From Treponemataceae bacterium (GTDB taxonomy: Bacteria > Spirochaetota > Spirochaetia > Treponematales > Rectinemataceae), in assembly GCA_963667725.2 (NCBI GenBank), contig CAXXHO010000003.1:672001-736000 (forward strand): 64,000 nt of DNA. The letters are read 5' to 3'. Below are positions 1-64,000 of this stretch, piece after piece; positions within the stretch are counted from its first letter, which is position 1, and the number at the start of each line of letters is the position of its first letter. The notes beneath the pieces were generated by a model that was not told where the DNA came from, did not search any database, and saw only the letters and a program-made list of their open reading frames with translations. Made by a program: the position numbers and the translations under genes.

Positions 1-66
1 GCTTAAGTTGCGGGCCGTGTAGTCCCTGTATTCCTTCGCTTTCGCGAGAATTGTCGCGCTGTCCAT
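1..66 (-). CDS. N-terminus (partial) of probable YgeY-family M20 hydrolase
   Basis: Not in the ORF track. ATG at 66, 2 nt after the ssnA stop, with a GGAAGG SD. Translates MDSATILAKAKEYRDYTARNLS, resembling the YgeY N-terminus, and lies next to ygfK-ssnA. Only 22 aa are visible. Confidence 0.55.
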   Translation of the reverse strand, partial: MDSATILAKAKEYRDYTARNLS

Positions 67-68
67 AG

Positions 69-1415
69 TCACCTTCCTTCCATATTGTTCCAGAGACGGC
101 GAGCCTGGACGCGCGCCGCAGCCTGGATTTTTTCCATATCGAACAGGGGTTTCCTGTCCTGGATGCGAATTTTTCCCGCGACCGCGACGCTGCGCACGGA
201 GCGAGAGCTCATGCCGAAGGCCATGTGGCCCGCGATGTTGGCCGGGTCGAGGGGGGTGGGCGGGTCGTAGTCCCAGAGGACGAGATCGGCCGGATTGCCG
301 GGGGCGAGGACGCCGAAGCTGCCTTCGCCGGGGAAATAGCGCTCGAGGAGCCTGTTGCCGCGGTCGAGGCAGGCGAGGAAGTTGTCGGGCCACCAGGGGC
401 CGGCCGATTCCCTGTGACGGAAGACGGCGAACTTGAATTCCTCGAGCATGTCGGCGCCCATGCCGTCGGTGCCGAGGACGACGTTCCCGTGCGTCGGCAG
501 GAGGGCGTTGTAGCCCACCGCGTTGTTCATGTTGGATCGCGCGTTGTGGGCGAGGAAGACGTCCCGGGCGTTCATGATCTCAATTTCCGAGGGCGTGAGC
601 CAGAGTCCGTGGCCGATGATGCCCTTGGGGGTGAGGGCCCCGACTTTCTCCAGCCTTTCGACGAGGTCGAGGCCGTGGCGATAGCGTGAATCGACGGCGT
701 CGTACCTGTCCTCGGCGAGATGGATGTGGATGCCCCGGCCGGAGGTTTTCACCGCGTCGGCGAGGCCTTCAAGCGTCTCCTGGCCGACGGTGAAGCCGGC
801 GTGGCCGCCTACGGCGGCCTCAACCTGGGGTCGCTGACCGCGCGCGCGCATCCCGTCCACTTCGCGCGCGAAGCGCAGGTTTTCGGACAGCCCCGCGTGC
901 GCGCCGTCGGCGCCGTTCCGGTCTGTAGTCTCGTAGCAGAGTATGCCGCGCAGGCCCACTTCCTCATAAGCCTGCCTGATGACCGACAGGCTTCCGTCGA
1001 TGGCGTTGGGGCTCGCGTGGTGATCCACGAGGGAAGTGACACCCGCAGCCAGCGCGTCGGCGCAGCCCGCGAGGGCGCTCGCCTCGATGATGGGCAGGTC
1101 GATCGCCCTATCCAGCCTCCACCAGAGGTGCTCGAGGATCTGGCAGAAATCCTTGGAGGGCTGGATGGCCACCTCCATGCCCCTCGCGAGCGCGGAATAG
1201 AGATGGGTGTGGGCGCAGACGAGGCCCGGCGAGAGATAGCCGCCTGAGCCCGCGAGTTCTGCCCGCGGGTATTTCGCGCGCAGTCCGGTTCCGATCTCAG
1301 CTATCGTCCCGGCCTTCGCGCCTTCCTCCTCCGGTCCGTAGGCGACGAGGTCGCATTCTTCCGAAACGGCGGGAGGGTTGAAGGACAGGAGCTTTACGTT
1401 CTCGAAAAGGATCAT
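69..1415 (-). CDS. ssnA: SsnA-family amidohydrolase (anaerobic purine degradation)
   Basis: CAHTHLYS (HxH), HLWWRLDR, DHHAS, HIHLAE and LGTDG motifs; directly downstream of ygfK. Confidence 0.88.
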   Translation of the reverse strand: MILFENVKLLSFNPPAVSEECDLVAYGPEEEGAKAGTIAEIGTGLRAKYPRAELAGSGGYLSPGLVCAHTHLYSALARGMEVAIQPSKDFCQILEHLWWRLDRAIDLPIIEASALAGCADALAAGVTSLVDHHASPNAIDGSLSVIRQAYEEVGLRGILCYETTDRNGADGAHAGLSENLRFAREVDGMRARGQRPQVEAAVGGHAGFTVGQETLEGLADAVKTSGRGIHIHLAEDRYDAVDSRYRHGLDLVERLEKVGALTPKGIIGHGLWLTPSEIEIMNARDVFLAHNARSNMNNAVGYNALLPTHGNVVLGTDGMGADMLEEFKFAVFRHRESAGPWWPDNFLACLDRGNRLLERYFPGEGSFGVLAPGNPADLVLWDYDPPTPLDPANIAGHMAFGMSSRSVRSVAVAGKIRIQDRKPLFDMEKIQAAARVQARRLWNNMEGR

Positions 1416-4400
1416 GGAGCTTCCTCCAGAAGATAGCGATGGGTTCGGTAGACTTCGCGCGCGAAGGCCACCATGGCCGAATCGGCCGGCGCGGAAACCG
1501 CTCCGTTCCAGGATGGGTAGTCGAGCTTATGCGGGGGAGCGCCGATCTCGGTTCTCAGGACGAGATTGGAAAGGCCGCCTTCGGAGACGAAGGCGAATCC
1601 GGCGTTCTTCGAGGCGGCGAGATCTTCCTCGTCGTCGAAGAGGGTGACTTTGCCGGAGAATGGTTCCCCCTCGAAGGGGCAGAAGAAGCCGCAGTTGCCG
1701 CATTCGTTGCAGAGACGGTCCAGATGGAGGATCTGGGCATCCTGGGCGAAGGGCAGGCCGGATTCGATGAACATGTTGGCGCGGTTGGGACAGACTTCCA
1801 CGCAGCGCAGGCATGCCGAGTCGCAGGCGAGGCAGCGTTCGGCCTCCCTCTCGGCGAATTTAGGATCGTCGAAATCGAGGGAAGGCAGAATTTCTCCCCG
1901 CTTCGCCAGCTTGGACCTATCCATGAGGGGCGGGCGGTAATCGGCCGTCGGCAGGACGAATCCTTCGGCGGCGAGAATGGCCCTGGCAGCCGCCCTTCCG
2001 TCGGCTTCAGCGGCGATGATGGAGGCCGGACCGCGCCTTGCGTCTCCGCCGACATAAAGGCCCTTTACCTCGGTTTCCATCGTGTCGGGATTGGCTATGG
2101 GAAGATGGTTTCTTCCAAGGCTCACTCCCAGCTGCTCGAGAAGCCGGGCATCGGGTTCTTCTCCGACCGCCGTTATGAGGAGATCGCAGGGGAGTTCGAA
2201 GGTTTCTTCCGAAGGAAGGGGAGAACGGCGCCCGGAGGCGTCCTTCTCGCCAAGGACCATGCGCCTCAGCACGAGGCTGCCAGGCTTCGCTTCCTCGGGC
2301 AGGGAAAGCTCCAGCATCGTATTCCGCTCGCCACCCAAGGCCTTGGACTCCTGGAGCGCGTTTTCCAGTTCTTCCAGGTCGGCGGGCATTTCCTTGCGAG
2401 TCCTTCTGTAGGAAAGGTGGACGGATTCCATCCCGAGAATACGCGTGGCGGCGCGCACCGCGTCGCAGGCCGTGTTGCCGCCGCCGGCCACGATTACATG
2501 GCGGATACCGGCGAAGGCTTCGGCTCCTTCGGCCCCGAAACGTTTAAGGAAGTCGAGGGCGTCCATGGTCTTGAGCCCCGACCCTTTAAGCTTTAATTGG
2601 CGCGCGGAATCGGCCCCCGTGCAGATGAAGAAGCTCGTGTAGCCTTCCGCCTTGAGCTCGCCGAGCGAGGCGATGCTCCGCCCGAATTCGAATCCGACCC
2701 CTATGGAGGCTATCCTGTCGATATCGCGGGCGATTTCTTCCCTGGCGATCCTGAAGCCGGGTATGACGTTGGCGGGGACGCCTCCGGGCGCCGGGCCCGA
2801 GTCGAACACTTTCACTTCGTGGCGCGCTGAAGCCAGGTAATAGGCGCAGGCGAGTCCGGCCGGCCCGGCGCCTATTACGGCGCTCTTCCCTCCGGGGACG
2901 CAGAGCGCTTCGGGCAGGGGAGCGGCGGGCAGATCGGCGGCTCTCGCGGCCTTCAGCTTCACGTCGCGTATCCGCACCGAGCCCTCGTAATCGAGCCTGG
3001 AACAATGTTCCTGGCAGACGTGGTCACAGAGCACGCCCGTTATGTGGGCGAGGGGATTGTCAGAGAGTATCGTGGCGAGAGCCTGTTCGCTCAGGCCTGA
3101 TCCTTGTGCCTTGATATAGGACGGCGCCTTCTGGTTTACGGGGCAGGCTTCTATGCAGGGAGCGGCGAAGCAGTCGTAGAGCGGGAGTTTTTTCGCTATG
3201 GAGACCTTGCCCACCTTCCATCCTTTTCGATACTCGGGTCTTCCGAGAGCGGCCTCGGCCAGGGCTTCCAGAGCCTCCGGGTTGGTCAACCTCGGCTCAA
3301 GCGGGATGGGCAGGGCGCCGACGGCTTCCCTAGCGATCTGCGCCAGGCGCAGGTATCCGCCCGGTTTCAGAATATCGGTGGCGACGGTCAGAGGTCCGAG
3401 TCCCGAGGTGATGAGGTCAGCCGCGTTGAGCGCCGAAACGCCGCCGCAGTAAGAGATTCGCGATCCCTCCTTGGGGAGGGATCGCGCTACCTTCGCCGCT
3501 AGCTTCATGGTGATGGGGAAAAGCGCCCGTCCCGACATATAGCGCTCGTGTCCGGGGAGATTCACGCTGTCGTTGGCGTTGGCGAGGGTGTTCGAGAGCT
3601 TGATGCCGAACCGGCGTCCTCTCGCCTGAGCCGTCTCGCTTAACTTCCGGACGAGGGCGAGGGCGGCGTCGAACTGCAGGTCGTGTTCAAAAGTTTCCCT
3701 TTTGATGACAATATCGTCCCAGCCCAGGCTGTCCAGAATCCGCCGCGCCTCATCGAAGCCGAGGAGGGTGGGATTGAGCTTTATGTAGGTGTCGAAGCCT
3801 TTTTCTTCAATTAGGTAGAGGCCGATGCGTTCGATTTCCTCAGGCGGGCAGCCGTGCATCGTGGAGAGCGTTACAGAGTGAAGGGGCCTTACTGGCATGT
3901 GCGCGGCGAGGGTTCTCGCCTTTTCGGCCAGCGCGTCGCCGAATGCCCGGGCGAAAGGCTCGCCCGCGATGAAGCGTTCGAGTTCCGCCATCGCCTTCGA
4001 CCAATATTCGGTGGTTTCCGGTCGCCTCATTCCCTCGATGAAGGCATCAACCTTCGCGCTTTTTATCCCCTCGAGCGTATAGCCGACCGACATGTTGAAG
4101 AAGAATTCGGTGGGTTTGCGGGACCAGAGGAAGGAGAAGAGGTTCACCGCTATCCATGCGTTGATATATTCCTTCCTGGCTTCCTCCAGGCTCAGCTCAG
4201 TCGACCATTCGACATTGTGCCCTTCGTCCAGCGCGTCGATGCATGGTTTGTCGATATCGAGGCTGTCGTTCTGCTGGACGGTCTTGAGTTCGAAGACGCG
4301 GGCTCCCGATAAATACGCGGCGAGGATGTTCGGGGCGATCTGCGTGTGGGGGCCGGCGGCAGGACCTACGGGGATGCTCGCCCTTCCCGACATGACCGTG

Positions 4401-4543
4401 AGCCCGGGACTATCCGCTTCCAGATCGAAGATTTCGCGGAAAACGCTTCCCGGGATTTCGTAGATAGAATCCTTGGCAGCGAATTCGCCCGCCGCCCGCG
4501 AAAGAAGCGCCGAAAGCGAGGTCGTTTTCATGATTTTGCTCAT
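1412..4543 (-). CDS. ygfK: YgfK-family Fe-S flavoprotein oxidoreductase
   Basis: GPAAGPHTQ, STMHGCPP and KLSNT in the N-domain; CxxxCP/CDHVC Fe-S motifs; GAGPAG and GGGNTA Rossmann folds; C-terminal ferredoxin CNECGNC. Start set at ATG 4543 (ATGA overlap with the upstream stop). Confidence 0.9.
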   Translation of the reverse strand: MSKIMKTTSLSALLSRAAGEFAAKDSIYEIPGSVFREIFDLEADSPGLTVMSGRASIPVGPAAGPHTQIAPNILAAYLSGARVFELKTVQQNDSLDIDKPCIDALDEGHNVEWSTELSLEEARKEYINAWIAVNLFSFLWSRKPTEFFFNMSVGYTLEGIKSAKVDAFIEGMRRPETTEYWSKAMAELERFIAGEPFARAFGDALAEKARTLAAHMPVRPLHSVTLSTMHGCPPEEIERIGLYLIEEKGFDTYIKLNPTLLGFDEARRILDSLGWDDIVIKRETFEHDLQFDAALALVRKLSETAQARGRRFGIKLSNTLANANDSVNLPGHERYMSGRALFPITMKLAAKVARSLPKEGSRISYCGGVSALNAADLITSGLGPLTVATDILKPGGYLRLAQIAREAVGALPIPLEPRLTNPEALEALAEAALGRPEYRKGWKVGKVSIAKKLPLYDCFAAPCIEACPVNQKAPSYIKAQGSGLSEQALATILSDNPLAHITGVLCDHVCQEHCSRLDYEGSVRIRDVKLKAARAADLPAAPLPEALCVPGGKSAVIGAGPAGLACAYYLASARHEVKVFDSGPAPGGVPANVIPGFRIAREEIARDIDRIASIGVGFEFGRSIASLGELKAEGYTSFFICTGADSARQLKLKGSGLKTMDALDFLKRFGAEGAEAFAGIRHVIVAGGGNTACDAVRAATRILGMESVHLSYRRTRKEMPADLEELENALQESKALGGERNTMLELSLPEEAKPGSLVLRRMVLGEKDASGRRSPLPSEETFELPCDLLITAVGEEPDARLLEQLGVSLGRNHLPIANPDTMETEVKGLYVGGDARRGPASIIAAEADGRAAARAILAAEGFVLPTADYRPPLMDRSKLAKRGEILPSLDFDDPKFAEREAERCLACDSACLRCVEVCPNRANMFIESGLPFAQDAQILHLDRLCNECGNCGFFCPFEGEPFSGKVTLFDDEEDLAASKNAGFAFVSEGGLSNLVLRTEIGAPPHKLDYPSWNGAVSAPADSAMVAFAREVYRTHRYLLEEAP

Positions 4544-5910
4544 CGATAACCCCATTGGATGAATTTTCCGCTGCCCGGAAGGGCGAGTATTCCGCCCTCG
4601 CCGTAGACGCGGGATCCCCTGACGAAGGTTTCCTTGATCCTGCCGGCAAGCCGCATGCCCGCGAAAGGCGTTATGCGGCTCTTGCTGTACATCGAAGCCG
4701 GGTCGAGAAGGGTGCTGGCTTCGGGGTCTACGAGGACGAAGTCCGCGTCCTTGCCTTCGGCGAGCGAGCCCTTGCCGCCCGAAATTCCGTAGCGGGCCGC
4801 GGCCGCTCCCGAGGTCGCTTCGAGGAAGCGGGGGAGGCTGAGCCTTTTGGCGAAAAGGCCTTCGGAAAGGAGGTAGGGAAAGAAGGTGCCGGTGCCGGGA
4901 ATGCCGCCATAGGCGCTTAAAGGGTTACCCGTGAATTTTTCATAGTCGGGCGCGCCGGCATGGTCCGACGCCACAAAGGATATCGCGCCTTCCGCGAGCA
5001 GCTTCCAGAGCAGGGCTTTCTGGGAAGCTTCCTTGACAGGCGGGGCGGTCTTGAGCGCCGCCCCCAGGGCTTGGAAATCATCTTCGTCGAAGGCGAGGTA
5101 GTGGCCGCAGGTTTCGCAGCTCGCGCCCGAGGCGGCGACGAGCGCGGCCGCCTCGGCCGTGCCGACGTGGACGATATGGAGCCATCGCGGCCGCGCTCCC
5201 GCAAGCCGCAGCGCGGCGGAACAGGCCGCCGTTTCGGCCTCCATGGGGCGCGAGGCGTAGTAATCCTTCCAAGTGGGAGCCTTTCCGCCTCGAGCCGCGC
5301 CCAGGGCGGCCTCGGCCGCCGTTATCACCGCGGGATCCTCGGCGTGGAGGAGTAGCGGCCTGCCGGCTGCCGCGCAGCGATTATAAGCCCTGGCGAACTG
5401 CTCCGGCGTCACCGCCGTGAAACTTTCCATACCCGACACGAAATAGCACTTGAAGCCGACGACGCGCGAGGCGAGGGCGTCGATCGCCAAATCCATCGAC
5501 GCGTCGTCGAAGAGACCGTTGACGCCGCCGTAAAAGGCGAAATCGACCACGGCGCTTTTCGAGACGATGGCGAGCTTGTTCTTCAGCGCGGCGAGGCTCG
5601 TGACAGGCGGCAGGGAGGTACAGGGCATGTCGATCACCGTCGTCACGCCGCCGCGCGCCGCTTCGGAGCTGCCGTGGAGAAAGTCCTCCCTCTGCGTGAA
5701 TCCCGGTTCGTCGAAGTGGACGTGGGGATCTATGGCTCCGGGGAACATCATGAGCCCGGTGGCGTCGATCGTTTCCTCGTCGGCCGACGATACGTCGGCA
5801 AGGCTTCCCGCGGCGGCGACGCGGGCGATTTTTCCCTCGCGCACGAGAATGTCGACCCTGCAGAAATCCTTTTCGCCGGGCAGGGCGGCCAGGGCGTTCG
5901 CGATCAGCAT
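4540..5910 (-). CDS. Allantoinase/dihydroorotase-family cyclic amidohydrolase
   Basis: DPHVHFDEPG, GGVTTVIDMP, GFKCY (carbamylated Lys), LHAED, HIVH, ASDH and GGIPG motifs. Confidence 0.85.
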   Translation of the reverse strand: MLIANALAALPGEKDFCRVDILVREGKIARVAAAGSLADVSSADEETIDATGLMMFPGAIDPHVHFDEPGFTQREDFLHGSSEAARGGVTTVIDMPCTSLPPVTSLAALKNKLAIVSKSAVVDFAFYGGVNGLFDDASMDLAIDALASRVVGFKCYFVSGMESFTAVTPEQFARAYNRCAAAGRPLLLHAEDPAVITAAEAALGAARGGKAPTWKDYYASRPMEAETAACSAALRLAGARPRWLHIVHVGTAEAAALVAASGASCETCGHYLAFDEDDFQALGAALKTAPPVKEASQKALLWKLLAEGAISFVASDHAGAPDYEKFTGNPLSAYGGIPGTGTFFPYLLSEGLFAKRLSLPRFLEATSGAAAARYGISGGKGSLAEGKDADFVLVDPEASTLLDPASMYSKSRITPFAGMRLAGRIKETFVRGSRVYGEGGILALPGSGKFIQWGYR

Positions 5911-8168
5911 AAGCCCTCCCCGTCCAGGAAAGCCTCGATTTTTTCGGGGATGAAGGGAATATCGTAGGTCGTCTTTCCGTCCGGCTTGGCCGCCCGCAGC
6001 GCGTCCAGAACGGCGAAGTACGCCGCTATGCCGTACTGCAGGGGCGGTTCTCCCACAGCCTTCGAGTTGAAGGGAGCGAAGGGATTGTCCATGTCGGACA
6101 TCAATTCTATCTCCAACTTCTCGGGCAGGAAGGAATCGTTCGGGAGCTTGTAGGTCGAGAGCGTATCCGACAAGGGCCTGCCGTCCGCGCCGAAACGGAG
6201 ATCCTCGAGGAGGGTCCAGCCCAAACCCTGGGCGAAGGCGCCCTCAATCTGCCCGATGTCGACGCGCTCGTCCAGGCTGTTGCCCGAGTCGTGGACGATG
6301 GTCGCCGATTCTATCCTGCAGGTTGCGCGAACGAGATCGACCCGCGCCGTGAGACAGGCGGCGCCGTAAACATGATAGGCGAAGGGCGTCCCGCGCTCGG
6401 CCTTCATATCGTAAAAAAGCCCCGGCGTCGAATAGAAACCGTGAGCCGAGAGATCTATCCTCGCCTCGTTCGCGGCCGCGACGAGTTCGTTCCAGCCGAG
6501 CGCGCTCGATTTCCTTTCGACGAGGATCTTTCCGTCCTTTATCTCGATCGAAGAGGGATCGACGTCGAGCATGGACGCAGCTTTCGCCGTCAGCCTCGTC
6601 TTGATTTTCTCGCAGGCGATTTTAGCCGCCATGCCGTTGAGGTCGCTGCCCGTGCTCGCCGCCGTGGGGACGGTGTTGGCCACGGTCAGTGTCGTGGTGC
6701 GTTCCACGGAAACCCTTTCCTGGGGAATGCCCAGGGTTCTCGCGGCGATCAGCGCGATTTTCCGCGACACCTGCTGGCCCATCTCGATGGCGCCCGTCGA
6801 GACGAGGACTGAGCCGTCCGTGTACACATGCACGAGGGCTCCCGCCTGGTTCATCGGCAGCTTCGTGAAGGAAATACCGAAACAGAGGGGAAGAATGGCT
6901 GCGCCTCTCTTTTCCAGGCTGTTCGAGGTGTTGAAGGCCTCGATGTCGACGCGAAGCTCCTTCCAGGAGACTTTTTCGAGAAGCCTGTCGAAGGACTCCC
7001 CGGCGCGTACGCGCTCGAGGGGCATGCCGAAATAGGTGGAATCCCCTTCGCGGTAGAGATTCCTGCGCTGGAGTTCGACCCTGTCTATTCCCATGGAGCG
7101 AGCGAGAGCGTCCAGGGCGGCTTCTATGACGAAGAAGCCCTGAGGAGCCCCGAAACCGCGGAAGGCGGTGAAAGAGGGCAGGTTCGTGCGGCACATGTTG
7201 CCCGTCACCCTCACGTTGGGAATTTTATAGGCGCCCGTCGCGTGGAGGAGGGTTCTGGAGAGAATGGCGGGAGAAAGGTCGCAGGAGCAGCCGGAGTTCT
7301 GGTAGTAGTCGGCCTCGAAAGCCAGAAGCCTTCCGTCGGCGTCGGCGCCGATCCGGAAATCGCTCGAGTAGGGATGCCTTTTGCCTGTGGCCTGCATATC
7401 CACGCGCCGGTCGAGGTAGAGCTTGACGGGTTTTCTGCTCACCCAGGCTCCCAGCGCCGCGAGGGAGCCCCATATGGCGGCCTGGTCTTCCTTGCCGCCG
7501 AAGCCTCCGCCCAGGCGGCGAGCCTCCACTTCCACCATGTTCATGGCAAGGCCCAGGGACTGCGCCACGGCGCGCTGGACGCCGGTCGGACCCTGCGTGC
7601 TCGAAATGATAAAGACCTTTCTGTCATCGCGGATCTCCGCGTAAGCACCCTGCGTTTCAAGGTAGACATGCTCCTGGCCGCCCGAATCCACTCGCCCCGA
7701 GATTACATGGACGCAGCTCGCGAAAGCGGATTCGGGCTCTCCGCACTTGATCGTCCGCGAGGGCAGTATGAAATCGGCGGCGGCCGCCGCTTCCCTCGGA
7801 TCGAACAGGGCCGGCAAGTTCTCGCCGCTGACCCGGACGGCGGCGGCCGCTCTCCTCGCGAGCGAGCGCGTCTTCGCGAGCACGAGCGCTATAGGCTGCC
7901 CCCAGTATTCCCATTCTTCGGCGGGAAGGAGGGGCTCATCCGGCTTGTTGAAGCCTATCTGATTCTGGCCCGGAACATCCCTGGCCGTGATCACCCTGAC
8001 CGACGGGTCGAGGGCGAGGGCCGCCGAGGCATCGATGGAGAGTATTCGGCCGTGCGCGCTCTCGGAAAGCTTCGCCGCGGCCTGAAGGCAGTCCTTGGGC
8101 TCGGGCAGGTCGTCGATATATTTTGTGGCGCCCCTCAAATTCAGGGCGGATTCGGCTATGGTTTTCAT
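5904..8168 (-). CDS. xdhB: Xanthine dehydrogenase molybdopterin-binding subunit
   Basis: GGQEHVYLE, GGGFGGKE, AFRGFGAPQ, TAASTGSDLNG and KAVGEPP motifs of XdhB-type XDH. Confidence 0.9.
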   Translation of the reverse strand: MKTIAESALNLRGATKYIDDLPEPKDCLQAAAKLSESAHGRILSIDASAALALDPSVRVITARDVPGQNQIGFNKPDEPLLPAEEWEYWGQPIALVLAKTRSLARRAAAAVRVSGENLPALFDPREAAAAADFILPSRTIKCGEPESAFASCVHVISGRVDSGGQEHVYLETQGAYAEIRDDRKVFIISSTQGPTGVQRAVAQSLGLAMNMVEVEARRLGGGFGGKEDQAAIWGSLAALGAWVSRKPVKLYLDRRVDMQATGKRHPYSSDFRIGADADGRLLAFEADYYQNSGCSCDLSPAILSRTLLHATGAYKIPNVRVTGNMCRTNLPSFTAFRGFGAPQGFFVIEAALDALARSMGIDRVELQRRNLYREGDSTYFGMPLERVRAGESFDRLLEKVSWKELRVDIEAFNTSNSLEKRGAAILPLCFGISFTKLPMNQAGALVHVYTDGSVLVSTGAIEMGQQVSRKIALIAARTLGIPQERVSVERTTTLTVANTVPTAASTGSDLNGMAAKIACEKIKTRLTAKAASMLDVDPSSIEIKDGKILVERKSSALGWNELVAAANEARIDLSAHGFYSTPGLFYDMKAERGTPFAYHVYGAACLTARVDLVRATCRIESATIVHDSGNSLDERVDIGQIEGAFAQGLGWTLLEDLRFGADGRPLSDTLSTYKLPNDSFLPEKLEIELMSDMDNPFAPFNSKAVGEPPLQYGIAAYFAVLDALRAAKPDGKTTYDIPFIPEKIEAFLDGEGLC

Positions 8169-9763
8169 GGGAACAGCTCCTTCGCGATGCCGTCGGCGCC
8201 GAAGAGGCGGATGAAATGGGCCAGCATGAGCCTGCCCGTCATCCGCCTCCGGTAGGAAGCCGAGCCGCGAACGTCGCCGATGGGCGAGATTTCGGCTTCG
8301 GCGGCCGAGCCGACCTCCCTGGCGAGTCTGGCCAGAGCCTTCGCGTCATTCCTGTCGATCGCCGCTCCTTCCAGCGCCGCCGAAGCCTTCCTCAGCAGCG
8401 TCGGAACGGCGGCGACGCCGCCGGCGCTTATCCTGACTCCGCGCGCGAAGCCCTCCTCGACGCGGAAAGAGATGGCCGTATTGACCGCCGCGATATCGAG
8501 TCTTTCCCTTTTCGCGATCTTCTCGAAGGAAAACAGAAGCCTTGGTTTTGTTCCTGGAACGCCCGATTGGCCGCCTGATTCATCGTGGCTTATCAGCCCG
8601 TCCGGGATCAGAATAGCACGTATGATCTCGTTTTTCCGGAGTGCCGTCGTCTTATAGCCAGTGAAAAAATCCTCGATGGGAATTAACCGCGATCCGGCTT
8701 CAGCCCCCGCGGTCGCGCCGGTGTACCCGCCCGATGGAGCTGCGTACCCGCCGATTTCCAGCCTCGCCCCCAGAGCCATCAGCATCGAGGTGATGTCCCC
8801 CACGGGCGAAGCGTTGGCGATATTGCCCCCTACGGTGGCGATATTCCTGATCAGCGTGCTAGCGAACTGCCCTTCATAGGCATCAATGCCAGGGATGGCT
8901 TCCCGCACCGGCATCGAGGCGAAAAAATCGCGCAGGGTGACGGCGGCGCCTATCCTCAGCCATGGAGAACCGTCCAAATTTGTTCGGGCTATTTTCCTGA
9001 AATCATCGATCGAGCGGAGGCGGAGAGGCCTGAAATCGCCGGCCGGATAGGGATTTTTGACATAGTAGTCGGTTCCGCCGCCCAAGGCGATGAAGTCGGT
9101 CGCCCCCTGCGAGTCGGCTGCCGCGGACAGGCCTGCCGCCTCCGCCATAAACACGAGGACGGAACGTGGCAGCACGCTTTTCTCCACGAGCACCTTCAGC
9201 CGCTCCATGGGGTCCCGCGGCAGTTCTCCGAACTCCCTCGCGAGGCGCTCGGCAGCTCTCCTTATGGCGCCATACCCGGTGCATCGGCACAGGTTGCCAT
9301 CCGCGGCGATCATGGCTCCCGCCAAATCCGGCTTGCCCGGACCCGCAAGCCAGGCGCTCAGGCTGACAATGAAACCAGGGCTGCAGAATCCGCACTGGCT
9401 CGCGTTCTCCTCCAGAAAGGCCCGCATCACGGGAGTCAGTCCCCCCGGCGCCGAAGCGCTCAAACCTTCGATCGTTACTAGGTGTTTCCCGGCGAGATCG
9501 CCCAGCGACAGAAGGCAGGAGGGTACAGCCAGGTATCGCGGCGCGCCTCCGTTGCAGTCGCCTCCGCCCGCGGCGCCTCCGCAGCAGCCGTCAACAACGA
9601 ATTCCCCCACCAGCACGGCGCAGGCGCCGCAGTCGCCCTCCCTGCAGCCTTCCTTCGTTCCCGTCAGGCCCATCTCCCCTCGTATGAAATCGAGAGCGGG
9701 CGTGCCGGGTCCCGTCTTCGGTTCGACCCATGTGTCATTCACGAATATCCTGAACGTTTCCAT
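8165..9763 (-). CDS. xdhA: Xanthine dehydrogenase small subunit (2x[2Fe-2S] + FAD)
   Basis: KEGCREGDCGAC, QCGFCSPG, GNLCRCTGY, GGGTD and IRNIATVGGN motifs; overlaps the xdhB start. Confidence 0.9.
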   Translation of the reverse strand: METFRIFVNDTWVEPKTGPGTPALDFIRGEMGLTGTKEGCREGDCGACAVLVGEFVVDGCCGGAAGGGDCNGGAPRYLAVPSCLLSLGDLAGKHLVTIEGLSASAPGGLTPVMRAFLEENASQCGFCSPGFIVSLSAWLAGPGKPDLAGAMIAADGNLCRCTGYGAIRRAAERLAREFGELPRDPMERLKVLVEKSVLPRSVLVFMAEAAGLSAAADSQGATDFIALGGGTDYYVKNPYPAGDFRPLRLRSIDDFRKIARTNLDGSPWLRIGAAVTLRDFFASMPVREAIPGIDAYEGQFASTLIRNIATVGGNIANASPVGDITSMLMALGARLEIGGYAAPSGGYTGATAGAEAGSRLIPIEDFFTGYKTTALRKNEIIRAILIPDGLISHDESGGQSGVPGTKPRLLFSFEKIAKRERLDIAAVNTAISFRVEEGFARGVRISAGGVAAVPTLLRKASAALEGAAIDRNDAKALARLAREVGSAAEAEISPIGDVRGSASYRRRMTGRLMLAHFIRLFGADGIAKELFP

Positions 9764-9788
9764 CGTTACTATCTATTCCTTGTCCGCT

Positions 9789-11513
9789 TTATTCTCGCTC
9801 ATTCACATAGAGATCCACCGGCGCGAAGCGGTCCACGTCGATAAGCCCCACATCAGTGATCTTGAGACTAGAGATCACGGGCAGGGCCATGAAAGAAAGG
9901 GTCATCAGCGGCGAATGGTTCGTCAAGCCTTCGCGGATGAATATTCCCTCGAAAGCGCGAAGCCTCTCGATGACGAAGTCGGCGTTTTGATCGCTCATGA
10001 GGCCGGCTACAGGAAGCGGGAGATCGAGGATTATGTCGTTGCCCACGGCATAGACGAGACCGCCCTTTATCTTGTTGAGGTGCCGGGCCGCCTTGAAAAT
10101 GGAGGTGTTGTCCACGCCAGCGATGATCATGTTGTGCGAGTCGTGGCTGATCGTGCCGCCGATGGCGCCGCGCTTCAGGCCGAGCCCCTTTATGAAACCC
10201 TTGCCGATCCGCCCCGAGCCGATGTGACGCTCGATGACGAATATCTTGATGAGGTCCCGATCCGGATCGGAGACGCATTCGCCGTTCCTTACCGTCGGCT
10301 TTTCCACGAGATGGCCGGTGATGATGGAATCCTGCCTGGCCTCGATGACGCGGATCTTCTTGCCTTGGTCGGGGATGACGAAATCCCCCGCCGTAAGCCA
10401 CTTGATGTTTACCGAGTCCCGGAGCGAAACCTGACGCGGCGGGAAATTTTCCAGGAGAACGCCGTTTTCGGCGATGAGGCGGCCGCGCTTGAACACCATC
10501 TCAGCCCTGAAATCCTCGAATGAGGAAAAAGCGACGAAATCGGCCTTGCATCCCGGCGCGATCACGCCGATGTCTTTCATCCCGAACCATTGGGCGGGGT
10601 TGGCCGCCGCTATCCTGAAGGCGTCCACGGGCGCCACGCCCCCCGCGAGGAGAAGCCTGAGCGCGTGGTCCATGTGACCTTCGTCGCGCAGGTCGTTGGA
10701 ATGCCTGTCGTCCGAGCAGATCATGAATCTGGATATCGAGGAAGGCGTTATGGCAGGGATGAGATGACCCAGGTCGCGGGCCGTCGAGCCCTCCCTGAGC
10801 ATGATGTACATGCCCTTGGACAGCTTTTCCGCCGCTTCCGCGGGCGTTGTGCACTCGTGATCCGAGCCGATTCCGGCCAGTATGTACGCCGAGAGAGCCG
10901 CCCCCGAAAGCCCTGGTGCGTGTCCGTCCACGGGTTTTCGAGCGTTCGTGAAGAGGGCGATCTTGTCCATGAGACGCTGCTCGCGCGCCAGGACGCCCGG
11001 GTAATTCATCACTTCGCCCAGGCCGAGAACCCGCTTGTCCTGGAGAAAAGGGTACATGTCGGAAGCGTAGAGCGCGGCGCCGGCCGTATCGAACTCGGTG
11101 GCCGGCACGCAGGACGGGACCATGAAGAAAATATCGAGGGGAAGGTTGTCCGAGGCCGCCAGCATGAAGCGCATGCCGTCGTAGCCCATGACGTTGACGA
11201 TTTCGTGAGGATCGGCCACCACCGTCGTGGTGCCGTGGGGCAGGACGACGCGGGAATATTCTGCCGGGGTGAGCAGCGACGATTCGATATGGACATGGGC
11301 ATCCACGAGACCCGGGGCGAGGAATTTTCCGCCCAGATCGATCTCGGCCCTGGCTTCGAGACCGTCGTTCACGCCGACGATCCTGCCGCTGCGAACCGAT
11401 ACCGTGGCCTTCGCGATGAAGGTCCCGCCGAGCACGTCGACGATCGTGCAGTTTCTGATGTTGAGGTCGCACGGAACCTTTCCGGCCGCGGTATCGATTA
11501 GGTCTTTGTTCAT
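9789..11513 (-). CDS. ade: Adenine deaminase
   Basis: DAHVHIESS, DPHEI, GEVMN, DHE, REGS, SDD and HDSHN motifs; 574 aa. Confidence 0.93.
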   Translation of the reverse strand: MNKDLIDTAAGKVPCDLNIRNCTIVDVLGGTFIAKATVSVRSGRIVGVNDGLEARAEIDLGGKFLAPGLVDAHVHIESSLLTPAEYSRVVLPHGTTTVVADPHEIVNVMGYDGMRFMLAASDNLPLDIFFMVPSCVPATEFDTAGAALYASDMYPFLQDKRVLGLGEVMNYPGVLAREQRLMDKIALFTNARKPVDGHAPGLSGAALSAYILAGIGSDHECTTPAEAAEKLSKGMYIMLREGSTARDLGHLIPAITPSSISRFMICSDDRHSNDLRDEGHMDHALRLLLAGGVAPVDAFRIAAANPAQWFGMKDIGVIAPGCKADFVAFSSFEDFRAEMVFKRGRLIAENGVLLENFPPRQVSLRDSVNIKWLTAGDFVIPDQGKKIRVIEARQDSIITGHLVEKPTVRNGECVSDPDRDLIKIFVIERHIGSGRIGKGFIKGLGLKRGAIGGTISHDSHNMIIAGVDNTSIFKAARHLNKIKGGLVYAVGNDIILDLPLPVAGLMSDQNADFVIERLRAFEGIFIREGLTNHSPLMTLSFMALPVISSLKITDVGLIDVDRFAPVDLYVNERE

Positions 11514-11544
11514 GCCCGCTCCTCCTCAGAATGCTTAGCTCTCA

Positions 11545-11573
11545 ATGATAGCCGGAAAGCCCTCGGCGCGCAA
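11545..11573 (-). promoter_or_regulatory. Putative sigma70 promoter for the ade-xdh operon
   Basis: Minus strand TTGCGC-N17-TATCAT, about 30 nt upstream of ade. Confidence 0.55.
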
Positions 11574-11599
11574 TGTTTTTCTATGGAAGGCGGGTCATG

Positions 11600-11626
11600 A
11601 AAAAGGGCGTTCCCTCGGGAACGCCC
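11600..11626 (-). terminator. Intrinsic terminator after the ABC permease
   Basis: Minus strand GGGCGTTCCC-GA-GGGAACGCCC followed by TTTTT. Confidence 0.75.
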
Positions 11627-11650
11627 AGTCGTCGCGTCGCCGGAATTCCC

Positions 11651-12604
11651 CTACTTGTCTTCCCTCATATAGGCCTTGCTTAAGGCGGCGGGCGCCCCGA
11701 TCTTCTTCGACAGAGCCTCCCACCAGGTCATGAGCACGAGCACGGCGATCGTCCCCAGATAGGGGAGCATATTGAGGAAGGCGGCGGGGATGTTGGTGCC
11801 CGAAGCCTGGAGCCTGAACTGGACGGCGTTGATTCCGCCGAAAAGCAGGGCGCCCCAGATCGAGCGCGCCGGATTCCACATCGAGAAGATTACGAGGGCC
11901 ACGACGATCCATCCCCGGCCGCCCGTGATGTTCTCGGACCAGCCCGGCGTGTAGGAGAGCGAGAGGTGAGCGCCTCCCAAACCCATGAGGGCGCCCCCAA
12001 GGATCGTGTAGAGATACTTGGACTTGATGACGTCGATGCCCATGGCGTCGGCTGTCTGCGGGTCCTCCCCGATGGAGCGGAGCCACAGGCCGGGCCGCGT
12101 CTTGTAGAGGTAGAACCAGGAAATCGGTATGAGAAGGTAGACGGCATAGGTCAGGATGTCCTGGCTGAAGAGGGCCCCGAGTATGGGAACCTCGGCGACG
12201 GCTTCGAGCTTCAGGGGCGTGAATTTCGCGGCCTTCAGTCCCATGAGGCGCAGGCTGTTGGAGGCCGGTCCCAGGCGCTGGCCGAGGAAGCTCGAGAAGC
12301 CCGTGCCGAAAAGCGTGATCGAGAGGCCGGAGACTACCTGGTTCGCGCGCATAGTCACGGTGAGAAAGGCATGGACCGTCGCCATGGCCGCGCCTACGGC
12401 CGCGGCCACGAGGAGGGCGACCACGAGATTCTGGCTGTAGAAGGAAGCCGCGAAACTCGTCACCGCGCCCATGAGCATGATGCCCTCGATGCCCAGGTTG
12501 AGGATTCCCGCCCGCTCGGTCAGAATCTCGCCAATAGTGGCGAAGATGAGGCTCGTGCCCGCCCTCACCGTGATCGCGAGAATCGAAGTGATAAGGTCCA
12601 TCAC
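11651..12604 (-). CDS. Nucleoside/purine ABC transporter permease
   Basis: ERAGILNLGIEG, GEDPQTADAMGI and GRGW motifs; hydrophobic. Confidence 0.88.
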   Translation of the reverse strand: MMDLITSILAITVRAGTSLIFATIGEILTERAGILNLGIEGIMLMGAVTSFAASFYSQNLVVALLVAAAVGAAMATVHAFLTVTMRANQVVSGLSITLFGTGFSSFLGQRLGPASNSLRLMGLKAAKFTPLKLEAVAEVPILGALFSQDILTYAVYLLIPISWFYLYKTRPGLWLRSIGEDPQTADAMGIDVIKSKYLYTILGGALMGLGGAHLSLSYTPGWSENITGGRGWIVVALVIFSMWNPARSIWGALLFGGINAVQFRLQASGTNIPAAFLNMLPYLGTIAVLVLMTWWEALSKKIGAPAALSKAYMREDK

Positions 12605-13701
12605 GCTTCTCCTTCGACGCAGGCGTCCCTCTGGCCTCGCTTGCCGCGCCCAATTCTCTTTATCCTGTACTCGGTGAAAAGGGAGCCGGCCAGCATGGGG
12701 AAGAGGATGAGGCCCTGCATCACTGTGCCCATGGCGGAAGGCAGTCCCATCATGAGCTGGACCTGGTCGCCGCCGACGAGGATGCCTCCCATAAGCAGGG
12801 CGACGAAGGGAATGGCGATGGGGTTCAGCTGGGACATCCAGGCGATGATGATGGCCGTGAAGCCGTAGCCCAGGTTGAGCCCCTGCTGGAGCCGGTGCGA
12901 GATGCCCGTCACCTCGCAGGCGCCGGCCAGGCCGCAGAATGCTCCCGAAAGGATGACGGCGAGGAAGATATTGCGCTTCACCGCTATGCCCTGATATCGC
13001 GCGGCCTTGGGGCTAGCCCCTATGATCGTCAGCTCGAAGCCCCAGCGCGTCCGTTTGATCACGATCCAGAGAATGACGGCGAGGACGAGAGCGAAGTAGA
13101 TGCCGACGTGCGCCCGCCCGAACAGCCTCGGCAGCCATGCCGTCTCGGGGAAGGGCGCCGAACCCGGGAATCCGTAGCCCTTGGGATCGCGCCAGGGGCC
13201 GTAGTAGAGGTATTCTGCGAAGAGAATCGCCACATAGTTGAGCATCAGGGTGACGAGGGTCTCGTCCACGTTGAGTCTCGTCTTGAGGAAGGCGGGAATG
13301 CTCGCCCAGAGCGCTCCTCCTACGCAGCCGACGATGAGGCAGGCAGGGAGGACGAGGGAGGGAGGAAGACCCGCGCTTTGGAACAGGGCCACCCAGGCCG
13401 CCGCGATGCCGCCGAGCATCAGCTGTCCTTCGGCGCCGATATTCCAGAACTTGAGCTTGAAGGCGAGGGCGACGCCCAGGCCTGTCAGCATCAGGGGAAT
13501 GGCCTTTACGAGGGTTTCCGAAAAGCCGTTGGCCGAACCGAAGGCTCCCTGGAACATCGCGGCGAAGGTCGTGAATGGATTCGTGCGGAAGATGAATAGA
13601 ACCAGGCCCGTCAGGATCAGCGAAACCATGAAGGACGCCGCCGGCACCACGAAAAGAGCCGTCCTGGATATGGATTTTCGTTTTTCGAAGACTATTTTCA
13701 T
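12601..13701 (-). CDS. Nucleoside/purine ABC transporter permease
   Basis: WNIGAEGQ, TLMLNY and GYGF motifs; hydrophobic. Confidence 0.88.
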   Translation of the reverse strand: MKIVFEKRKSISRTALFVVPAASFMVSLILTGLVLFIFRTNPFTTFAAMFQGAFGSANGFSETLVKAIPLMLTGLGVALAFKLKFWNIGAEGQLMLGGIAAAWVALFQSAGLPPSLVLPACLIVGCVGGALWASIPAFLKTRLNVDETLVTLMLNYVAILFAEYLYYGPWRDPKGYGFPGSAPFPETAWLPRLFGRAHVGIYFALVLAVILWIVIKRTRWGFELTIIGASPKAARYQGIAVKRNIFLAVILSGAFCGLAGACEVTGISHRLQQGLNLGYGFTAIIIAWMSQLNPIAIPFVALLMGGILVGGDQVQLMMGLPSAMGTVMQGLILFPMLAGSLFTEYRIKRIGRGKRGQRDACVEGEA

Positions 13702-15260
13702 TATAGGCTCCCCTCGCGTTCCGCCGCTTTTCCCTTCGATTCGGGATCGACGCCCGCCATGAGGAGGCCTAGCGTCTCGGACTCAGCCTCGGCCGCCGGC
13801 AGCAGATCCATGATCCTTCCCTCGAACATGACCGCGATGGTGTCGGCCACCTGAAGCAGCTCGTCGATATCCTCAGAGACGAAGAGCACGCCCAGGCCCT
13901 GGTCACGCTGCGCCACGAGCTGCCTCCGCACCGATTCCGTGGCCCCGATGTCGAGGCCGCGGGAAGGGTAGACGGCGACGAGGAGATTTTTGCACGCGCC
14001 GATCTCCCTCGCGAGGATGGTCTTCTGGATGTTTCCGCCTGAGAGGAATTTCACCTGCGTCTCGGGGCTCGGCGTCATGATCTTAAAGGATTCAATCAGT
14101 TTTCTGGCCATCGAGGCTATGCGCCCGGGCAGCAGGAAAATGCCCGTCGAGAGGGGAGGCTTTCTGTAGCTCTTCATGGCCAGGTTCGAGGCCACGCTCA
14201 TCTCGCCCACGGCCCCTACCGAGGAGCGGTCCTGGGGAATATGGGCGACGCCGGCCCTGATCACCGAGATGGGCGAGGCGTTGGTGACGTCCTTGTTCCC
14301 GACGCTTACCTTGCCCGCGGTGAGGCGCCGCAGTCCGGTGATGACTTCGGCCAGCTCCCGCTGTCCGTTGCCCGCGACGCCTGCTATGCCGACGATCTCG
14401 CCCGAACGGATATTCAGGTCCACTTCCCTCAAGGCCGGCAGGCCCCTGTCATCCTTCGCCGAGACTTTTTCGAGACGCAGGATGACGTCTCCGGGAGAAA
14501 AAGGTTTCTTCTCCAGCTCGAAGAGGATTTCGCGTCCGACCATGAGCCTGGCCAGTTCGGCGGGGCTCGTCCCGGCCGTGGTCACGCCCGCCACCACCTT
14601 TCCGCGCCGCAGGACCATGACCCTGTCGGAGAAGGTCATCACCTCCTCCATCTTGTGGGTGATGAAGACGGCCGATTTCCCCTCGGCGCGCATGAGATGG
14701 ATCACCTTGCTCAGCTCGGCCGACTCCTGAGGCGTCAGGATGGCCGTAGGTTCGTCGAGGATGAGGATCTCGGCCTTGCGGTAGAGAAGCTTGAGGATTT
14801 CCACGCGCTGCTGCTCGCCCACCGAAAGCTGCCAAATCGAGGCTTCGGGGTCGACGCGGAGGTTGTATTTTTCCGAGAGCGCCTCGACTTCCTTCCTCAC
14901 TCGCTTCATGTCCGGGACGAGGGGCTGATCGCGCATCCCCAGGATGATGTTCTCCAGTACCGTCATCGAATCGACGAGCTTGAAGTTCTGGTGGACCATT
15001 CCGATGCCCAAATCCTGAGAATCCTTGGGGCCGCCTATCGAGACGGGCTTGCCCCTGACGAGGATTTCCCCCGAATCCGGCCTGTACAGCCCGCAGAGAA
15101 TATTCATAAGCGTGCTTTTGCCCGCCCCGTTTTCGCCTAGGAGGGCCAGGACTTCTCCAGGAAAAAGCTCCAGGTCGACGCAATCGTTCGCCTGGACGCC
15201 AGGGAAGGACTTGGAGACCGCTCTCATCTCGACGAGGGGCTGCCTGCTGTTTTTTTCCAT
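13701..15260 (-). CDS. ABC transporter ATP-binding protein (two NBDs, CUT2 type)
   Basis: GENGAGKST, LSVGEQQR, LDEPT and LSGGNIQK motifs. Confidence 0.92.
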   Translation of the reverse strand: MEKNSRQPLVEMRAVSKSFPGVQANDCVDLELFPGEVLALLGENGAGKSTLMNILCGLYRPDSGEILVRGKPVSIGGPKDSQDLGIGMVHQNFKLVDSMTVLENIILGMRDQPLVPDMKRVRKEVEALSEKYNLRVDPEASIWQLSVGEQQRVEILKLLYRKAEILILDEPTAILTPQESAELSKVIHLMRAEGKSAVFITHKMEEVMTFSDRVMVLRRGKVVAGVTTAGTSPAELARLMVGREILFELEKKPFSPGDVILRLEKVSAKDDRGLPALREVDLNIRSGEIVGIAGVAGNGQRELAEVITGLRRLTAGKVSVGNKDVTNASPISVIRAGVAHIPQDRSSVGAVGEMSVASNLAMKSYRKPPLSTGIFLLPGRIASMARKLIESFKIMTPSPETQVKFLSGGNIQKTILAREIGACKNLLVAVYPSRGLDIGATESVRRQLVAQRDQGLGVLFVSEDIDELLQVADTIAVMFEGRIMDLLPAAEAESETLGLLMAGVDPESKGKAAEREGSL

Positions 15261-15321
15261 CTGAACTTGCCTTGATTTCCGGATTCTTGAAGGGATTTTT
15301 ATTTTAGATGCTTAAGATTAC

Positions 15322-15357
15322 AAAAAAAGCCGCCCGGGTCCAGGACCCAGGCAGCTC
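15322..15357 (-). terminator. Terminator/attenuator hairpin between the BMP gene and the ATPase
   Basis: Minus strand AGCTGCCTGGGTCC-T-GGACCCGGGCGGCT followed by a T run. Confidence 0.7.
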
Positions 15358-15372
15358 TTTTCAGATCGACGA

Positions 15373-16446
15373 TTACTGAACCTTTCCGACCACGCCTTCG
15401 ACGAACCAATCCATCGAAGCCTGTTTGCCGTCGGGCACAACCTGTCCCGCGGCGTAGACCACTTTTCCGTCCTGACCCTTGAGGGGGCCGGTGAAGATGG
15501 ACCAACCGCCGAGAATCTTTTTCTGCGCGTTCTCGACTTCCTTTTTCACGCTGGCGGGAACCTTCGCGCTGATGTCGGAAATCTTGACGACCTTGTCCTT
15601 GAGTCCGCCCCAGTATTCGTGGCTTTTCCAGGTGCCGTTCAGGGCGTTCTGGATGGTGTCGGTCAGGTAGGTGCTCCACTCCCAGACGGCGCTGGCGAGA
15701 ACGGAATCGCCCACGAATTTGCCCATGTCGGAGTCGTAGCCGATGGAGAGCTTCCCGCGTTCCTGGGCAGCCTTCTGGGGCTCGGTGGTGTCCTGGTGCT
15801 GGGCGATGATGTCGGCGCCGGAATCGAGGAGGGCGACGGCCGCCTCGCGTTCTTTCACGGGGTCATACCAAGTATTGGTCCAGACGACCTTGACCTGGGC
15901 CTTGGGATTGACCGAGCGGACGCCGAGGGTGAATCCGTTGATGCCGCGCACGACCTCGGGAATGGGGAAGGCGGCGACGTAGCCGATGACGTTGGATTTG
16001 GTCATGCGGCCGGCGATGATGCCGGTTAGGTAGCGAGCTTCCTCGATGCGGCCGAAATAGGTGGCCATATTGGGAGCGGTTTTATAGCCCGAGCAGTGCT
16101 CGAATTTGACGTTGGGGAATTCCTTGGCCACGGCGAGCGTCGGATCCATATAGCCGAAGCTGGTGGTGAAGATCATGTCGAAACCGGCCATCGCGTACTG
16201 GCGGATGACGCGCTCGGCGTCGGGGCCTTCGGGGACGTTTTCTATATATTTAGTCTCGATCTGGCTGCCGAATTTCTTCTCGACGGCCAGGCGGCCGCGG
16301 TCCTGCTCATAGGTCCAGCCCATGTCTCCGGGAGGGCCAATGTACACGAAGGCGATCTTAAGCGGTTTTTTTGCCTGGGCGGCCATGGGGGCTACCAGGG
16401 AAAATGTCATGGCCAAAACCATGAGTCCAAGGATCAGCTTTTTCAT
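15373..16446 (-). CDS. BMP-family ABC substrate-binding protein (purine/nucleoside)
   Basis: Signal peptide; GPPGDMGW, TTSFGY, WYDP and QHQD motifs; GGAGGAG SD before ATG 16446. Confidence 0.9.
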   Translation of the reverse strand: MKKLILGLMVLAMTFSLVAPMAAQAKKPLKIAFVYIGPPGDMGWTYEQDRGRLAVEKKFGSQIETKYIENVPEGPDAERVIRQYAMAGFDMIFTTSFGYMDPTLAVAKEFPNVKFEHCSGYKTAPNMATYFGRIEEARYLTGIIAGRMTKSNVIGYVAAFPIPEVVRGINGFTLGVRSVNPKAQVKVVWTNTWYDPVKEREAAVALLDSGADIIAQHQDTTEPQKAAQERGKLSIGYDSDMGKFVGDSVLASAVWEWSTYLTDTIQNALNGTWKSHEYWGGLKDKVVKISDISAKVPASVKKEVENAQKKILGGWSIFTGPLKGQDGKVVYAAGQVVPDGKQASMDWFVEGVVGKVQ

Positions 16447-16518
16447 CGACAACTCCTCCAACCTGACGGATATGCGACGGGAGCACGAAGCTCACGGCGC
16501 GAAGCATGCGCTAGGGTC

Positions 16519-16547
16519 ATACTATCCTCTGGTCAGAGGGCTGTCAA
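16519..16547 (-). promoter_or_regulatory. sigma70 promoter with a palindrome in the spacer
   Basis: Minus strand TTGACA-N17-TAGTAT; the spacer contains CCTCTG-AC-CAGAGG. Confidence 0.7.
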
Positions 16548-16553
16548 TTTATT

Positions 16554-17300
16554 TTATTGGGTGATCCAGGCTTGTTCCGCGCCCTTCACCGATTTCGCGG
16601 CCGAAAGCCACTTGCTCGCTTCGGCGCGGGTGGGGTAGGGGCCTACTCTTACGTTGTAGCGGCTTTTTCCGTCTATATCCTTGACCGTTATCACGGCGGG
16701 GAGGGATTTTTCCGTGAAAGCGCTCTTGAGCGAATCGGCATTGGTCTTGACCGAGAAACTGCCTGCCTGGATCCAGTATTCGCCTGTCGAGGGCTGGGCG
16801 GCGGGGGCGACTTTGGCCGGCGCTTTCGCGACTGTCGTGGTTGTCGGCTTGACGACTGGGGTCGAGGGCGCTTTCTGGACGGGCTTGGGCTGGACCGTCT
16901 TGGCTGTCTCGACGGGAGCGGCCGGCTTTGCTGCGGGGGTCGCCGTGGGTGTCGCGGAAGGTGTCGGCGACGGCGTTGACGTTGGCGTCACATAGATGGT
17001 CGTCGTGGCTGGCTTGGCCTGCTCCACGGGCGCGGACGATTGGCCGGAAGGATCGTTTCCGTACACGATGATGATGTCTCCGCTGCTTGTGGTCTTCGTG
17101 GTCGAGGGATCAGCGGGAGCGTCGGCGAGAAAATCCTGGGGAGAGTCCTGTCGCGGCTCAGCCTTGCCCGTAAGGTCGAAAGGAACTTCCTCGGTGGATT
17201 TGCCGGGAGAGAAAAGAAGGAAGGCCGCGCCTACAACGACAAGCACGAAAAGACTGACGGCGGCCGCCAGCCAGAGCAATTTTTTGGAATTTTCTGCCAT
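16554..17300 (-). CDS. SPOR-domain membrane protein
   Basis: N-terminal TM helix, Pro/Thr-rich linker, C-terminal YWIQAGSF...YNVRVGPY SPOR domain. Confidence 0.85.
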   Translation of the reverse strand: MAENSKKLLWLAAAVSLFVLVVVGAAFLLFSPGKSTEEVPFDLTGKAEPRQDSPQDFLADAPADPSTTKTTSSGDIIIVYGNDPSGQSSAPVEQAKPATTTIYVTPTSTPSPTPSATPTATPAAKPAAPVETAKTVQPKPVQKAPSTPVVKPTTTTVAKAPAKVAPAAQPSTGEYWIQAGSFSVKTNADSLKSAFTEKSLPAVITVKDIDGKSRYNVRVGPYPTRAEASKWLSAAKSVKGAEQAWITQ

Positions 17301-17422
17301 TCAACGACTCCATGAGGTGTCCGGCTTGCCCGCGATTTCATACCGAGGCTTAAGCTTATGTCCGGTTTTTCCTCTTCCATTTAAGAATATCGGAGGCTTT
17401 GGCGGCGAAATATAGGCTTTTT

Positions 17423-18037
17423 TTAGGTTTTAGCGCCGTTGCCGCTGGAAGGCAGAGCGGCAAGAGCCGCCTTGATGCCACGCTCGAGCGCCTCGCGGCT
17501 GCCGGAATTGTCCACGAAGACGACAAGCGGCTTTCCGCCTGGCAGGCTTGTTGGCCTCAGTTTCCACATGGAGCGCTGGCTGGCGATCCGCCTGAGGATG
17601 TCGAGCGTGCCCAGGCCATCGCGCTTGCGGCCGCGCTGGATTCTCTGGCAGAGCGGCGCCCGAACCTCGATGATGAGATCGCAGCGCCGCGCGTAGTCGG
17701 TCCGGTAGAGGAGGGGGGCGTTGACGCAGACCCAGTCGTTCGCCGCGATTTCAGCTTCCATGAGCCCGAGAATGACGGGGTGGACGATGGATTCGTGGAG
17801 GCGCAGGCGTTCGGGATCCGAAAAGACTAACGCGCCCAGGGCCTTCCTGTCGATAGAACCGTCGTCGGCGAGGATTCCCCGGCCGAAGGTCGCGACGAGC
17901 TTATCAGCGCAGAGCCCGAGAGCCCTGTGCGCCAGCCTGTCGGCGTCGACATTGGCGAAGCCCATGGCTTCAAGTATCTCGGCGGCCTGGCTTTTCCCGG
18001 CGCAGTAACCGCCCGTAAGTCCGATTATCCTTTTCAT
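17423..18037 (-). CDS. coaE: Dephospho-CoA kinase
   Basis: IGLTGGYCAGKS P-loop; DAD, IDRKALGALVF and HP motifs; follows polA. Confidence 0.9.
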   Translation of the reverse strand: MKRIIGLTGGYCAGKSQAAEILEAMGFANVDADRLAHRALGLCADKLVATFGRGILADDGSIDRKALGALVFSDPERLRLHESIVHPVILGLMEAEIAANDWVCVNAPLLYRTDYARRCDLIIEVRAPLCQRIQRGRKRDGLGTLDILRRIASQRSMWKLRPTSLPGGKPLVVFVDNSGSREALERGIKAALAALPSSGNGAKT

Positions 18038-20905
18038 TTAATGCATGTCGCCCCAGGAATAAGCCGACTCCATGCTCACCCTCAACGGAATGGAAAGTTC
18101 GGCCGCCGCCTCCATTTCCTTTTTTATGATGACGCAGGCGGCTTCGACGCTCGCCTCGGGAGCCTCGAACACGAGTTCGTCGTGCACCTGGAGGAGCATC
18201 GTGACTTCGGGCATTTTCTCTCGCAGCTCGGCGTCGACGAGGAGCATGGCCCTTTTCACGATGTCGGCGGCCGTCCCCTGGATGGGCGTGTTCACCGCGA
18301 CGCGCTGGGCCGCCTGCCGCTCCGTCTTGTTCCTCGAGTTGATCGCGTCTATTTTTCGTCTTCGGCCGAACATCGTCGTGGAATATCCCGACGCTTCGGT
18401 TTCGGCTATCGTCTTCTGGATGAAGCCCGCCACGCCCGAGTACGTGGTGAAATAGGCGTCGATGAAGCCCTGGGCCTTAGCGTTCGGTATGCCTAGGTCC
18501 CTAGCCAGCCTGAAGGCGCTCATGCCGTAGATCACGCCGAAATTGATGGTCTTGGCGACCCTGCGATGTTCAGGCGTCACCGCGGCCTCGTCGATCCCGA
18601 AGATGAAGGCGGCGGTGCGCTTGTGGATGTCGACGCCTTCCTTGAACGCGGCGATGAGGTTCGCGTCGCCCGAAAGATGAGCCATCACCACGAGCTCGAT
18701 CTGGGAATAGTCGGCCGAAATGAGGCGCTGGCCGGGCGCGGCCGTGAACGACGCACGTATCCGCCTGCCTTCCTCGTCGCGTATCGGAATGTTTTGGAGG
18801 TTGGGATCCTTGCTGGAGAGCCTCCCCGTGGCCGCGCCCGTCTGTATGTAGGTCGTGTGGACGCGGCCCGAGGGCGTGCGTTCGGCGAGTTCAGCCAACG
18901 TGTCGATATAGGTGTTCTTGAGCTTGGCAAGCTGCCGCTGGCGCAGAATGAGCTGCGGAACGGGGTCGAGAGGCGCCAGTTCCTCCAGGACAGTCGTGTC
19001 GGTCGAATACCCAGTCTTCGTGCGCTTCTGCGGAGGCAGCTTCCGTTCCACGAAGAGCACTTCCTGCAGCTGTTTCGTCGAGGCGAGGTTGAAATCGTGG
19101 CCGACGAGTTCCCAAACCTTCTTTTCGATGTCGCGGAGCTCGGCCTCGAGCTCGACGCCGTATTTGCGCAGTTCTCCGGCGTTGACGACGATGCCCTTCT
19201 CCTCCATCTCGGCGAGCACGGGGATGAGAGGCATTTCCATGTAACTGAAAATATCCTCGAGCTTTTCGCGCTTGAGTTCTTCGCTTAAGAGGAGATGCAG
19301 GCGGAGCGTGAAGTCGGCGTCCTCCGACGCATAACGCGTAGCGAGGGCGATGGGCACGGAATCGAAGGTCTTGCCCTTTTCGACGACCGATTCGTAACTG
19401 AGCCCCGACAGGCCGAGGAGCCGCTCGGAAAGGCTCTCGAGGGAGAAGGAATTGGATTCGGCGTCGAGAATCCAGGCCGCTATCATGGTGTCGAAGATGC
19501 GGTTGCCGATAGTGAGTCCGATTCTCTTCATTATATGGAAATCGTATTTAATGTTGTGTCCGACGATGAGCGCTTTCGACGCGAACAGCCGCTTCAATTG
19601 ACGTTGCGCGGCATCAATAGGGACGGTCGGCGAATCGGGCGACTTGAGCGGAACGTAGAACGCTTCCTTGGGAGTCTTCGAAAGCGAAAAACCGACGATG
19701 TTCGCCACTATGGCGTCGATGCTGTCCGTTTCCGTGTCGAAGGCGAAGGTTCCCGCGGCGATGCACGCGTCCACGAGGGAGCCGAGTTCCTCCTCTGTCG
19801 TGACGGCCAGATATGTTCCGTCGCCCTTGAGATCCTCGGGCGAAAGGTTGAGCGACGCGGATGGCGCTGGCGGCGTGGACGATACCGACTGCGCTGACGG
19901 CGCGGGGGCGGCGTCAAGATCATTCTCGTCGAAAAGGCCGCCGACCATCGCCTTCCTTTTAGGATCGGCGCGGACCGATGTCACGGCCGCAGCTCCCGCG
20001 ACGGCCGGGGAAGCCGCCGGCACTGAGACTTCGCCCAACGCTAGGCTCTTCATCCCTTCCCTCAAGAAGATAATCGAGGCGGCCGCCCTGTCGAGCGCAT
20101 CCACGTGGAGTTCGTCCAGCGAGGAAAGCCCAAGGGGCAATTCGTCGGCGAGCGTTATAAGCTTGCGCGAGAGGGCGGCATCTTCCCGCCCGGCTTCCAG
20201 CTTCGCCTTCAGCGAATCGGGTTTGACGCTGTCGAGGGAGGCGTAGATGCCATCGACCGTCCTGAACTGCGAGAGCAGCTTGAGGGCGGTTTTGTCCCCG
20301 ATGCCGCGCACGCCGGGAATATTGTCGGAGGCGTCGCCAGTGAGCGACAGATAGTCGAGGATCCTGTCGGGACCCACGCCCCATTCGACCTCAACTTCCG
20401 CCGAGTCCAGCTCCTTGAAACCGAAACCTTCCTGGGGACGAAGCGCCTTGACGCTCCCGCCGACGAGCTGGAGGAGGTCTTTGTCGCCGGAGACGACATA
20501 GCAGTCTCTCTCTTCCCTGCGGCTCCTCTTGGCGATGGTCGCTATCACGTCGTCGGCCTCGTAGCCTTCGGCCCTCAGCATGGGAACCTTCAACGCCGCG
20601 AGAATTTCCTCGACCATGGGAACCTGGTCTATGAGATCCTCGGGCGTCTTCTGGCGGGTGGCCTTGTAGGCATCATACATCTCGTGCCTGAAGGTTTTCC
20701 CCTTCGAATCGAAGACGGCCGCGAAGGCGTCGGGTTTTCGCTGATCGAAAAGCGAGAAGAGAAATCTGAAGAAGCCATAGACGGCCGACACGTTCCTGCC
20801 CGAGGAATTCCTCAAAGGCCTGGACAGAAAGGCGAAATAGGAACGGTAGACGATGGCGTAGACATCGAGGATATAGAGGGAGGGTTTCATGGGGGCTTCT
20901 TTCAT
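18038..20905 (-). CDS. polA: DNA polymerase I
   Basis: 5'-3' exonuclease (EADD, GDKD, GDASDNIPG), 3'-5' exonuclease (FDTET, HNIKYD), and polymerase motifs DYSQIEL, KTINFGVIYG and QVHDEL. Confidence 0.97.
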   Translation of the reverse strand: MKEAPMKPSLYILDVYAIVYRSYFAFLSRPLRNSSGRNVSAVYGFFRFLFSLFDQRKPDAFAAVFDSKGKTFRHEMYDAYKATRQKTPEDLIDQVPMVEEILAALKVPMLRAEGYEADDVIATIAKRSRREERDCYVVSGDKDLLQLVGGSVKALRPQEGFGFKELDSAEVEVEWGVGPDRILDYLSLTGDASDNIPGVRGIGDKTALKLLSQFRTVDGIYASLDSVKPDSLKAKLEAGREDAALSRKLITLADELPLGLSSLDELHVDALDRAAASIIFLREGMKSLALGEVSVPAASPAVAGAAAVTSVRADPKRKAMVGGLFDENDLDAAPAPSAQSVSSTPPAPSASLNLSPEDLKGDGTYLAVTTEEELGSLVDACIAAGTFAFDTETDSIDAIVANIVGFSLSKTPKEAFYVPLKSPDSPTVPIDAAQRQLKRLFASKALIVGHNIKYDFHIMKRIGLTIGNRIFDTMIAAWILDAESNSFSLESLSERLLGLSGLSYESVVEKGKTFDSVPIALATRYASEDADFTLRLHLLLSEELKREKLEDIFSYMEMPLIPVLAEMEEKGIVVNAGELRKYGVELEAELRDIEKKVWELVGHDFNLASTKQLQEVLFVERKLPPQKRTKTGYSTDTTVLEELAPLDPVPQLILRQRQLAKLKNTYIDTLAELAERTPSGRVHTTYIQTGAATGRLSSKDPNLQNIPIRDEEGRRIRASFTAAPGQRLISADYSQIELVVMAHLSGDANLIAAFKEGVDIHKRTAAFIFGIDEAAVTPEHRRVAKTINFGVIYGMSAFRLARDLGIPNAKAQGFIDAYFTTYSGVAGFIQKTIAETEASGYSTTMFGRRRKIDAINSRNKTERQAAQRVAVNTPIQGTAADIVKRAMLLVDAELREKMPEVTMLLQVHDELVFEAPEASVEAACVIIKKEMEAAAELSIPLRVSMESAYSWGDMH

Positions 20906-21426
20906 CGTGCCTTCTTGGATTCTTCGTACGCTTCGATGATCTGGTAGGCGGCGTTGATTCTCGTGCTCGTCTCGGTGGCTTTTTTGAGCTGATCGGGCGT
21001 GGAGGCGTTCCTGTCGGGGTGGTATTTGAAGAGGAGCTTCTTGTAGGCCGCCTTCACTTCCGCGAAGGGGCTGTAGGGCTTGAGGCCTAGATATTTATAG
21101 GCATCCTCGATGACGGCGTTCGTGGCATCAGCCGAGGCATCGGCCGAGGCTCTATTGCCCCAGGATGTCCGGTAGCGCCGGTTTTGGTCTTCCCTGGCTC
21201 GCCGCTCGCGTTCGGCCTGCGCCCGCTGTTCCTCGGCTTCGCGCTTCTCGCTCTCGGTTTTGCTCGTGTCGAGGAAATCGTCCAGTTCGGCCATGGCGGC
21301 GTCCATATCCGGGTCGCCATAGGTCTGCCGCGTTCCGGCCCTGCCGTATGAAGAAGCCGCCGCCGATGTACCGGAACTGGCCCACGCTTTCACCAACTTT
21401 TCCAGACGCTCGAAAATCTGATCCAC
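20902..21426 (-). CDS. C-terminal J-domain protein
   Basis: AYKYLGL...KAAYKKLLFKYHPDRN...INAAY (HPD motif); GTG start; stop overlaps the polA ATG. Confidence 0.85.
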   Translation of the reverse strand: MDQIFERLEKLVKAWASSGTSAAASSYGRAGTRQTYGDPDMDAAMAELDDFLDTSKTESEKREAEEQRAQAERERRAREDQNRRYRTSWGNRASADASADATNAVIEDAYKYLGLKPYSPFAEVKAAYKKLLFKYHPDRNASTPDQLKKATETSTRINAAYQIIEAYEESKKAR

Positions 21427-21456
21427 CCCTAGCTCCTTGACCCTGACTCTTGCGCT

Positions 21457-21485
21457 ACTCTACCGCAGGGACGGGGCATTTTCAA
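21457..21485 (-). promoter_or_regulatory. Putative sigma70 promoter for the J-domain/polA operon
   Basis: Minus strand TTGAAA-N17-TAGAGT. Confidence 0.5.
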
Positions 21486-21498
21486 TGGCCGACGGGCT

Positions 21499-21532
21499 TT
21501 GCCAAAAAGCCTCGGTGCATGTATCATGCATC
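21499..21532 (+). promoter_or_regulatory. sigma70 promoter of psuK with overlapping operator-like repeat
   Basis: TTGCCA-N17-TATCAT; the -10 is covered by ATGTATC-ATGCATC and by the inverted repeat TGCATG-TAT-CATGCA. Confidence 0.65.
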
Positions 21533-21546
21533 TTAGGACATATGCT

Positions 21547-22548
21547 ATGGAAAACCACGAAAACGCGCGCGTCGTCGTCGTAGGCGGCGCCAACATCGAT
21601 ATACAAGGCACCTCCAGGGGTGCCTTCGTGCTCGGCGATTCCAACCCGGGAACCATCGCGCGCGCCTGCGGCGGCGTGGGGCGCAACATCGCCGAGAACT
21701 GCGCCAGACTGGGACTTTCGACATGGCTCATCACGGCCTTCGGCGACGATGAGGACGCGCGCTTCCTCCAATCCGACTGCGAGCGCAAAGGCATCGTCGT
21801 GAGCGCGAGTCTTAGCGCTCAGGCGCCCACCGCGCGCTATATCTGCGCCATAAATAACGATGGATCCCTCGTCGCGGCGGTAGCCGACATGGTTATCGTC
21901 GACTTGCTGACGCCCGAATTCCTCGCGTCCAGAAAATCCTATCTCGATTCGGCGGACTATATCGTCGCCGACGCCAACCTTCCGGCCTCGAGCCTGGCTT
22001 GGCTCGCCCAAGGCTACGGCAGAACGGAGAGGGCGGCGACAGGCAGGCGGTCTCCACGCCTCTTCCTCGATACCGTTTCCTCGGCCAAAGCGGTCAAAGC
22101 CAAAGACCTGACAGGCGACTTCGACTTCATGAAACCCAACAGGGCCGAGGCGGCCATACTCGCGGACTTTGCGGGCTTCGCGGGGACGGAAGCCGTCGAG
22201 CCCGAAACCCTCTGCGCGGCGATGGCTTCCAAAGGGAAAACCCCCGGCGAGCTCTTCATATCCCTTGGCGAAGAGGGAATATATTATTATACACATATAG
22301 CGGATTGCGGACGCGTTGGTCTCCCCGCGCCGGAATTGAGGCCAGTCTCGATAAACCGTTCGGGCGCCGGCGACGCGGCCTGCGCCGCCTTGGTCTGGGC
22401 TGACGCCAGAGGCTATGGAATGAGGGATAAGGCTCGCTACGCCCTCGCAGCGGCCATGCTGACGGCGGCTTCGCCCGAACCCGTGGCTTCCGACCTGAAC
22501 GAAACCGTCCTTGAGACGCGCACGCGCCTTATGTTTCCCGAGGAGTGA
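21547..22548 (+). CDS. psuK: PfkB-family kinase, probable pseudouridine kinase
   Basis: GGANIDI, GGVGRNIAEN, KPN and SGAGDA motifs; adjacent to psuG. Confidence 0.78.
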   Translation: MENHENARVVVVGGANIDIQGTSRGAFVLGDSNPGTIARACGGVGRNIAENCARLGLSTWLITAFGDDEDARFLQSDCERKGIVVSASLSAQAPTARYICAINNDGSLVAAVADMVIVDLLTPEFLASRKSYLDSADYIVADANLPASSLAWLAQGYGRTERAATGRRSPRLFLDTVSSAKAVKAKDLTGDFDFMKPNRAEAAILADFAGFAGTEAVEPETLCAAMASKGKTPGELFISLGEEGIYYYTHIADCGRVGLPAPELRPVSINRSGAGDAACAALVWADARGYGMRDKARYALAAAMLTAASPEPVASDLNETVLETRTRLMFPEE

Positions 22549-22552
22549 TTCG

Positions 22553-23473
22553 ATGAACAAATACCTGGATATCGCCGAAGATGTGAAGTCAGCCCTCGCG
22601 GCGGGCAGGCCCGTCGTGGCCCTCGAGTCGACCATAATCAGCCACGGCATGCCCTGGCCGAAAAATCTCGATACCGCCCTCGAAGTGGAAGAGGCGGTGA
22701 GGGCGGCCGGAGCCCTGCCCGCCACGGTGGCCATCATAGGCGGCCGGCTGAAGGCCGGGCTCTCCCGCGCCGAGCTCGAGCGCCTCGCGAAAGCCGGTCC
22801 CTCCGTGACGAAGGCTTCCAGGCGCGACTTCCCGCGTCTCCTCGCCGAAGGCGGCATGGGAGCCACCACCGTGGCGGGCACAATGATCGTGGCCTCCATG
22901 GCAGGGATCAGGATTTTCGCGACGGGCGGGATGGGCGGCATCCACAGGGGCGCCGAGAGCACCTGGGACATCTCCGCTGACCTCGAGGAACTGTCGTGGA
23001 CAAGCGTAGCCGTCGTCTGCGCGGGCGCGAAGTCCATCCTCGATCTTCCCAAGACCCTCGAATACCTCGAAACGAAGGGCGTGCCCGTCATCGGCTACCG
23101 GACCCAGGAGCTTCCCGCCTTCTATACGAGCCATTCCGGAATAATGCTCGAGGAGAGGGCCGAGAGTCCCTCCGAGATCGCCGCCATGCTCGAGGCGAAA
23201 TGGGCGGTGGGACTCGATGGCGGCGTCGTGGTGGCCAACCCCATTCCAGAAGAATTTTCCATGGATCCCGAAACCATCAATCCGGCCATAGACACTGCCG
23301 TCGCTGATGCCCGCAGGCTGGGGATAAGCGGGAAAAGGCTCACTCCCTTTCTCCTCGCCAGGATAGTCGAACTCACGGGAGGGGACAGCCTTGAATCCAA
23401 CATCGCCCTCGTCAAGCACAACGCGGCGCTCGCGGCGGTCATAGCTTCCGCTTATGCGTCCATTCGCCGATAA
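22553..23473 (+). CDS. psuG: Pseudouridine-5'-phosphate glycosidase
   Basis: VALESTIISHGMP, SRRD, ATTVAGT, GGIHRG, DISADL, GAKSILD and TPFLL motifs. Confidence 0.93.
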   Translation: MNKYLDIAEDVKSALAAGRPVVALESTIISHGMPWPKNLDTALEVEEAVRAAGALPATVAIIGGRLKAGLSRAELERLAKAGPSVTKASRRDFPRLLAEGGMGATTVAGTMIVASMAGIRIFATGGMGGIHRGAESTWDISADLEELSWTSVAVVCAGAKSILDLPKTLEYLETKGVPVIGYRTQELPAFYTSHSGIMLEERAESPSEIAAMLEAKWAVGLDGGVVVANPIPEEFSMDPETINPAIDTAVADARRLGISGKRLTPFLLARIVELTGGDSLESNIALVKHNAALAAVIASAYASIRR

Positions 23474-23488
23474 AAGAAGGAGTCTTTC

Positions 23489-24241
23489 ATGAAAATTGTC
23501 CGTTTCCTCCATGAAGCCAAGGAAACTTATGGCATCCTCGAGGGGTCCATGATTCGAATAGCCTCAGGCACGCCTTTTGGCGCCTTCGAGACAACCGGAG
23601 CGACCGTTCCACTGTCGGCCGTGAAGCTTCTCTCGCCATGCATGCCCCGCAAGGCCCTCTGCATCGGTCTCAACTACCGCGACCACGCGGTGGAGTTCGG
23701 GCTCGCCATTCCCAAGACTCCCGTCTTTTTTATAAAGCCTTCAACGGCTGTCATCGCCCCTTTCGATTACATTGAGCGGCCGGCCATGTCTAGACAAGTG
23801 GAGTTTGAGGGGGAATTCGTCGTCGTGATCGGAAAGAAAGCAAAGAATGTACCGGCCGCCGATGCCTCCGGCTATATACTCGGCTACACCTGCGGTAACG
23901 ATGTCACCGCGCGCGATCTTCAGCCCAAGGAAGGGCAATGGACAATGTCTAAATCATTCGACAGCTTTCTGCCTTTCGGTCCCTGGATCGAGACGGAATT
24001 GGATCCCTCGTCGCTAAAGATCCAAACCTTTCTCAACGGCCAGGCGAAACAGTCGTCCACTACCGCCAACCTCATTTTCGCCGTTCCGAAGCTCGTGGAA
24101 TACCTCTCCGCGATTATGACCCTTGAGCCTGGAGACATCATTATGACGGGCACTTCTTCGGGTGTGGGGCCTATGCAGGCGGGAGACGAGGTCGTCGTCG
24201 AGATCGAGGGCATAGGCCGACTCGTGAATCCCGTGCGCTGA
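23489..24241 (+). CDS. Fumarylacetoacetate hydrolase family protein
   Basis: IGLNYRDH, FIKP, EGE, NDVTARD, KSFD and PGDIIMTGT motifs. Confidence 0.9.
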   Translation: MKIVRFLHEAKETYGILEGSMIRIASGTPFGAFETTGATVPLSAVKLLSPCMPRKALCIGLNYRDHAVEFGLAIPKTPVFFIKPSTAVIAPFDYIERPAMSRQVEFEGEFVVVIGKKAKNVPAADASGYILGYTCGNDVTARDLQPKEGQWTMSKSFDSFLPFGPWIETELDPSSLKIQTFLNGQAKQSSTTANLIFAVPKLVEYLSAIMTLEPGDIIMTGTSSGVGPMQAGDEVVVEIEGIGRLVNPVR

Positions 24242-24280
24242 GGGCGAACCGTATGGCGAGGCACCGACGTCGTTCGCGCT

Positions 24281-25480
24281 TTATTTCCTCGAAGCCTCGT
24301 CGTATCCGAAAGCGAGGGCTAGGAGCGCCGTCATCCCTGCTTCCAGCGCCTCGTCGTTGAAATCGAAGGCGGGGTTGTGGAGCTTGGGCCAGTCCTTTCC
24401 CAATCCCAGCCTCATGAAGGCTCCGGGAATCCTGTCCAGGTAATAGGCGAAGTCCTCGGTTCCCATCGAGGGTATGAAGTCTTCCGACCACGAGGCTTCG
24501 CCCATGGTTGAGATGATGATGGATCGCGCCGTTTCCACGCTTTTCCTGTCGTTGATCGTGGGAATATAGCCTTCGAAGAGGGTGAAACTGTTCGTGCAGC
24601 CCAGGGCGGCGCAGGTGTTGGATACGACCGAGCGCATCTTGTCGCCGAGATAGTCCCGAAGTTCTTTGTCGAAATAGCGTATCGTCCCCTCAAGAACCAC
24701 TTCGTCGGGAATCACGTTGCGCGTGCTCCCCCCATGGAGGGAGCAGACGGAGATGACGACGGGCTTCAACGGGTCGACGTTCCGCGACGCTATCGTCTGC
24801 AGCGCGATTATAGACTGGGCGGCGGCCACCACCGGGTCTATCGCCTCGTGAGGCATGCCCCCATGTCCGCCTTTCCCTTTTATCGTGATCGAGAAACTGT
24901 CAGCGGCCGCCATCGCCGGACCGGGAGCGCAGCTTATCTTCCCCGCAGGGAGGCCGCACCATCCATGGAAGGCGAAGGCGACGCTGGCCTTGGGCTCAAG
25001 CTCGAGTAGTCCTTTTTCGATGAGCGCCTTGCCTCCGCCTATCTCCTCCTCAGCCGGCTGGAAAACGAAGCGGACATTGCCCGCGAGGTCACCCGCGAAT
25101 TCGCCCGCGACTTTCATGGCGCCGAGCAACATAGCCATATGGCCGTCGTGTCCGCAGGCGTGGGATCTTCCTTGAGTGACGGAGCTCCAGGGCCTGCCCG
25201 AACATTCCTGAATCGGAAGCGCGTCGATATCGGCCCGCAGAAGCACCGTCGGGCCTGGCCGTCCTCCTCGAAGGAGGGCTACAGTGTCGGTTCCGATCAG
25301 TGGTTCCATCAGCTCGACGCAGCAGCCAGCCGCGAAATCCCTGATGATGGCCATCGTTTCCCGCTCTTCGAATTTCAGCTCCGGCAGGCCGTGTAATCTG
25401 TGGCGCAGCTGCATCACGGATGGCGATATCTCGTGAACCCTGTCGACGATGTTTCTTGACAAGCTCGGTTTCATATTCAT
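24281..25480 (-). CDS. M20D-family amidohydrolase
   Basis: RADIDALP, HACGHDGH, FQPAEE, GGHG, EDF and LHNP motifs. Confidence 0.9.
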   Translation of the reverse strand: MNMKPSLSRNIVDRVHEISPSVMQLRHRLHGLPELKFEERETMAIIRDFAAGCCVELMEPLIGTDTVALLRGGRPGPTVLLRADIDALPIQECSGRPWSSVTQGRSHACGHDGHMAMLLGAMKVAGEFAGDLAGNVRFVFQPAEEEIGGGKALIEKGLLELEPKASVAFAFHGWCGLPAGKISCAPGPAMAAADSFSITIKGKGGHGGMPHEAIDPVVAAAQSIIALQTIASRNVDPLKPVVISVCSLHGGSTRNVIPDEVVLEGTIRYFDKELRDYLGDKMRSVVSNTCAALGCTNSFTLFEGYIPTINDRKSVETARSIIISTMGEASWSEDFIPSMGTEDFAYYLDRIPGAFMRLGLGKDWPKLHNPAFDFNDEALEAGMTALLALAFGYDEASRK

Positions 25481-26793
25481 TAGCCTTCGATACTCGTTTT
25501 TGGGAGGATATAGCTGTCATTGACAACGGCGAGGTCCCGAGCCCCATCCCGAAAAGCCTCTGCGGTCGCGCTGTCGAGATCCCCCAAGATTGGCGCGCCC
25601 AGGAGGTTATGACCCACGATAGAGCGGTTGTTCGTCACGATTCTCAACGTGCATCGTTCGCTGATGCGGCGGATGGCATAGGATGCCACGGCCGCCAAGG
25701 GATCTTCAAGCTTTCCGGAATCGAGGACAGCCAGGATTTCCGCGGGGCTTTTCTCGAGAAGAGAGATGAACTCCGGGTGGTCGCCCAAACCTTCGTCGAG
25801 CGGCGTGACGAGGACGAGAGTCCCGCCATCCTTGACGAGCAGCTCCCCGTTGTAGAAGCCCTTGCCGCTCTGCCATAGGTCTGTGGTCGCTGGGTAGGCC
25901 GAGACCACCACGAGGTCATGTTTTTTCTCGAACGAGGTGGCCATGAAGTCTTCGGCGATGGAGACGCTTCTTTCAAAGGCAGCATGAGGGTTGCCCGCCA
26001 CGACGCCGACGAGACCGCCGATCGTGGGGATACAGTTGACGCTGTATTTCAGCCCCGCGAGATCGCCGATCCTGTCGATGAACCCCCTGAACCAGTTGTC
26101 CTTCTGTCCGGGGATGATATGTTCTTCGATGATGGATTTGTAGTGGCAGCGATAGATCGTTTCGTACCCCGTCAGGCCTGGGCAGACGATCTTGGCGCCG
26201 CCCGACCAGCCCGAGAACTTGTGGGCCACGAGGCTGCCGATGCCGATCACCGTGCCCGCGTCCCTCAGGTTCTTGTTGAGAAGAACGGGAATGCCATCGA
26301 TAATCCCGGCTTTGTACAGTTCCCCGGAATTCATGCAGTCATGCAGGATAATTTCCACGCGGCCGTAAAGCCCGCCAACTTTCATGCGGAGTTCTCGTTC
26401 GTTCATAGGCCTGTGCGTGCCGGCCGAAACCAGGATCATTGTCTGCGCGTCCGAGAGGCCCATGGCGTTCAGCCGCTCCTGAAGCCTCTCCAGAATAGGA
26501 GCCGTCGGGGTTCCCCGGGTATGATCGTCGATGGCGTAGATCACGCGTTTCCGCGGGTTGACTATGTCCTCGAGGGCCTGTCCGTGACGGGAAGATATGG
26601 CTTCGTCGATCGCCCCGAGCAGCGTGGCGCCCTGTCTCGGCAATGGTCCGGGCAGGCTCTGCGCGAAGCGTACCGATTTCGCGACCGATCCGTCGAGGAC
26701 GATCGAATTCGCGGAGTCGAGCCTTACCTCGATAGAGGAAAATTTGGATCTAGAGAGAACCTTCGCAGCATTCATCTTCGCGATTCCTTCCAT
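25480..26793 (-). CDS. LarA-family nickel-pincer alpha-hydroxyacid racemase/epimerase
   Basis: DHTR, AGTHR, HKFSGWSGGAK..PG, downstream His (RCH) and WQSGKG motifs. Confidence 0.85.
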   Translation of the reverse strand: MEGIAKMNAAKVLSRSKFSSIEVRLDSANSIVLDGSVAKSVRFAQSLPGPLPRQGATLLGAIDEAISSRHGQALEDIVNPRKRVIYAIDDHTRGTPTAPILERLQERLNAMGLSDAQTMILVSAGTHRPMNERELRMKVGGLYGRVEIILHDCMNSGELYKAGIIDGIPVLLNKNLRDAGTVIGIGSLVAHKFSGWSGGAKIVCPGLTGYETIYRCHYKSIIEEHIIPGQKDNWFRGFIDRIGDLAGLKYSVNCIPTIGGLVGVVAGNPHAAFERSVSIAEDFMATSFEKKHDLVVVSAYPATTDLWQSGKGFYNGELLVKDGGTLVLVTPLDEGLGDHPEFISLLEKSPAEILAVLDSGKLEDPLAAVASYAIRRISERCTLRIVTNNRSIVGHNLLGAPILGDLDSATAEAFRDGARDLAVVNDSYILPKTSIEG

Positions 26794-26822
26794 GGTAAAA
26801 TCGTATAAACCTTCGCGGGAGT

Positions 26823-27872
26823 CTATTTCGCAAGGGCGCGGATGTCGTCAAGCAGGGAGTTCGGCAGCCGTACGCCATTCTTCATCGAATTAGCCCTTGC
26901 CGTCATTTCTTTCTCTCCGTGGAAGTATATCTTATCCTTTCCTGCGGACCTGGGGCTGGCGCAGAGCCTGTCCATGATGTCCTGCACCTTGGCCTTGATA
27001 GCCTGAGCGTCGCCGAAGGCTTCCACGCGGATCGCGCCGAAGAAGTGGCAGACGCCACCTCCCTGGTCGGTGTAAGTGTCGCGGCTCATCTGTCCTAGCG
27101 ACAAGCCCGCGGAAAGCAGGTCAACGAGGGTAGCCAGGCCGAATCCCTTATGGCCGCCGAATCCTTCGCCTTCCCCGCCTAAAGGAAGGATGCCGCCATA
27201 GGAGTGCGTGTTGAAGTTGTGGATGACGGCTTCGGCATCAGTGGTTCGAGAGCCGTCCTCATCTACGGCCCAGCCCTCGGGTATCGGCTCTCCGGCGCGG
27301 AGCTTCACTTCTATCTTGCCCCTTGGAACTACGCTCGTCGCCATGTCCATATGGAAGGGAACCCTTGTGCCGGGGATGCAGACGGCGATGGGATTCGTTC
27401 CGAGCATGGCTTCCCTTCCGAAGGTGGGGACGACCAGAGGATAGGTATTGGTCATCGAGATTCCTATCATGCCTCTTTTCTGCGCCAGCTCCGAGTAATA
27501 ACCCGCGATCCCGAAATGGTTGGAATTCCTGACTGTGGCGAAGCAGATATAGCTTGCCTCGGCCTTCTCGATGCAGCGCTCCATGGCGAAAATCGATACG
27601 TGCTGTCCTAAACCCCTGTTTCCGTCCACCACGAGGGAGACTGGGGTCTCGAAGACGATCTCGGGCTCGGCCTCGGGGCGGATGAACCCTTGTTTCGCCT
27701 CGCTGAGATAGCGGGTCAGGCGGACGACGCCGTGGGAACGGATCCCTCTCGAGTCCGCCTCGACCAGCACGCGAGCCGCTTCCTCGCTCTTGTCGGCCGG
27801 AAATCCGGCGCGCTGGAGAGCGGCGGCGGAAATCTTCACGAGTTCTTCAAAATCGATCACGATGTCTTCCAA
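26823..27872 (-). CDS. Ldh_2 family (malate/L-lactate/ureidoglycolate dehydrogenase-like) oxidoreductase
   Basis: SHG, NSNHFG, GTNP, DMATS and LPLGG..GHKGFGL motifs; TTG start at 27872 behind GGAGG. Confidence 0.88.
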   Translation of the reverse strand: MEDIVIDFEELVKISAAALQRAGFPADKSEEAARVLVEADSRGIRSHGVVRLTRYLSEAKQGFIRPEAEPEIVFETPVSLVVDGNRGLGQHVSIFAMERCIEKAEASYICFATVRNSNHFGIAGYYSELAQKRGMIGISMTNTYPLVVPTFGREAMLGTNPIAVCIPGTRVPFHMDMATSVVPRGKIEVKLRAGEPIPEGWAVDEDGSRTTDAEAVIHNFNTHSYGGILPLGGEGEGFGGHKGFGLATLVDLLSAGLSLGQMSRDTYTDQGGGVCHFFGAIRVEAFGDAQAIKAKVQDIMDRLCASPRSAGKDKIYFHGEKEMTARANSMKNGVRLPNSLLDDIRALAK

Positions 27873-27939
27873 TGTATCCTCCGTTGTGAGGGCGCCAGAG
27901 ACGCCGTCGCCCGAAATGTCGCCGCCCCATGGCCGCGGA

Positions 27940-29121
27940 TCAGAGCCGGGGGCCGATCCTGGTGATCCCGAAGTCGGCGTAGCCGAAGGCTTCCGATTTC
28001 GTAAGTCTTCCATTCGCGATGTCCGCCACGAAATCGATCATCTTCGCGGACTCCTCCGCGAAGGTGCCGCCTTCCTCGAGAATCGAGGAAACGTCTATGT
28101 CGATGTCGTCTTTCATGCGCTCAACGGTTTTTCTGTTGCCGGTGACCTTGATGATCGGCGTGACGGGATTCCCCAGAGGTGTCCCGAGGCCGGTGGTGAA
28201 AAGCACAAGGTTGCAGCCGCAGGCCATGAGCCCCGTCGTGCATTCCGGATCGTAGCCTGGCGAATCCATGAACCACAGGCCGGGCGTCGAGCCCACCGTC
28301 TCGGCGTATTCGACGACGCCGACGATAGGGCAGGTGTATCCGCCTTTGGAAATGGCGCCCAGTGATTTTTCTTCAATGGTGGTGAGGCCTCCCCTGACGT
28401 TTCCCGGGGAGATATTGTTGGGTACGGCGACGCCGTCCACCTCGTCCCTGTCCTCGCCTCGGCTGTACTCGACCATCTTCTTGATGCGGTCCACCAGCTT
28501 CGCCGCGATCTCAGGGCTGGCGCAGCGCTTGGTGAGGATGCTCTCCGTGCCTATGACCTCGGTGGTCTCCGACAAGACGATTCGCCCGCCCAAGGCGAAG
28601 AGTTCGTCCGAGACATAGCCTACGACGGGATTGGATGAGAGGCTGGACGAAAAATCGCTTCCTCCGCATTCGACGCCGAGCACGATGCTTGAGGGCTGGA
28701 CCTCTTCGCGTTTCATGCCCGCGAGGTCGCTGACCATCGCCGACACGATTTCCTTTCCTCGCTTCACGGTCGAAAGGGTGCCTCCCAGCTGTTGGGTGAC
28801 GATGAATTCGACCGGCTTTCCCGACTTTCCCAAATCGGCCGCCAATTCCTGGGGATCGATCCTCTCGCACCCCAAACCCACGAGAAGGATGGCTCCGACA
28901 TTGGGGTTGAGCCCCGTATTGAGCAGGGTCCTGAACGCCTGCCGATGATCGGCGCCTATCTGCGCGCAGCCCACTTCGTGGTGGACAGCTACGGCGCCGG
29001 GGATATCCTTCGCGATCAGGGAAGCGATATGATTCACGCAGGCGACGACGGGCATAACGAGCGTCACATTGCGAAAGCCGACCTTTCCGTCGGGACGGCG
29101 ATAGCCAAATAATGTCTTCAT
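27940..29121 (-). CDS. UxaA/GarD-family dehydratase, catalytic subunit
   Basis: GYRRPDG.VG.RN, GLGCE, CGGSD, GNVRGGLTTIEEKSLG and FTTG motifs. Confidence 0.88.
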   Translation of the reverse strand: MKTLFGYRRPDGKVGFRNVTLVMPVVACVNHIASLIAKDIPGAVAVHHEVGCAQIGADHRQAFRTLLNTGLNPNVGAILLVGLGCERIDPQELAADLGKSGKPVEFIVTQQLGGTLSTVKRGKEIVSAMVSDLAGMKREEVQPSSIVLGVECGGSDFSSSLSSNPVVGYVSDELFALGGRIVLSETTEVIGTESILTKRCASPEIAAKLVDRIKKMVEYSRGEDRDEVDGVAVPNNISPGNVRGGLTTIEEKSLGAISKGGYTCPIVGVVEYAETVGSTPGLWFMDSPGYDPECTTGLMACGCNLVLFTTGLGTPLGNPVTPIIKVTGNRKTVERMKDDIDIDVSSILEEGGTFAEESAKMIDFVADIANGRLTKSEAFGYADFGITRIGPRL

Positions 29122-29124
29122 CGT

Positions 29125-29403
29125 TTATTCCTCCGTTCTCTTGCTTCCCACATTGTGCACGTGAACATATGAGCCTTTCGTTATTTCGCGGAGGGAATAT
29201 CCTATCTCGAAACCGTATTTTACGACGGCCGCTCCCGCGGGAATCGCGGACAGCGCGATCTTGTGGCCGCGCGGCACTTTTTCGCCGGCCTTCAGTTCAA
29301 CGATATCGGTTAAGCCCTTGCACGAGACGATTTCATCCTTCTCGACGTCGTCCAGCACGGTCGCGACATTGTCGAGCCGATTCATTATCAATCCGCGTTT
29401 CAT
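29125..29403 (-). CDS. UxaA-family SAF-domain small subunit
   Basis: DNVAT, GHKIAL, KYG and VHVHNV motifs. Confidence 0.88.
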   Translation of the reverse strand: MKRGLIMNRLDNVATVLDDVEKDEIVSCKGLTDIVELKAGEKVPRGHKIALSAIPAGAAVVKYGFEIGYSLREITKGSYVHVHNVGSKRTEE

Positions 29404-29407
29404 CGCT

Positions 29408-30109
29408 TCACTCCTTCGTCGCAGGTATCGGGAATGTTATGCTCGACAGTTTATCGCTTACGATCGAGATCAAATGTTTGATGTGGCGGGCGAGCAGTTC
29501 TTTCGCGTTTTCAAGGTCGCCTTTCAATATGAGCTCGCCGATTTGGATATGCTGTTCGAGCTCGGATCGCACCCAATTCATATCGTCGGGCGGCGAGTAC
29601 TTCCTGATGACGTTGCGGTAGCGTTGGATATTAGCCATCAGCCTTTCGTAGGTGTGCTGCAGGTAGGGATTTCGGCAGGAAGCGATGATGAGGTCGTGGA
29701 GGGAGTAATCGAGTTCATATGGAAGGCTCGTGGGGGACTTGTCGTGGAGCTCTAGGAGTTCCCTCATCTCCATGACGAGGTTTTTCAGCACCATCTGGTC
29801 GACGTTGGCGATGGCTCTCTCCAGCGCGAGCAGTTCGAGGGAGAGGCGCATTTCGTAAACATATTCGGAATCCAGCTTCGTCATTGGCGCGACAAAGAAG
29901 CCCTTATTATGGATCCTCCGGATGAGGTCTTCCCTTTCGAGCAGCTGCAGCGCGCCTCTCACCGGCGTTATGCTTACATTCAGGGAAGCCGCGAGGGAGT
30001 TGATGTTGAGCGTCTCTTCCGGTGGAATCTCAAGCGAAATGATCCTGTTTTTGATATTTAGATAGACGACTTTCTCGAGGCTTTGCGCTTCAATGGGTTC
30101 AATATTCAT
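29408..30109 (-). CDS. GntR-family regulator (FCD domain)
   Basis: LNVSITPVRGAL HTH; R..LE, H...I and QH..I FCD motifs. Confidence 0.88.
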   Translation of the reverse strand: MNIEPIEAQSLEKVVYLNIKNRIISLEIPPEETLNINSLAASLNVSITPVRGALQLLEREDLIRRIHNKGFFVAPMTKLDSEYVYEMRLSLELLALERAIANVDQMVLKNLVMEMRELLELHDKSPTSLPYELDYSLHDLIIASCRNPYLQHTYERLMANIQRYRNVIRKYSPPDDMNWVRSELEQHIQIGELILKGDLENAKELLARHIKHLISIVSDKLSSITFPIPATKE

Positions 30110-30939
30110 GACATACCTTCCCGCTTGTTGTGACCTATATAATCTTCAAGTTTTTCGGCCATCTCGGTCAAAAAGACTGATTCTCCCATTTTCTTGTCCC
30201 CGAAGACTTCTACGCTGCAGTAGCCGACGTATTCAAGCCGCGCAAGCAGCTCGAAATATCGCGAGAAATCGATCTTGCCCCTGCCCAGAGGACTGTGAAA
30301 CGTGTCCGCAAGATGAACGAAACCCAATCGGCGCCTATTTTCCACGATGCCGGTTTCCTGGTCGAGCCCCACATGATCGGTGTCCAGAAGCCAGCCGAAA
30401 GTGGATAGACCGGCGACGTCTATGAAGGAGCATGCCTGCGATACGGTGTTGAGGGTGTCGCAGATGTCGGGCCTAAGGGGCTCGATCAGTAGCTTCACGC
30501 CTTCTTCTCCGGCGAGCCTGTCGAGCGCGGAAAAGGATTCGGCCATCGCCTCGAGCGAAGACATCTCATTTCCGTTCCATACTTTTCCGCGAAAACGTCC
30601 TATCCCGACCTTGCAGCCCAAACCGCCGGCCAGCCTGACCACGCTTTCAGCCTTCCTCAGGGCGGCCTTCCTCGCAGAGCCGTCGGGGTCGTTCAGCATG
30701 AGGTTTAGCGAACCGAAGAGTTCGCCGGTGCAGAGCTGGCTCACTTCAAGGCCCTGCGCCAAGACAGCCTTCTTGAAAGCGTCACGATCGAAGAGGTCCG
30801 GATCGCCAATCATCACTTCGATGCCATCAAATCCAAGCCCTTTCATGCATGACAAAGCTTCGGTTAGCGGCAGATTGAGGCCGGTGATGGCGTGGTCTCG
30901 GGGGAGAGAAGGATCGATCCACATATAGGATTTTTTCAT
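30106..30939 (-). CDS. Sugar phosphate isomerase/epimerase (AP-endonuclease-2 TIM barrel, IolO-like)
   Basis: GFDGIE, IEP, DTDH, HLAD, G.G.IDF and SVE motifs. Confidence 0.78.
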   Translation of the reverse strand: MKKSYMWIDPSLPRDHAITGLNLPLTEALSCMKGLGFDGIEVMIGDPDLFDRDAFKKAVLAQGLEVSQLCTGELFGSLNLMLNDPDGSARKAALRKAESVVRLAGGLGCKVGIGRFRGKVWNGNEMSSLEAMAESFSALDRLAGEEGVKLLIEPLRPDICDTLNTVSQACSFIDVAGLSTFGWLLDTDHVGLDQETGIVENRRRLGFVHLADTFHSPLGRGKIDFSRYFELLARLEYVGYCSVEVFGDKKMGESVFLTEMAEKLEDYIGHNKREGMS

Positions 30940-31805
30940 CACGTCCTCGCCGCCAGCTTGCATACGCAGAGGGAGAGATACTTCGCTTCGTCGGAATCGG
31001 CGCGCGAGGTGAGGACGATCGGACACTTCGTTCCCCAAAGAATCCCGCCCACAGAGGCTCCGGCGAGGTGAACGGCCGCCTTGATGAGCATGGCCGCGCT
31101 CTCCAGGTCCGGCGCGATCAGCACATCGGCGGGAGGGACGAATGAAAAGCGAAGGCCTTTCTTTTCGCAGGCGAGGGGAGAGAGCGCCGAATCCAAGGCC
31201 ATCGGCCCATCGACGACGGCGCCGGCGATCTGACCTCTTCTGGCCATGGTCGAGAGAATGGCCGCGTCGCTTCCCGACGTTATGCCCGGCAGCACGAGTT
31301 CGTTGGCGCTGAGGATGGCCACCTTGGGCGTCGTCTCGCCCAGGAGCCTGGAACAGCGGATGGCATTGAGCACAATCTCGACTTTCTGGGCCAGATCCGG
31401 ATAGGGGGTTACGGTACCGTCTGATACGACAATCGGCTTTTCGTAGCCGGGGAGGTCGAGAATGGAGCAGTGCGTGATATAGCCGGTACGGAAGGCCGAT
31501 TTTACGAGGCCCTTGAGGAAGATGTTGGTGTTGACCAAGCCCTTCGCCAGACTGTCCAGGTCTCCCCGGAGGCAGAACTCCAGCGCTTTTTCGATGGCCT
31601 CCGCGGGGCTCCGCGCCAGAACCGTCTCGATTCCTTCTATAGTCGAGGGACTGAAGGCTATGGAATCGGCCACTCCGTTTTCGCGTGCCCGCCGCGCCGT
31701 CCTGACAAGTCCCTCATCGGGAAAGATCAGGCCTACCTTGAAATCCGGCGCGCGGGATTCCGCCTTCTGGACGCATCGAGCCAGTGTCTTCGATAGTTCC
31801 GCCAT
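30939..31805 (-). CDS. Phosphate butyryltransferase-like phosphate acyltransferase
   Basis: KGLV.T, PDL.QK, VDGPMALD, DVLIAP and LTSRADS motifs; adjacent to buk. Confidence 0.82.
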   Translation of the reverse strand: MAELSKTLARCVQKAESRAPDFKVGLIFPDEGLVRTARRARENGVADSIAFSPSTIEGIETVLARSPAEAIEKALEFCLRGDLDSLAKGLVNTNIFLKGLVKSAFRTGYITHCSILDLPGYEKPIVVSDGTVTPYPDLAQKVEIVLNAIRCSRLLGETTPKVAILSANELVLPGITSGSDAAILSTMARRGQIAGAVVDGPMALDSALSPLACEKKGLRFSFVPPADVLIAPDLESAAMLIKAAVHLAGASVGGILWGTKCPIVLTSRADSDEAKYLSLCVCKLAART

Positions 31806-31881
31806 TTTTCTCGATCTCCTTCCTAGTAAAACAGGCCGTGTGCCGATCTCATGCCGACAGGGACGGCTTTTTGACTCGCGC

Positions 31882-32934
31882 TCAATAGTCCAGGGGCAGA
31901 ATGTCGCCTTTCAAGACGTTGCGTACCCCTTCGGCGAGCGCCTCCATCTCGAATTCGCCCGGATACCAGAGCAGCCGGCCGGCGAATCCGAGAGAATCAG
32001 CGAGCATTCCCCGAATTTTTTCGCTATGGATCACGCCTCCCGTGAAGGCGAGGGCGTCGGGTCTGCCGCCGAATAGAGGAAGGAAGCTGGAGACCCCCTT
32101 CGCGATCTGGTAGACGTAGGCGTCGATGACCGACTTGGCTTCCGTATGGTCTTCGGCAAGCTTTAGTATATCCTGAATGTTTCTCATGCCAAAGTGCGAC
32201 ACCATGCCGCCTTCGTGCGCCAGCTCTTTTACCGCTTCAGGTATGGAAATCGCTTTGGCCTCCATGTATTCCAGCAACTTGAGGGTAGGAAGCCCGCCGG
32301 CCCGTTCCACCGCGAAGGGCCCTTCCTGGTCGCTGTTGTAGAGGTCGACCATCCGTCCACGCAGGTGGGCGCTGATGGATCCTCCTCCTCCGAGGTGTGT
32401 CACTATAAGCCCGGCGTCGGCATACTCCATCCCGATCTCCCGGGCGGCTTTTTTCGCGACCGATTTCATGGAGAGAGCATGCGAGAGCGAAGCGCGGCTG
32501 ATGTCTTTGATGCCGGTGATCCTCGCCGTCTCGTCCAGTTCGTCGACGCTGATGGGGTCAACTGTGTAGCCGGGTACGCCGAATTCCTTTTCGAAATCCC
32601 AGGCCATGACCACCGCGATGTTCGCGGGATGCTGGCCCTGGAGTCCGCGCTTCGCGTGGCCGACCATCTCTTCGTTCACCCGGTAGACGCCCGACGATAC
32701 GGGCTTAAGCCGCCCTCCGCGGGCGGCGAAACCGTCAAGCTGTCGGGGGTCTACGCCAATGCGCTCCAAATGATCGAGGACGCCCTGCCTGCGAGCGCGA
32801 TATTGATCGGGGAACAGCGGCAGGTCCAGAAAGGCGCCGACATGTTCCAGCTTAGCGCTGTCGACGCATCGCTCATCTTCGTAGAGAGCGGTGCGCGTCG
32901 ATGTGGACCCGGGGTTCACCACCAGGATAAGCAT
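31882..32934 (-). CDS. buk: Butyrate kinase family carboxylate kinase
   Basis: NPGSTST, RGG.LKP, VDP..VDE, HLGGG, EGPF..ERAG and PGE.EM motifs; start at ATG 32934. Confidence 0.85.
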   Translation of the reverse strand: MLILVVNPGSTSTRTALYEDERCVDSAKLEHVGAFLDLPLFPDQYRARRQGVLDHLERIGVDPRQLDGFAARGGRLKPVSSGVYRVNEEMVGHAKRGLQGQHPANIAVVMAWDFEKEFGVPGYTVDPISVDELDETARITGIKDISRASLSHALSMKSVAKKAAREIGMEYADAGLIVTHLGGGGSISAHLRGRMVDLYNSDQEGPFAVERAGGLPTLKLLEYMEAKAISIPEAVKELAHEGGMVSHFGMRNIQDILKLAEDHTEAKSVIDAYVYQIAKGVSSFLPLFGGRPDALAFTGGVIHSEKIRGMLADSLGFAGRLLWYPGEFEMEALAEGVRNVLKGDILPLDY

Positions 32935-32939
32935 TTCTT

Positions 32940-34208
32940 CTAAGCCTTTCCCACAACGTCGCCGACGATTTTGGCGATCAGGGACTCTTCGAGGACCGTC
33001 TTTCTGATGCGACCTTCCCCATGGATCCTCTCGAGGATGTCCTCGAGCTGCTTTTCCGTCGCTTCGATGCCGTTCTGCCGCAGATAATACTTCACGCTGG
33101 CGTTTCCGCTGAAGGCTCCGTATTTTATTTCCGGACCGGGCCTGCCCACCAGCTGGGGCATGTAGGGGGTCATCGCCGCGTTGATGCCGGCGTCGTTCAA
33201 CTTGTCGAGAGCGTCGACGACGACGCCCGATTCGACCCAGAACAGTCTTTCGCCTACGACGGGACTGTTGTACGCGGGCGACAGCTTCGCTATATCCTGC
33301 ACCAGTTTCGACACGTTCCACAATTTGGAGATGTCGACGCCGGAATCGATGTTGAGCAGGATTTTGAGCGCCGCGGCCACTTGTTCCGTCGCGACGTTTC
33401 CTGTCCTCTCGCCGAGCCCATTCATCGAAGAATGAATCGTTCTCGCGCCTCCCATGACGGCGGCAATCACCGACCCCATGGCCAGGCCGAATTCGTTATG
33501 GACATGGAATTCGAGTCCAATCTTTTCGGGGATCACTTTCCGCAGTTCCTCAAAAGCGAACTGGATGGCCGAAGGTGTACCCACTCCGAAACTGTCGACG
33601 AAGGCTACGGTTTCCGGATTGGCCGCCGCCGCGATCCTGCCGAAGGTGTCAAGGACGTAATCGATGGACGAGCGCGTCGCGTCCCAGCCCATGAAACTCA
33701 CCTTGGTGCCGTTCTTCCTGGCCATTTCGATGCAGTTCGTCACTTTTTCGACGACCTGATCCATGGTGCTGTGATAGACATAGGCGTTCAGGTAAGGATT
33801 GACCGCATGTTCCACGATGATACGGTCGACGCCCACTTCGAGGGCTGCCTCGATATCCTTGGGCATCGCCCTGCAGAATGCGACGATCTCGCTTTTGAGG
33901 TGCATTTGTTTCAGACGCTTGATCGCCCTGCGATTCTCGTCGGAAATTATGGGCATGCCCACCTCGATACGGTCGACGCCAAGCTCGTCGAGGGCTTCGC
34001 CGATCCTGACGCGGTCATCTTCCCTCCACACGAGACCGCAGGTCTGTTCGCCGTCTCGCAGGGTGACGTCGTGGATGCTCACTCTTTTCGGCAGTTTGGC
34101 GTAGGAGGCTCCTTCGAGGTAATTCTGGGGGGAGACCCAGCGCTGCGCGTCAAAATATGGCGTGCCTTTCATGGGCATGCCTTTTAGTTCATGTAATTCG
34201 TTTGTCAT
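32940..34208 (-). CDS. DRE-TIM (LeuA/homocitrate synthase-like) protein lacking the C-terminal regulatory domain
   Basis: DVTLRDGEQ, HVHN and NGLGERTGN motifs; 422 aa. Confidence 0.85.
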   Translation of the reverse strand: MTNELHELKGMPMKGTPYFDAQRWVSPQNYLEGASYAKLPKRVSIHDVTLRDGEQTCGLVWREDDRVRIGEALDELGVDRIEVGMPIISDENRRAIKRLKQMHLKSEIVAFCRAMPKDIEAALEVGVDRIIVEHAVNPYLNAYVYHSTMDQVVEKVTNCIEMARKNGTKVSFMGWDATRSSIDYVLDTFGRIAAAANPETVAFVDSFGVGTPSAIQFAFEELRKVIPEKIGLEFHVHNEFGLAMGSVIAAVMGGARTIHSSMNGLGERTGNVATEQVAAALKILLNIDSGVDISKLWNVSKLVQDIAKLSPAYNSPVVGERLFWVESGVVVDALDKLNDAGINAAMTPYMPQLVGRPGPEIKYGAFSGNASVKYYLRQNGIEATEKQLEDILERIHGEGRIRKTVLEESLIAKIVGDVVGKA

Positions 34209-34286
34209 TTCCGTTTCCTCCTAGCTTTGCTATATAAAATTTGCCGTCAAAAATATTCGCTGTTGCCTGCTCCAGGCGACTTCGTC

Positions 34287-35018
34287 TCAATCTTTCGCGA
34301 AATACATATCCTGGATCATCTGGTTGGAGTGGATCTCCGACACCGGGCCTTCCATGACGATCGATCCCTGCGACAGAATATAGATTCGATCGCTCAACGG
34401 CAGGGACAGCTTGGCGTTTTGCTCCACGATCAGAAGCGTGAGTTTCGTGTTCTTCACGATTTCCTTCAAGGTCCTGAAAATTCTCTGGACGATAACGGGG
34501 GCCAAACCCATGGAAGGTTCATCGATCAAGACGAGATCGCATTTGGAGACAATCGCTCTCCCGATTGCGAGCATCTGCTGTTCGCCGCCGCTCAACGACC
34601 CGGCCTGCTGATTTTTTCGGGTAATCAGTTCCGGAAAGAGCTGGTAAACCTCATCGATTTTCGCCTTGCGCGAAGCGCCCGGAATTCTGGTGGCCGCGAC
34701 TTCGAGGTTCTCGTTCACCGACATCGCCGGAAACACCTGTCTCCCTTCCGGAACATGGGCAACGCCTTCCTTGACGATAGTGTATGCCGGTTTGCCCACA
34801 AGTTGCGCGCCGCAGAACTTGATGCTGGAGCCGCTCTCCGGCTTCACCAGTCCCGAAATCGTGCGCAGGAGCGTCGTTTTTCCGGCCCCATTGGGGCCCA
34901 GAACCGATACCACCTCGCCTTTATTGACATACATGGAAACGGATCGAAGCGCGGTGATGCCGTTATACGCCACTTTCAGGTTTTCGATTTCGAGCATGGC
35001 TTCGTGATTGCCGTTCAT
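34287..35018 (-). CDS. LIV-type ABC ATP-binding protein (LivF-like)
   Basis: GPNGAGKTT, VPEGR, LSGGEQQM, DEPSMGLAP and VEQN motifs. Confidence 0.92.
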   Translation of the reverse strand: MNGNHEAMLEIENLKVAYNGITALRSVSMYVNKGEVVSVLGPNGAGKTTLLRTISGLVKPESGSSIKFCGAQLVGKPAYTIVKEGVAHVPEGRQVFPAMSVNENLEVAATRIPGASRKAKIDEVYQLFPELITRKNQQAGSLSGGEQQMLAIGRAIVSKCDLVLIDEPSMGLAPVIVQRIFRTLKEIVKNTKLTLLIVEQNAKLSLPLSDRIYILSQGSIVMEGPVSEIHSNQMIQDMYFAKD

Positions 35019-35779
35019 TCTTCGTCTCCCAAATAGGCGGTTATGACCGCCCTGTTCTTTTCGATCTCCTCGAATGGTCCCTGGGCGATCACTTCGCCGA
35101 AATTGAGCACATACACCCAATCAACGGCTTTTCTGATGAATTCCATGGTGTGTTCGACCAGCAGCATGGTGATTCTCTTTTCCTTGAGGATATCCATGAT
35201 GCGCAATACCTCGACAAATTCTTCCTTCGTCATTCCGGCCGCGGGTTCGTCGAGCAAAAGCAGGGAAGGTTCGAGCGCGAGAGCCCGGGCAATTTCCAGC
35301 GCGCGCCTTTTACCGTACGGAAGCTTGGACGGATAGGACATCGCGTCGCTTTCGAGGCCCAACAATCGTAGAAGCTCCATCGACTTTTCGTACTGTTCGT
35401 CTTCCTCGCGGCGCAGTTTTTTTGACCTGAACGCCACGTCAAAAAGCGATGACGAGATGAATTTGCCCCTTGGAACCAATACATTCTCCAGAACATTCAG
35501 CCGATCGAAAAGCTGGATCCTTTGAAAAGTCCTGGCGATTCCCATGGAGGCTACTTTGCACGCCGGTTGCTGCGATATCTCCGTTCCCTTGAATTTGATG
35601 CTTCCCGATGTGGGAGGGAAAATGCCGGAAATCTGATTGATGAAGGTCGTCTTGCCCGAACCGTTTGGGCCTATCAGGCCGGTCGTTTTTCCTTCCGTTA
35701 TTAAAAGGTCGATCCCGTTGTTCGCTATGATGCCGCCGAATTTTTTCGTAAGCGCTTTCGTTTCCAGAATATACGACAT
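35015..35779 (-). CDS. LIV-type ABC ATP-binding protein (LivG-like)
   Basis: GPNGSGKTT, ARTFQ, LPYG, DEPAAG, EH and AYLG motifs. Confidence 0.92.
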   Translation of the reverse strand: MSYILETKALTKKFGGIIANNGIDLLITEGKTTGLIGPNGSGKTTFINQISGIFPPTSGSIKFKGTEISQQPACKVASMGIARTFQRIQLFDRLNVLENVLVPRGKFISSSLFDVAFRSKKLRREEDEQYEKSMELLRLLGLESDAMSYPSKLPYGKRRALEIARALALEPSLLLLDEPAAGMTKEEFVEVLRIMDILKEKRITMLLVEHTMEFIRKAVDWVYVLNFGEVIAQGPFEEIEKNRAVITAYLGDEE

Positions 35780-35781
35780 GA

Positions 35782-36783
35782 TTATGCTTTCTCCTTGCCT
35801 TTTGGGTTACGCAAGGTCATAGCTCGCGGATTTTCGCCCCAAAGCCGTGATAGACCATTGAAAAGGCTTGCCCCGAGCCCCTTTGGAAGGAAGATGATGA
35901 TGAGGAGAACGATGGACGCGTTGACTATCAGATAGTAATTCTCGAAGCCCCTGATGTTAAGGCGGAGCAGTTCGGGAAGCCATGTGAGCAGTACACCTCC
36001 GATAACGCCGCCGCTCATGTGGCGCAGGCCACCGACGACGGCCATCGCGACGGCGTTGCCCGATTCGAAAAAGACGAAAGGCTCCGGCGTGAGAAATCCC
36101 AGCATGTGAGCGTAGAGACTGCCCGAGAGTCCCGCCAGGGCGGCGGAAAAGCTGAACGCCATAATCTTCGTGTTTTTGGAGTTGATTCCGCAGGCTTCGG
36201 CGGCGATTTCGTCGTCGTTCACCGCGAACATCTTTCGTCCGATATGCGAATATTTTATCCGGTTAATCAAAACGAGAGACAGAACGGCGAAAGCGAGAAA
36301 CACATAATAGTACATCGCGTTCGAAAACAAATTATTCCCTATTTTCATGAGAGGAATGTTGAACAGACCCTGGGATCCCCCGGTCAGCTTCGTCAGATTC
36401 ACAAGCAAAAGCCATACGATCTGCCCGAAGGCGATCGTCATTAGCGAAAGGAAGAAAGCCTTCAGCTTGAATGAAGGGATCGCCACCAAAAGTCCAGCGA
36501 AAGCGCTGAGCGCGACGCCAGCGAGGATGCCGACGGGAATGGGCAGTCCCAGTTTCACGGTCACGAGCGCCGAGGTATATGCTCCGATCGCGGAGAAGCC
36601 TGCCTGACCAAGAGAAATCTGCCCCGCGAAGCCGGTAAGAAATACCAAGCCTGAAGCCAAGATCACATTCAGCAGGGCTCGATTTGTCACGAAAAGATCA
36701 TAATCGTTCCTGCTCAGCAGAGGCATGCAGAGGAGGAAGGTGAAAAACAGGAAATAGATGATTCGTTTTATTATTTGGCGCAT
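35782..36783 (-). CDS. LIV-type ABC permease (LivM-like)
   Basis: GQISLGQAGF..IGAY, TGG.QG and EIAAEACGI motifs; hydrophobic. Confidence 0.9.
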   Translation of the reverse strand: MRQIIKRIIYFLFFTFLLCMPLLSRNDYDLFVTNRALLNVILASGLVFLTGFAGQISLGQAGFSAIGAYTSALVTVKLGLPIPVGILAGVALSAFAGLLVAIPSFKLKAFFLSLMTIAFGQIVWLLLVNLTKLTGGSQGLFNIPLMKIGNNLFSNAMYYYVFLAFAVLSLVLINRIKYSHIGRKMFAVNDDEIAAEACGINSKNTKIMAFSFSAALAGLSGSLYAHMLGFLTPEPFVFFESGNAVAMAVVGGLRHMSGGVIGGVLLTWLPELLRLNIRGFENYYLIVNASIVLLIIIFLPKGLGASLFNGLSRLWGENPRAMTLRNPKGKEKA

Positions 36784-36787
36784 TGCT

Positions 36788-37681
36788 TCAGTCTCCTTTG
36801 GTTGTCCAGTTAAAAATGCCTCGCGGCTTCCAGAGCAGTACGACAACGAGAATCATGAAGGAGATGATATCCTTGTAGGCCGACGAAATGAAAAGCGTGG
36901 AAAAGTTCTCGATCAAACCTATCGTGATTCCGCCGAGAATAGCGCCGAAAGGATCGATCAAGCCTCCCATCACCGCGGAAGCGAATCCTTTCACGCCGAT
37001 CGATCCGCCCCCGAGTTCCAGGGACACGAAATATATAGGGGCGAGTAAAATGCCCGCTATGCCGACTATCGTGGTCGCCATCATGAAGGCGATGGATGTT
37101 GTCAGGTTGACGTTGACGCCCATAAGCGCCGCGGCTTCCTTGTTCTGAGCGGTTGCCCTGAGCATTTTTCCTATGAAAGTCTTTCGGAGAAGAAAGTAAA
37201 GACCGAGAATCAGCAACAATACGACCAGGAATATCCAGAAATAGACCGAAGGGATGCTTATCGGTCCCATCTGGACAAAACTAGTGGCTTCGCCGAAAAC
37301 GGGGGGGAAGGGCTTCGGAAGACCGCCGAAGGTGGCGTTTATGACCGACAGCCACAATATGCACAACATCAGCGTGGCGACAACGAATTCGAGTTTGTCT
37401 CCGCCGTGCCGGGTGATCGGTTCATAGACGAGATAGCGCAACAACATCCCATAAATCGCGATGATCAGTATCGAACAGATGAAAGATAGAAAAAACCCGA
37501 AATGCAGCTGAGTATAGAATGTGTAAAACAAGTACGCGGCAAGCATCGCTGAACTTATGTTCGCGAAATTTATCCTGTTTATGCTCTGCCAGAGGAAAAC
37601 GACGCCGAGGCCTATAAGTCCATAGGTGGACCCCACGGTTACACCGCCAATAATATTTTGAAGAAGATCATTAAAAAGCAT
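36788..37681 (-). CDS. LIV-type ABC permease (LivH-like)
   Basis: INFA, LRATAQN.EAA.LMGVN and KPRGIF motifs. Confidence 0.9.
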   Translation of the reverse strand: MLFNDLLQNIIGGVTVGSTYGLIGLGVVFLWQSINRINFANISSAMLAAYLFYTFYTQLHFGFFLSFICSILIIAIYGMLLRYLVYEPITRHGGDKLEFVVATLMLCILWLSVINATFGGLPKPFPPVFGEATSFVQMGPISIPSVYFWIFLVVLLLILGLYFLLRKTFIGKMLRATAQNKEAAALMGVNVNLTTSIAFMMATTIVGIAGILLAPIYFVSLELGGGSIGVKGFASAVMGGLIDPFGAILGGITIGLIENFSTLFISSAYKDIISFMILVVVLLWKPRGIFNWTTKGD

Positions 37682-37774
37682 GGATGTTTCCTCTCAAAGC
37701 CTGGAATTTAGCCAATCCGGCCGGGAGTACCTGCCGAATTGGCTACGAAGAAGCGAAACGCTAGGAATGTCTGA

Positions 37775-38920
37775 CTATTGAATCTTCGTGATTATCTTCC
37801 ATATCTTGCCGTCGAACTGCGAGATGTAGCAGATGTCGGTGTAATTGTGCAGCGCGTCCATCTTCATTCTCCCCTGTACGCCAGTATATTCGATGGTCGA
37901 CAAGGCTTCGGTAATCTTCACGGAATCGGTGGATCCGGCCGTTTCGATCGCCTTTTTCAGCAGATAAACGCCATCATAATAGCACTGGGCGGGATCGCTG
38001 GGCTCTCTGCCCCATTTGGCCTTGTAGGCGTCCACGAAGGCTTTCACGGGCGGATCGGTATCCGCGGGGTTGAATCCTTGTACCGAGATTACGCCCACGG
38101 CCGCGTCGCCAGCCAGGTCCGTGAAGGCGGGAACGCCCCAAGCCGAGAAACCGACGACAGGCGCGGTGAGCTTCATCTGGCGATACTGCTTCATCACGAC
38201 GGCCGCTTCTGGCTCATGGGTAAGTCCGACGAGACAATCGATGCCCGCGTTCTTGAGCTTGGTGATCTGGGCGGTGACGTCCTTGTCGCCCTCTTTCATG
38301 TTCTCTATATCGACGATCTTTATGCCGTATTTCGCGAAGGCTTCTTTGGCGACGTCGAGCGCCGAAGTGCAATAGTCCGTGGATCCGACGATGACGCCTG
38401 GCCTTTTCGCCTTGAGCACTTCCGCTATGTACTTGACTTGCTGGGCGACTTTGATGCCGTCATCGGCGCGAAGCCTGAACAGATAGTCGTTCTTAACTTT
38501 GTCGAATCGGAAGGAAGGGGAAGTGGCTCCCACGAGCATGGGTTTCTTGGCCTGCTGGGCGAGCGTATGCACGCCGATGACCGCCGCGCTCATGTTCGGG
38601 CCGAATATCGCCACGGCCCTATCGTCGAAGAGCGCCCTGCGAACGACCGTCGCCGCCGTGCTTGCGTTCGCCTGGTCGTCATAGACCACGAGGTCGAACT
38701 TCGCGCCCGCTACACCGCCAGAGGCGTTGATCTCGTCTATGGCAAGCAAGGCGCCCTGTTTGATGTAGTCGCCCAGGATCGACCCCAGCCCTGTAAATGG
38801 GGCGCTGAGAGCAATTTTAATAGGCTTCGACGGGTCTATTTTCCCCTGTCCCCAAACGTTGCCGTTTATGAGGATGAGCAGAATCAAGCCTACGAAAACC
38901 TTTCGAGAGAGCTTTTTCAT
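37775..38920 (-). CDS. LIV-type (periplasmic binding protein type I) substrate-binding protein
   Basis: Signal peptide; AIDEINASGG.G, YDDQ, YLFR and YDGV motifs. Confidence 0.88.
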   Translation of the reverse strand: MKKLSRKVFVGLILLILINGNVWGQGKIDPSKPIKIALSAPFTGLGSILGDYIKQGALLAIDEINASGGVAGAKFDLVVYDDQANASTAATVVRRALFDDRAVAIFGPNMSAAVIGVHTLAQQAKKPMLVGATSPSFRFDKVKNDYLFRLRADDGIKVAQQVKYIAEVLKAKRPGVIVGSTDYCTSALDVAKEAFAKYGIKIVDIENMKEGDKDVTAQITKLKNAGIDCLVGLTHEPEAAVVMKQYRQMKLTAPVVGFSAWGVPAFTDLAGDAAVGVISVQGFNPADTDPPVKAFVDAYKAKWGREPSDPAQCYYDGVYLLKKAIETAGSTDSVKITEALSTIEYTGVQGRMKMDALHNYTDICYISQFDGKIWKIITKIQ

Positions 38921-38950
38921 AAAATCCTCCTATTCCCGATGCTTCATAAA

Positions 38951-39008
38951 ATATATGATGCATCATGCATGATTGAAGAACAGTATACCGATACTTTTCA
39001 TATGTCAA
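38951..39008 (-). promoter_or_regulatory. sigma70 promoter and downstream operator-like heptamer array for the LIV operon
   Basis: Minus strand TTGACA (39008-39003) with TACTGT (17-nt spacer) or TATACT (15-nt spacer); + strand ATATATG-ATGCATC-ATGCATG at 38951-38971. Confidence 0.65.
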
Positions 39009-39173
39009 TCTTTTTTATTTCTTAATTTCTTGTTGAAACAATCAATGATTATTTTAATGATTAAATTGGGATGAGGTTGAGAACATGGGTTGTGGATACT
39101 TAAGGCTGTAACTGTAGGTAAGTATTGGAATGCTCTCTAAAATGGCTCAGTTAGCAAGCCTTCGCTAATATGA

Positions 39174-39205
39174 AACGGCCGCGCCCTGTCCAGGGCGCGG
39201 CCGTT
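39174..39205 (-). terminator. Strong hairpin after dctM
   Basis: AACGGCCGCGCCCTG-TC-CAGGGCGCGGCCGTT, 15-bp arms; T-tail is weak. Confidence 0.7.
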
Positions 39206-39227
39206 CTAGTTTTAACTCAAACAATTA

Positions 39228-40511
39228 CTATCTTCCCATAAGCTTCAGCAATCCGATGCTCGCGTCGGGGATGTAGGTAACAAGCAGCAGGGCGAGGAAC
39301 ATGGCTACTATGAAAGGGAGAGCCTTCTTGACGATTTTGTCGAGAGGAATACTCGTCATGCCCGAAGCCACGAAGAGGTTGGCTGCGACCGGCGGCGTCA
39401 CGAAACCGATGGCGAGATTGATCGTCATCATGATTCCGAAATGGACGGGATCTATGCCATAGGGCCTCAGGGCGAGCAGAAGGATCGGCGAGAAGATGAT
39501 GTTCGCCGAGGTGGTGTCCATGACCATGCCGACAAAGACAAGGAAAACGTTCACGATCAGGAGGACGATGATCTTGTTGCTCGAGATGCCGAACAGGAAG
39601 GCGGTCAGCCCCTGCGGAATCTGGAGGAGGGACAGCACCGCGCCCATGGCCGCGGCGGGGGCGAAGGTCAGCATCATGCCGCCCACGAAGGAGGTGTTGC
39701 CGACGAGCATCTTCCAGAGGTTCTTCCAGGTCAGTTCCTTGTAGATGAAGACGCCGACGATGATGCCGTAGAAAGTAGCTATGACGGCAGCCTCGGTCGG
39801 GGTAAAGATGCCGCCGTAGATGCCGCCCAGGATGATGACGGGCATGAGCAAGGCCCATATGCCTTCCCAGGTAGCCTTGAGGAGAGCCTTCATGCTGAAT
39901 TTTTGGCCGTTGCCAAGATAGCCGGCTTTCTTGGAGAGAACGATGTTGGGGACGATGAGGAAAGCGGCCACGATGAAGGCTGGCACGATGCCGGCGAGGA
40001 AGAGGTCGCCGATTGAGGTGTTGGTGGCGACGCCATAGACGACGAGGGGAATGCTGGGAGGCATGATGACGCCCAAGCCTCCGGCGACAGCCGACAGTCC
40101 AGTCGCGTAGGTTCTGTCGTATCCCGCCTTCTTCATGTAGGGGATCATGATGCCGCCGATGGCGGCCACCGTCGCGGGGCCGGAGCCGGAGATGGCTCCG
40201 AAGAAAAGGCAGGCGACGACAGTGACGGTTCCGAGGCCGCCTACCGTATGCCCGAGCGCCTTGTCCGCCATGTTGACGAGCCTTTTCGACAGGCCGCCCG
40301 TCTCCATGACGGCGCCGGCGAGCATGAAGCAGGGTATCGCCGTCAGCGGCAGGGATTCGAAGCCGGAATACATGGACTGCGCGAGGAAGGTCAGGTTCGT
40401 CGTTCCGAAGCCCATCGCGACGGCCATCATGCCGAGTCCGAGGGAGATTCCAACGGGCACGCCTATACCGAGGAGTACGACTGCCACCATTGCCAATACT
40501 AGTGATGCCAT
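39228..40511 (-). CDS. dctM: TRAP transporter large permease
   Basis: AIP.FMLAG, GAISGS, IMPPSIP, GIFTPTE, DPVHFG and TPPVA.NL motifs. Confidence 0.92.
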   Translation of the reverse strand: MASLVLAMVAVVLLGIGVPVGISLGLGMMAVAMGFGTTNLTFLAQSMYSGFESLPLTAIPCFMLAGAVMETGGLSKRLVNMADKALGHTVGGLGTVTVVACLFFGAISGSGPATVAAIGGIMIPYMKKAGYDRTYATGLSAVAGGLGVIMPPSIPLVVYGVATNTSIGDLFLAGIVPAFIVAAFLIVPNIVLSKKAGYLGNGQKFSMKALLKATWEGIWALLMPVIILGGIYGGIFTPTEAAVIATFYGIIVGVFIYKELTWKNLWKMLVGNTSFVGGMMLTFAPAAAMGAVLSLLQIPQGLTAFLFGISSNKIIVLLIVNVFLVFVGMVMDTTSANIIFSPILLLALRPYGIDPVHFGIMMTINLAIGFVTPPVAANLFVASGMTSIPLDKIVKKALPFIVAMFLALLLVTYIPDASIGLLKLMGR

Positions 40512-40514
40512 AGC

Positions 40515-41030
40515 TTACTCCCCTTTGCCTTTTTCAATGCCGCCGGCCTCAGGCTTGCGGATTTGGAAGTCCTTGACCTTCTGGATGCTGTCCTGCGCGA
40601 GTCTCAAGAGCATCAAGCCGAACATGGCCGGCAGGATGGAATAGTTGATCCACTTCGGAATGCCGATGACAGCCGTCGCCGTTCCGCTTCGAAACAGCCT
40701 GATGACGATGGGCATGATCCCGAACATCACGATGCAGCTGAAAACGGCAAAGAAAAAGTTTCCGACGAGATCGAGGATCAGGCGATTTTTCGGATTGACC
40801 TTGTCGAGCAGGATTTCGAGGCGGAGATGCTGATGTCTTCGGATAGCCGCGCAGGCGCCGAAATAGATCGACCATACGAAGAGGATAAGGGCGAGTTCCT
40901 CCGACCAGGAAAACGCTTGGTTGAAAACATACCTGGAGACGACCTGAGCGAACAGGACGAGGAACATGGCGCCCGACGCCACCGCTCCCAGGTATATTTC
41001 GATTTCATTGAGGAATTTCCTCACAGTCAT
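40515..41030 (-). CDS. dctQ: TRAP transporter small permease
   Basis: QV.SRY, WSEEL and H.R motifs; four TM segments. Confidence 0.9.
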   Translation of the reverse strand: MTVRKFLNEIEIYLGAVASGAMFLVLFAQVVSRYVFNQAFSWSEELALILFVWSIYFGACAAIRRHQHLRLEILLDKVNPKNRLILDLVGNFFFAVFSCIVMFGIMPIVIRLFRSGTATAVIGIPKWINYSILPAMFGLMLLRLAQDSIQKVKDFQIRKPEAGGIEKGKGE

Positions 41031-41113
41031 AAATCCCTTCCTTTTTAAAACTGAGGGCAACCCGCTCGATGGAACCGCGGGTTGCCCATGGCTCTATGCC
41101 ACGATGATCAGTA

Positions 41114-42235
41114 TCAGTAGCCCATCTTCTCGATGGAGTTCTTGATCGAGTTGAAGTAATCGGCGCCGATCCTCTTGGCGGCTTCGGTCCAGGTGTCGGT
41201 GGAAAGCTTCCTGAACTTGGCGAATTCATCCGCGGAGAGTTCGTTCATCGTCATTCTTTCCTTGAGTTTCTCGATCATCTTCGCTTCGGTCTTTACGAGT
41301 TCGGGGCCGGAATAGTCCTGGGCGATTTTCGCGCTTTCGGCAACGGCTTTCTGAATGTCGGCGGGGAGGGATTTCAGCCACTTGTCGTTGGTCACCGTCG
41401 CGCCAGCCGTGTAGAGATGGTTCGTGAAGGTCAGGTATTTCTGAACTTCGGCATAGTTCTGGGCGAAGATGTTGGCGATGGGGTTTTCCTGGCCGTCGAC
41501 AACTTTCTGCTGGAGGCTGGTGAAGAGTTCGGCGTATGCGATGGGCGTAGCGGCGGCGCCGAGCTTGTTCATGGCCATGATATGGAGGGGGTTGTTCTGG
41601 GTGCGGATCTTCAGGCCCTTGATGTCTGAAACCTGGTCGATCGGGCGCTTGCTGTTCGTGATATGGCGCATGCCAATGGCTCCCATGATCATGACGCTGA
41701 GGCCGGTGTCCTTGATGCACTTTTCGTTCATCAGTTTTCCCGGCTCGCCGGCGACGATCTTGTAGCCCGCTTCCAGGTTGGGAACAAGGAACATGACGTC
41801 CAGGGGCATGAAGGCTTTGGTGTATTCAGCGAAGGCGCCGACGTTGTAGGAATAGGACTCGAAATTGCGGGACTGCAGGCCGCCGAGGATCTGGTCCGCC
41901 GAGGTGCCGAGGCTGCCGTTGTAGTAGATCTGGAATTCAACCTTGTCGCCCAAGCGCTTCTTCATCTCGATGAAAAATTGTCTGTCGCCGCGAGCCACGG
42001 GGGAGTCGAGCAGGTTGCCGGTGACTGCTCCATGTCTCCATACGATCTTCTTGGGGTTATTGGACTTGGCGTCGACGGTTTTCCAGATCGCCTCATCAGC
42101 CGCTGAGAGCGGCGTGGCGATGGAGAGGGCGAAAGCGGTGACGTCCAGTTTCTGTGCCGCGACATTGGACACGAGCCCGGTGAGGGCAAAGAAAATCACA
42201 AGCGCGGTGGCGGTGATTCTGGTTCCTGTCTTCAT
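41114..42235 (-). CDS. dctP: TRAP transporter substrate-binding protein
   Basis: Signal peptide; GLKIRT, ELFTSLQQKVVDGQENP and NH motifs. Confidence 0.9.
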   Translation of the reverse strand: MKTGTRITATALVIFFALTGLVSNVAAQKLDVTAFALSIATPLSAADEAIWKTVDAKSNNPKKIVWRHGAVTGNLLDSPVARGDRQFFIEMKKRLGDKVEFQIYYNGSLGTSADQILGGLQSRNFESYSYNVGAFAEYTKAFMPLDVMFLVPNLEAGYKIVAGEPGKLMNEKCIKDTGLSVMIMGAIGMRHITNSKRPIDQVSDIKGLKIRTQNNPLHIMAMNKLGAAATPIAYAELFTSLQQKVVDGQENPIANIFAQNYAEVQKYLTFTNHLYTAGATVTNDKWLKSLPADIQKAVAESAKIAQDYSGPELVKTEAKMIEKLKERMTMNELSADEFAKFRKLSTDTWTEAAKRIGADYFNSIKNSIEKMGY

Positions 42236-42284
42236 ATATTCCTCCTTGCTTCAACATGGATGTCCACAGGGACATCCTGAAAAA

Positions 42285-43475
42285 TCATTTGATCGTGACG
42301 ACCTTGGACTGCCTGTAAGCCTGTTCCGAGATTTCGTTGCCTATACCGGGTTCGTTCGGCACTTCGAAATACCCGTTGACCGGCTGGGGATTGTGCTTGG
42401 AGAGGCATGCGTTCCACGCGCAGCGGTTGGCGATGTGGTGCTCGTGGATGAGAAAATTGGGGATAACCGATTCGAGATGTAGCGCGACGTTCGTGGACAA
42501 GGGACTCGCGCAGACATGGGCCTGGACGTTCACGTCGTAGGTATATGCCATGTCGCAGATTTTCTTGGCTTCGGTCAGGCCGCCGCAGTTGCCGATATCA
42601 GGCTGGATCACCTGAAGCGACTTGTTCTCGAAGTAGGGAGCATACTGCCACCTGGAGTAGATGCGCTCGCCTGAAGCCTGGGGAATGTTGACCTTCTCGG
42701 CAATGTATTTCTGCATGTACGGAGTGGGGGTATTGGGTTCCTCGAAATAGAAGATGCGGTACTTTTCAGCCATCTGTCCGAGCTGGACCGCCGCCTGGGC
42801 ATCGAGCGAGGAATGGTTTTCGATGATGATGTCCAGATCCTGGCCGCATTGGGCGCGGATTGCCTTGAGCCTGTCCTCGATCATATGCATGAACTTCGGA
42901 TGGATGATGTGCGTGCGCTCTTCTTCTCCGAAAGTTTCGCCGTTGGGGCCGTAGGTGAAGAAATCGATCTTCACGGCGTCGTAGCCTTCGTTCATGGCTC
43001 TCTGGCATACATCAGCATAATCCTCGGTCGTATAGGACTGCTTGCCCATTCCCACTTTAGAATCCCAATCCCAGCCGAACTGAAGCTGGGAAGCATAGGC
43101 TCTGAGTTTGTCCCTGCGTTTTCCGCCCAGGAGGGCATGGAGAGGCTGATTGAAGAACTTGCCTTTGATATCCCAGAGGGCGATATCGATGGCGCTGATG
43201 CCGGAGAAAACGATCGGGCCGCCGTTCTGTCCCCAGAAGGTGGTCTTGTACATCTTGTCCCAGATAACCTCGTTTTTCAGGGGGTCCATCCCGATGATGA
43301 TCTTCGCGAGGTCTTGGACCATCCCGAAGGCCGCGGTCTGGCCGGAGACATAGGCGACGGCTGCTTCTCCGTCCCCGCAGATGCCTGAGTCCGTATACAC
43401 GCGGCAGAGAATTGGGTGCCAGATGGGATTGTCGGGGACATCGACAAGCAGCACGTCCACTTTCGTAATTTTCAT
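42285..43475 (-). CDS. Mandelate racemase/enolase-superfamily acid-sugar dehydratase (paralogue 2)
   Basis: SAIDIALWDIKGK, KxD, ENH, EEP, GER, QPD and HEH motifs. Confidence 0.88.
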   Translation of the reverse strand: MKITKVDVLLVDVPDNPIWHPILCRVYTDSGICGDGEAAVAYVSGQTAAFGMVQDLAKIIIGMDPLKNEVIWDKMYKTTFWGQNGGPIVFSGISAIDIALWDIKGKFFNQPLHALLGGKRRDKLRAYASQLQFGWDWDSKVGMGKQSYTTEDYADVCQRAMNEGYDAVKIDFFTYGPNGETFGEEERTHIIHPKFMHMIEDRLKAIRAQCGQDLDIIIENHSSLDAQAAVQLGQMAEKYRIFYFEEPNTPTPYMQKYIAEKVNIPQASGERIYSRWQYAPYFENKSLQVIQPDIGNCGGLTEAKKICDMAYTYDVNVQAHVCASPLSTNVALHLESVIPNFLIHEHHIANRCAWNACLSKHNPQPVNGYFEVPNEPGIGNEISEQAYRQSKVVTIK

Positions 43476-43553
43476 TGTTGCTCCTTTGCGGCGCTTCTAT
43501 CAGCCGCGCGCCGTTTCATCGCGCGGCTGATTTACGCGGCTGCGCTGTGCCGT

Positions 43554-44756
43554 TCAAGCCCAGCGATTGGCTTTGATGGTCACCACTTCGCTCGCGGCGA
43601 TCGTCTCGTCCGTCAGCTCGTTGCCGATGCCGGGTCTTTCGGGGACGCTGAAGTAGCCGTTGACGGGCTGATAATCGTACTTGCAGAGATTGATGTTCGC
43701 GTCGAGAAGGGCGGCTTCATGGTGTTCGTGGATGACGAAGTTGGGGATGACAGCCTCGACCTGGAGCGCCGCGGCCGTGGAGATCGGGCCGCCGCAGATG
43801 TGGATCTGGACGCCGACGTCGTAGACGTGGGCCATGTCGCAGATTTTCTTGCCTTCGGAGATGCCGCCTGTGTTGCAGAGATCGGGCTGGATGATGCCCA
43901 CCGAACCCTGTTCGAAGAATTCGCGGAAGCCCCAGCGGGAATAGGATCTTTCGCCGGTAGCCATCGGGATCTTCACGTTGTCGGCGATCTCGCGGAACAA
44001 GGTCTGGTTAAGGGGCTGCGTCGGCTCCTCATAATAGAAGCAGCGGAACTTCTCGAGCTCGCGGCCGAGTTGGATGGCAGTCTTCTTGTCGGTGAGGGAA
44101 TGGAGCTCGATGATGATGTCGAGGGCGGGGCCGCCGGCTTCGCGTATCGCCGCGACGCGATCGACCGCGATCTTCAGCTGGTCATATTCCAGGATTCCGT
44201 AGTTGCTCCAGCCCATCCAGCGACCCTGGAGGTCGAAGCCGACCGGGTCCACTTTAATGCAGTTGTAGCCGTCGGCGATGGCCTTCCTGGCCGCGTCGCC
44301 GTACTGTTCGGGTTTGGAGAGAGCATGGCATTCCTTGCCCCAGTCGAACTGGATCTGGCTGGCATAGGCGCGGAGCTTGTCGTTCGTCTTTCCGCCGAGA
44401 AGCTGGTACACGGGTACGCCGAGCGCCTTTCCCTTGATGTCCCAGAGCGCGATATCGATCGCGCTGATCCCCGAGAAGATTACTCCGCCGCCGCCCATTC
44501 CCCAGAATGTCGAGCGATGCAGCTTGTTCCAGACTTTCTCGATGTTCATCGGGTCCATGCCGATGATGAGTTCGGCGAAATCCTTGCACATGCCGAAGGC
44601 AGCGTTGTTGGCGTTGCCGTAGCAGAGTCCGGCCTCGCCGAAACCGCTGATTCCTTCGTCGGTGTTGACGCGCACGCAAATGGGATTCCAGGGTGTTCCC
44701 TTCACGCTCGGCTGGCCTGTCAGGACCTTGATGACATCCACGCTTGTGATCTTCAT
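43554..44756 (-). CDS. Mandelate racemase/enolase-superfamily acid-sugar dehydratase (paralogue 1)
   Basis: SAIDIALWDIKGK, KVD, ELH, EEP, GER, QPD and HEH motifs; AGGAG SD. Confidence 0.88.
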   Translation of the reverse strand: MKITSVDVIKVLTGQPSVKGTPWNPICVRVNTDEGISGFGEAGLCYGNANNAAFGMCKDFAELIIGMDPMNIEKVWNKLHRSTFWGMGGGGVIFSGISAIDIALWDIKGKALGVPVYQLLGGKTNDKLRAYASQIQFDWGKECHALSKPEQYGDAARKAIADGYNCIKVDPVGFDLQGRWMGWSNYGILEYDQLKIAVDRVAAIREAGGPALDIIIELHSLTDKKTAIQLGRELEKFRCFYYEEPTQPLNQTLFREIADNVKIPMATGERSYSRWGFREFFEQGSVGIIQPDLCNTGGISEGKKICDMAHVYDVGVQIHICGGPISTAAALQVEAVIPNFVIHEHHEAALLDANINLCKYDYQPVNGYFSVPERPGIGNELTDETIAASEVVTIKANRWA

Positions 44757-44829
44757 TGCTTCTCTCCTCCTTGTCGATTGGATAGCCATATATGAAATTT
44801 CTCTTTATTCGACGCTCGGCGGGACGCGG

Positions 44830-45567
44830 TCATGGGGAGACCTGGTCGACGCTTATTTTTCGTTCGTAGACGACAACAAGCTCGTCTATCATTTTCGTAA
44901 AGGCTTCCACGGCGGCTCGCTGGTCTCTGTTCTTGAAGGCAGCCAGGACTTTTCCGTGGTGATCCATGCCCGCGGCCAGGGTGGGAATGCCATAGGCTTC
45001 CCTATAGTGCTGTTCGTTTTCCCCAAGGTGGAGGAAGAAGAGCTCTGACATGGATTCGTAGATTTCTATGAACAGACTGTTCTTCGACATCAGGAAAACC
45101 TGGTGATGGAACCTGTAGTCGTAGCTGACAGTCTTCTTGTAGTCCTCAGCGCAGAGCGCGTTCCAGTACTCGCTGAAAATGCTTTCGAGCGCTTCGATGT
45201 CGCTCGCGTCGGCTTTCTTGATTCCCAATTTCAGGCATTCGATTTCCAGAGCCTTGCGAAACTCCAGGATTTCGAGGGCATTTTTGGGTTTCGAAAAAAT
45301 GGAGCTCAGACCTTTCAGGAAGACGGCGGGGTTGAACTCGATGACGTAGGTGCCTTCGCCCATTCTTACTTCGACGAGCCCGAAGGTTTCCAGCTTCTTG
45401 ATCGCCGCTCTCACCGACATTCTGCTCACGCCGAATTCGGAGGCGAGCTGGATCTCTGAGGGCAGGGATTCTCCGGGCTCCCACTTCCCCGCGATGATCG
45501 ACTTTTTAAGTTCCTCGAAAATCTGGTCGGGGACGCTCGTTCTCTCGATCTTTCTGTAACCTTCCAT
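44830..45567 (-). CDS. FadR/GntR-family regulator
   Basis: LPSE..LA..FGVSR..VR and GEGTYV motifs, FCD domain. True start ATG 45567; the ORF-track extension is spurious. Confidence 0.9.
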   Translation of the reverse strand: MEGYRKIERTSVPDQIFEELKKSIIAGKWEPGESLPSEIQLASEFGVSRMSVRAAIKKLETFGLVEVRMGEGTYVIEFNPAVFLKGLSSIFSKPKNALEILEFRKALEIECLKLGIKKADASDIEALESIFSEYWNALCAEDYKKTVSYDYRFHHQVFLMSKNSLFIEIYESMSELFFLHLGENEQHYREAYGIPTLAAGMDHHGKVLAAFKNRDQRAAVEAFTKMIDELVVVYERKISVDQVSP

Positions 45568-45636
45568 CGTTTCGGATTCCCCTTGTTTGACTGATCGACT
45601 GATGAACTGTTTGCTGTCCGGTTGTTCGCTAGGCCC

Positions 45637-45665
45637 AGGATAGGGCCAGTTTTTAATCCTGTCAA
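45637..45665 (-). promoter_or_regulatory. sigma70 promoter for the FadR-dehydratase-TRAP operon
   Basis: Minus strand TTGACA-N17-TATCCT. Confidence 0.65.
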
Positions 45666-45804
45666 CTTTTTTTTGAAATTTCTTTGAGCAGGGAAGAAGT
45701 CTCGCATTATTGACTTCAAGGTCGAATGACGATTCAATGAAGAGGGTTTCTCCGGCGCAGGCGCCGGGACCGCGATTTTGACGTCGAAAAGCCGAAGGAT
45801 TCGA

Positions 45805-46539
45805 ATGAAAATTAAAAAAACTTCCTTGCCCGATGAAATTTGCGACAGCATCAAGGCATCGATCAAGAATGGGGAGTGGAAGCTTCAGGAAAAACTGCCT
45901 TCCGAGAACGAACTTTCGGAAATGTTCGGCGTTAACCGCTTGACCATCCGCATGGCGTTGCAGAAGCTGAACTCGCAGGGTATCGTCGAAACACGCGTGG
46001 GCGAGGGTACCTATGTAAAGGATTTCAGCTTCAGTACCTACATCGGCGAGGTATCCGACTTCTACCTCATGCCCGAGATGATCGATAATGTGTGCGAGTA
46101 CAGGCAGCTTCTCGAAGTGGAGTGCGCCAGGCTCGCCATCGAGCGCGCCTCTCCCGAGGAGGTGGAGGCGCTTGGCGCGGTCTGCGACCGCTACGACAAG
46201 ACCAATCTGAGGGTGTTCGCTATCGCCGACTGGAATTCTGAACTGATGCAGGAACTGATCGAGCGTGATCTCGAGTTTCATTATGAGATCGTGAAACTTT
46301 CGAAAAACATACTCTATAGATACTCGTTCGAGGTGGCGAGGGAACCGATATTCCGCTATCTGCAGATGATCGTCACCCAGCGACACAAGAGTTCCATAGG
46401 GAATCGCGAGCTCATAGCCAAAGCTTGTTCCCAGCATAGGATGATCTTCGAGGCCATCCGCGACAAGGATTTCGTGAAGTGCAGGAACGCGATCCTCAAG
46501 ATGATCGATTATACCATAGACCTCAGCGAACTGGCATAG
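45805..46539 (+). CDS. FadR/GntR-family regulator (divergent)
   Basis: LPSENEL..MFGVNR and GEGTYV motifs; FCD motifs D..FH and H. Confidence 0.9.
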   Translation: MKIKKTSLPDEICDSIKASIKNGEWKLQEKLPSENELSEMFGVNRLTIRMALQKLNSQGIVETRVGEGTYVKDFSFSTYIGEVSDFYLMPEMIDNVCEYRQLLEVECARLAIERASPEEVEALGAVCDRYDKTNLRVFAIADWNSELMQELIERDLEFHYEIVKLSKNILYRYSFEVAREPIFRYLQMIVTQRHKSSIGNRELIAKACSQHRMIFEAIRDKDFVKCRNAILKMIDYTIDLSELA

Positions 46540-46575
46540 GCCGATCCGCCTAAGCTCCTGGTCTTCGGCCCCGCG

Positions 46576-47475
46576 CTAAGCCATGAGGCTGGCGAAAATA
46601 GGGATGGTGAACACCGACAGGATCGTCGTGGCGAAGACGACTTCCGACGCGAAGGACGAATCCGCTCCGACCGATTCCGCGATGACGACGGTCTGGGCGC
46701 CGGCGGGCATGGCCGTCATGATGAGGGCGATGCCCGGGGCAAGCCCCGTCGAGCCGGTGAGCTTGATTATGCCGTACACGGCGAGCGGAATGCAGACGAG
46801 CCTCACCGCGATCGCCACCAGCAGCGCTTTTTCGGGAAGAATCCTCTCCACGCGAATATTGGCTATATTGGCGCCGACGATGAACATCGCGAGCGGCGTC
46901 TGAAGCTTTGCCATAAGCCCCACCGATTCGAGCAGGAAGTTAGGAAGGGAAAAGGGCAGGAACCAGAGGATAATGCCCAAGGAGATCGCGATAATGCCCG
47001 GGTTCAGCAGGATTTTTTTAAGCCGTCCCTTCTCCGCCTTTTCCTGGAAAAGGGAAAGACCGTAGGTGTAGATCAGAATCATGTACGCGACGTTGTAGAT
47101 CGAGGCGAACATCATGCCTTTGGTTCCGGCTATGCTCTGCGCCACGGGCAAGCCCATGAAGGCGGAATTCGTGAATACGGTGATGAAAGACAGCACCTTG
47201 CGCTGGTTATCCGGAAAGCGCCGGTAGGCGAAGGACGCGAGGGCTATCGATGCTCCATGAATGGCGAAAGACCATAAAGCCATTATTCCAAGCTCGGGCA
47301 GCACGGATTTCGGGATGCTTCGATCAAGGCTGACCAGGAACGCGAAGGGGAGGGCGATATTCACCATGAACGACGAGAGACCGCGCAGGAATACCGCATC
47401 GACCGCTTTGAATTTCTTGGCGGCGAAACCGATCGCCATGATGACGAATATCGATAGAATTTTTTCCAGGACCAC
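46576..47475 (-). CDS. AEC (auxin efflux carrier) family transporter
   Basis: IALP, N.AFMGLP, NP, TPLAMFIVG and AMP motifs; very hydrophobic. Confidence 0.88.
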   Translation of the reverse strand: MVLEKILSIFVIMAIGFAAKKFKAVDAVFLRGLSSFMVNIALPFAFLVSLDRSIPKSVLPELGIMALWSFAIHGASIALASFAYRRFPDNQRKVLSFITVFTNSAFMGLPVAQSIAGTKGMMFASIYNVAYMILIYTYGLSLFQEKAEKGRLKKILLNPGIIAISLGIILWFLPFSLPNFLLESVGLMAKLQTPLAMFIVGANIANIRVERILPEKALLVAIAVRLVCIPLAVYGIIKLTGSTGLAPGIALIMTAMPAGAQTVVIAESVGADSSFASEVVFATTILSVFTIPIFASLMA

Positions 47476-47555
47476 CTAACGTCTCCTAGCTTCGATTTCT
47501 CTATCCTATCCCGCAGGTGGTCGCGAGTTCTAGTATGAGCGCGAATGGTCGGGGT

Positions 47556-47957
47556 TTATTTCGGTTCAGCTACCGTTGCCGCCGCCGTATTGGCCGCCAG
47601 GGCGTCCTGTATGAGTTTGGACAGCCTCAGCAGCGTATCGTCCGACAGGGTGTCAACCTTCGATTTCAGCTCTTCCACGGTGGCCAGAGCGGCTTCCAGT
47701 TCTCCGGCCGAAAGCTTCGCGGCTTCCAGATCGGCCGTAAGCTGGGCAACGAGCGTCTTGATGGCCTCGATTTCCTTGATGGCGTTTTCCGCGTTGGTCA
47801 AGGCGGCGCTCATGGAATTCAGTTTTTCGTCGGTGGCCGTTGTATAGGCGGCAAGTTCCGACTTGGAGACGCCGCCCATCGACTTAAGCATGGAAGCGCA
47901 GCCGGTCAGCGACACGATACACCCGATCACGATTATAAATGATACGATTTTTTTCAT
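47556..47957 (-). CDS. Hypothetical coiled-coil lipoprotein
   Basis: MKK + hydrophobic core + lipobox LTGC; heptad-rich helix; GGAGG SD. Confidence 0.72.
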   Translation of the reverse strand: MKKIVSFIIVIGCIVSLTGCASMLKSMGGVSKSELAAYTTATDEKLNSMSAALTNAENAIKEIEAIKTLVAQLTADLEAAKLSAGELEAALATVEELKSKVDTLSDDTLLRLSKLIQDALAANTAAATVAEPK

Positions 47958-48112
47958 GAGAGCCTCCTAGTGCATTGTAGTGCAGGAGTATCTAAGCTTC
48001 AAACATTATCTTCAGGAAAATTAGGCTGATCGTGAAAATTCCTCGATCTTGCGGCAGCGCGGGGCATGAATCGGTTGATTCACGCGCAACGGCTAATGAA
48101 TGCAGCGAATTA

Positions 48113-48186
48113 AAATATAGACAAAGTGTTTAATAGGTCTATTGAAATATAGACAAATACTTGATAGAATACATTCTATGATAGAC
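48113..48186 (+). promoter_or_regulatory. Extended -10 promoter with 32-bp-spaced ATAGAC repeats
   Basis: TTGAAA(48142)-N17-TAGAAT(48165) preceded by TG; ATAGAC at 48117, 48149 and 48181. Confidence 0.65.
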
Positions 48187-48957
48187 GAAAAGCTTATTGA
48201 ATCCAGATCCGGCAACGACCTGGCGCGCGGGTACTACCGCGGCAAAGATGGATCCTCCTTTCACTGTCTCCGTTGTGACGTCATCTTCGAGAAAGGTCGC
48301 GTATATCCCTCAGCCGGCGGCTTTTCCGCGGCCGAACGCGCGATGAAGGAACATGTCGCGGCTGACCACGGGAATCTCTTCGATGAAATTCTCGATATGG
48401 GAAAGGATGCGACGGGGATTCCCGACGCGATGGCGGAAGTGCTGCGCCTTCTCTATAAAGGGAACGCCGACAAGGAAATCGCGACCATGCTGGGCGGGAA
48501 GGCGCCCTCCACGGTGAGGAACCAGCGACGTGCCCTGCGTAGGCGCGAAACGGAAGCCAAGATTTTCCTCGCCCTCATGAAGCTCCTGGACCAGTCCGGG
48601 AAGCGTGTGGGTCGTTTTATAACCTACCCGGCTTCGATGCCCATGCAGGATGACCGCGCCGTGGTGACCGAGGAGGAAGCCCTGGCGATAGAAACCAAAT
48701 ACCTGAAGGGTGACGGGAGCTTGCTGCGGATTCCGCGCAAAGAAAAGGAAAAACTAGTCATTCTCCGCAGGATTGCCGAGCGCTTCGCGGCCGATCGCCT
48801 TTACGACCAGAAAGAAGTCGACGCCATTCTGATCCAGGCCGACGCGGACTACGCGGCGCTCAGGCGCTATCTCATCGACTATCGCTTTCTGGAGCGTGAA
48901 CCCGATGGGAGCGCCTACTGGGTGAAGGGTAAGAAACCTTCTGCCGACCAGGCTTAA
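48178..48957 (+). CDS. DUF2087-domain putative transcriptional regulator (CxxC..H...H, HTH)
   Basis: CLRC...HV...H; DKEIA...PSTVRN HTH; C-terminal P.K.K.K...DYA.LRRYLIDY.FL.R..DG..YW. Confidence 0.8.
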   Translation: MIDEKLIESRSGNDLARGYYRGKDGSSFHCLRCDVIFEKGRVYPSAGGFSAAERAMKEHVAADHGNLFDEILDMGKDATGIPDAMAEVLRLLYKGNADKEIATMLGGKAPSTVRNQRRALRRRETEAKIFLALMKLLDQSGKRVGRFITYPASMPMQDDRAVVTEEEALAIETKYLKGDGSLLRIPRKEKEKLVILRRIAERFAADRLYDQKEVDAILIQADADYAALRRYLIDYRFLEREPDGSAYWVKGKKPSADQA

Positions 48958-48982
48958 AAAAATAAGGCGATTCGCTCCGTGA

Positions 48983-49015
48983 GACTTTTCCCGTCCCGCG
49001 CTGATGGGAAAAGTC
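48983..49015. terminator. Hairpin downstream of the DUF2087 gene
   Basis: GACTTTTCCCGTC-N7-GATGGGAAAAGTC inverted repeat; no T-tail. Confidence 0.5.
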
Positions 49016-49046
49016 AATAACGGATATGTTTTGTCAATATTCCGCA

Positions 49047-49075
49047 TTGCCTATGGACTCTTTGCGATCTAGTCT
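49047..49075 (+). promoter_or_regulatory. Putative sigma70 promoter of xylB
   Basis: TTGCCT-N17-TAGTCT, about 30 nt before xylB. Confidence 0.5.
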
Positions 49076-49107
49076 TCTAGATGTAACCAAGCTCCAGGGA
49101 GTGGCAC

Positions 49108-50595
49108 ATGAAGACAGTCTGCGGAATCGACCTAGGCACCCAAAGCTGCAAAGTCCTCGTCTACGACTTCGAAGGACGGAGGATCGCGGCCCTGAGCCAG
49201 TCTCCCCTGGAGATGATCGCCCGGAACGACGGCACGCGCGAGCAGGAGGCTTCCTGGTATCGCGAGGCGCTCAAGGCTTGTTTCGCGGCGATAGATCCCG
49301 CCCTCAGGGCCACGATCGCGGGGATCGGCGTCTCGGGCCAGCAGCATGGATTCGTGGCGCTGGATGAGAAGGGGTTGCCGATCCGGCCCGTCAAGCTTTG
49401 GTGCGACACCTCGACTGTCGCGGAATGCGCGGAACTCACCTCGGCCGCGGGAGGGGAGGGAGCCCTTCTCGCCCGGACGGGGATGCTCATGCTCCCCGGC
49501 TATACGGCTCCCAAGATTCTCTGGCTGAAAAAGCGCGAACCCGAGGCCTTTGCTCGCCTCGCCCATATACTTCTTCCCCATGATTACGTGAATTTCCTCC
49601 TCACCGGTGAGTACGCGGCCGAGTTCGGCGACGCTTCGGGCACGGCGCTTTTCGACGTGAGGGCGCGAAAATGGTCGGCGCCGATCTGCGCGCTCGTGGA
49701 TAGGCGCGTCGAGGCCTGTCTCCCGCGCCTGCTTCGGCCGGAAGAGCCGGCGGGGCGGGTCGGGGCGGCCGCCGCCCGCGAATTCGGCCTGCCTGAGGGG
49801 GCGATCGTGGCGGCGGGCGGCGGCGACAACATGATGGGCGCTCTCGGCACCGGCACGGTGCGCGACGGCTTTCTCACGATGAGCCTCGGCACCTCGGGGA
49901 CTCTCTACGGATACTCAAGCGCGCCCATCATCGATCCGAAGGGCAATCTCGCGGCCTTCTGCTCCTCGACAGGCGGCTGGCTGCCTCTTCTATGCACGAT
50001 GAACTGCACCGTCGCGAGCGAAAAAATCAGGACTCTGCTAGGCCTTGGCCTCGCCGAGCTAAACGCGCTGGCGGAAAAAGCTCCCATTGGCGCCGAGGGC
50101 CTCGTCGTACTGCCGTTTTTCAACGGCGAACGCATCCCCAACCTTCCCGAAGGCAGGGCAAGCGTCAACGGCGCCACGGCGTCCAACTTCACGAAGGAAA
50201 ATCTTTCGCGGGCGGCCATGGAATCGGCGATCTTCGGCATGAAGATCGGCCTCGATTCCTTCCGCTCACTCGGTTTCGAAGCCAGGGAAATACGCCTCAT
50301 AGGCGGCGGGGCCAAGAGCGCGCTCTGGAGGTCCATGGCCGCCAATGTCACTGGCCTCCCGGTCCGCGTCCCGGCGGGCGAGGAAGCCGCCGCGATGGGC
50401 GCGGCCCTGCAGGCTCTGTACTGCGGCGAGCGCGCCGCAGGAAGGCCGGCCAGCCTGGAAGCCCTGGTCGACGACCATATCGCCATGGACGCGAAAAGCG
50501 CCGTAGAGCCCGATCCCGCGCAATCCGGGCGCTGGGAAGCCGCCTACGCCGAATACTCGAAGTATCTCGGGGCCTTAAGCCCACTGTATGGATAA
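49108..50595 (+). CDS. xylB: Xylulokinase
   Basis: [33 protein letters not shown] and GGGAKS motifs; upstream of xylA. Confidence 0.92.
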
Positions 50596-50605
50596 GGAGA
50601 ACGCA

Positions 50606-51949
50606 ATGACTGACTATTTCGTCGGGACGAAGGAATACTTTCCGGGCATCGGCCGCATACCCTTTGAGGGCCCGAAGAGCGACAACCCCCTCGCCTTCAA
50701 GTACTACGATCCGGAGCGGAAGGTCGGCGGCAAGACGATGAAGGAACAGCTTCGCTTCGCCGTCGCCTACTGGCACAGCTTCTGCGGCGACGGCCTGGAT
50801 CCCTTTGGTTCCCCGACGCACTTTTTCCCCTGGAACGACCAGCCTGCCACGCCCATGCAAGCCGCCGAGCGGAAACTCGACGCGGCCTTCGAGTTCTTCA
50901 CCAAACTGGGCGCCGAGTACTACTGTTTCCACGACCGCGACATAGCGCCCGAAGGCTCTACGCCCGCCGAAAGCGAGAAGAATCTCCGGCACATAGTGGA
51001 GCTCGCGGGCGAACGCCAGGCGGCCACGGGAGTCAAGCTCCTCTGGGCGACCGCCAACATGTTTTTCAACCCACGCTTCATGAACGGGGCGGCCACCAAT
51101 CCTGAATTTCCCGTCGTCGCCCACGCGGCCGCCCAGGTCAAGGTTGCGATCGACGCGACGATAGCCTTAGGCGGACGGGGCTATACCTTCTGGGGAGGCC
51201 GCGAGGGCTATATGAGTCTCCTCAACACGGACCTGAAGCGCGAGAAGGAACATCTCGCCCAATTCCTGACCATGGCGCGCGACTACGGCAGGAAGCAGGG
51301 ATTCAAGGGCATGTTCTACATCGAGCCGAAACCCATGGAACCCATGAAACATCAGTACGACTTCGATGTCGAGACAGTGGCGGGTTTTCTGCGCGCCTAC
51401 GGCCTGGAGAAGGATTTCCGCATCAACATCGAGGCTAATCACGCGGAACTGGCGGGCCACGATTTTTACCACGAACTGGAGACCGCCGTGTCGATGGGCT
51501 TCTTCGGCTCAGTGGACGCGAACCGCGGCGATCCGCGCAACGGCTGGGACACCGACCAGTTCCCCTCGAGTCTACAGGAGACGACGCTGGCCATGCTCGC
51601 CATCCTGAAGGCGGGCGGCTTCGTCACCGGCGGCCTTAACTTCGATGCCAAGATACGCCGCAACTCCGTCGACCCCAGCGATCTCTTCGAGGCCCACATA
51701 GGCGGCATGGACGCCTTCGCGGCGGGCCTCGTGGCCGCGCAGCGGATCATCGAGGATGGCAAACTCGCCGCCTTCTTGAAAAACCGTTACACGTCCTTTG
51801 ATTCGGGCGCAGGTGCGGAATTCGAGCGCGGCGAGCTGTCGCTGGAAACCCTCGCCGGATTCGCCTCAGCCTATGGCAGGGACGGAATCACCTCGGGCAA
51901 GCAGGAATGGCTGGAAAACCTCATCAACAGCAATATGTTCAATCTTTAA
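50606..51949 (+). CDS. xylA: Xylose isomerase (class II)
   Basis: [34 protein letters not shown] and NFDAK motifs. Confidence 0.96.
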
Positions 51950-52014
51950 TCGTCGAGGCGCGCATGCTCGTCGCCGAGCGCGGAGCTCGCGGCAAATCGA
52001 TTGCCAGGAACGCG

Positions 52015-52096
52015 ATGCACGCGAGTGCATATTGTGTCTTGCGCGTTTGAAAAAGCGGGTGTAGGATTTTATTGAGTAAAATGCACGCGTGTGCAT
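52015..52096 (+). promoter_or_regulatory. Promoter flanked by two LacI-type palindromic operators
   Basis: ATGCAC-GCGA-GTGCAT (52015-52030) and ATGCAC-GCGT-GTGCAT (52081-52096) around TTGCGC-N17-TAGGAT (52039-52067). Confidence 0.75.
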
Positions 52097-52135
52097 AAAA
52101 CAAGATCGTGCATAAAGCCAATGAGGAGGATCGAG

Positions 52136-53308
52136 ATGATAGAAGCCAGCGCGGACGCGAAAAATATCCATAAGTTGCGCTACGGCATGGTGGGCGGAGG
52201 GCAAGGCGCCTTCATCGGCGATGTCCACCGAAAAGCGATTAATCTTGATGGGCTCGCGATCCTCGCGGCTGGCTGCTTTTCGCAGAACTATGAAAACACC
52301 CTCGCTACGGGCGCCTCTCTTGGATTGCCCGCCGAGCGCTGTTACCGCGGTTATGAGGAAATGGCTGAGAAGGAGAGCACCAAAGGCGATGCCATCGATT
52401 TCGTCGTCATCGTGACGCCGAACGCGCTTCACTATCCCGTAGCCAAAGCTTTCTTAAGCCGAGGAATCAACGTTGTCTGCGACAAGCCCCTCACCTTCGA
52501 GGTAGCTGAAGCTCAGGAATTGTCGGAACTCGCCAAAAAGAAAAAATTGCTTTTTTGCGTCACCTATACCTATACGGGATATCCCGCCGTCAAACAGGCG
52601 AGGGAAATGATAGCTCACGGCGACATCGGGGAAATTCGTTTCGTGAACACCGAATACCCCCAAGAATGGCTTGCCACGCCGAGCGAGAAGGAAGGATCCA
52701 AACAGGCCGCCTGGAGGACGGATCCCAAACTCGCCGGAAAATCCAATTGCGTGGGCGACATCGGGAGCCATGCGGAAAACTTGGTCTCCTATGTGACGGG
52801 GTTGAAAATCAAATCGCTCTGCGCCCGTCTCGATACTTTCGTGAAGGGCAGAGCGCTCGACGACAACGCCACGATCATGACCGAATTTGAAGGCGGGGCA
52901 AAGGGACTCTATTGGGCGAGCCAGATCGCCATAGGCTGTGACAATAGCCTAAAGATAAGGGTTTTTGGCACGAAGGGGAGCATCCAATGGTCGCAGGAAA
53001 ACCCCAACTACCTCGGCATATCCCGGCTCGGCGAGCCGAGCCAAACGCTCTCACGAGGGAGGGACGCCTTCTATCCGGGCGCCCAGGCCTATTCTCGAAT
53101 TCCGTCAGGCCATCCCGAGGGCTACTTTGAGGCCTTCGCCAACATATACAAGACCTATATCGGTGCGCTTGCCTTGCTAAAGGCGGGCAAAAAGCCCAAG
53201 GCCGAGGATTTGGATTTTCCGACCATTGAAATGGGCATAGACGGTGTGCGCTTTATCGGCAAATGCGTGGAAAGCTCCCAGAAGGGCGCTGTCTGGATCA
53301 ATTATTGA
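52136..53308 (+). CDS. Gfo/Idh/MocA-family oxidoreductase
   Basis: GMVGGG, TPN..H, CDKP, WR and DIGSH motifs; GAGGAGG SD. Confidence 0.9.
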   Translation: MIEASADAKNIHKLRYGMVGGGQGAFIGDVHRKAINLDGLAILAAGCFSQNYENTLATGASLGLPAERCYRGYEEMAEKESTKGDAIDFVVIVTPNALHYPVAKAFLSRGINVVCDKPLTFEVAEAQELSELAKKKKLLFCVTYTYTGYPAVKQAREMIAHGDIGEIRFVNTEYPQEWLATPSEKEGSKQAAWRTDPKLAGKSNCVGDIGSHAENLVSYVTGLKIKSLCARLDTFVKGRALDDNATIMTEFEGGAKGLYWASQIAIGCDNSLKIRVFGTKGSIQWSQENPNYLGISRLGEPSQTLSRGRDAFYPGAQAYSRIPSGHPEGYFEAFANIYKTYIGALALLKAGKKPKAEDLDFPTIEMGIDGVRFIGKCVESSQKGAVWINY

Positions 53309-53318
53309 GGAGGGAATC

Positions 53319-54308
53319 ATGTCGAGACCAGTGACGATTTTTTCCGGCCAGTGGGCCGATCTTCCTTTCGATGAATTTTGTGGCAAAGTGAAATCTTTTG
53401 GCTACGATGGCGTGGAAATCGCCTGTTGGGGCGATCATATGGATGTGAAGCGCGCGGCCACCGATCCCGCCTACATCGCCGGACGTAAAGCCATTCTCGC
53501 CAAGCATGGTCTGAAGTGCTGGGCTCTCGGCGCTCATCTTGCCGGTCAGTGCGTGGGTGATCTCTGGGATCCCCGCCTCGACGGCTTCGCCCCCCCGGAG
53601 TTCAAGGGCAATCCTGCCAAAATCCGCGATTGGGCTATTCAGGAAATGAAGTATACGGCTCAAGCCGCCAATGCCATGGGCTGCAAGGTAGTGACCGGTT
53701 TTATGGGAAGCCCCGTCTGGAAATACTGGTATTCATTCCCCCAAACAACCGATCAGATGATCGATGACGCTTTCGCCGAAATCGTAAAACTTTGGACTCC
53801 CATCCTCGATGAATTCGACCGTCGCGGCGTGAAGTTCGCTCTCGAAGTCCACCCAACCGAGATCGCTTTCGATTATTATACGGCCGAACGCCTCCTCGCG
53901 GAATTCGGGAACAGGCCTGCCCTCGGCTTTAATTTCGATCCCTCCCATCTTATCTGGCAAGGCGTGACGCCCCACATTTTTCTCCGCGATTTCGCTTCCA
54001 ATATCTACCACGTCCACATGAAGGACGCGGCGGTCACCCTCGACGGCAAGGCGGGCATTATCGGCTCCCACCTAACCTTCGGCGACACGAGGCGGGGTTG
54101 GAACTTCCGCTCGCTTGGCCATGGGGACGTGGATTTCGAGAATATCATCAGGGAACTCAACGTGGCCGGCTACCAGGGGCCTCTCTCCGTCGAGTGGGAG
54201 GATTCAGGCATGGAAAGGGAATATGGAGCCAGGGAAGCCTGCGAATTCGTCAGGGACATCGATTTCGCCCCTTCGAATCTCGCTTTCGACGAGGCTCTGA
54301 AGCAGTAA
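53319..54308 (+). CDS. Sugar phosphate isomerase/epimerase TIM barrel (IolE-like)
   Basis: GQWADLP, ALEVHP, FDPSH, HVHMKD and SVEWED motifs. Confidence 0.88.
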   Translation: MSRPVTIFSGQWADLPFDEFCGKVKSFGYDGVEIACWGDHMDVKRAATDPAYIAGRKAILAKHGLKCWALGAHLAGQCVGDLWDPRLDGFAPPEFKGNPAKIRDWAIQEMKYTAQAANAMGCKVVTGFMGSPVWKYWYSFPQTTDQMIDDAFAEIVKLWTPILDEFDRRGVKFALEVHPTEIAFDYYTAERLLAEFGNRPALGFNFDPSHLIWQGVTPHIFLRDFASNIYHVHMKDAAVTLDGKAGIIGSHLTFGDTRRGWNFRSLGHGDVDFENIIRELNVAGYQGPLSVEWEDSGMEREYGAREACEFVRDIDFAPSNLAFDEALKQ

Positions 54309-55805
54309 ATGGAAACTCTAGTCAGGACCGAGGGGGTCTCGAAGGAATTCTCCTCAGTGCGGGTGCTCGATAATATCTCAGTTGAGATCAGGGTGGGGGA
54401 GGTCTTCGGCATCATCGGAGAAAATGGGGCTGGGAAGTCCACCTTCATCAAGATCCTCTCGGGCCTCTACGAACCTACGGCCGGCAAGCTCTGGTTCGAC
54501 GGGGCGCCCATGGAAATCCGCGGCCCGGCCGATGCCCGCAGAATAGGCATTAGCCTCATTCCCCAGGAATTCAATCTCGTCGCCGATCTCTGCGTCTATG
54601 AGAACATTTTCCTGGGCGAGGAGCTGTTGGAGAAGGGAGGCTTTCTCGACCGAAAAGCCATGATTGAAAGGACGCGCCTCCTCCTCGCCGAACTCAATGC
54701 CTCATCGATCGATCCCGAGGCTCGTATCCAAAATCTCTCGGTGGCCCAAAAGCAGATGGTGGAGATCGCCAAGGCCACAGCCTACGATTCCCGCCTCCTC
54801 ATCATGGACGAGCCGACTACCGTGCTCACGAGCAAGGAAATCGAGGTCCTTTTCAGGCTCATGGAGCGGTTGAAGGCGAAGGGCGTCACTCTCGTCTATA
54901 TTTCTCACAAATTAAAGGAAGTGAAGAGGATCTGCGACAGGGTGATGGTGCTGCGCGACGGGGCCTTTATCTGCCTCGAGGAAGCCGCGACCATGGAGAT
55001 CGACGAAATGGCCCGTCGGATGGTCGGCCGCGAGCTCAAGGAGATATTCCCGGAAAAGAAACCGGCCCAGGATGGCGTGGCGCTCTCCGTCCGGAAGCTC
55101 TGCGTCGAAGGCTTGCTTTACGATGTCAGTTTTGAATTGCGCAAGGGCGAAATCCTGGGCTTCGCCGGCCTCATTGGCGCGGGGCGCACCGAAGTCGCCG
55201 AAACCATCATGGGATTGAGGAAGGCTGACTCGGGCGAAATCTTCATAGACAGCGCCGCATTGAAGGTGAAAACTCCCTCCGACGCGGTGAAGGCGGGCAT
55301 CAGCTATCTTTCCGAGGACAGACAGGGAGCAGGTATCCTGACCGCCTTCGACCTTATCGGCAACACGACCCTCGTTTCGCTCGGGGATTACGCCACACCG
55401 CTTATCGATCGCAAAAAAGAAACCGAAAAGACGGGCTTTTATGTCGACCGTTTCGCGATAAAAGCGTCCTCGCTTTATGCGCGGCTCGAACAGCTTTCGG
55501 GCGGAAACCAGCAGAAAATATCGCTGGCTAAAAGCATCGACACGAATCCTAGGATCATCATCGTCGACGAGCCCACGCGGGGCATCGACGTGAAGGCGAA
55601 GCATGACATCTACGCCTTCATTCGCGAACTCGCTGATTCGGGCCTCTCCGTCATTTTCATCTCTTCCGAATTGGAAGAACTCATTGGCATGTGCGGCCGC
55701 GTGCTCGTGATGAAGGAAGGGCGAATCGCGGGCGAACTTTCCGGAAGCGAAATTAGCGAAGAGGAAATCATGTACTTCGCCACCGGAATCAAGGGAGGAC
55801 TATAA
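54309..55805 (+). CDS. Sugar ABC transporter ATP-binding protein (RbsA-like)
   Basis: GENGAGKST, MDEPT, LSGGNQQK and DEPTRGIDV motifs. Confidence 0.93.
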   Translation: METLVRTEGVSKEFSSVRVLDNISVEIRVGEVFGIIGENGAGKSTFIKILSGLYEPTAGKLWFDGAPMEIRGPADARRIGISLIPQEFNLVADLCVYENIFLGEELLEKGGFLDRKAMIERTRLLLAELNASSIDPEARIQNLSVAQKQMVEIAKATAYDSRLLIMDEPTTVLTSKEIEVLFRLMERLKAKGVTLVYISHKLKEVKRICDRVMVLRDGAFICLEEAATMEIDEMARRMVGRELKEIFPEKKPAQDGVALSVRKLCVEGLLYDVSFELRKGEILGFAGLIGAGRTEVAETIMGLRKADSGEIFIDSAALKVKTPSDAVKAGISYLSEDRQGAGILTAFDLIGNTTLVSLGDYATPLIDRKKETEKTGFYVDRFAIKASSLYARLEQLSGGNQQKISLAKSIDTNPRIIIVDEPTRGIDVKAKHDIYAFIRELADSGLSVIFISSELEELIGMCGRVLVMKEGRIAGELSGSEISEEEIMYFATGIKGGL

Positions 55806-56810
55806 ATGGCTGCATCCGCGCCAAGAAAATTCAGCTTTGAGAAATTCGCGCCCCTTGTGGCCCTGGGTGCGCTGGTGGTCGTCTCGACCATACTCTACCC
55901 GCGCTTTCTGGAGCCTCGTAACCTTCTCAACATCCTGAGGCAGGTCTCCTACACCGGCATAATCGCCCTGGGCATGACCTTTGTCGTCATCTCCGGCGGC
56001 ATAGACCTTTCGGTGGGCTCCATGACGGCCCTCGCCGGCTCCTGCGCCATCCTCGCGCTGAACGCCAGCACCCAGGCACTCATGACCTTTGAACCGCGCT
56101 GGCTGGGAACGGGACTCTGCGTGCTCGCCGCCGCCGCGGCGGCCCTGGCGGTTACCCTCGTCGCGGGCTTCTTCAACGGCTTTCTCGTCACCAAGGGCAA
56201 GATAGCTCCCTTCATCGTCACCCTGGGCTCGATGGCCATATTCCGCTCCCTGACCCTCTACATCGGCAGCGCCGGCGAATTCAGATCTCAGAATTCCAGC
56301 TACGGGGACATGGGCATGTCATCCATTCTCGAGATTCCGCTCCCCGTGTGGATTCTATTTGGGCTGGCGGCCCTTCTCTCCATTCTTCTCGACCGGACCC
56401 GCTTCGGGCGCTATGTGTGCGCCGTAGGCTCGAACGAAAAAGTGGCCAAGTACTCGGCCATAGACATCGATAATATCAGACTCCGGACCTATGTCATCGT
56501 GGGCATCATGGTCGCGATCACCGCGGTTCTCATTTCGGCGCGCCTCAACTCCATAAGTTCCACGAACGCGGGCAAGGATTACGAAATGGACGCGATCGCC
56601 GCCGTCGTGATAGGCGGCACGGCCATGACCGGAGGCCATGGCTCGATTTGGGGCTCGGTCGTCGGCGCGATCATCCTGGGTATCATCAACAACATGCTCA
56701 ACATGCTCGGCGTTTCACCCTATCTTCAGGGCCTGGTGAAGGGCCTCGTGATCATCGGGGCGGTCTTCATCCAGAGGGGTTCTTCCAAAAGCAAGCGCTC
56801 AGGTCTTTGA
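55806..56810 (+). CDS. Sugar ABC transporter permease (RbsC-like)
   Basis: GGIDLSVGS, PFIVTLG, AVGSN and YEMDAIAAVVIGG motifs. Confidence 0.93.
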   Translation: MAASAPRKFSFEKFAPLVALGALVVVSTILYPRFLEPRNLLNILRQVSYTGIIALGMTFVVISGGIDLSVGSMTALAGSCAILALNASTQALMTFEPRWLGTGLCVLAAAAAALAVTLVAGFFNGFLVTKGKIAPFIVTLGSMAIFRSLTLYIGSAGEFRSQNSSYGDMGMSSILEIPLPVWILFGLAALLSILLDRTRFGRYVCAVGSNEKVAKYSAIDIDNIRLRTYVIVGIMVAITAVLISARLNSISSTNAGKDYEMDAIAAVVIGGTAMTGGHGSIWGSVVGAIILGIINNMLNMLGVSPYLQGLVKGLVIIGAVFIQRGSSKSKRSGL

Positions 56811-56893
56811 CCAGGGAAGATTCGGGAATCGGGCCGTCGGCCTATGGTCCCCGATTTCAATAGTGTACGTGCTAGGTTTTTAAGGAGGTTTGT

Positions 56894-57856
56894 ATGAAGA
56901 AGGCATTCCTTGCCCTCATGGTAGTCCTCGCTCTTTCGGCTACCCCCGTTTTCGCCCAGAAGATCAGGGTAGGCGTTTCGATCCCGACCGCCGACCATGG
57001 ATGGACTGGCGGCATAAACTACTATGCCCAGAAAGCCATCAAGGATTGGCAGGCCAAAGACAAGAACATTGAGTTCTACCTGGTGACCGCCGACTCGCCG
57101 GCGAAACAGGTCAATGACGTTGAAGACCTCATGGTCAAGGGCATCGACGCCCTGGTCATCCTGGCCTACGATTCAGCCCCACTCACCCCCGTTGTCAAGA
57201 AAGCCTATGAGAAGGGCGTCTATGTCGTATCCGTCGACCGCGGCCTCACCGAAAACGTGCAGGATGTCTACATCGCCGGCGACAATCCTGGCATGGGCCG
57301 CGTCTCGGCCGAATGGCTGGGCAAGGCTCTGGGCGGCAAAGGCGAAATCGTCGTCCTCGAGGGAATTCCCTGCGTTATCAATTCGGAACGAGTGGACAAC
57401 TTCAACGACGTCATCGCCAAGAAATTCCCCGGCATCAAAATCCTCGATTCCCAGCCCGCCAATTGGGACACACAGAAAGGCCTCGAGATCATGACCAACT
57501 ATCTGCAGAAGTATAAGAAAATTGACGCCGTTTGGGCGCAGGATGACGACGTTCTCGTCGGCGTTCTCCAGGCGTACAAGGAATCCGGCCGCAAGGACAT
57601 CAAGATATTCCTCGGCGGGGCAGGATCGAAGGTCATGATCAAAAAAGTAATGGATGGCGATGTTCTCGTCCAAGCCGACGTCACCTATCCGCCCTCGATG
57701 ATCGCCTCCGGCATTTCTCTCGCGATCTATGGCGCCCGTAACCAGCCCCTGCCTGGCTTCTATCAGGGAAAGATCCCCTCGAAGATCGTACTGGCCGCCG
57801 AGCTGATCACGAAACAAAACGCCAAGTCCTATTATCAGCCTGAATCGATTTTTTAA
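56894..57856 (+). CDS. Sugar ABC transporter substrate-binding protein
   Basis: Signal peptide; ADHGW, VDR, GDN, ANW and DDD motifs (RbsB-type). Confidence 0.92.
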   Translation: MKKAFLALMVVLALSATPVFAQKIRVGVSIPTADHGWTGGINYYAQKAIKDWQAKDKNIEFYLVTADSPAKQVNDVEDLMVKGIDALVILAYDSAPLTPVVKKAYEKGVYVVSVDRGLTENVQDVYIAGDNPGMGRVSAEWLGKALGGKGEIVVLEGIPCVINSERVDNFNDVIAKKFPGIKILDSQPANWDTQKGLEIMTNYLQKYKKIDAVWAQDDDVLVGVLQAYKESGRKDIKIFLGGAGSKVMIKKVMDGDVLVQADVTYPPSMIASGISLAIYGARNQPLPGFYQGKIPSKIVLAAELITKQNAKSYYQPESIF

Positions 57857-57878
57857 AAATAAATAAAAGTGCGGTTGT

Positions 57879-57908
57879 GGGGGCCGCGGCCGGAAGGCCG
57901 CGGCCCCC
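57879..57908 (+). other. GC-rich hairpin after the SBP gene (mRNA stabiliser or pause site)
   Basis: GGGGGCCGCGGCC-GGAA-GGCCGCGGCCCCC; no U-tail. Confidence 0.5.
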
Positions 57909-57997
57909 GGCACATCCCGGGCATGGACTTCGGCGCGGCTGATCGCTAGAATGAGTGCGTTTTCCGGCCGGAAAAGCCTTAGTCCCCGAAGCAGGAA

Positions 57998-59023
57998 ATG
58001 CCAATGGCCCAGAAACCCTCGCGCGCCGATGTCGCCCATTTGGCGGGTGTCGCCGAATCCACGGTATCGCGGGCGCTCAACGACTCGAACCTCATCACCG
58101 AGCCCATAAAGAGCCGTGTCCGCGAAGCGGCCAAAGAACTTGGATACATACCTTCCCGGCAAGCCGCCCTTTTCGCGCGCAAGCGCACGAACACGATAGG
58201 TTTTGTCGTGCCTTCCTACGGTTCCTTCCCTCCCTTTTCCCGATCGTACTTTCCCGCCCTCCTCGATGGTGTCGTTTTGGAGACCGACGCGAACGATTAC
58301 GCTACGACGGTTATCCTCGACAAGCAAAGCAGCTGCAACGAAGATTACATGGCCTTGATACGGTCAAAAACGGTCGATGGGCTTCTCTTTGCCGTTACTC
58401 GAGACGATTTCGAGCCATTTAGGGGTTTACGCCAGCAGGGCGTGCCCTTTGTGCTCATCAACAACTACCAGGAAGGATTGAATAGTGTCGACGCCTTGCC
58501 TGAACCGGGCATGCGCATGGCTTTTTCGCACGGCTTCAACTTGGGCCACAAACATTTCGGCTATATCACGGGCGATATGCGCTACAAGAACGCGATCGAC
58601 CGTCTGCATGTCTTCAAAAAGCTTTGCATAGAATATGGAACTGCCTCTTCGGTGATCGAGGGCGATTTTTCGAAGACATCGGGGTATAGAGGCGCGGCCC
58701 GCCTCCTTGCCCCGGCCAATCGTCCCAGCATCATCATGACGAGTTCGGATCGCTCCGCCTTCGGCGTCCTTAATTACGCCGCGGAGCACGGAATCCGAAT
58801 TCCCGATGATCTGAGCGTCATCGGTTACGACAACCTGCCTCCCGTTCAGGATGTCACGCCGCCTCTGTCCACCGTCGACCATCCCGTCACCAATCTCGCC
58901 AAAAAGGCGACGAGACTCCTCCTGAGCATCCTAAGGGACGAACGCATCGAGCCCGTCCAGGAATGGCTGGATACCGGCTTCATTGTCAGGGAATCGACCA
59001 CGATTTACAGGCAGCGCCCATGA
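57998..59023 (+). CDS. LacI-family transcriptional regulator
   Basis: DVAHLAGVAESTVSRALN HTH; LGY.P, VDG, IPDDLSVIGYDN and LSTV motifs. Confidence 0.93.
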   Translation: MPMAQKPSRADVAHLAGVAESTVSRALNDSNLITEPIKSRVREAAKELGYIPSRQAALFARKRTNTIGFVVPSYGSFPPFSRSYFPALLDGVVLETDANDYATTVILDKQSSCNEDYMALIRSKTVDGLLFAVTRDDFEPFRGLRQQGVPFVLINNYQEGLNSVDALPEPGMRMAFSHGFNLGHKHFGYITGDMRYKNAIDRLHVFKKLCIEYGTASSVIEGDFSKTSGYRGAARLLAPANRPSIIMTSSDRSAFGVLNYAAEHGIRIPDDLSVIGYDNLPPVQDVTPPLSTVDHPVTNLAKKATRLLLSILRDERIEPVQEWLDTGFIVRESTTIYRQRP

Positions 59024-60135
59024 CGCGTCTCGCGATCGTCGGCACCGGCGGCATGGCCGAATATCAGGCGAAGAAATTCGCCGAAAATGGCAACTGCGCG
59101 ATCACCGCCTGCGCCGACCGGAATGCCGACCACGCGCGGAATTTCGCCCGACGCTTTGATATTCCCTATCATTGCGACGCCATCCGGACGCTTCTGGATC
59201 ATGGAGACTTCGATGCCGCCACCTGCTCGGTGATCGACAGCCAGCACGCCCGCATCTGCGAGGCTATTCTCGGCCGCGGCCTTCCCGTCTTCTGCGAAAA
59301 GCCTTTGGCGCGCAGTATCGCGGAGTGCGAACGGCTCACAGGGCTAGCAGCGGAGACGCCGGTGCCGGCTATCGTCAACTTTTCTAAACGGAACGCCCCG
59401 GCCCTTCATGCCCTGAAAGCCGTCCTCGACACGGGCGAACTCGGCGCGATAGAATCCGTTGACGCTTCCTATCTCCAGGATTGGGTGGCGAGCTCCCACT
59501 GGGGCGATTGGAAAACAGTGCCGCGCTGGAAATGGAGACTCCTCCCCTCCGAGAGCAGCTCGGGAGCGGCGGGGGATTTAGGGAGCCATCTCGTGGACGC
59601 CCTGCTTTTCCTTTTCGGAAGCCTTTCGGCGGATAAGCCGGGTAAGGGCTTGAGTCTCATCGAGGCGATGGATGCCGGCTTCCTGACGGCGGAAACGTTG
59701 CCGCCTGAATTCATGGACAGCGCGGTCGCGCCTCCTCTGGTGGAGTTTTCGGCCAATATCTCTCTTCCCGGCGGCATCCCCCTCACGCTCAGGACGAGCT
59801 GGATCGAGCGGGGCTCCACCGACGTTTTCGCGATACAGGTCCAGGGTTCGAAGGGCATGGCCTTGCTCGATCTCGTGAAATCGCGTGCTTCGATCGAAAT
59901 CCGGCCAGCAAGCTCGGCTGGATCGGGCGACGATTATGGGGATGGCGCCTCCTCGATCAGGCGCGATGGCCCATTGATTCCATCCACCTATGAGCGCTTT
60001 ATCGAACTGACGGAAGCGCATATCGCGGACGCGGATGCCGACGTCGAAACCGACGCCGACTATCCGACTTTCGAGCAAGGACTCAAGGTAATGCGCGTTC
60101 TCGATTCACTAATCCCTGGAGGCTTGCCGAAATGA
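59020..60135 (+). CDS. Gfo/Idh/MocA-family oxidoreductase
   Basis: IVGTGG, CEKPLA, WR and GDLGSH motifs; ATGA overlap with lacI. Confidence 0.88.
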   Translation: MTRLAIVGTGGMAEYQAKKFAENGNCAITACADRNADHARNFARRFDIPYHCDAIRTLLDHGDFDAATCSVIDSQHARICEAILGRGLPVFCEKPLARSIAECERLTGLAAETPVPAIVNFSKRNAPALHALKAVLDTGELGAIESVDASYLQDWVASSHWGDWKTVPRWKWRLLPSESSSGAAGDLGSHLVDALLFLFGSLSADKPGKGLSLIEAMDAGFLTAETLPPEFMDSAVAPPLVEFSANISLPGGIPLTLRTSWIERGSTDVFAIQVQGSKGMALLDLVKSRASIEIRPASSAGSGDDYGDGASSIRRDGPLIPSTYERFIELTEAHIADADADVETDADYPTFEQGLKVMRVLDSLIPGGLPK

Positions 60136-60998
60136 AGAAAATACCTCTTGGTACGCTCGTCAAGGGTGACGCGGATCCGGCGATGGCCATTCGGACGCTG
60201 GGGCCTTTGGGGTTTGAGTGCTTTTCTCTCTCTTTCTGGGAGGGCCTGGGTGGTACCGATCTCCTGAAGCTCGCCGAAGAGGTGGGAAAAGCGACCGAGG
60301 AGACGGGCACGTTTATCAGCGCCCTCTCCGTCTACGGCAATCCTCTAAGGGACGACGAAAGGGGCACCGCGACCAGGGGAAGCCTGGAAGCTCTCCTGGA
60401 TGCCGCTCCGCGCTTCGGCTGCGGCCTGGTAAGCTGCTTCGCCGGCCGCGTGCCGGGAACCTCGGTGAAAGATTCATTGCCCGCGTGGAAACGATACTTC
60501 GCCCCTCTGGCCGAGCGAGCCGAAGTATCGGGGTTTAGGATCGCTTTCGAAAACTGCAGGCTGGGTGACACGTGGAAAACTGGCTCCTGGAACATCGCCA
60601 TAAACCCCGACGCGTGGGAACTCATGTTCGACGCGATATCTTCCCCGGCGATCGGCCTGGAGTGGGAACCCTGCCATCAGGTGGAAGCCCTGGCCGATCC
60701 CTACGCTCAGCTGAAAGCCTGGCTCCCGAAGATCCTTCATCTCCACGGCAAGGACGCGCGGATAGACAAGCGCCTCTTGGCCGCTCGAGGACTCTACGGT
60801 TCGACACGCTGGCACGCTTCCTGCTTACCCGGGAATGGCGACACCGACTGGAGGCCTATCCTTGACATCCTCGGGCGTCGCGGGTATACAGGCAGCATCG
60901 ACATAGAAGGCTGGAACGACGCCGAATGGTCGGGAGAAAGGGAACAGGAAGGTCAGGCGAGGGCTTTGGCTCATTTGAAAAGCTGCAGGGGAGCCTGA
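60132..60998 (+). CDS. Sugar phosphate isomerase/epimerase TIM barrel
   Basis: FENC, WEPCH, HLHGKD, PG.GD.DW and IDIEG motifs. Confidence 0.85.
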   Translation: MKKIPLGTLVKGDADPAMAIRTLGPLGFECFSLSFWEGLGGTDLLKLAEEVGKATEETGTFISALSVYGNPLRDDERGTATRGSLEALLDAAPRFGCGLVSCFAGRVPGTSVKDSLPAWKRYFAPLAERAEVSGFRIAFENCRLGDTWKTGSWNIAINPDAWELMFDAISSPAIGLEWEPCHQVEALADPYAQLKAWLPKILHLHGKDARIDKRLLAARGLYGSTRWHASCLPGNGDTDWRPILDILGRRGYTGSIDIEGWNDAEWSGEREQEGQARALAHLKSCRGA

Positions 60999-61049
60999 TA
61001 ACAACCAAAGCGGAACCGGCGGTCGCGGCTGGTTCATTGGAGACCAGTC

Positions 61050-61952
61050 ATGCGTGATGACGCGAGGCTCAGGGATTTTATGTCGAGATTGGACAGCGGC
61101 GTCTATTTCGTCGATCGACAGCGGAGAATCACTTTCTGGAACAGCGCGGCGGAAAAGTTGACCGGATACTCTGAAAGCAAGGCTCTAGGTTCTCGCTGCT
61201 CGGACAATCTCCTGAGGCATATCACGCCCGACGGAGTCCAGCTTTGCCTGCAAGGCTGTCCCCTCGCCGGAACGATTTCGGACGGTAAAGTGCGGGAAGC
61301 CGACGTGTATATGCATCACAGCAGCGGGCATCGGGTTCCGATCACCGTATGGGCGGCGCCGCTCACCGATGAAACCGACACTATTATCGGCGCCATCGAG
61401 ATATTCTCCGATCGCCGCGATCGATCCACCCTTCTTTCCGAACTCGAGCGCCTGCGGCATGAGGTGCTCACCGATCCGCTCACGGGGCTTGGCAACCGGC
61501 GCTTCCTGGACATCATGATTGAATCCCGTCTCCTCGCCCTGAGGGAAGGGGCGGCATCTTTCGGGCTCTTCGTGGCCGACATCGATCACTTCAAGTCAGT
61601 GAATGACGAGTATGGCCATGATGTAGGCGACAGGGTGCTCGCCATGGTCGCCGCGACACTTAGTTCGGCGGTGCGTCCCCTCGATGCCGCCGTGCGCTGG
61701 GGCGGCGAGGAATTTATCCTTGTATGCCCGAATGTGGCTGATGCGCTTGCCTCCATCGCCGAGCGAGTCAGGACGATGGTGGAGAAAAGCTGGGTGGAAC
61801 TGGAAGATGGAAGGACCTTGTCCGTGACCATCTCCGTGGGCGCCGCCAAGGCCGCCAAAGGCGACACGCTCGAATCCATCGTGGCAAGGGCCGACAAACG
61901 CCTCTACGAAGCCAAGAATTCCGGCCGGAACCGCTGCGTCGTGGGCGATTAA
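61050..61952 (+). CDS. PAS-GGDEF diguanylate cyclase
   Basis: PAS (WN.AAE.LTGY); DPLTGLGNRR, DIDHFK.VND.YGH, RPLD I-site, GGEEF and KNSGRN motifs. Confidence 0.92.
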   Translation: MRDDARLRDFMSRLDSGVYFVDRQRRITFWNSAAEKLTGYSESKALGSRCSDNLLRHITPDGVQLCLQGCPLAGTISDGKVREADVYMHHSSGHRVPITVWAAPLTDETDTIIGAIEIFSDRRDRSTLLSELERLRHEVLTDPLTGLGNRRFLDIMIESRLLALREGAASFGLFVADIDHFKSVNDEYGHDVGDRVLAMVAATLSSAVRPLDAAVRWGGEEFILVCPNVADALASIAERVRTMVEKSWVELEDGRTLSVTISVGAAKAAKGDTLESIVARADKRLYEAKNSGRNRCVVGD

Positions 61953-62935
61953 GCCCTGTCCAGAATTCCTTGGTACTTCTCCGCGAAGAGCGCCGGCTGG
62001 CCTCCCGTATTCCAGAAAAGCACAGACTCGTCCTTCCCGAAACAACCCTTTCGTATGAGATCGACGAGGCCAGCCGCGGCCCTTCCCGTATAGACGGGAT
62101 CGAGTAGCAGCCCTTCGGTCCGCGCGAATAACGTCACCGCTTCTCTTTCGGCGCCGGTGAGCACGCCATAGCCGGCCGAACAATAGGAATCGTTCGCGAG
62201 AATCTCCTCCGGCCTTATCTCGATGCGTCTGCCTAGAAGCTCGGAGGCGTTCGAGGCGAGGGTCGAGACGCGCGCCTTCAGCCAGGCCTCCGATTCGTCG
62301 ATGCTGATGCCCAGGACCTTTCCGCGATAGCCGAAGAGGCGCGCTCCCAGGGCTAGCCCCGCGTGGGTTCCTCCCGAAGAGGTACCGAAGACGAACCAGT
62401 CCGCGTCTATGCCCTGGGCCAGGACCTCCTCGACCGCGAAGGCATAGCCCATCGCCCCTATCGGGCTCGATCCGCCGTAGGGGACGAAGTAGGTCTTTTC
62501 TCCCGCGGCGTCCAGTTTCCCGCAGGTCTCCCTTTGCGTTCTTTCCCTGTCCTTCCTGTCGGCGACCCAGACGATGCGGGCGCCGAAAAGCCTGTCCAGG
62601 AGGAGATTCGCGCTTGGCTCGTCGGGTTCGCGCCCGTCCAGCACGAGGACGCAGCCCATGCCGAATTTAGCCGCCGCAGCGGCCGTCTGCCTGCAGTGGT
62701 TGGATTGGGCGGCTCCCGCCGTCACGAGCGTCCTAGCACTCTTCGCCAGGGCGTCGGCCACCAGGAACTCCAGCTTGCGCGTCTTGTTGCCGCCCAGTGC
62801 GAGCCCCGTGGCGTCGTCCCTTTTCACGAAAAGGCGGGGTCCGCCCAGCTCGGCCGAAAGCCGCTTCATTTCCTCGATCGGCGTCGGAAGGTGGGCGAAT
62901 CTGATCCTGTCGACGTTTTTCTCGATTGCGCTCAC
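61949..62935 (-). CDS. D-cysteine desulfhydrase family PLP enzyme
   Basis: KRDD, GGNKTRKL, QSNH, SSGGT, LDPVYT and TGG motifs. Confidence 0.88.
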   Translation of the reverse strand: MSAIEKNVDRIRFAHLPTPIEEMKRLSAELGGPRLFVKRDDATGLALGGNKTRKLEFLVADALAKSARTLVTAGAAQSNHCRQTAAAAAKFGMGCVLVLDGREPDEPSANLLLDRLFGARIVWVADRKDRERTQRETCGKLDAAGEKTYFVPYGGSSPIGAMGYAFAVEEVLAQGIDADWFVFGTSSGGTHAGLALGARLFGYRGKVLGISIDESEAWLKARVSTLASNASELLGRRIEIRPEEILANDSYCSAGYGVLTGAEREAVTLFARTEGLLLDPVYTGRAAAGLVDLIRKGCFGKDESVLFWNTGGQPALFAEKYQGILDRA

Positions 62936-62953
62936 GACGGCTCCTTTTTTATG

Positions 62954-64000
62954 TCATTGTCCCGAAGGTCTGCGGTGTTCGAACCTCAGGCCCGACGCGT
63001 TCCTGACGGTAAAGCCTTTCCAGTAGGTATCGCTCCCCGCCGTCGATTCCTTCGAACGCTCGGGCAGGTCGAGATAGGCCTCGGCCGCCGGATCCTCCAT
63101 CAGATATTTCGCGAGGAAGGCGGTGACGAAGTGCTGGGCTATATTGTTGCCCCGAACGCCGTCCCAGACCGGATCCTGGTAGTGTTTCCAGTATCTGGCC
63201 TCGGGGCCGGTCGACAGGCAGACTTCCCTCGGCGCCGGTATGGGCGCAATGGCGTTGTGGCCGGCGTTCTCGAAGGTGAGGAGGTATCGTTCAGCGTGGA
63301 CGCAGTTCTCGAAAATATTCCGCACGCCGGGCTCGTAGCCCACCGTCGTATCGATGCTGCCGGCGAGGAAGATCAGCGGGGTTCTGACGCCTTCCAGGCC
63401 TGATTTATCCCAGAACCCATGGGTCCAGCCCCAGGGGGCTATCGCCACGGCGGCCTTGATCCTGGAATCCAGGCTTGCCTCATACTGGGGGTTGCCCGCC
63501 TGCCTCGCGGCCAGGAGCATATTGGGCGGCGCCAGCGGGTTTTTTACTATGGCCGGGCTAAAGCCGCCGCCGATCGTGTTTATCAGGCCGTACCCGCCCA
63601 TGGAATAGCCGATGATGGCCGTCCTGTCTGCGTCAATCATGCCCGCGAGGTTCGCGCCTACGCCCTCGTCCGTACCCGCGCCGGTACCCGCGCCCTCGTC
63701 CTCGCCGTTGAGGCGAGCCAAAGCGTTCAGGATGAAAAGCTGATCGAGGGGTCGGTTGTACAGGGTGGAGGAGAAGGCACCCAGATTGTCGTAGGTGCTC
63801 TCGAAATGGTCCATCGAAACAACGATATAACCCTTGCTGGCGAGGTTTTCGCCGAAATGGCACATGATGAACCGGTTGCCGGGATATCCGTGCGAGAGGA
63901 TGACGAGGGGGCAGGGCCCTGCTTCCTTCGCTGGTTCGGCGTTCCTGACGGCCCGTCCCCAGAGCGAGACAAAGGTCTTGCCGTCGCGCGTCATGACCTT
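62954..64000 (-). CDS. Alpha/beta hydrolase (dienelactone hydrolase/PAF-AH-like), 5'-truncated by the window edge
   Basis: SHGYPG, LASKGY, GYSMGG nucleophile elbow, GS.D and GHN motifs; frame open to the window end. Confidence 0.85.
   Translation of the reverse strand, partial: KVMTRDGKTFVSLWGRAVRNAEPAKEAGPCPLVILSHGYPGNRFIMCHFGENLASKGYIVVSMDHFESTYDNLGAFSSTLYNRPLDQLFILNALARLNGEDEGAGTGAGTDEGVGANLAGMIDADRTAIIGYSMGGYGLINTIGGGFSPAIVKNPLAPPNMLLAARQAGNPQYEASLDSRIKAAVAIAPWGWTHGFWDKSGLEGVRTPLIFLAGSIDTTVGYEPGVRNIFENCVHAERYLLTFENAGHNAIAPIPAPREVCLSTGPEARYWKHYQDPVWDGVRGNNIAQHFVTAFLAKYLMEDPAAEAYLDLPERSKESTAGSDTYWKGFTVRNASGLRFEHRRPSGQ

Follow-up and report, generated by a model that had tools for sequence, protein, structure and literature searches.

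Organization of the operon

The window, a 64-kb stretch of DNA, carries 15 genes that all lie on the minus strand between positions 24281 and 38920, in the order and orientation reported by the initial annotation, whose family assignments (M20, Lar_N, Ldh_2, GD_AH, GntR/FCD, AP_endonuc_2, PTA_PTB, acetokinase, HMGL-like and LIV-type ABC) also hold. The first five genes encode a LIV/HAAT-type ABC transporter consisting of a Peripla_BP_6 SBP assigned by a Pfam-type domain match (37775..38920), which is only distantly related to solved structures (best E 3e-35), LivH- and LivM-like permeases with BPD_transp_2 domains (36788..37681 and 35782..36783), and LivG- and LivF-like ATPases with ABC_tran domains (35015..35779 and 34287..35018). 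They are followed by a non-canonical LeuA/homocitrate-synthase-like DRE-TIM enzyme (32940..34208; HMGL-like domain, below every NCBIfam synthase cut-off), a butyrate-kinase-family acyl kinase with an acetokinase domain (31882..32934), and a phosphate butyryltransferase-like phosphotransacylase (30939..31805; PTA_PTB domain, below the NCBIfam cut-offs). Next come an IolO-like keto-acid epimerase/isomerase with a xylose-isomerase-like TIM barrel (30106..30939; AP_endonuc_2), a GntR/FCD regulator assigned by its domain match (29408..30109), and a split UxaA/GarD dehydratase made up of a small SAF subunit (29125..29403) and a catalytic subunit with GD_AH domains (27940..29121). The remaining genes encode a 2-hydroxyacid dehydrogenase with an Ldh_2 domain (26823..27872), a racemase/epimerase from an uncharacterised clade of the LarA superfamily (25480..26793; Lar_N domain), and an M20D amidohydrolase (24281..25480; TIGR01891 over cut-off).

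The likely starts of the kinase (32934), epimerase (30939), LivF (35018) and Ldh_2 (about 27872, a TTG codon) genes differ from those of the longest open reading frames. With these starts, many of the junctions are indeed near-abutting or overlapping as first described: 9 of 14 do not exceed 5 nt, and each of the 14 is shorter than 100 nt. Upstream of the SBP gene, a putative sigma-70 -35 box (39003..39008, minus strand) is predicted from the sequence, with a weak -10 element 17 nt downstream (38980-38985). The box is retained in four of five aligned upstream regions, though a consensus promoter scan does not list it. Just downstream of the promoter lies a 12-bp palindrome (38955..38966) whose core is invariant in all five upstream regions, including that of a Thermotogota locus, making it a candidate operator for the GntR repressor.

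Conservation of the gene set

The fifteen-gene operon is genuine and not a product of chance, because the set is found again in further genomes, namely those of anaerobes from four phyla (Spirochaetota, Cryosericota, Thermotogota and Bacillota). Joint conservation, on which the initial annotation had made its reading depend, is borne out by comparing 18 non-redundant close loci (DRE-TIM identity of at least 45%, 5 kb flanks) with 38 distant loci. Counted over loci that are kin and often near-copies, so that these and all later locus and residue counts exaggerate independence, the kinase lies beside the DRE-TIM gene in 17/18 close versus 1/38 distant loci, the transacylase in 16/18 versus 1/38, UxaA in 16/18 versus 2/38, LarA in 15/18 versus 1/38, the dehydrogenase in 13/18 versus 13/38, the epimerase in 13/18 versus 0/38, and M20 in 12/18 versus 1/38. 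Since the kinase/transacylase pair accompanies the DRE-TIM gene in one distant locus and a CoA-transferase does so in two of the 38, most of the wider family lacks clustered genes for making or disposing of an unusual acyl-CoA, a point against the lyase reading proposed below.

Outside the core are M20, Ldh_2, the epimerase and the LIV transporter, which can be substituted or left out; one locus (L022), for example, uses an NMT1/THI5-type ABC transporter. The smallest complete clusters (L023 and L119) consist of the kinase, transacylase, DRE-TIM and UxaA genes. The same steps are served by unrelated families in different loci: PduL takes the place of Ptb in L017, an AckA-family kinase that of Buk in L021, and in L034 a CoA-transferase scoring 632.6 bits against a cut-off of 500 for the succinyl-CoA:acetate CoA-transferase ScpC model adjoins UxaA, LarA-like, DRE-TIM and IlvD genes. 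Thus, the acyl-CoA step persists through enzyme replacement, which supports the malyl-CoA-type lyase reading proposed below. The presence of a convergent FAH gene is confined to loci of at least 97% identity. Overall, a conserved catabolic module is supported. The initial annotation did not recognise the combination as a described pathway, and our literature search, which covered largely non-subscription journals, found no description of it.

Active site of the DRE-TIM enzyme

The DRE-TIM enzyme belongs to its superfamily, retaining R51, D52, E82 and the metal-binding H235 and H237. Its predicted model (pLDDT 93.8) has the homocitrate-synthase fold, with a TM score of 0.82 to the Sulfolobus acidocaldarius homocitrate synthase (HCS; Foldseek), and keeps the C-terminal subdomains of acetyl-CoA-using synthases. 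The β5 Glu, present in aligned SaHCS and NmIPMS, is replaced by Trp175 and both linker His by Val325 and Val330, whereas a new Glu (Glu133) appears on β4. We take the two residues that Claisen synthases carry here, β5 Glu and linker His, to be a catalytic dyad; the available text of one study discusses His379 in terms of allostery, not catalysis (PMC9860122). Both residues are retained by the LeuA- and CimA-like proteins of the host genome but occur in none of 82 DRE-TIM family proteins from the genome loci, 75 of which carry the β4 Glu. Among 133 representatives, 57 have the β4 Glu, and of these none has the β5 Glu and one has the linker His. The β4 Glu could be the relocated base of an ordinary synthase, which counts against a non-hydrolysing lyase.

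The best NCBIfam synthase score is 304 against 517 bits, so that no LeuA, HCS or CimA cut-off is reached, and the HMG-CoA lyase model gives 69 of 246 bits (E 1e-12 to 2ftp), placing the enzyme outside that clade. A FastTree phylogeny puts it in a separate branch (SH-like support 95) of 83 rows, in none of which both synthase residues occur together. This uncharacterised branch is large, with 56 or more clusters at 50% identity, and its database names are mostly homocitrate, isopropylmalate or LeuA-family synthase.

Acyl kinase and phosphotransacylase

The kinase scores 306 bits against the TIGR02707 cut-off of 289 and is thus a butyrate kinase family member, but the hydrophobic pocket of Thermotoga maritima Buk2 (1saz) is not preserved: Leu is replaced by Arg, Phe by Ser and Ile by Gly at positions whose acyl-pocket role is taken from the literature for Phe and inferred for Leu and Ile. 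Of 43 kinases, 41 have Arg where Buk2 has Leu77; the exceptions are a truncated protein and one from a distant locus with Leu. Neither of the two further Buk genes in the host genome encodes this Arg. Two residues further on, Phe is replaced by Ser or Gly; in AckA this position lines the acyl site (PMC3475010, available text). The Phe-to-Ser change also occurs in one housekeeping Buk paralogue, which counts against a dicarboxylate substrate. The host genome has two further Buk/Ptb pairs, one of which adjoins 2-oxoacid-oxidoreductase-like genes. PduL, and the L021 AckA-type kinase with its retained small-pocket Val and Phe, would suit a small acyl group better than a substituted malate.

Dehydratase, dehydrogenase, epimerase and amidohydrolase

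With both SAF and GD_AH domains, the split dehydratase belongs to the UxaA/GarD family, although the SAF match of the 92-residue subunit is weak (21.6 bits, cut-off 21; no match at E 1e-8). The sole solved relative of the catalytic subunit is galactarate dehydratase (6u7l); it reaches 212 of 731 bits with the GarD model, and its plasmid matches (at most 46%) are mostly named just UxaA family. UxaA/GarD enzymes remove the 3-OH from 2,3-dihydroxy acids, with no aconitase-type isomerisation described in the available text (PMC6336799). The solved chains closest to the Ldh_2 protein are named malate dehydrogenase (1v9n, 3i0p), followed by sulfolactate dehydrogenase. The epimerase falls below the cut-off of the IolO 5-keto-L-gluconate epimerase model (120 of 300 bits) and is nearest in structure to TM0416, and the nearest structures to M20 are YxeP and IAA-amino acid hydrolase.

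LarA and the nickel-pincer cofactor

LarA keeps the residues matching Asp72, Arg75, His108, His174, Lys184, His200, Gln295 and Lys298 of Lactobacillus plantarum LarA. In alignments to 5huq, 9eia and 6d6z, the two catalytic His, tethering Lys, nickel His and Arg75 are all present, and they are conserved in homologues. The residue after the second catalytic His, which contacts the substrate side chain (PMC11851776, available text), is Lys in the host and Lys or Arg in 37 of 39 LarA proteins. Malate racemase Mar2 is the closest solved relative, but scores against the malate racemase (LarAH5/6) models, 185 of 500 (Mar2) and 166 of 462 bits, are below the cut-offs. The Trp358/Thr359 positions, which hold His/Gln and Lys in LarAH5/6 enzymes (PMC11770544), lie beyond the end of the alignments to the solved structures. 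The proximity of LarA and Ldh_2 to malate enzymes would favor a dicarboxylate substrate, and the kinase Arg and LarA Lys/Arg also point to one.

LarB, LarC and LarE were not found over cut-off in the host genome (97% complete, 8 contigs) or in 10 further genomes with operon-linked LarA (11 in total); the same search detected them in one genome of the set (G072), and 5-6 of the 14 genomes used as controls also gave matches. Because they were not found, LarA may be inactive. The gap is family-wide, as LarC had no match in 35 of 44 Lar_N-positive genomes of the spirochaete family, and this raises the question of the cofactor source for nickel-pincer enzymes. The altered active sites and undetected cofactor genes lie beyond the observations of the initial annotation.

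Proposed function

Judged from gene content, conservation, residue changes and fold, the operon probably degrades a malate-like acid by means of an altered C-C-bond enzyme and an altered acid kinase. Our preferred reading, held tentatively, pairs a reversible, non-hydrolysing malyl-CoA-type lyase with a malate-type transacylase and kinase in an operon that would be repressed by GntR and serve the catabolism of a polar, malate- or tartrate-type hydroxy-dicarboxylic acid. The acid would be imported free or as an amide cleaved by M20. On its homocitrate-synthase scaffold, the DRE-TIM enzyme would join acetyl-CoA to a 2-oxo acid, or cleave the resulting C-C bond, without hydrolysing the thioester. 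A dedicated phosphotransacylase and kinase would convert the substituted malyl-CoA to the free acid, or back, via an acyl phosphate, so that the thioester energy would be recovered as ATP or, in reverse, the acid activated for cleavage. UxaA, and in some loci IlvD, would convert a 2,3-dihydroxy acid to a 2-oxo acid, while stereochemistry and redox state would be set by LarA, the IolO-like enzyme and a 2-hydroxyacid dehydrogenase of interchangeable type. In one instance, glyoxylate and acetyl-CoA would give D-malyl-CoA, then D-malate and ATP, L-malate and finally oxaloacetate; this leaves UxaA unexplained despite its place in the core. The fermentation of an N-acyl or hydroxy acid with substrate-level phosphorylation suggested initially fits the co-occurrence and residue evidence, with amide release as an optional part.

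All core enzymes, UxaA included, would be employed in one line by an energy-conserving variant of the non-phosphorylative Route III, which we consider unlikely. Starting from an aldarate or a keto-sugar acid, epimerisation by LarA, oxidation by the 2-hydroxyacid dehydrogenase, isomerisation by the IolO-like enzyme and dehydration by UxaA would lead to a 2,4-dioxo acid, which the DRE-TIM enzyme would cleave at C3-C4 with CoA, not water. The cleavage, which would be a new reaction type, would yield pyruvate and an acyl-CoA with a small polar acyl group, such as tartronyl-, oxalyl- or glyceryl-CoA, for ATP formation by Ptb/Buk. The make-up of L023 and L119 favors this variant, as does a Herbaspirillum UxaA/GarD dehydratase that feeds a 2,4-dioxo-acid hydrolase (PMC6336799, available text). 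A small acyl group would also suit PduL and the AckA-type kinase, and the route needs no CoA activation, matching the rarity of such activation in distant loci. Yet the Route III SDR 4-dehydrogenase occurs in just 1 of 18 close loci, the FAH-family genes near DRE-TIM in seven loci would be redundant, and the ScpC-like transferase points instead to a C4 dicarboxylate. Moreover, DRE-TIM enzymes are not known to cleave 2,4-dioxo acids in a CoA-dependent manner.

It is improbable that the enzyme is a CoA-independent aldolase or decarboxylase acting on the 2-oxo acid from UxaA or the dehydrogenase, with a housekeeping ferredoxin oxidoreductase making the acyl-CoA and Ptb/Buk only harvesting ATP. 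Aldolases and carboxyltransferases do occur in the superfamily as weak matches, the dehydrogenase is a partner common to close and distant loci, and a tautomerase gene follows DRE-TIM in L024; however, the accessory subdomains are kept, the protein matches acetyl-CoA-using synthases (E 1e-57) much better than it does aldolases (E 5e-10), and no 2-oxoacid oxidoreductase or acylating aldehyde dehydrogenase is found among the labelled neighbour families of core loci. Fold, closest sequences, the β4 Glu and tandem DRE-TIM copies amid housekeeping-like genes in Dehalococcoidia loci would agree with a thioester-hydrolysing alkylmalate synthase that is ordinary apart from a relocated base and that receives acyl-CoA from Buk/Ptb, as part of a cycle of elongation or assimilation resembling LeuABCD. 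We regard this as quite improbable, and the initial suggestion of such a cycle is weakly supported: the host already possesses LeuA- and CimA-like genes, both residues kept by their products are missing, no aconitase or LeuB family member is among the 15 genes, UxaA-type chemistry lacks the tertiary-to-secondary alcohol isomerisation (PMC6336799, available text), and a high-affinity importer and repressor site suggest catabolism. A sulfolactate or other sulfonate substrate, with the split UxaA as SuyAB sulfo-lyase, Ldh_2 as ComC and LarA as sulfolactate racemase, is very improbable. SuyAB has a split architecture, the best NCBIfam match of Ldh_2 is L-sulfolactate dehydrogenase (234 of 500 bits), L022 has its NMT1/THI5-type transporter, and cationic pocket residues fit any anion; nevertheless, Ldh_2 scores higher to solved malate dehydrogenases, no sulfite exporter or reductase is among the recurring neighbour families, and the obligatory DRE-TIM, kinase and transacylase are left unaccounted for.

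Should the malyl-CoA-type lyase reading or the Route III variant hold, anaerobes of four phyla would make ATP from hydroxy acids by unrecognised means. More specifically, and somewhat doubtfully, the operon may be a substrate-level phosphorylation module new to the literature, in which DRE-TIM makes an intact dicarboxylyl-CoA (by non-hydrolysing Claisen chemistry or CoA-dependent 2,4-dioxo-acid cleavage), a dicarboxylate-adapted Ptb/Buk pair converts it to ATP, and LarA works without LarB, LarC and LarE. The latter would imply uptake of the nickel-pincer cofactor from neighbours, another route to it or another cofactor. Genes for buk and ptb, often taken as markers of butyrate production, would then include a clade tuned to polar acids. 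The operon offers a compact, testable way into a widespread DRE-TIM branch that lacks residues kept by the synthases whose names it mostly bears in databases.

Comparison with known systems

The HMG-CoA, citramalyl-CoA and malyl-CoA lyase routes couple with a CoA-transferase or thiokinase. The chemistry proposed here would be alike, combining reversible C-C cleavage of a hydroxy-acyl-CoA with acid/CoA-ester interconversion, but the operon differs in that its DRE-TIM enzyme is synthase-like in sequence, its coupling is by a Buk/Ptb pair and its activity is predicted. With the Claisen synthases for homocitrate, 2-isopropylmalate and citramalate (PDB 6ktq, 3rmj, 3bli), the enzyme, about 32% identical to S. 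acidocaldarius HCS, shares the TIM barrel, Arg-Asp-Glu residues, His-x-His metal site and C-terminal subdomains; unlike them, it has the β4 Glu in place of the β5 Glu and linker His, lies in a separate branch and has a catabolic context.

Substrate-level phosphorylation by Ptb/Buk, as represented by T. maritima Buk2, has the kinase family, adjacent transacylase and catalytic motifs in common with the operon, whose kinase differs by Arg and small residues at or near the acyl pocket. Compared with the LarA superfamily and its malate racemases Mar1 and Mar2 (PMC7583248, PMC11770544, PMC11851776), LarA retains the L. plantarum LarA residues listed above but differs by Lys/Arg after His174, Trp for Tyr294, and a host with no detected LarB, LarC or LarE. 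Finally, in Route III of pentonate and deoxyhexonate catabolism in Herbaspirillum huttiense, a UxaA/GarD-family dehydratase precedes C-C cleavage of a 2-oxo acid, as in the operon. Route III joins an SDR 4-dehydrogenase and an FAH hydrolase to the dehydratase and involves no acyl-CoA in the available text (PMC6336799), whereas the operon has neither of these two enzymes in its core and carries DRE-TIM, Ptb, Buk and LarA instead.

Operon organization and boundaries

The operon is a real, conserved and uncharacterized pathway built from known superfamilies, and three of its proteins (the DRE-TIM protein, the kinase and LarA) depart in a defining feature from the named family nearest to each. Our literature search found no paper describing either the gene combination or the DRE-TIM branch; Table S1 of PMC7583248, a list of LarA gene contexts, may have a bearing on this. 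The co-oriented run of 15 genes proposed in the initial annotation, on the minus strand from 38920 to 24281, held up, and its families were upheld by Pfam and NCBIfam; among the 13 operon proteins scanned, the curated NCBIfam cut-off was reached by the kinase and M20 only. With corrected gene starts, 9 of the 14 junctions span 5 nt or less. The host genome (G000) is 4.2 Mb and 97% complete, with the operon on contig C3, and Treponemataceae/Rectinemataceae spirochaetes (loci L011 and L012) have DRE-TIM proteins that are 99% identical.

In an alignment of the upstream regions of five loci, a -35 box is present in four and the core of a 12-bp palindrome (38955-38966 here) is unchanged in all five. 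Judged from these alignments, the former is a putative promoter and the latter a candidate GntR operator. A promoter/terminator scan gave counts at chance level.

Two neighbors were rejected as operon members, each being conserved in the closest relatives only. One is the FAH gene at 23489-24241, which is convergent with the operon; the other is a TRAP/enolase cluster upstream, from which the operon is separated by a 14-bp hairpin (39174-39205). This upstream cluster (39228-46437), which ends at the hairpin, comprises a pair of mandelate-racemase-family dehydratases that share 50% identity, together with a TRAP transporter and a GntR regulator. Convergent with the operon on the plus strand (21499-24241) are a PfkB kinase, an indigoidine-synthase-A-like protein and the FAH-family hydrolase; the first two are presumably a pseudouridine kinase and glycosidase. 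Further along the plus strand (49108-60995) lies a sugar cluster of an FGGY kinase, Gfo/Idh/MocA dehydrogenases, xylose-isomerase-like barrels, a sugar ABC transporter and LacI.

Conservation and spread of the module

Scans anchored on the DRE-TIM protein yielded 76 genome loci, from the best 80 of 589 confirmed matches, and 62 metagenome loci. Collapsing these 138 loci at 90% identity left 86, among which 18 core loci (DRE-TIM at least 45% identical, 5 kb of flank on both sides) were compared with 38 distant loci. On this line, which was chosen post hoc with the data already in view, and among loci that are kin, the matches listed include a kinase in 17 core and 1 distant loci, a transacylase in 16 and 1, UxaA in 16 and 2, a LIV binding protein in 16 and 4, LarA in 15 and 1, an epimerase in 13 and 0, M20 in 12 and 1, and a 2-hydroxyacid dehydrogenase in 13 and 13.

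Among the matches listed, the module occurs in Spirochaetota, Cryosericota, Thermotogota and Bacillota, and named DRE-TIM homologues include proteins of Mesotoga and Tissierella. Gene order is near-identical between a spirochaete and Cryosericum at 77% identity, yet a close DRE-TIM protein is found in only 3 of 60 relatives examined, which suggests horizontal spread. Plasmid searches returned no close or informative match, and the ESM Atlas gave generic names only. LivG is split over two ORFs in one locus (L013:8546-9160), and in another the cluster appears, by eye, to be broken by transposase-like ORFs (L094:13950-15124).

Non-homologous families occupy equivalent slots across loci (REPLACEMENTS). 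The dehydrogenase slot holds Ldh_2, a D-2-hydroxyacid dehydrogenase, or EtfAB together with a GlcD-type FAD oxidase; the amidase slot, an M20D or ArgE/DapE type; the transacylase slot, Ptb or PduL; the kinase slot, Buk or an AckA-family protein; and the transporter slot, a LIV, TRAP or NMT1-type system. Some Bacillota loci have both an extra IlvD, above the dihydroxy-acid dehydratase cut-off, and a second, LarAH10-like LarA. The smallest clusters (L023 and L119) retain the kinase, transacylase, DRE-TIM and UxaA, and one distant locus (L034) combines UxaA, a LarA-like gene, DRE-TIM, IlvD and TctA/TctC with a CoA-transferase above the ScpC cut-off. A role in pantothenate metabolism was rejected: among the matches listed, PanB adjoins DRE-TIM in only four loci, none of them with UxaA or a kinase.

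A DRE-TIM branch lacking two synthase residues

The structure model of the DRE-TIM protein (32940-34208; pLDDT 93.8) has homocitrate synthase as its best structural match. When aligned to SaHCS and NmIPMS, however, the Glu at the end of β5 is replaced by Trp (Trp175) and the linker His by Val (Val325/Val330). We take this lost pair to be the catalytic dyad of the synthases. Both residues are absent from all 82 genome-locus DRE-TIM proteins among the matches listed, 75 of which have a β4 Glu (Glu133 here), and both are retained by the LeuA- and CimA-like proteins of G000 itself.

The same division is seen among 133 of 150 representatives from a 50% library, 17 having been dropped for length. 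The β4 Glu is present in 57, none of which has the β5 Glu and one of which has the His; both synthase residues are present in 33, all without the β4 Glu; and 43 have neither pattern. A branch of the FastTree tree, with an SH-like value of 95, has all 33 synthase-residue representatives on the same side. In the portions of PMC9860122 consulted, His379 is mentioned in connection with allostery only.

G000 has a second member of the branch (L209; G000:C3:57386-58597; 36% identity), flanked by a TRAP/GntR pair on one side and a cyclase and molybdopterin oxidoreductase on the other. Among the matches listed, a cyclase lies beside 13 of 38 distant members and xanthine-dehydrogenase-type subunits beside 11. 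Dehalococcoidia loci (L032 and L035-L038) have two tandem branch members, the upstream copy with Gln instead of the β4 Glu.

Putative substrate-site residues of the kinase and LarA

When the kinase is aligned to T. maritima Buk2, Leu77 is replaced by Arg, the Phe preceding the catalytic His by Ser, and an Ile by Gly. This Arg occurs in 41 of 43 Buk rows among the matches listed, many of them near-copies, and in neither of two G000 housekeeping paralogues, one of which shares the Ser. The equivalent Phe position and Val93 are acyl-site residues of AckA, according to the parts of PMC3475010 consulted, and in our reading of the alignment the Arg adjoins the Val93-equivalent position. Two AckA-family kinases beside DRE-TIM (L021:15847-17031 and L081:3984-5048) have Lys at the conserved Arg91 of acetate kinases, with another Lys several positions further on.

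LarA retains the full set of cofactor and catalytic residues, and its best matches are malate racemases. Lys or Arg directly follows His174 in 37 of 39 rows among the matches listed, a position described in passages of PMC11851776 and PMC11770544 as touching the substrate side chain. Plain lactate was rejected as substrate because the LarA pocket differs. The best solved matches of Ldh_2 carry the name malate dehydrogenase. Together, the Arg/Ser/Gly of the kinase, the Lys/Arg of LarA and the malate-type matches of LarA and Ldh_2 point to a polar dicarboxylate as the probable substrate.

Synthesis of the nickel-pincer cofactor is assigned to LarB, LarE and LarC in passages of four LarA papers, and LarA in hosts without them is not a subject of those passages. 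At profile cut-offs, LarB, LarC and LarE were found in none of the 11 genomes with an operon-linked LarA; among the 17 genomes searched, they exceeded the cut-off only in G072, whose DRE-TIM locus is without LarA. G000, at 97% completeness, has four Lar_N genes (the operon LarA and three others) and none of the three above cut-off; several locus-derived genomes are ~2 Mb, so lone absences are weak. Across G000 and 53 other genomes of its family, each at least 85% complete, Lar_N is present in 44, LarC in 10 and both in 9, leaving 35 Lar_N-positive genomes without a LarC match. The absence is thus family-wide, and we rejected it as an operon-specific trait.

Proposed mechanism and comparison with known systems

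We tentatively favor a reading in which the DRE-TIM protein would act as a reversible malyl-CoA-type lyase, performing the C-C step with the thioester kept rather than hydrolyzed; this acyl-CoA step would be coupled to a malate-type transacylase and then to the kinase. Such a lyase covers the lost residues, the kept subdomains and the obligatory acyl-phosphate pair; the CoA-transferase of succinate type and the malate-like character of the accessory enzymes fit it too. This reading leaves unexplained the substrate of UxaA and the distant members without such partners. The main rival, in which the DRE-TIM protein would cleave a 2,4-dioxo acid with CoA, would give UxaA a direct role and parallels Route III, the non-phosphorylative pentonate/deoxyhexonate catabolism of Herbaspirillum huttiense, as far as described in the portions of PMC6336799 consulted; that paper distinguishes nine UxaA/GarD subfamilies. 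However, this rival requires a reaction with no known precedent, and we consider it unlikely.

That the DRE-TIM protein is instead a CoA-independent aldolase or decarboxylase seems less probable again; an ordinary synthase cycle is more doubtful still, and sulfolactate use is highly improbable. The lyase and 2,4-dioxo-acid readings jointly make it probable, if only just, that the DRE-TIM protein does acyl-CoA-linked C-C chemistry coupled to acyl phosphate.

A malyl-phosphate route is described for glycolate-oxidizing syntrophs. The genome paper of Syntrophobotulus glycolicus nowhere mentions malyl. In Desulfobacterota and related loci (L030, L044, L051, L056, L063, L074 and L082), a gene for a GlcD-type FAD oxidase comes after the DRE-TIM gene, and in five of them one for a CCG protein does too. 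This arrangement recalls that of glycolate oxidase beside malate synthase.
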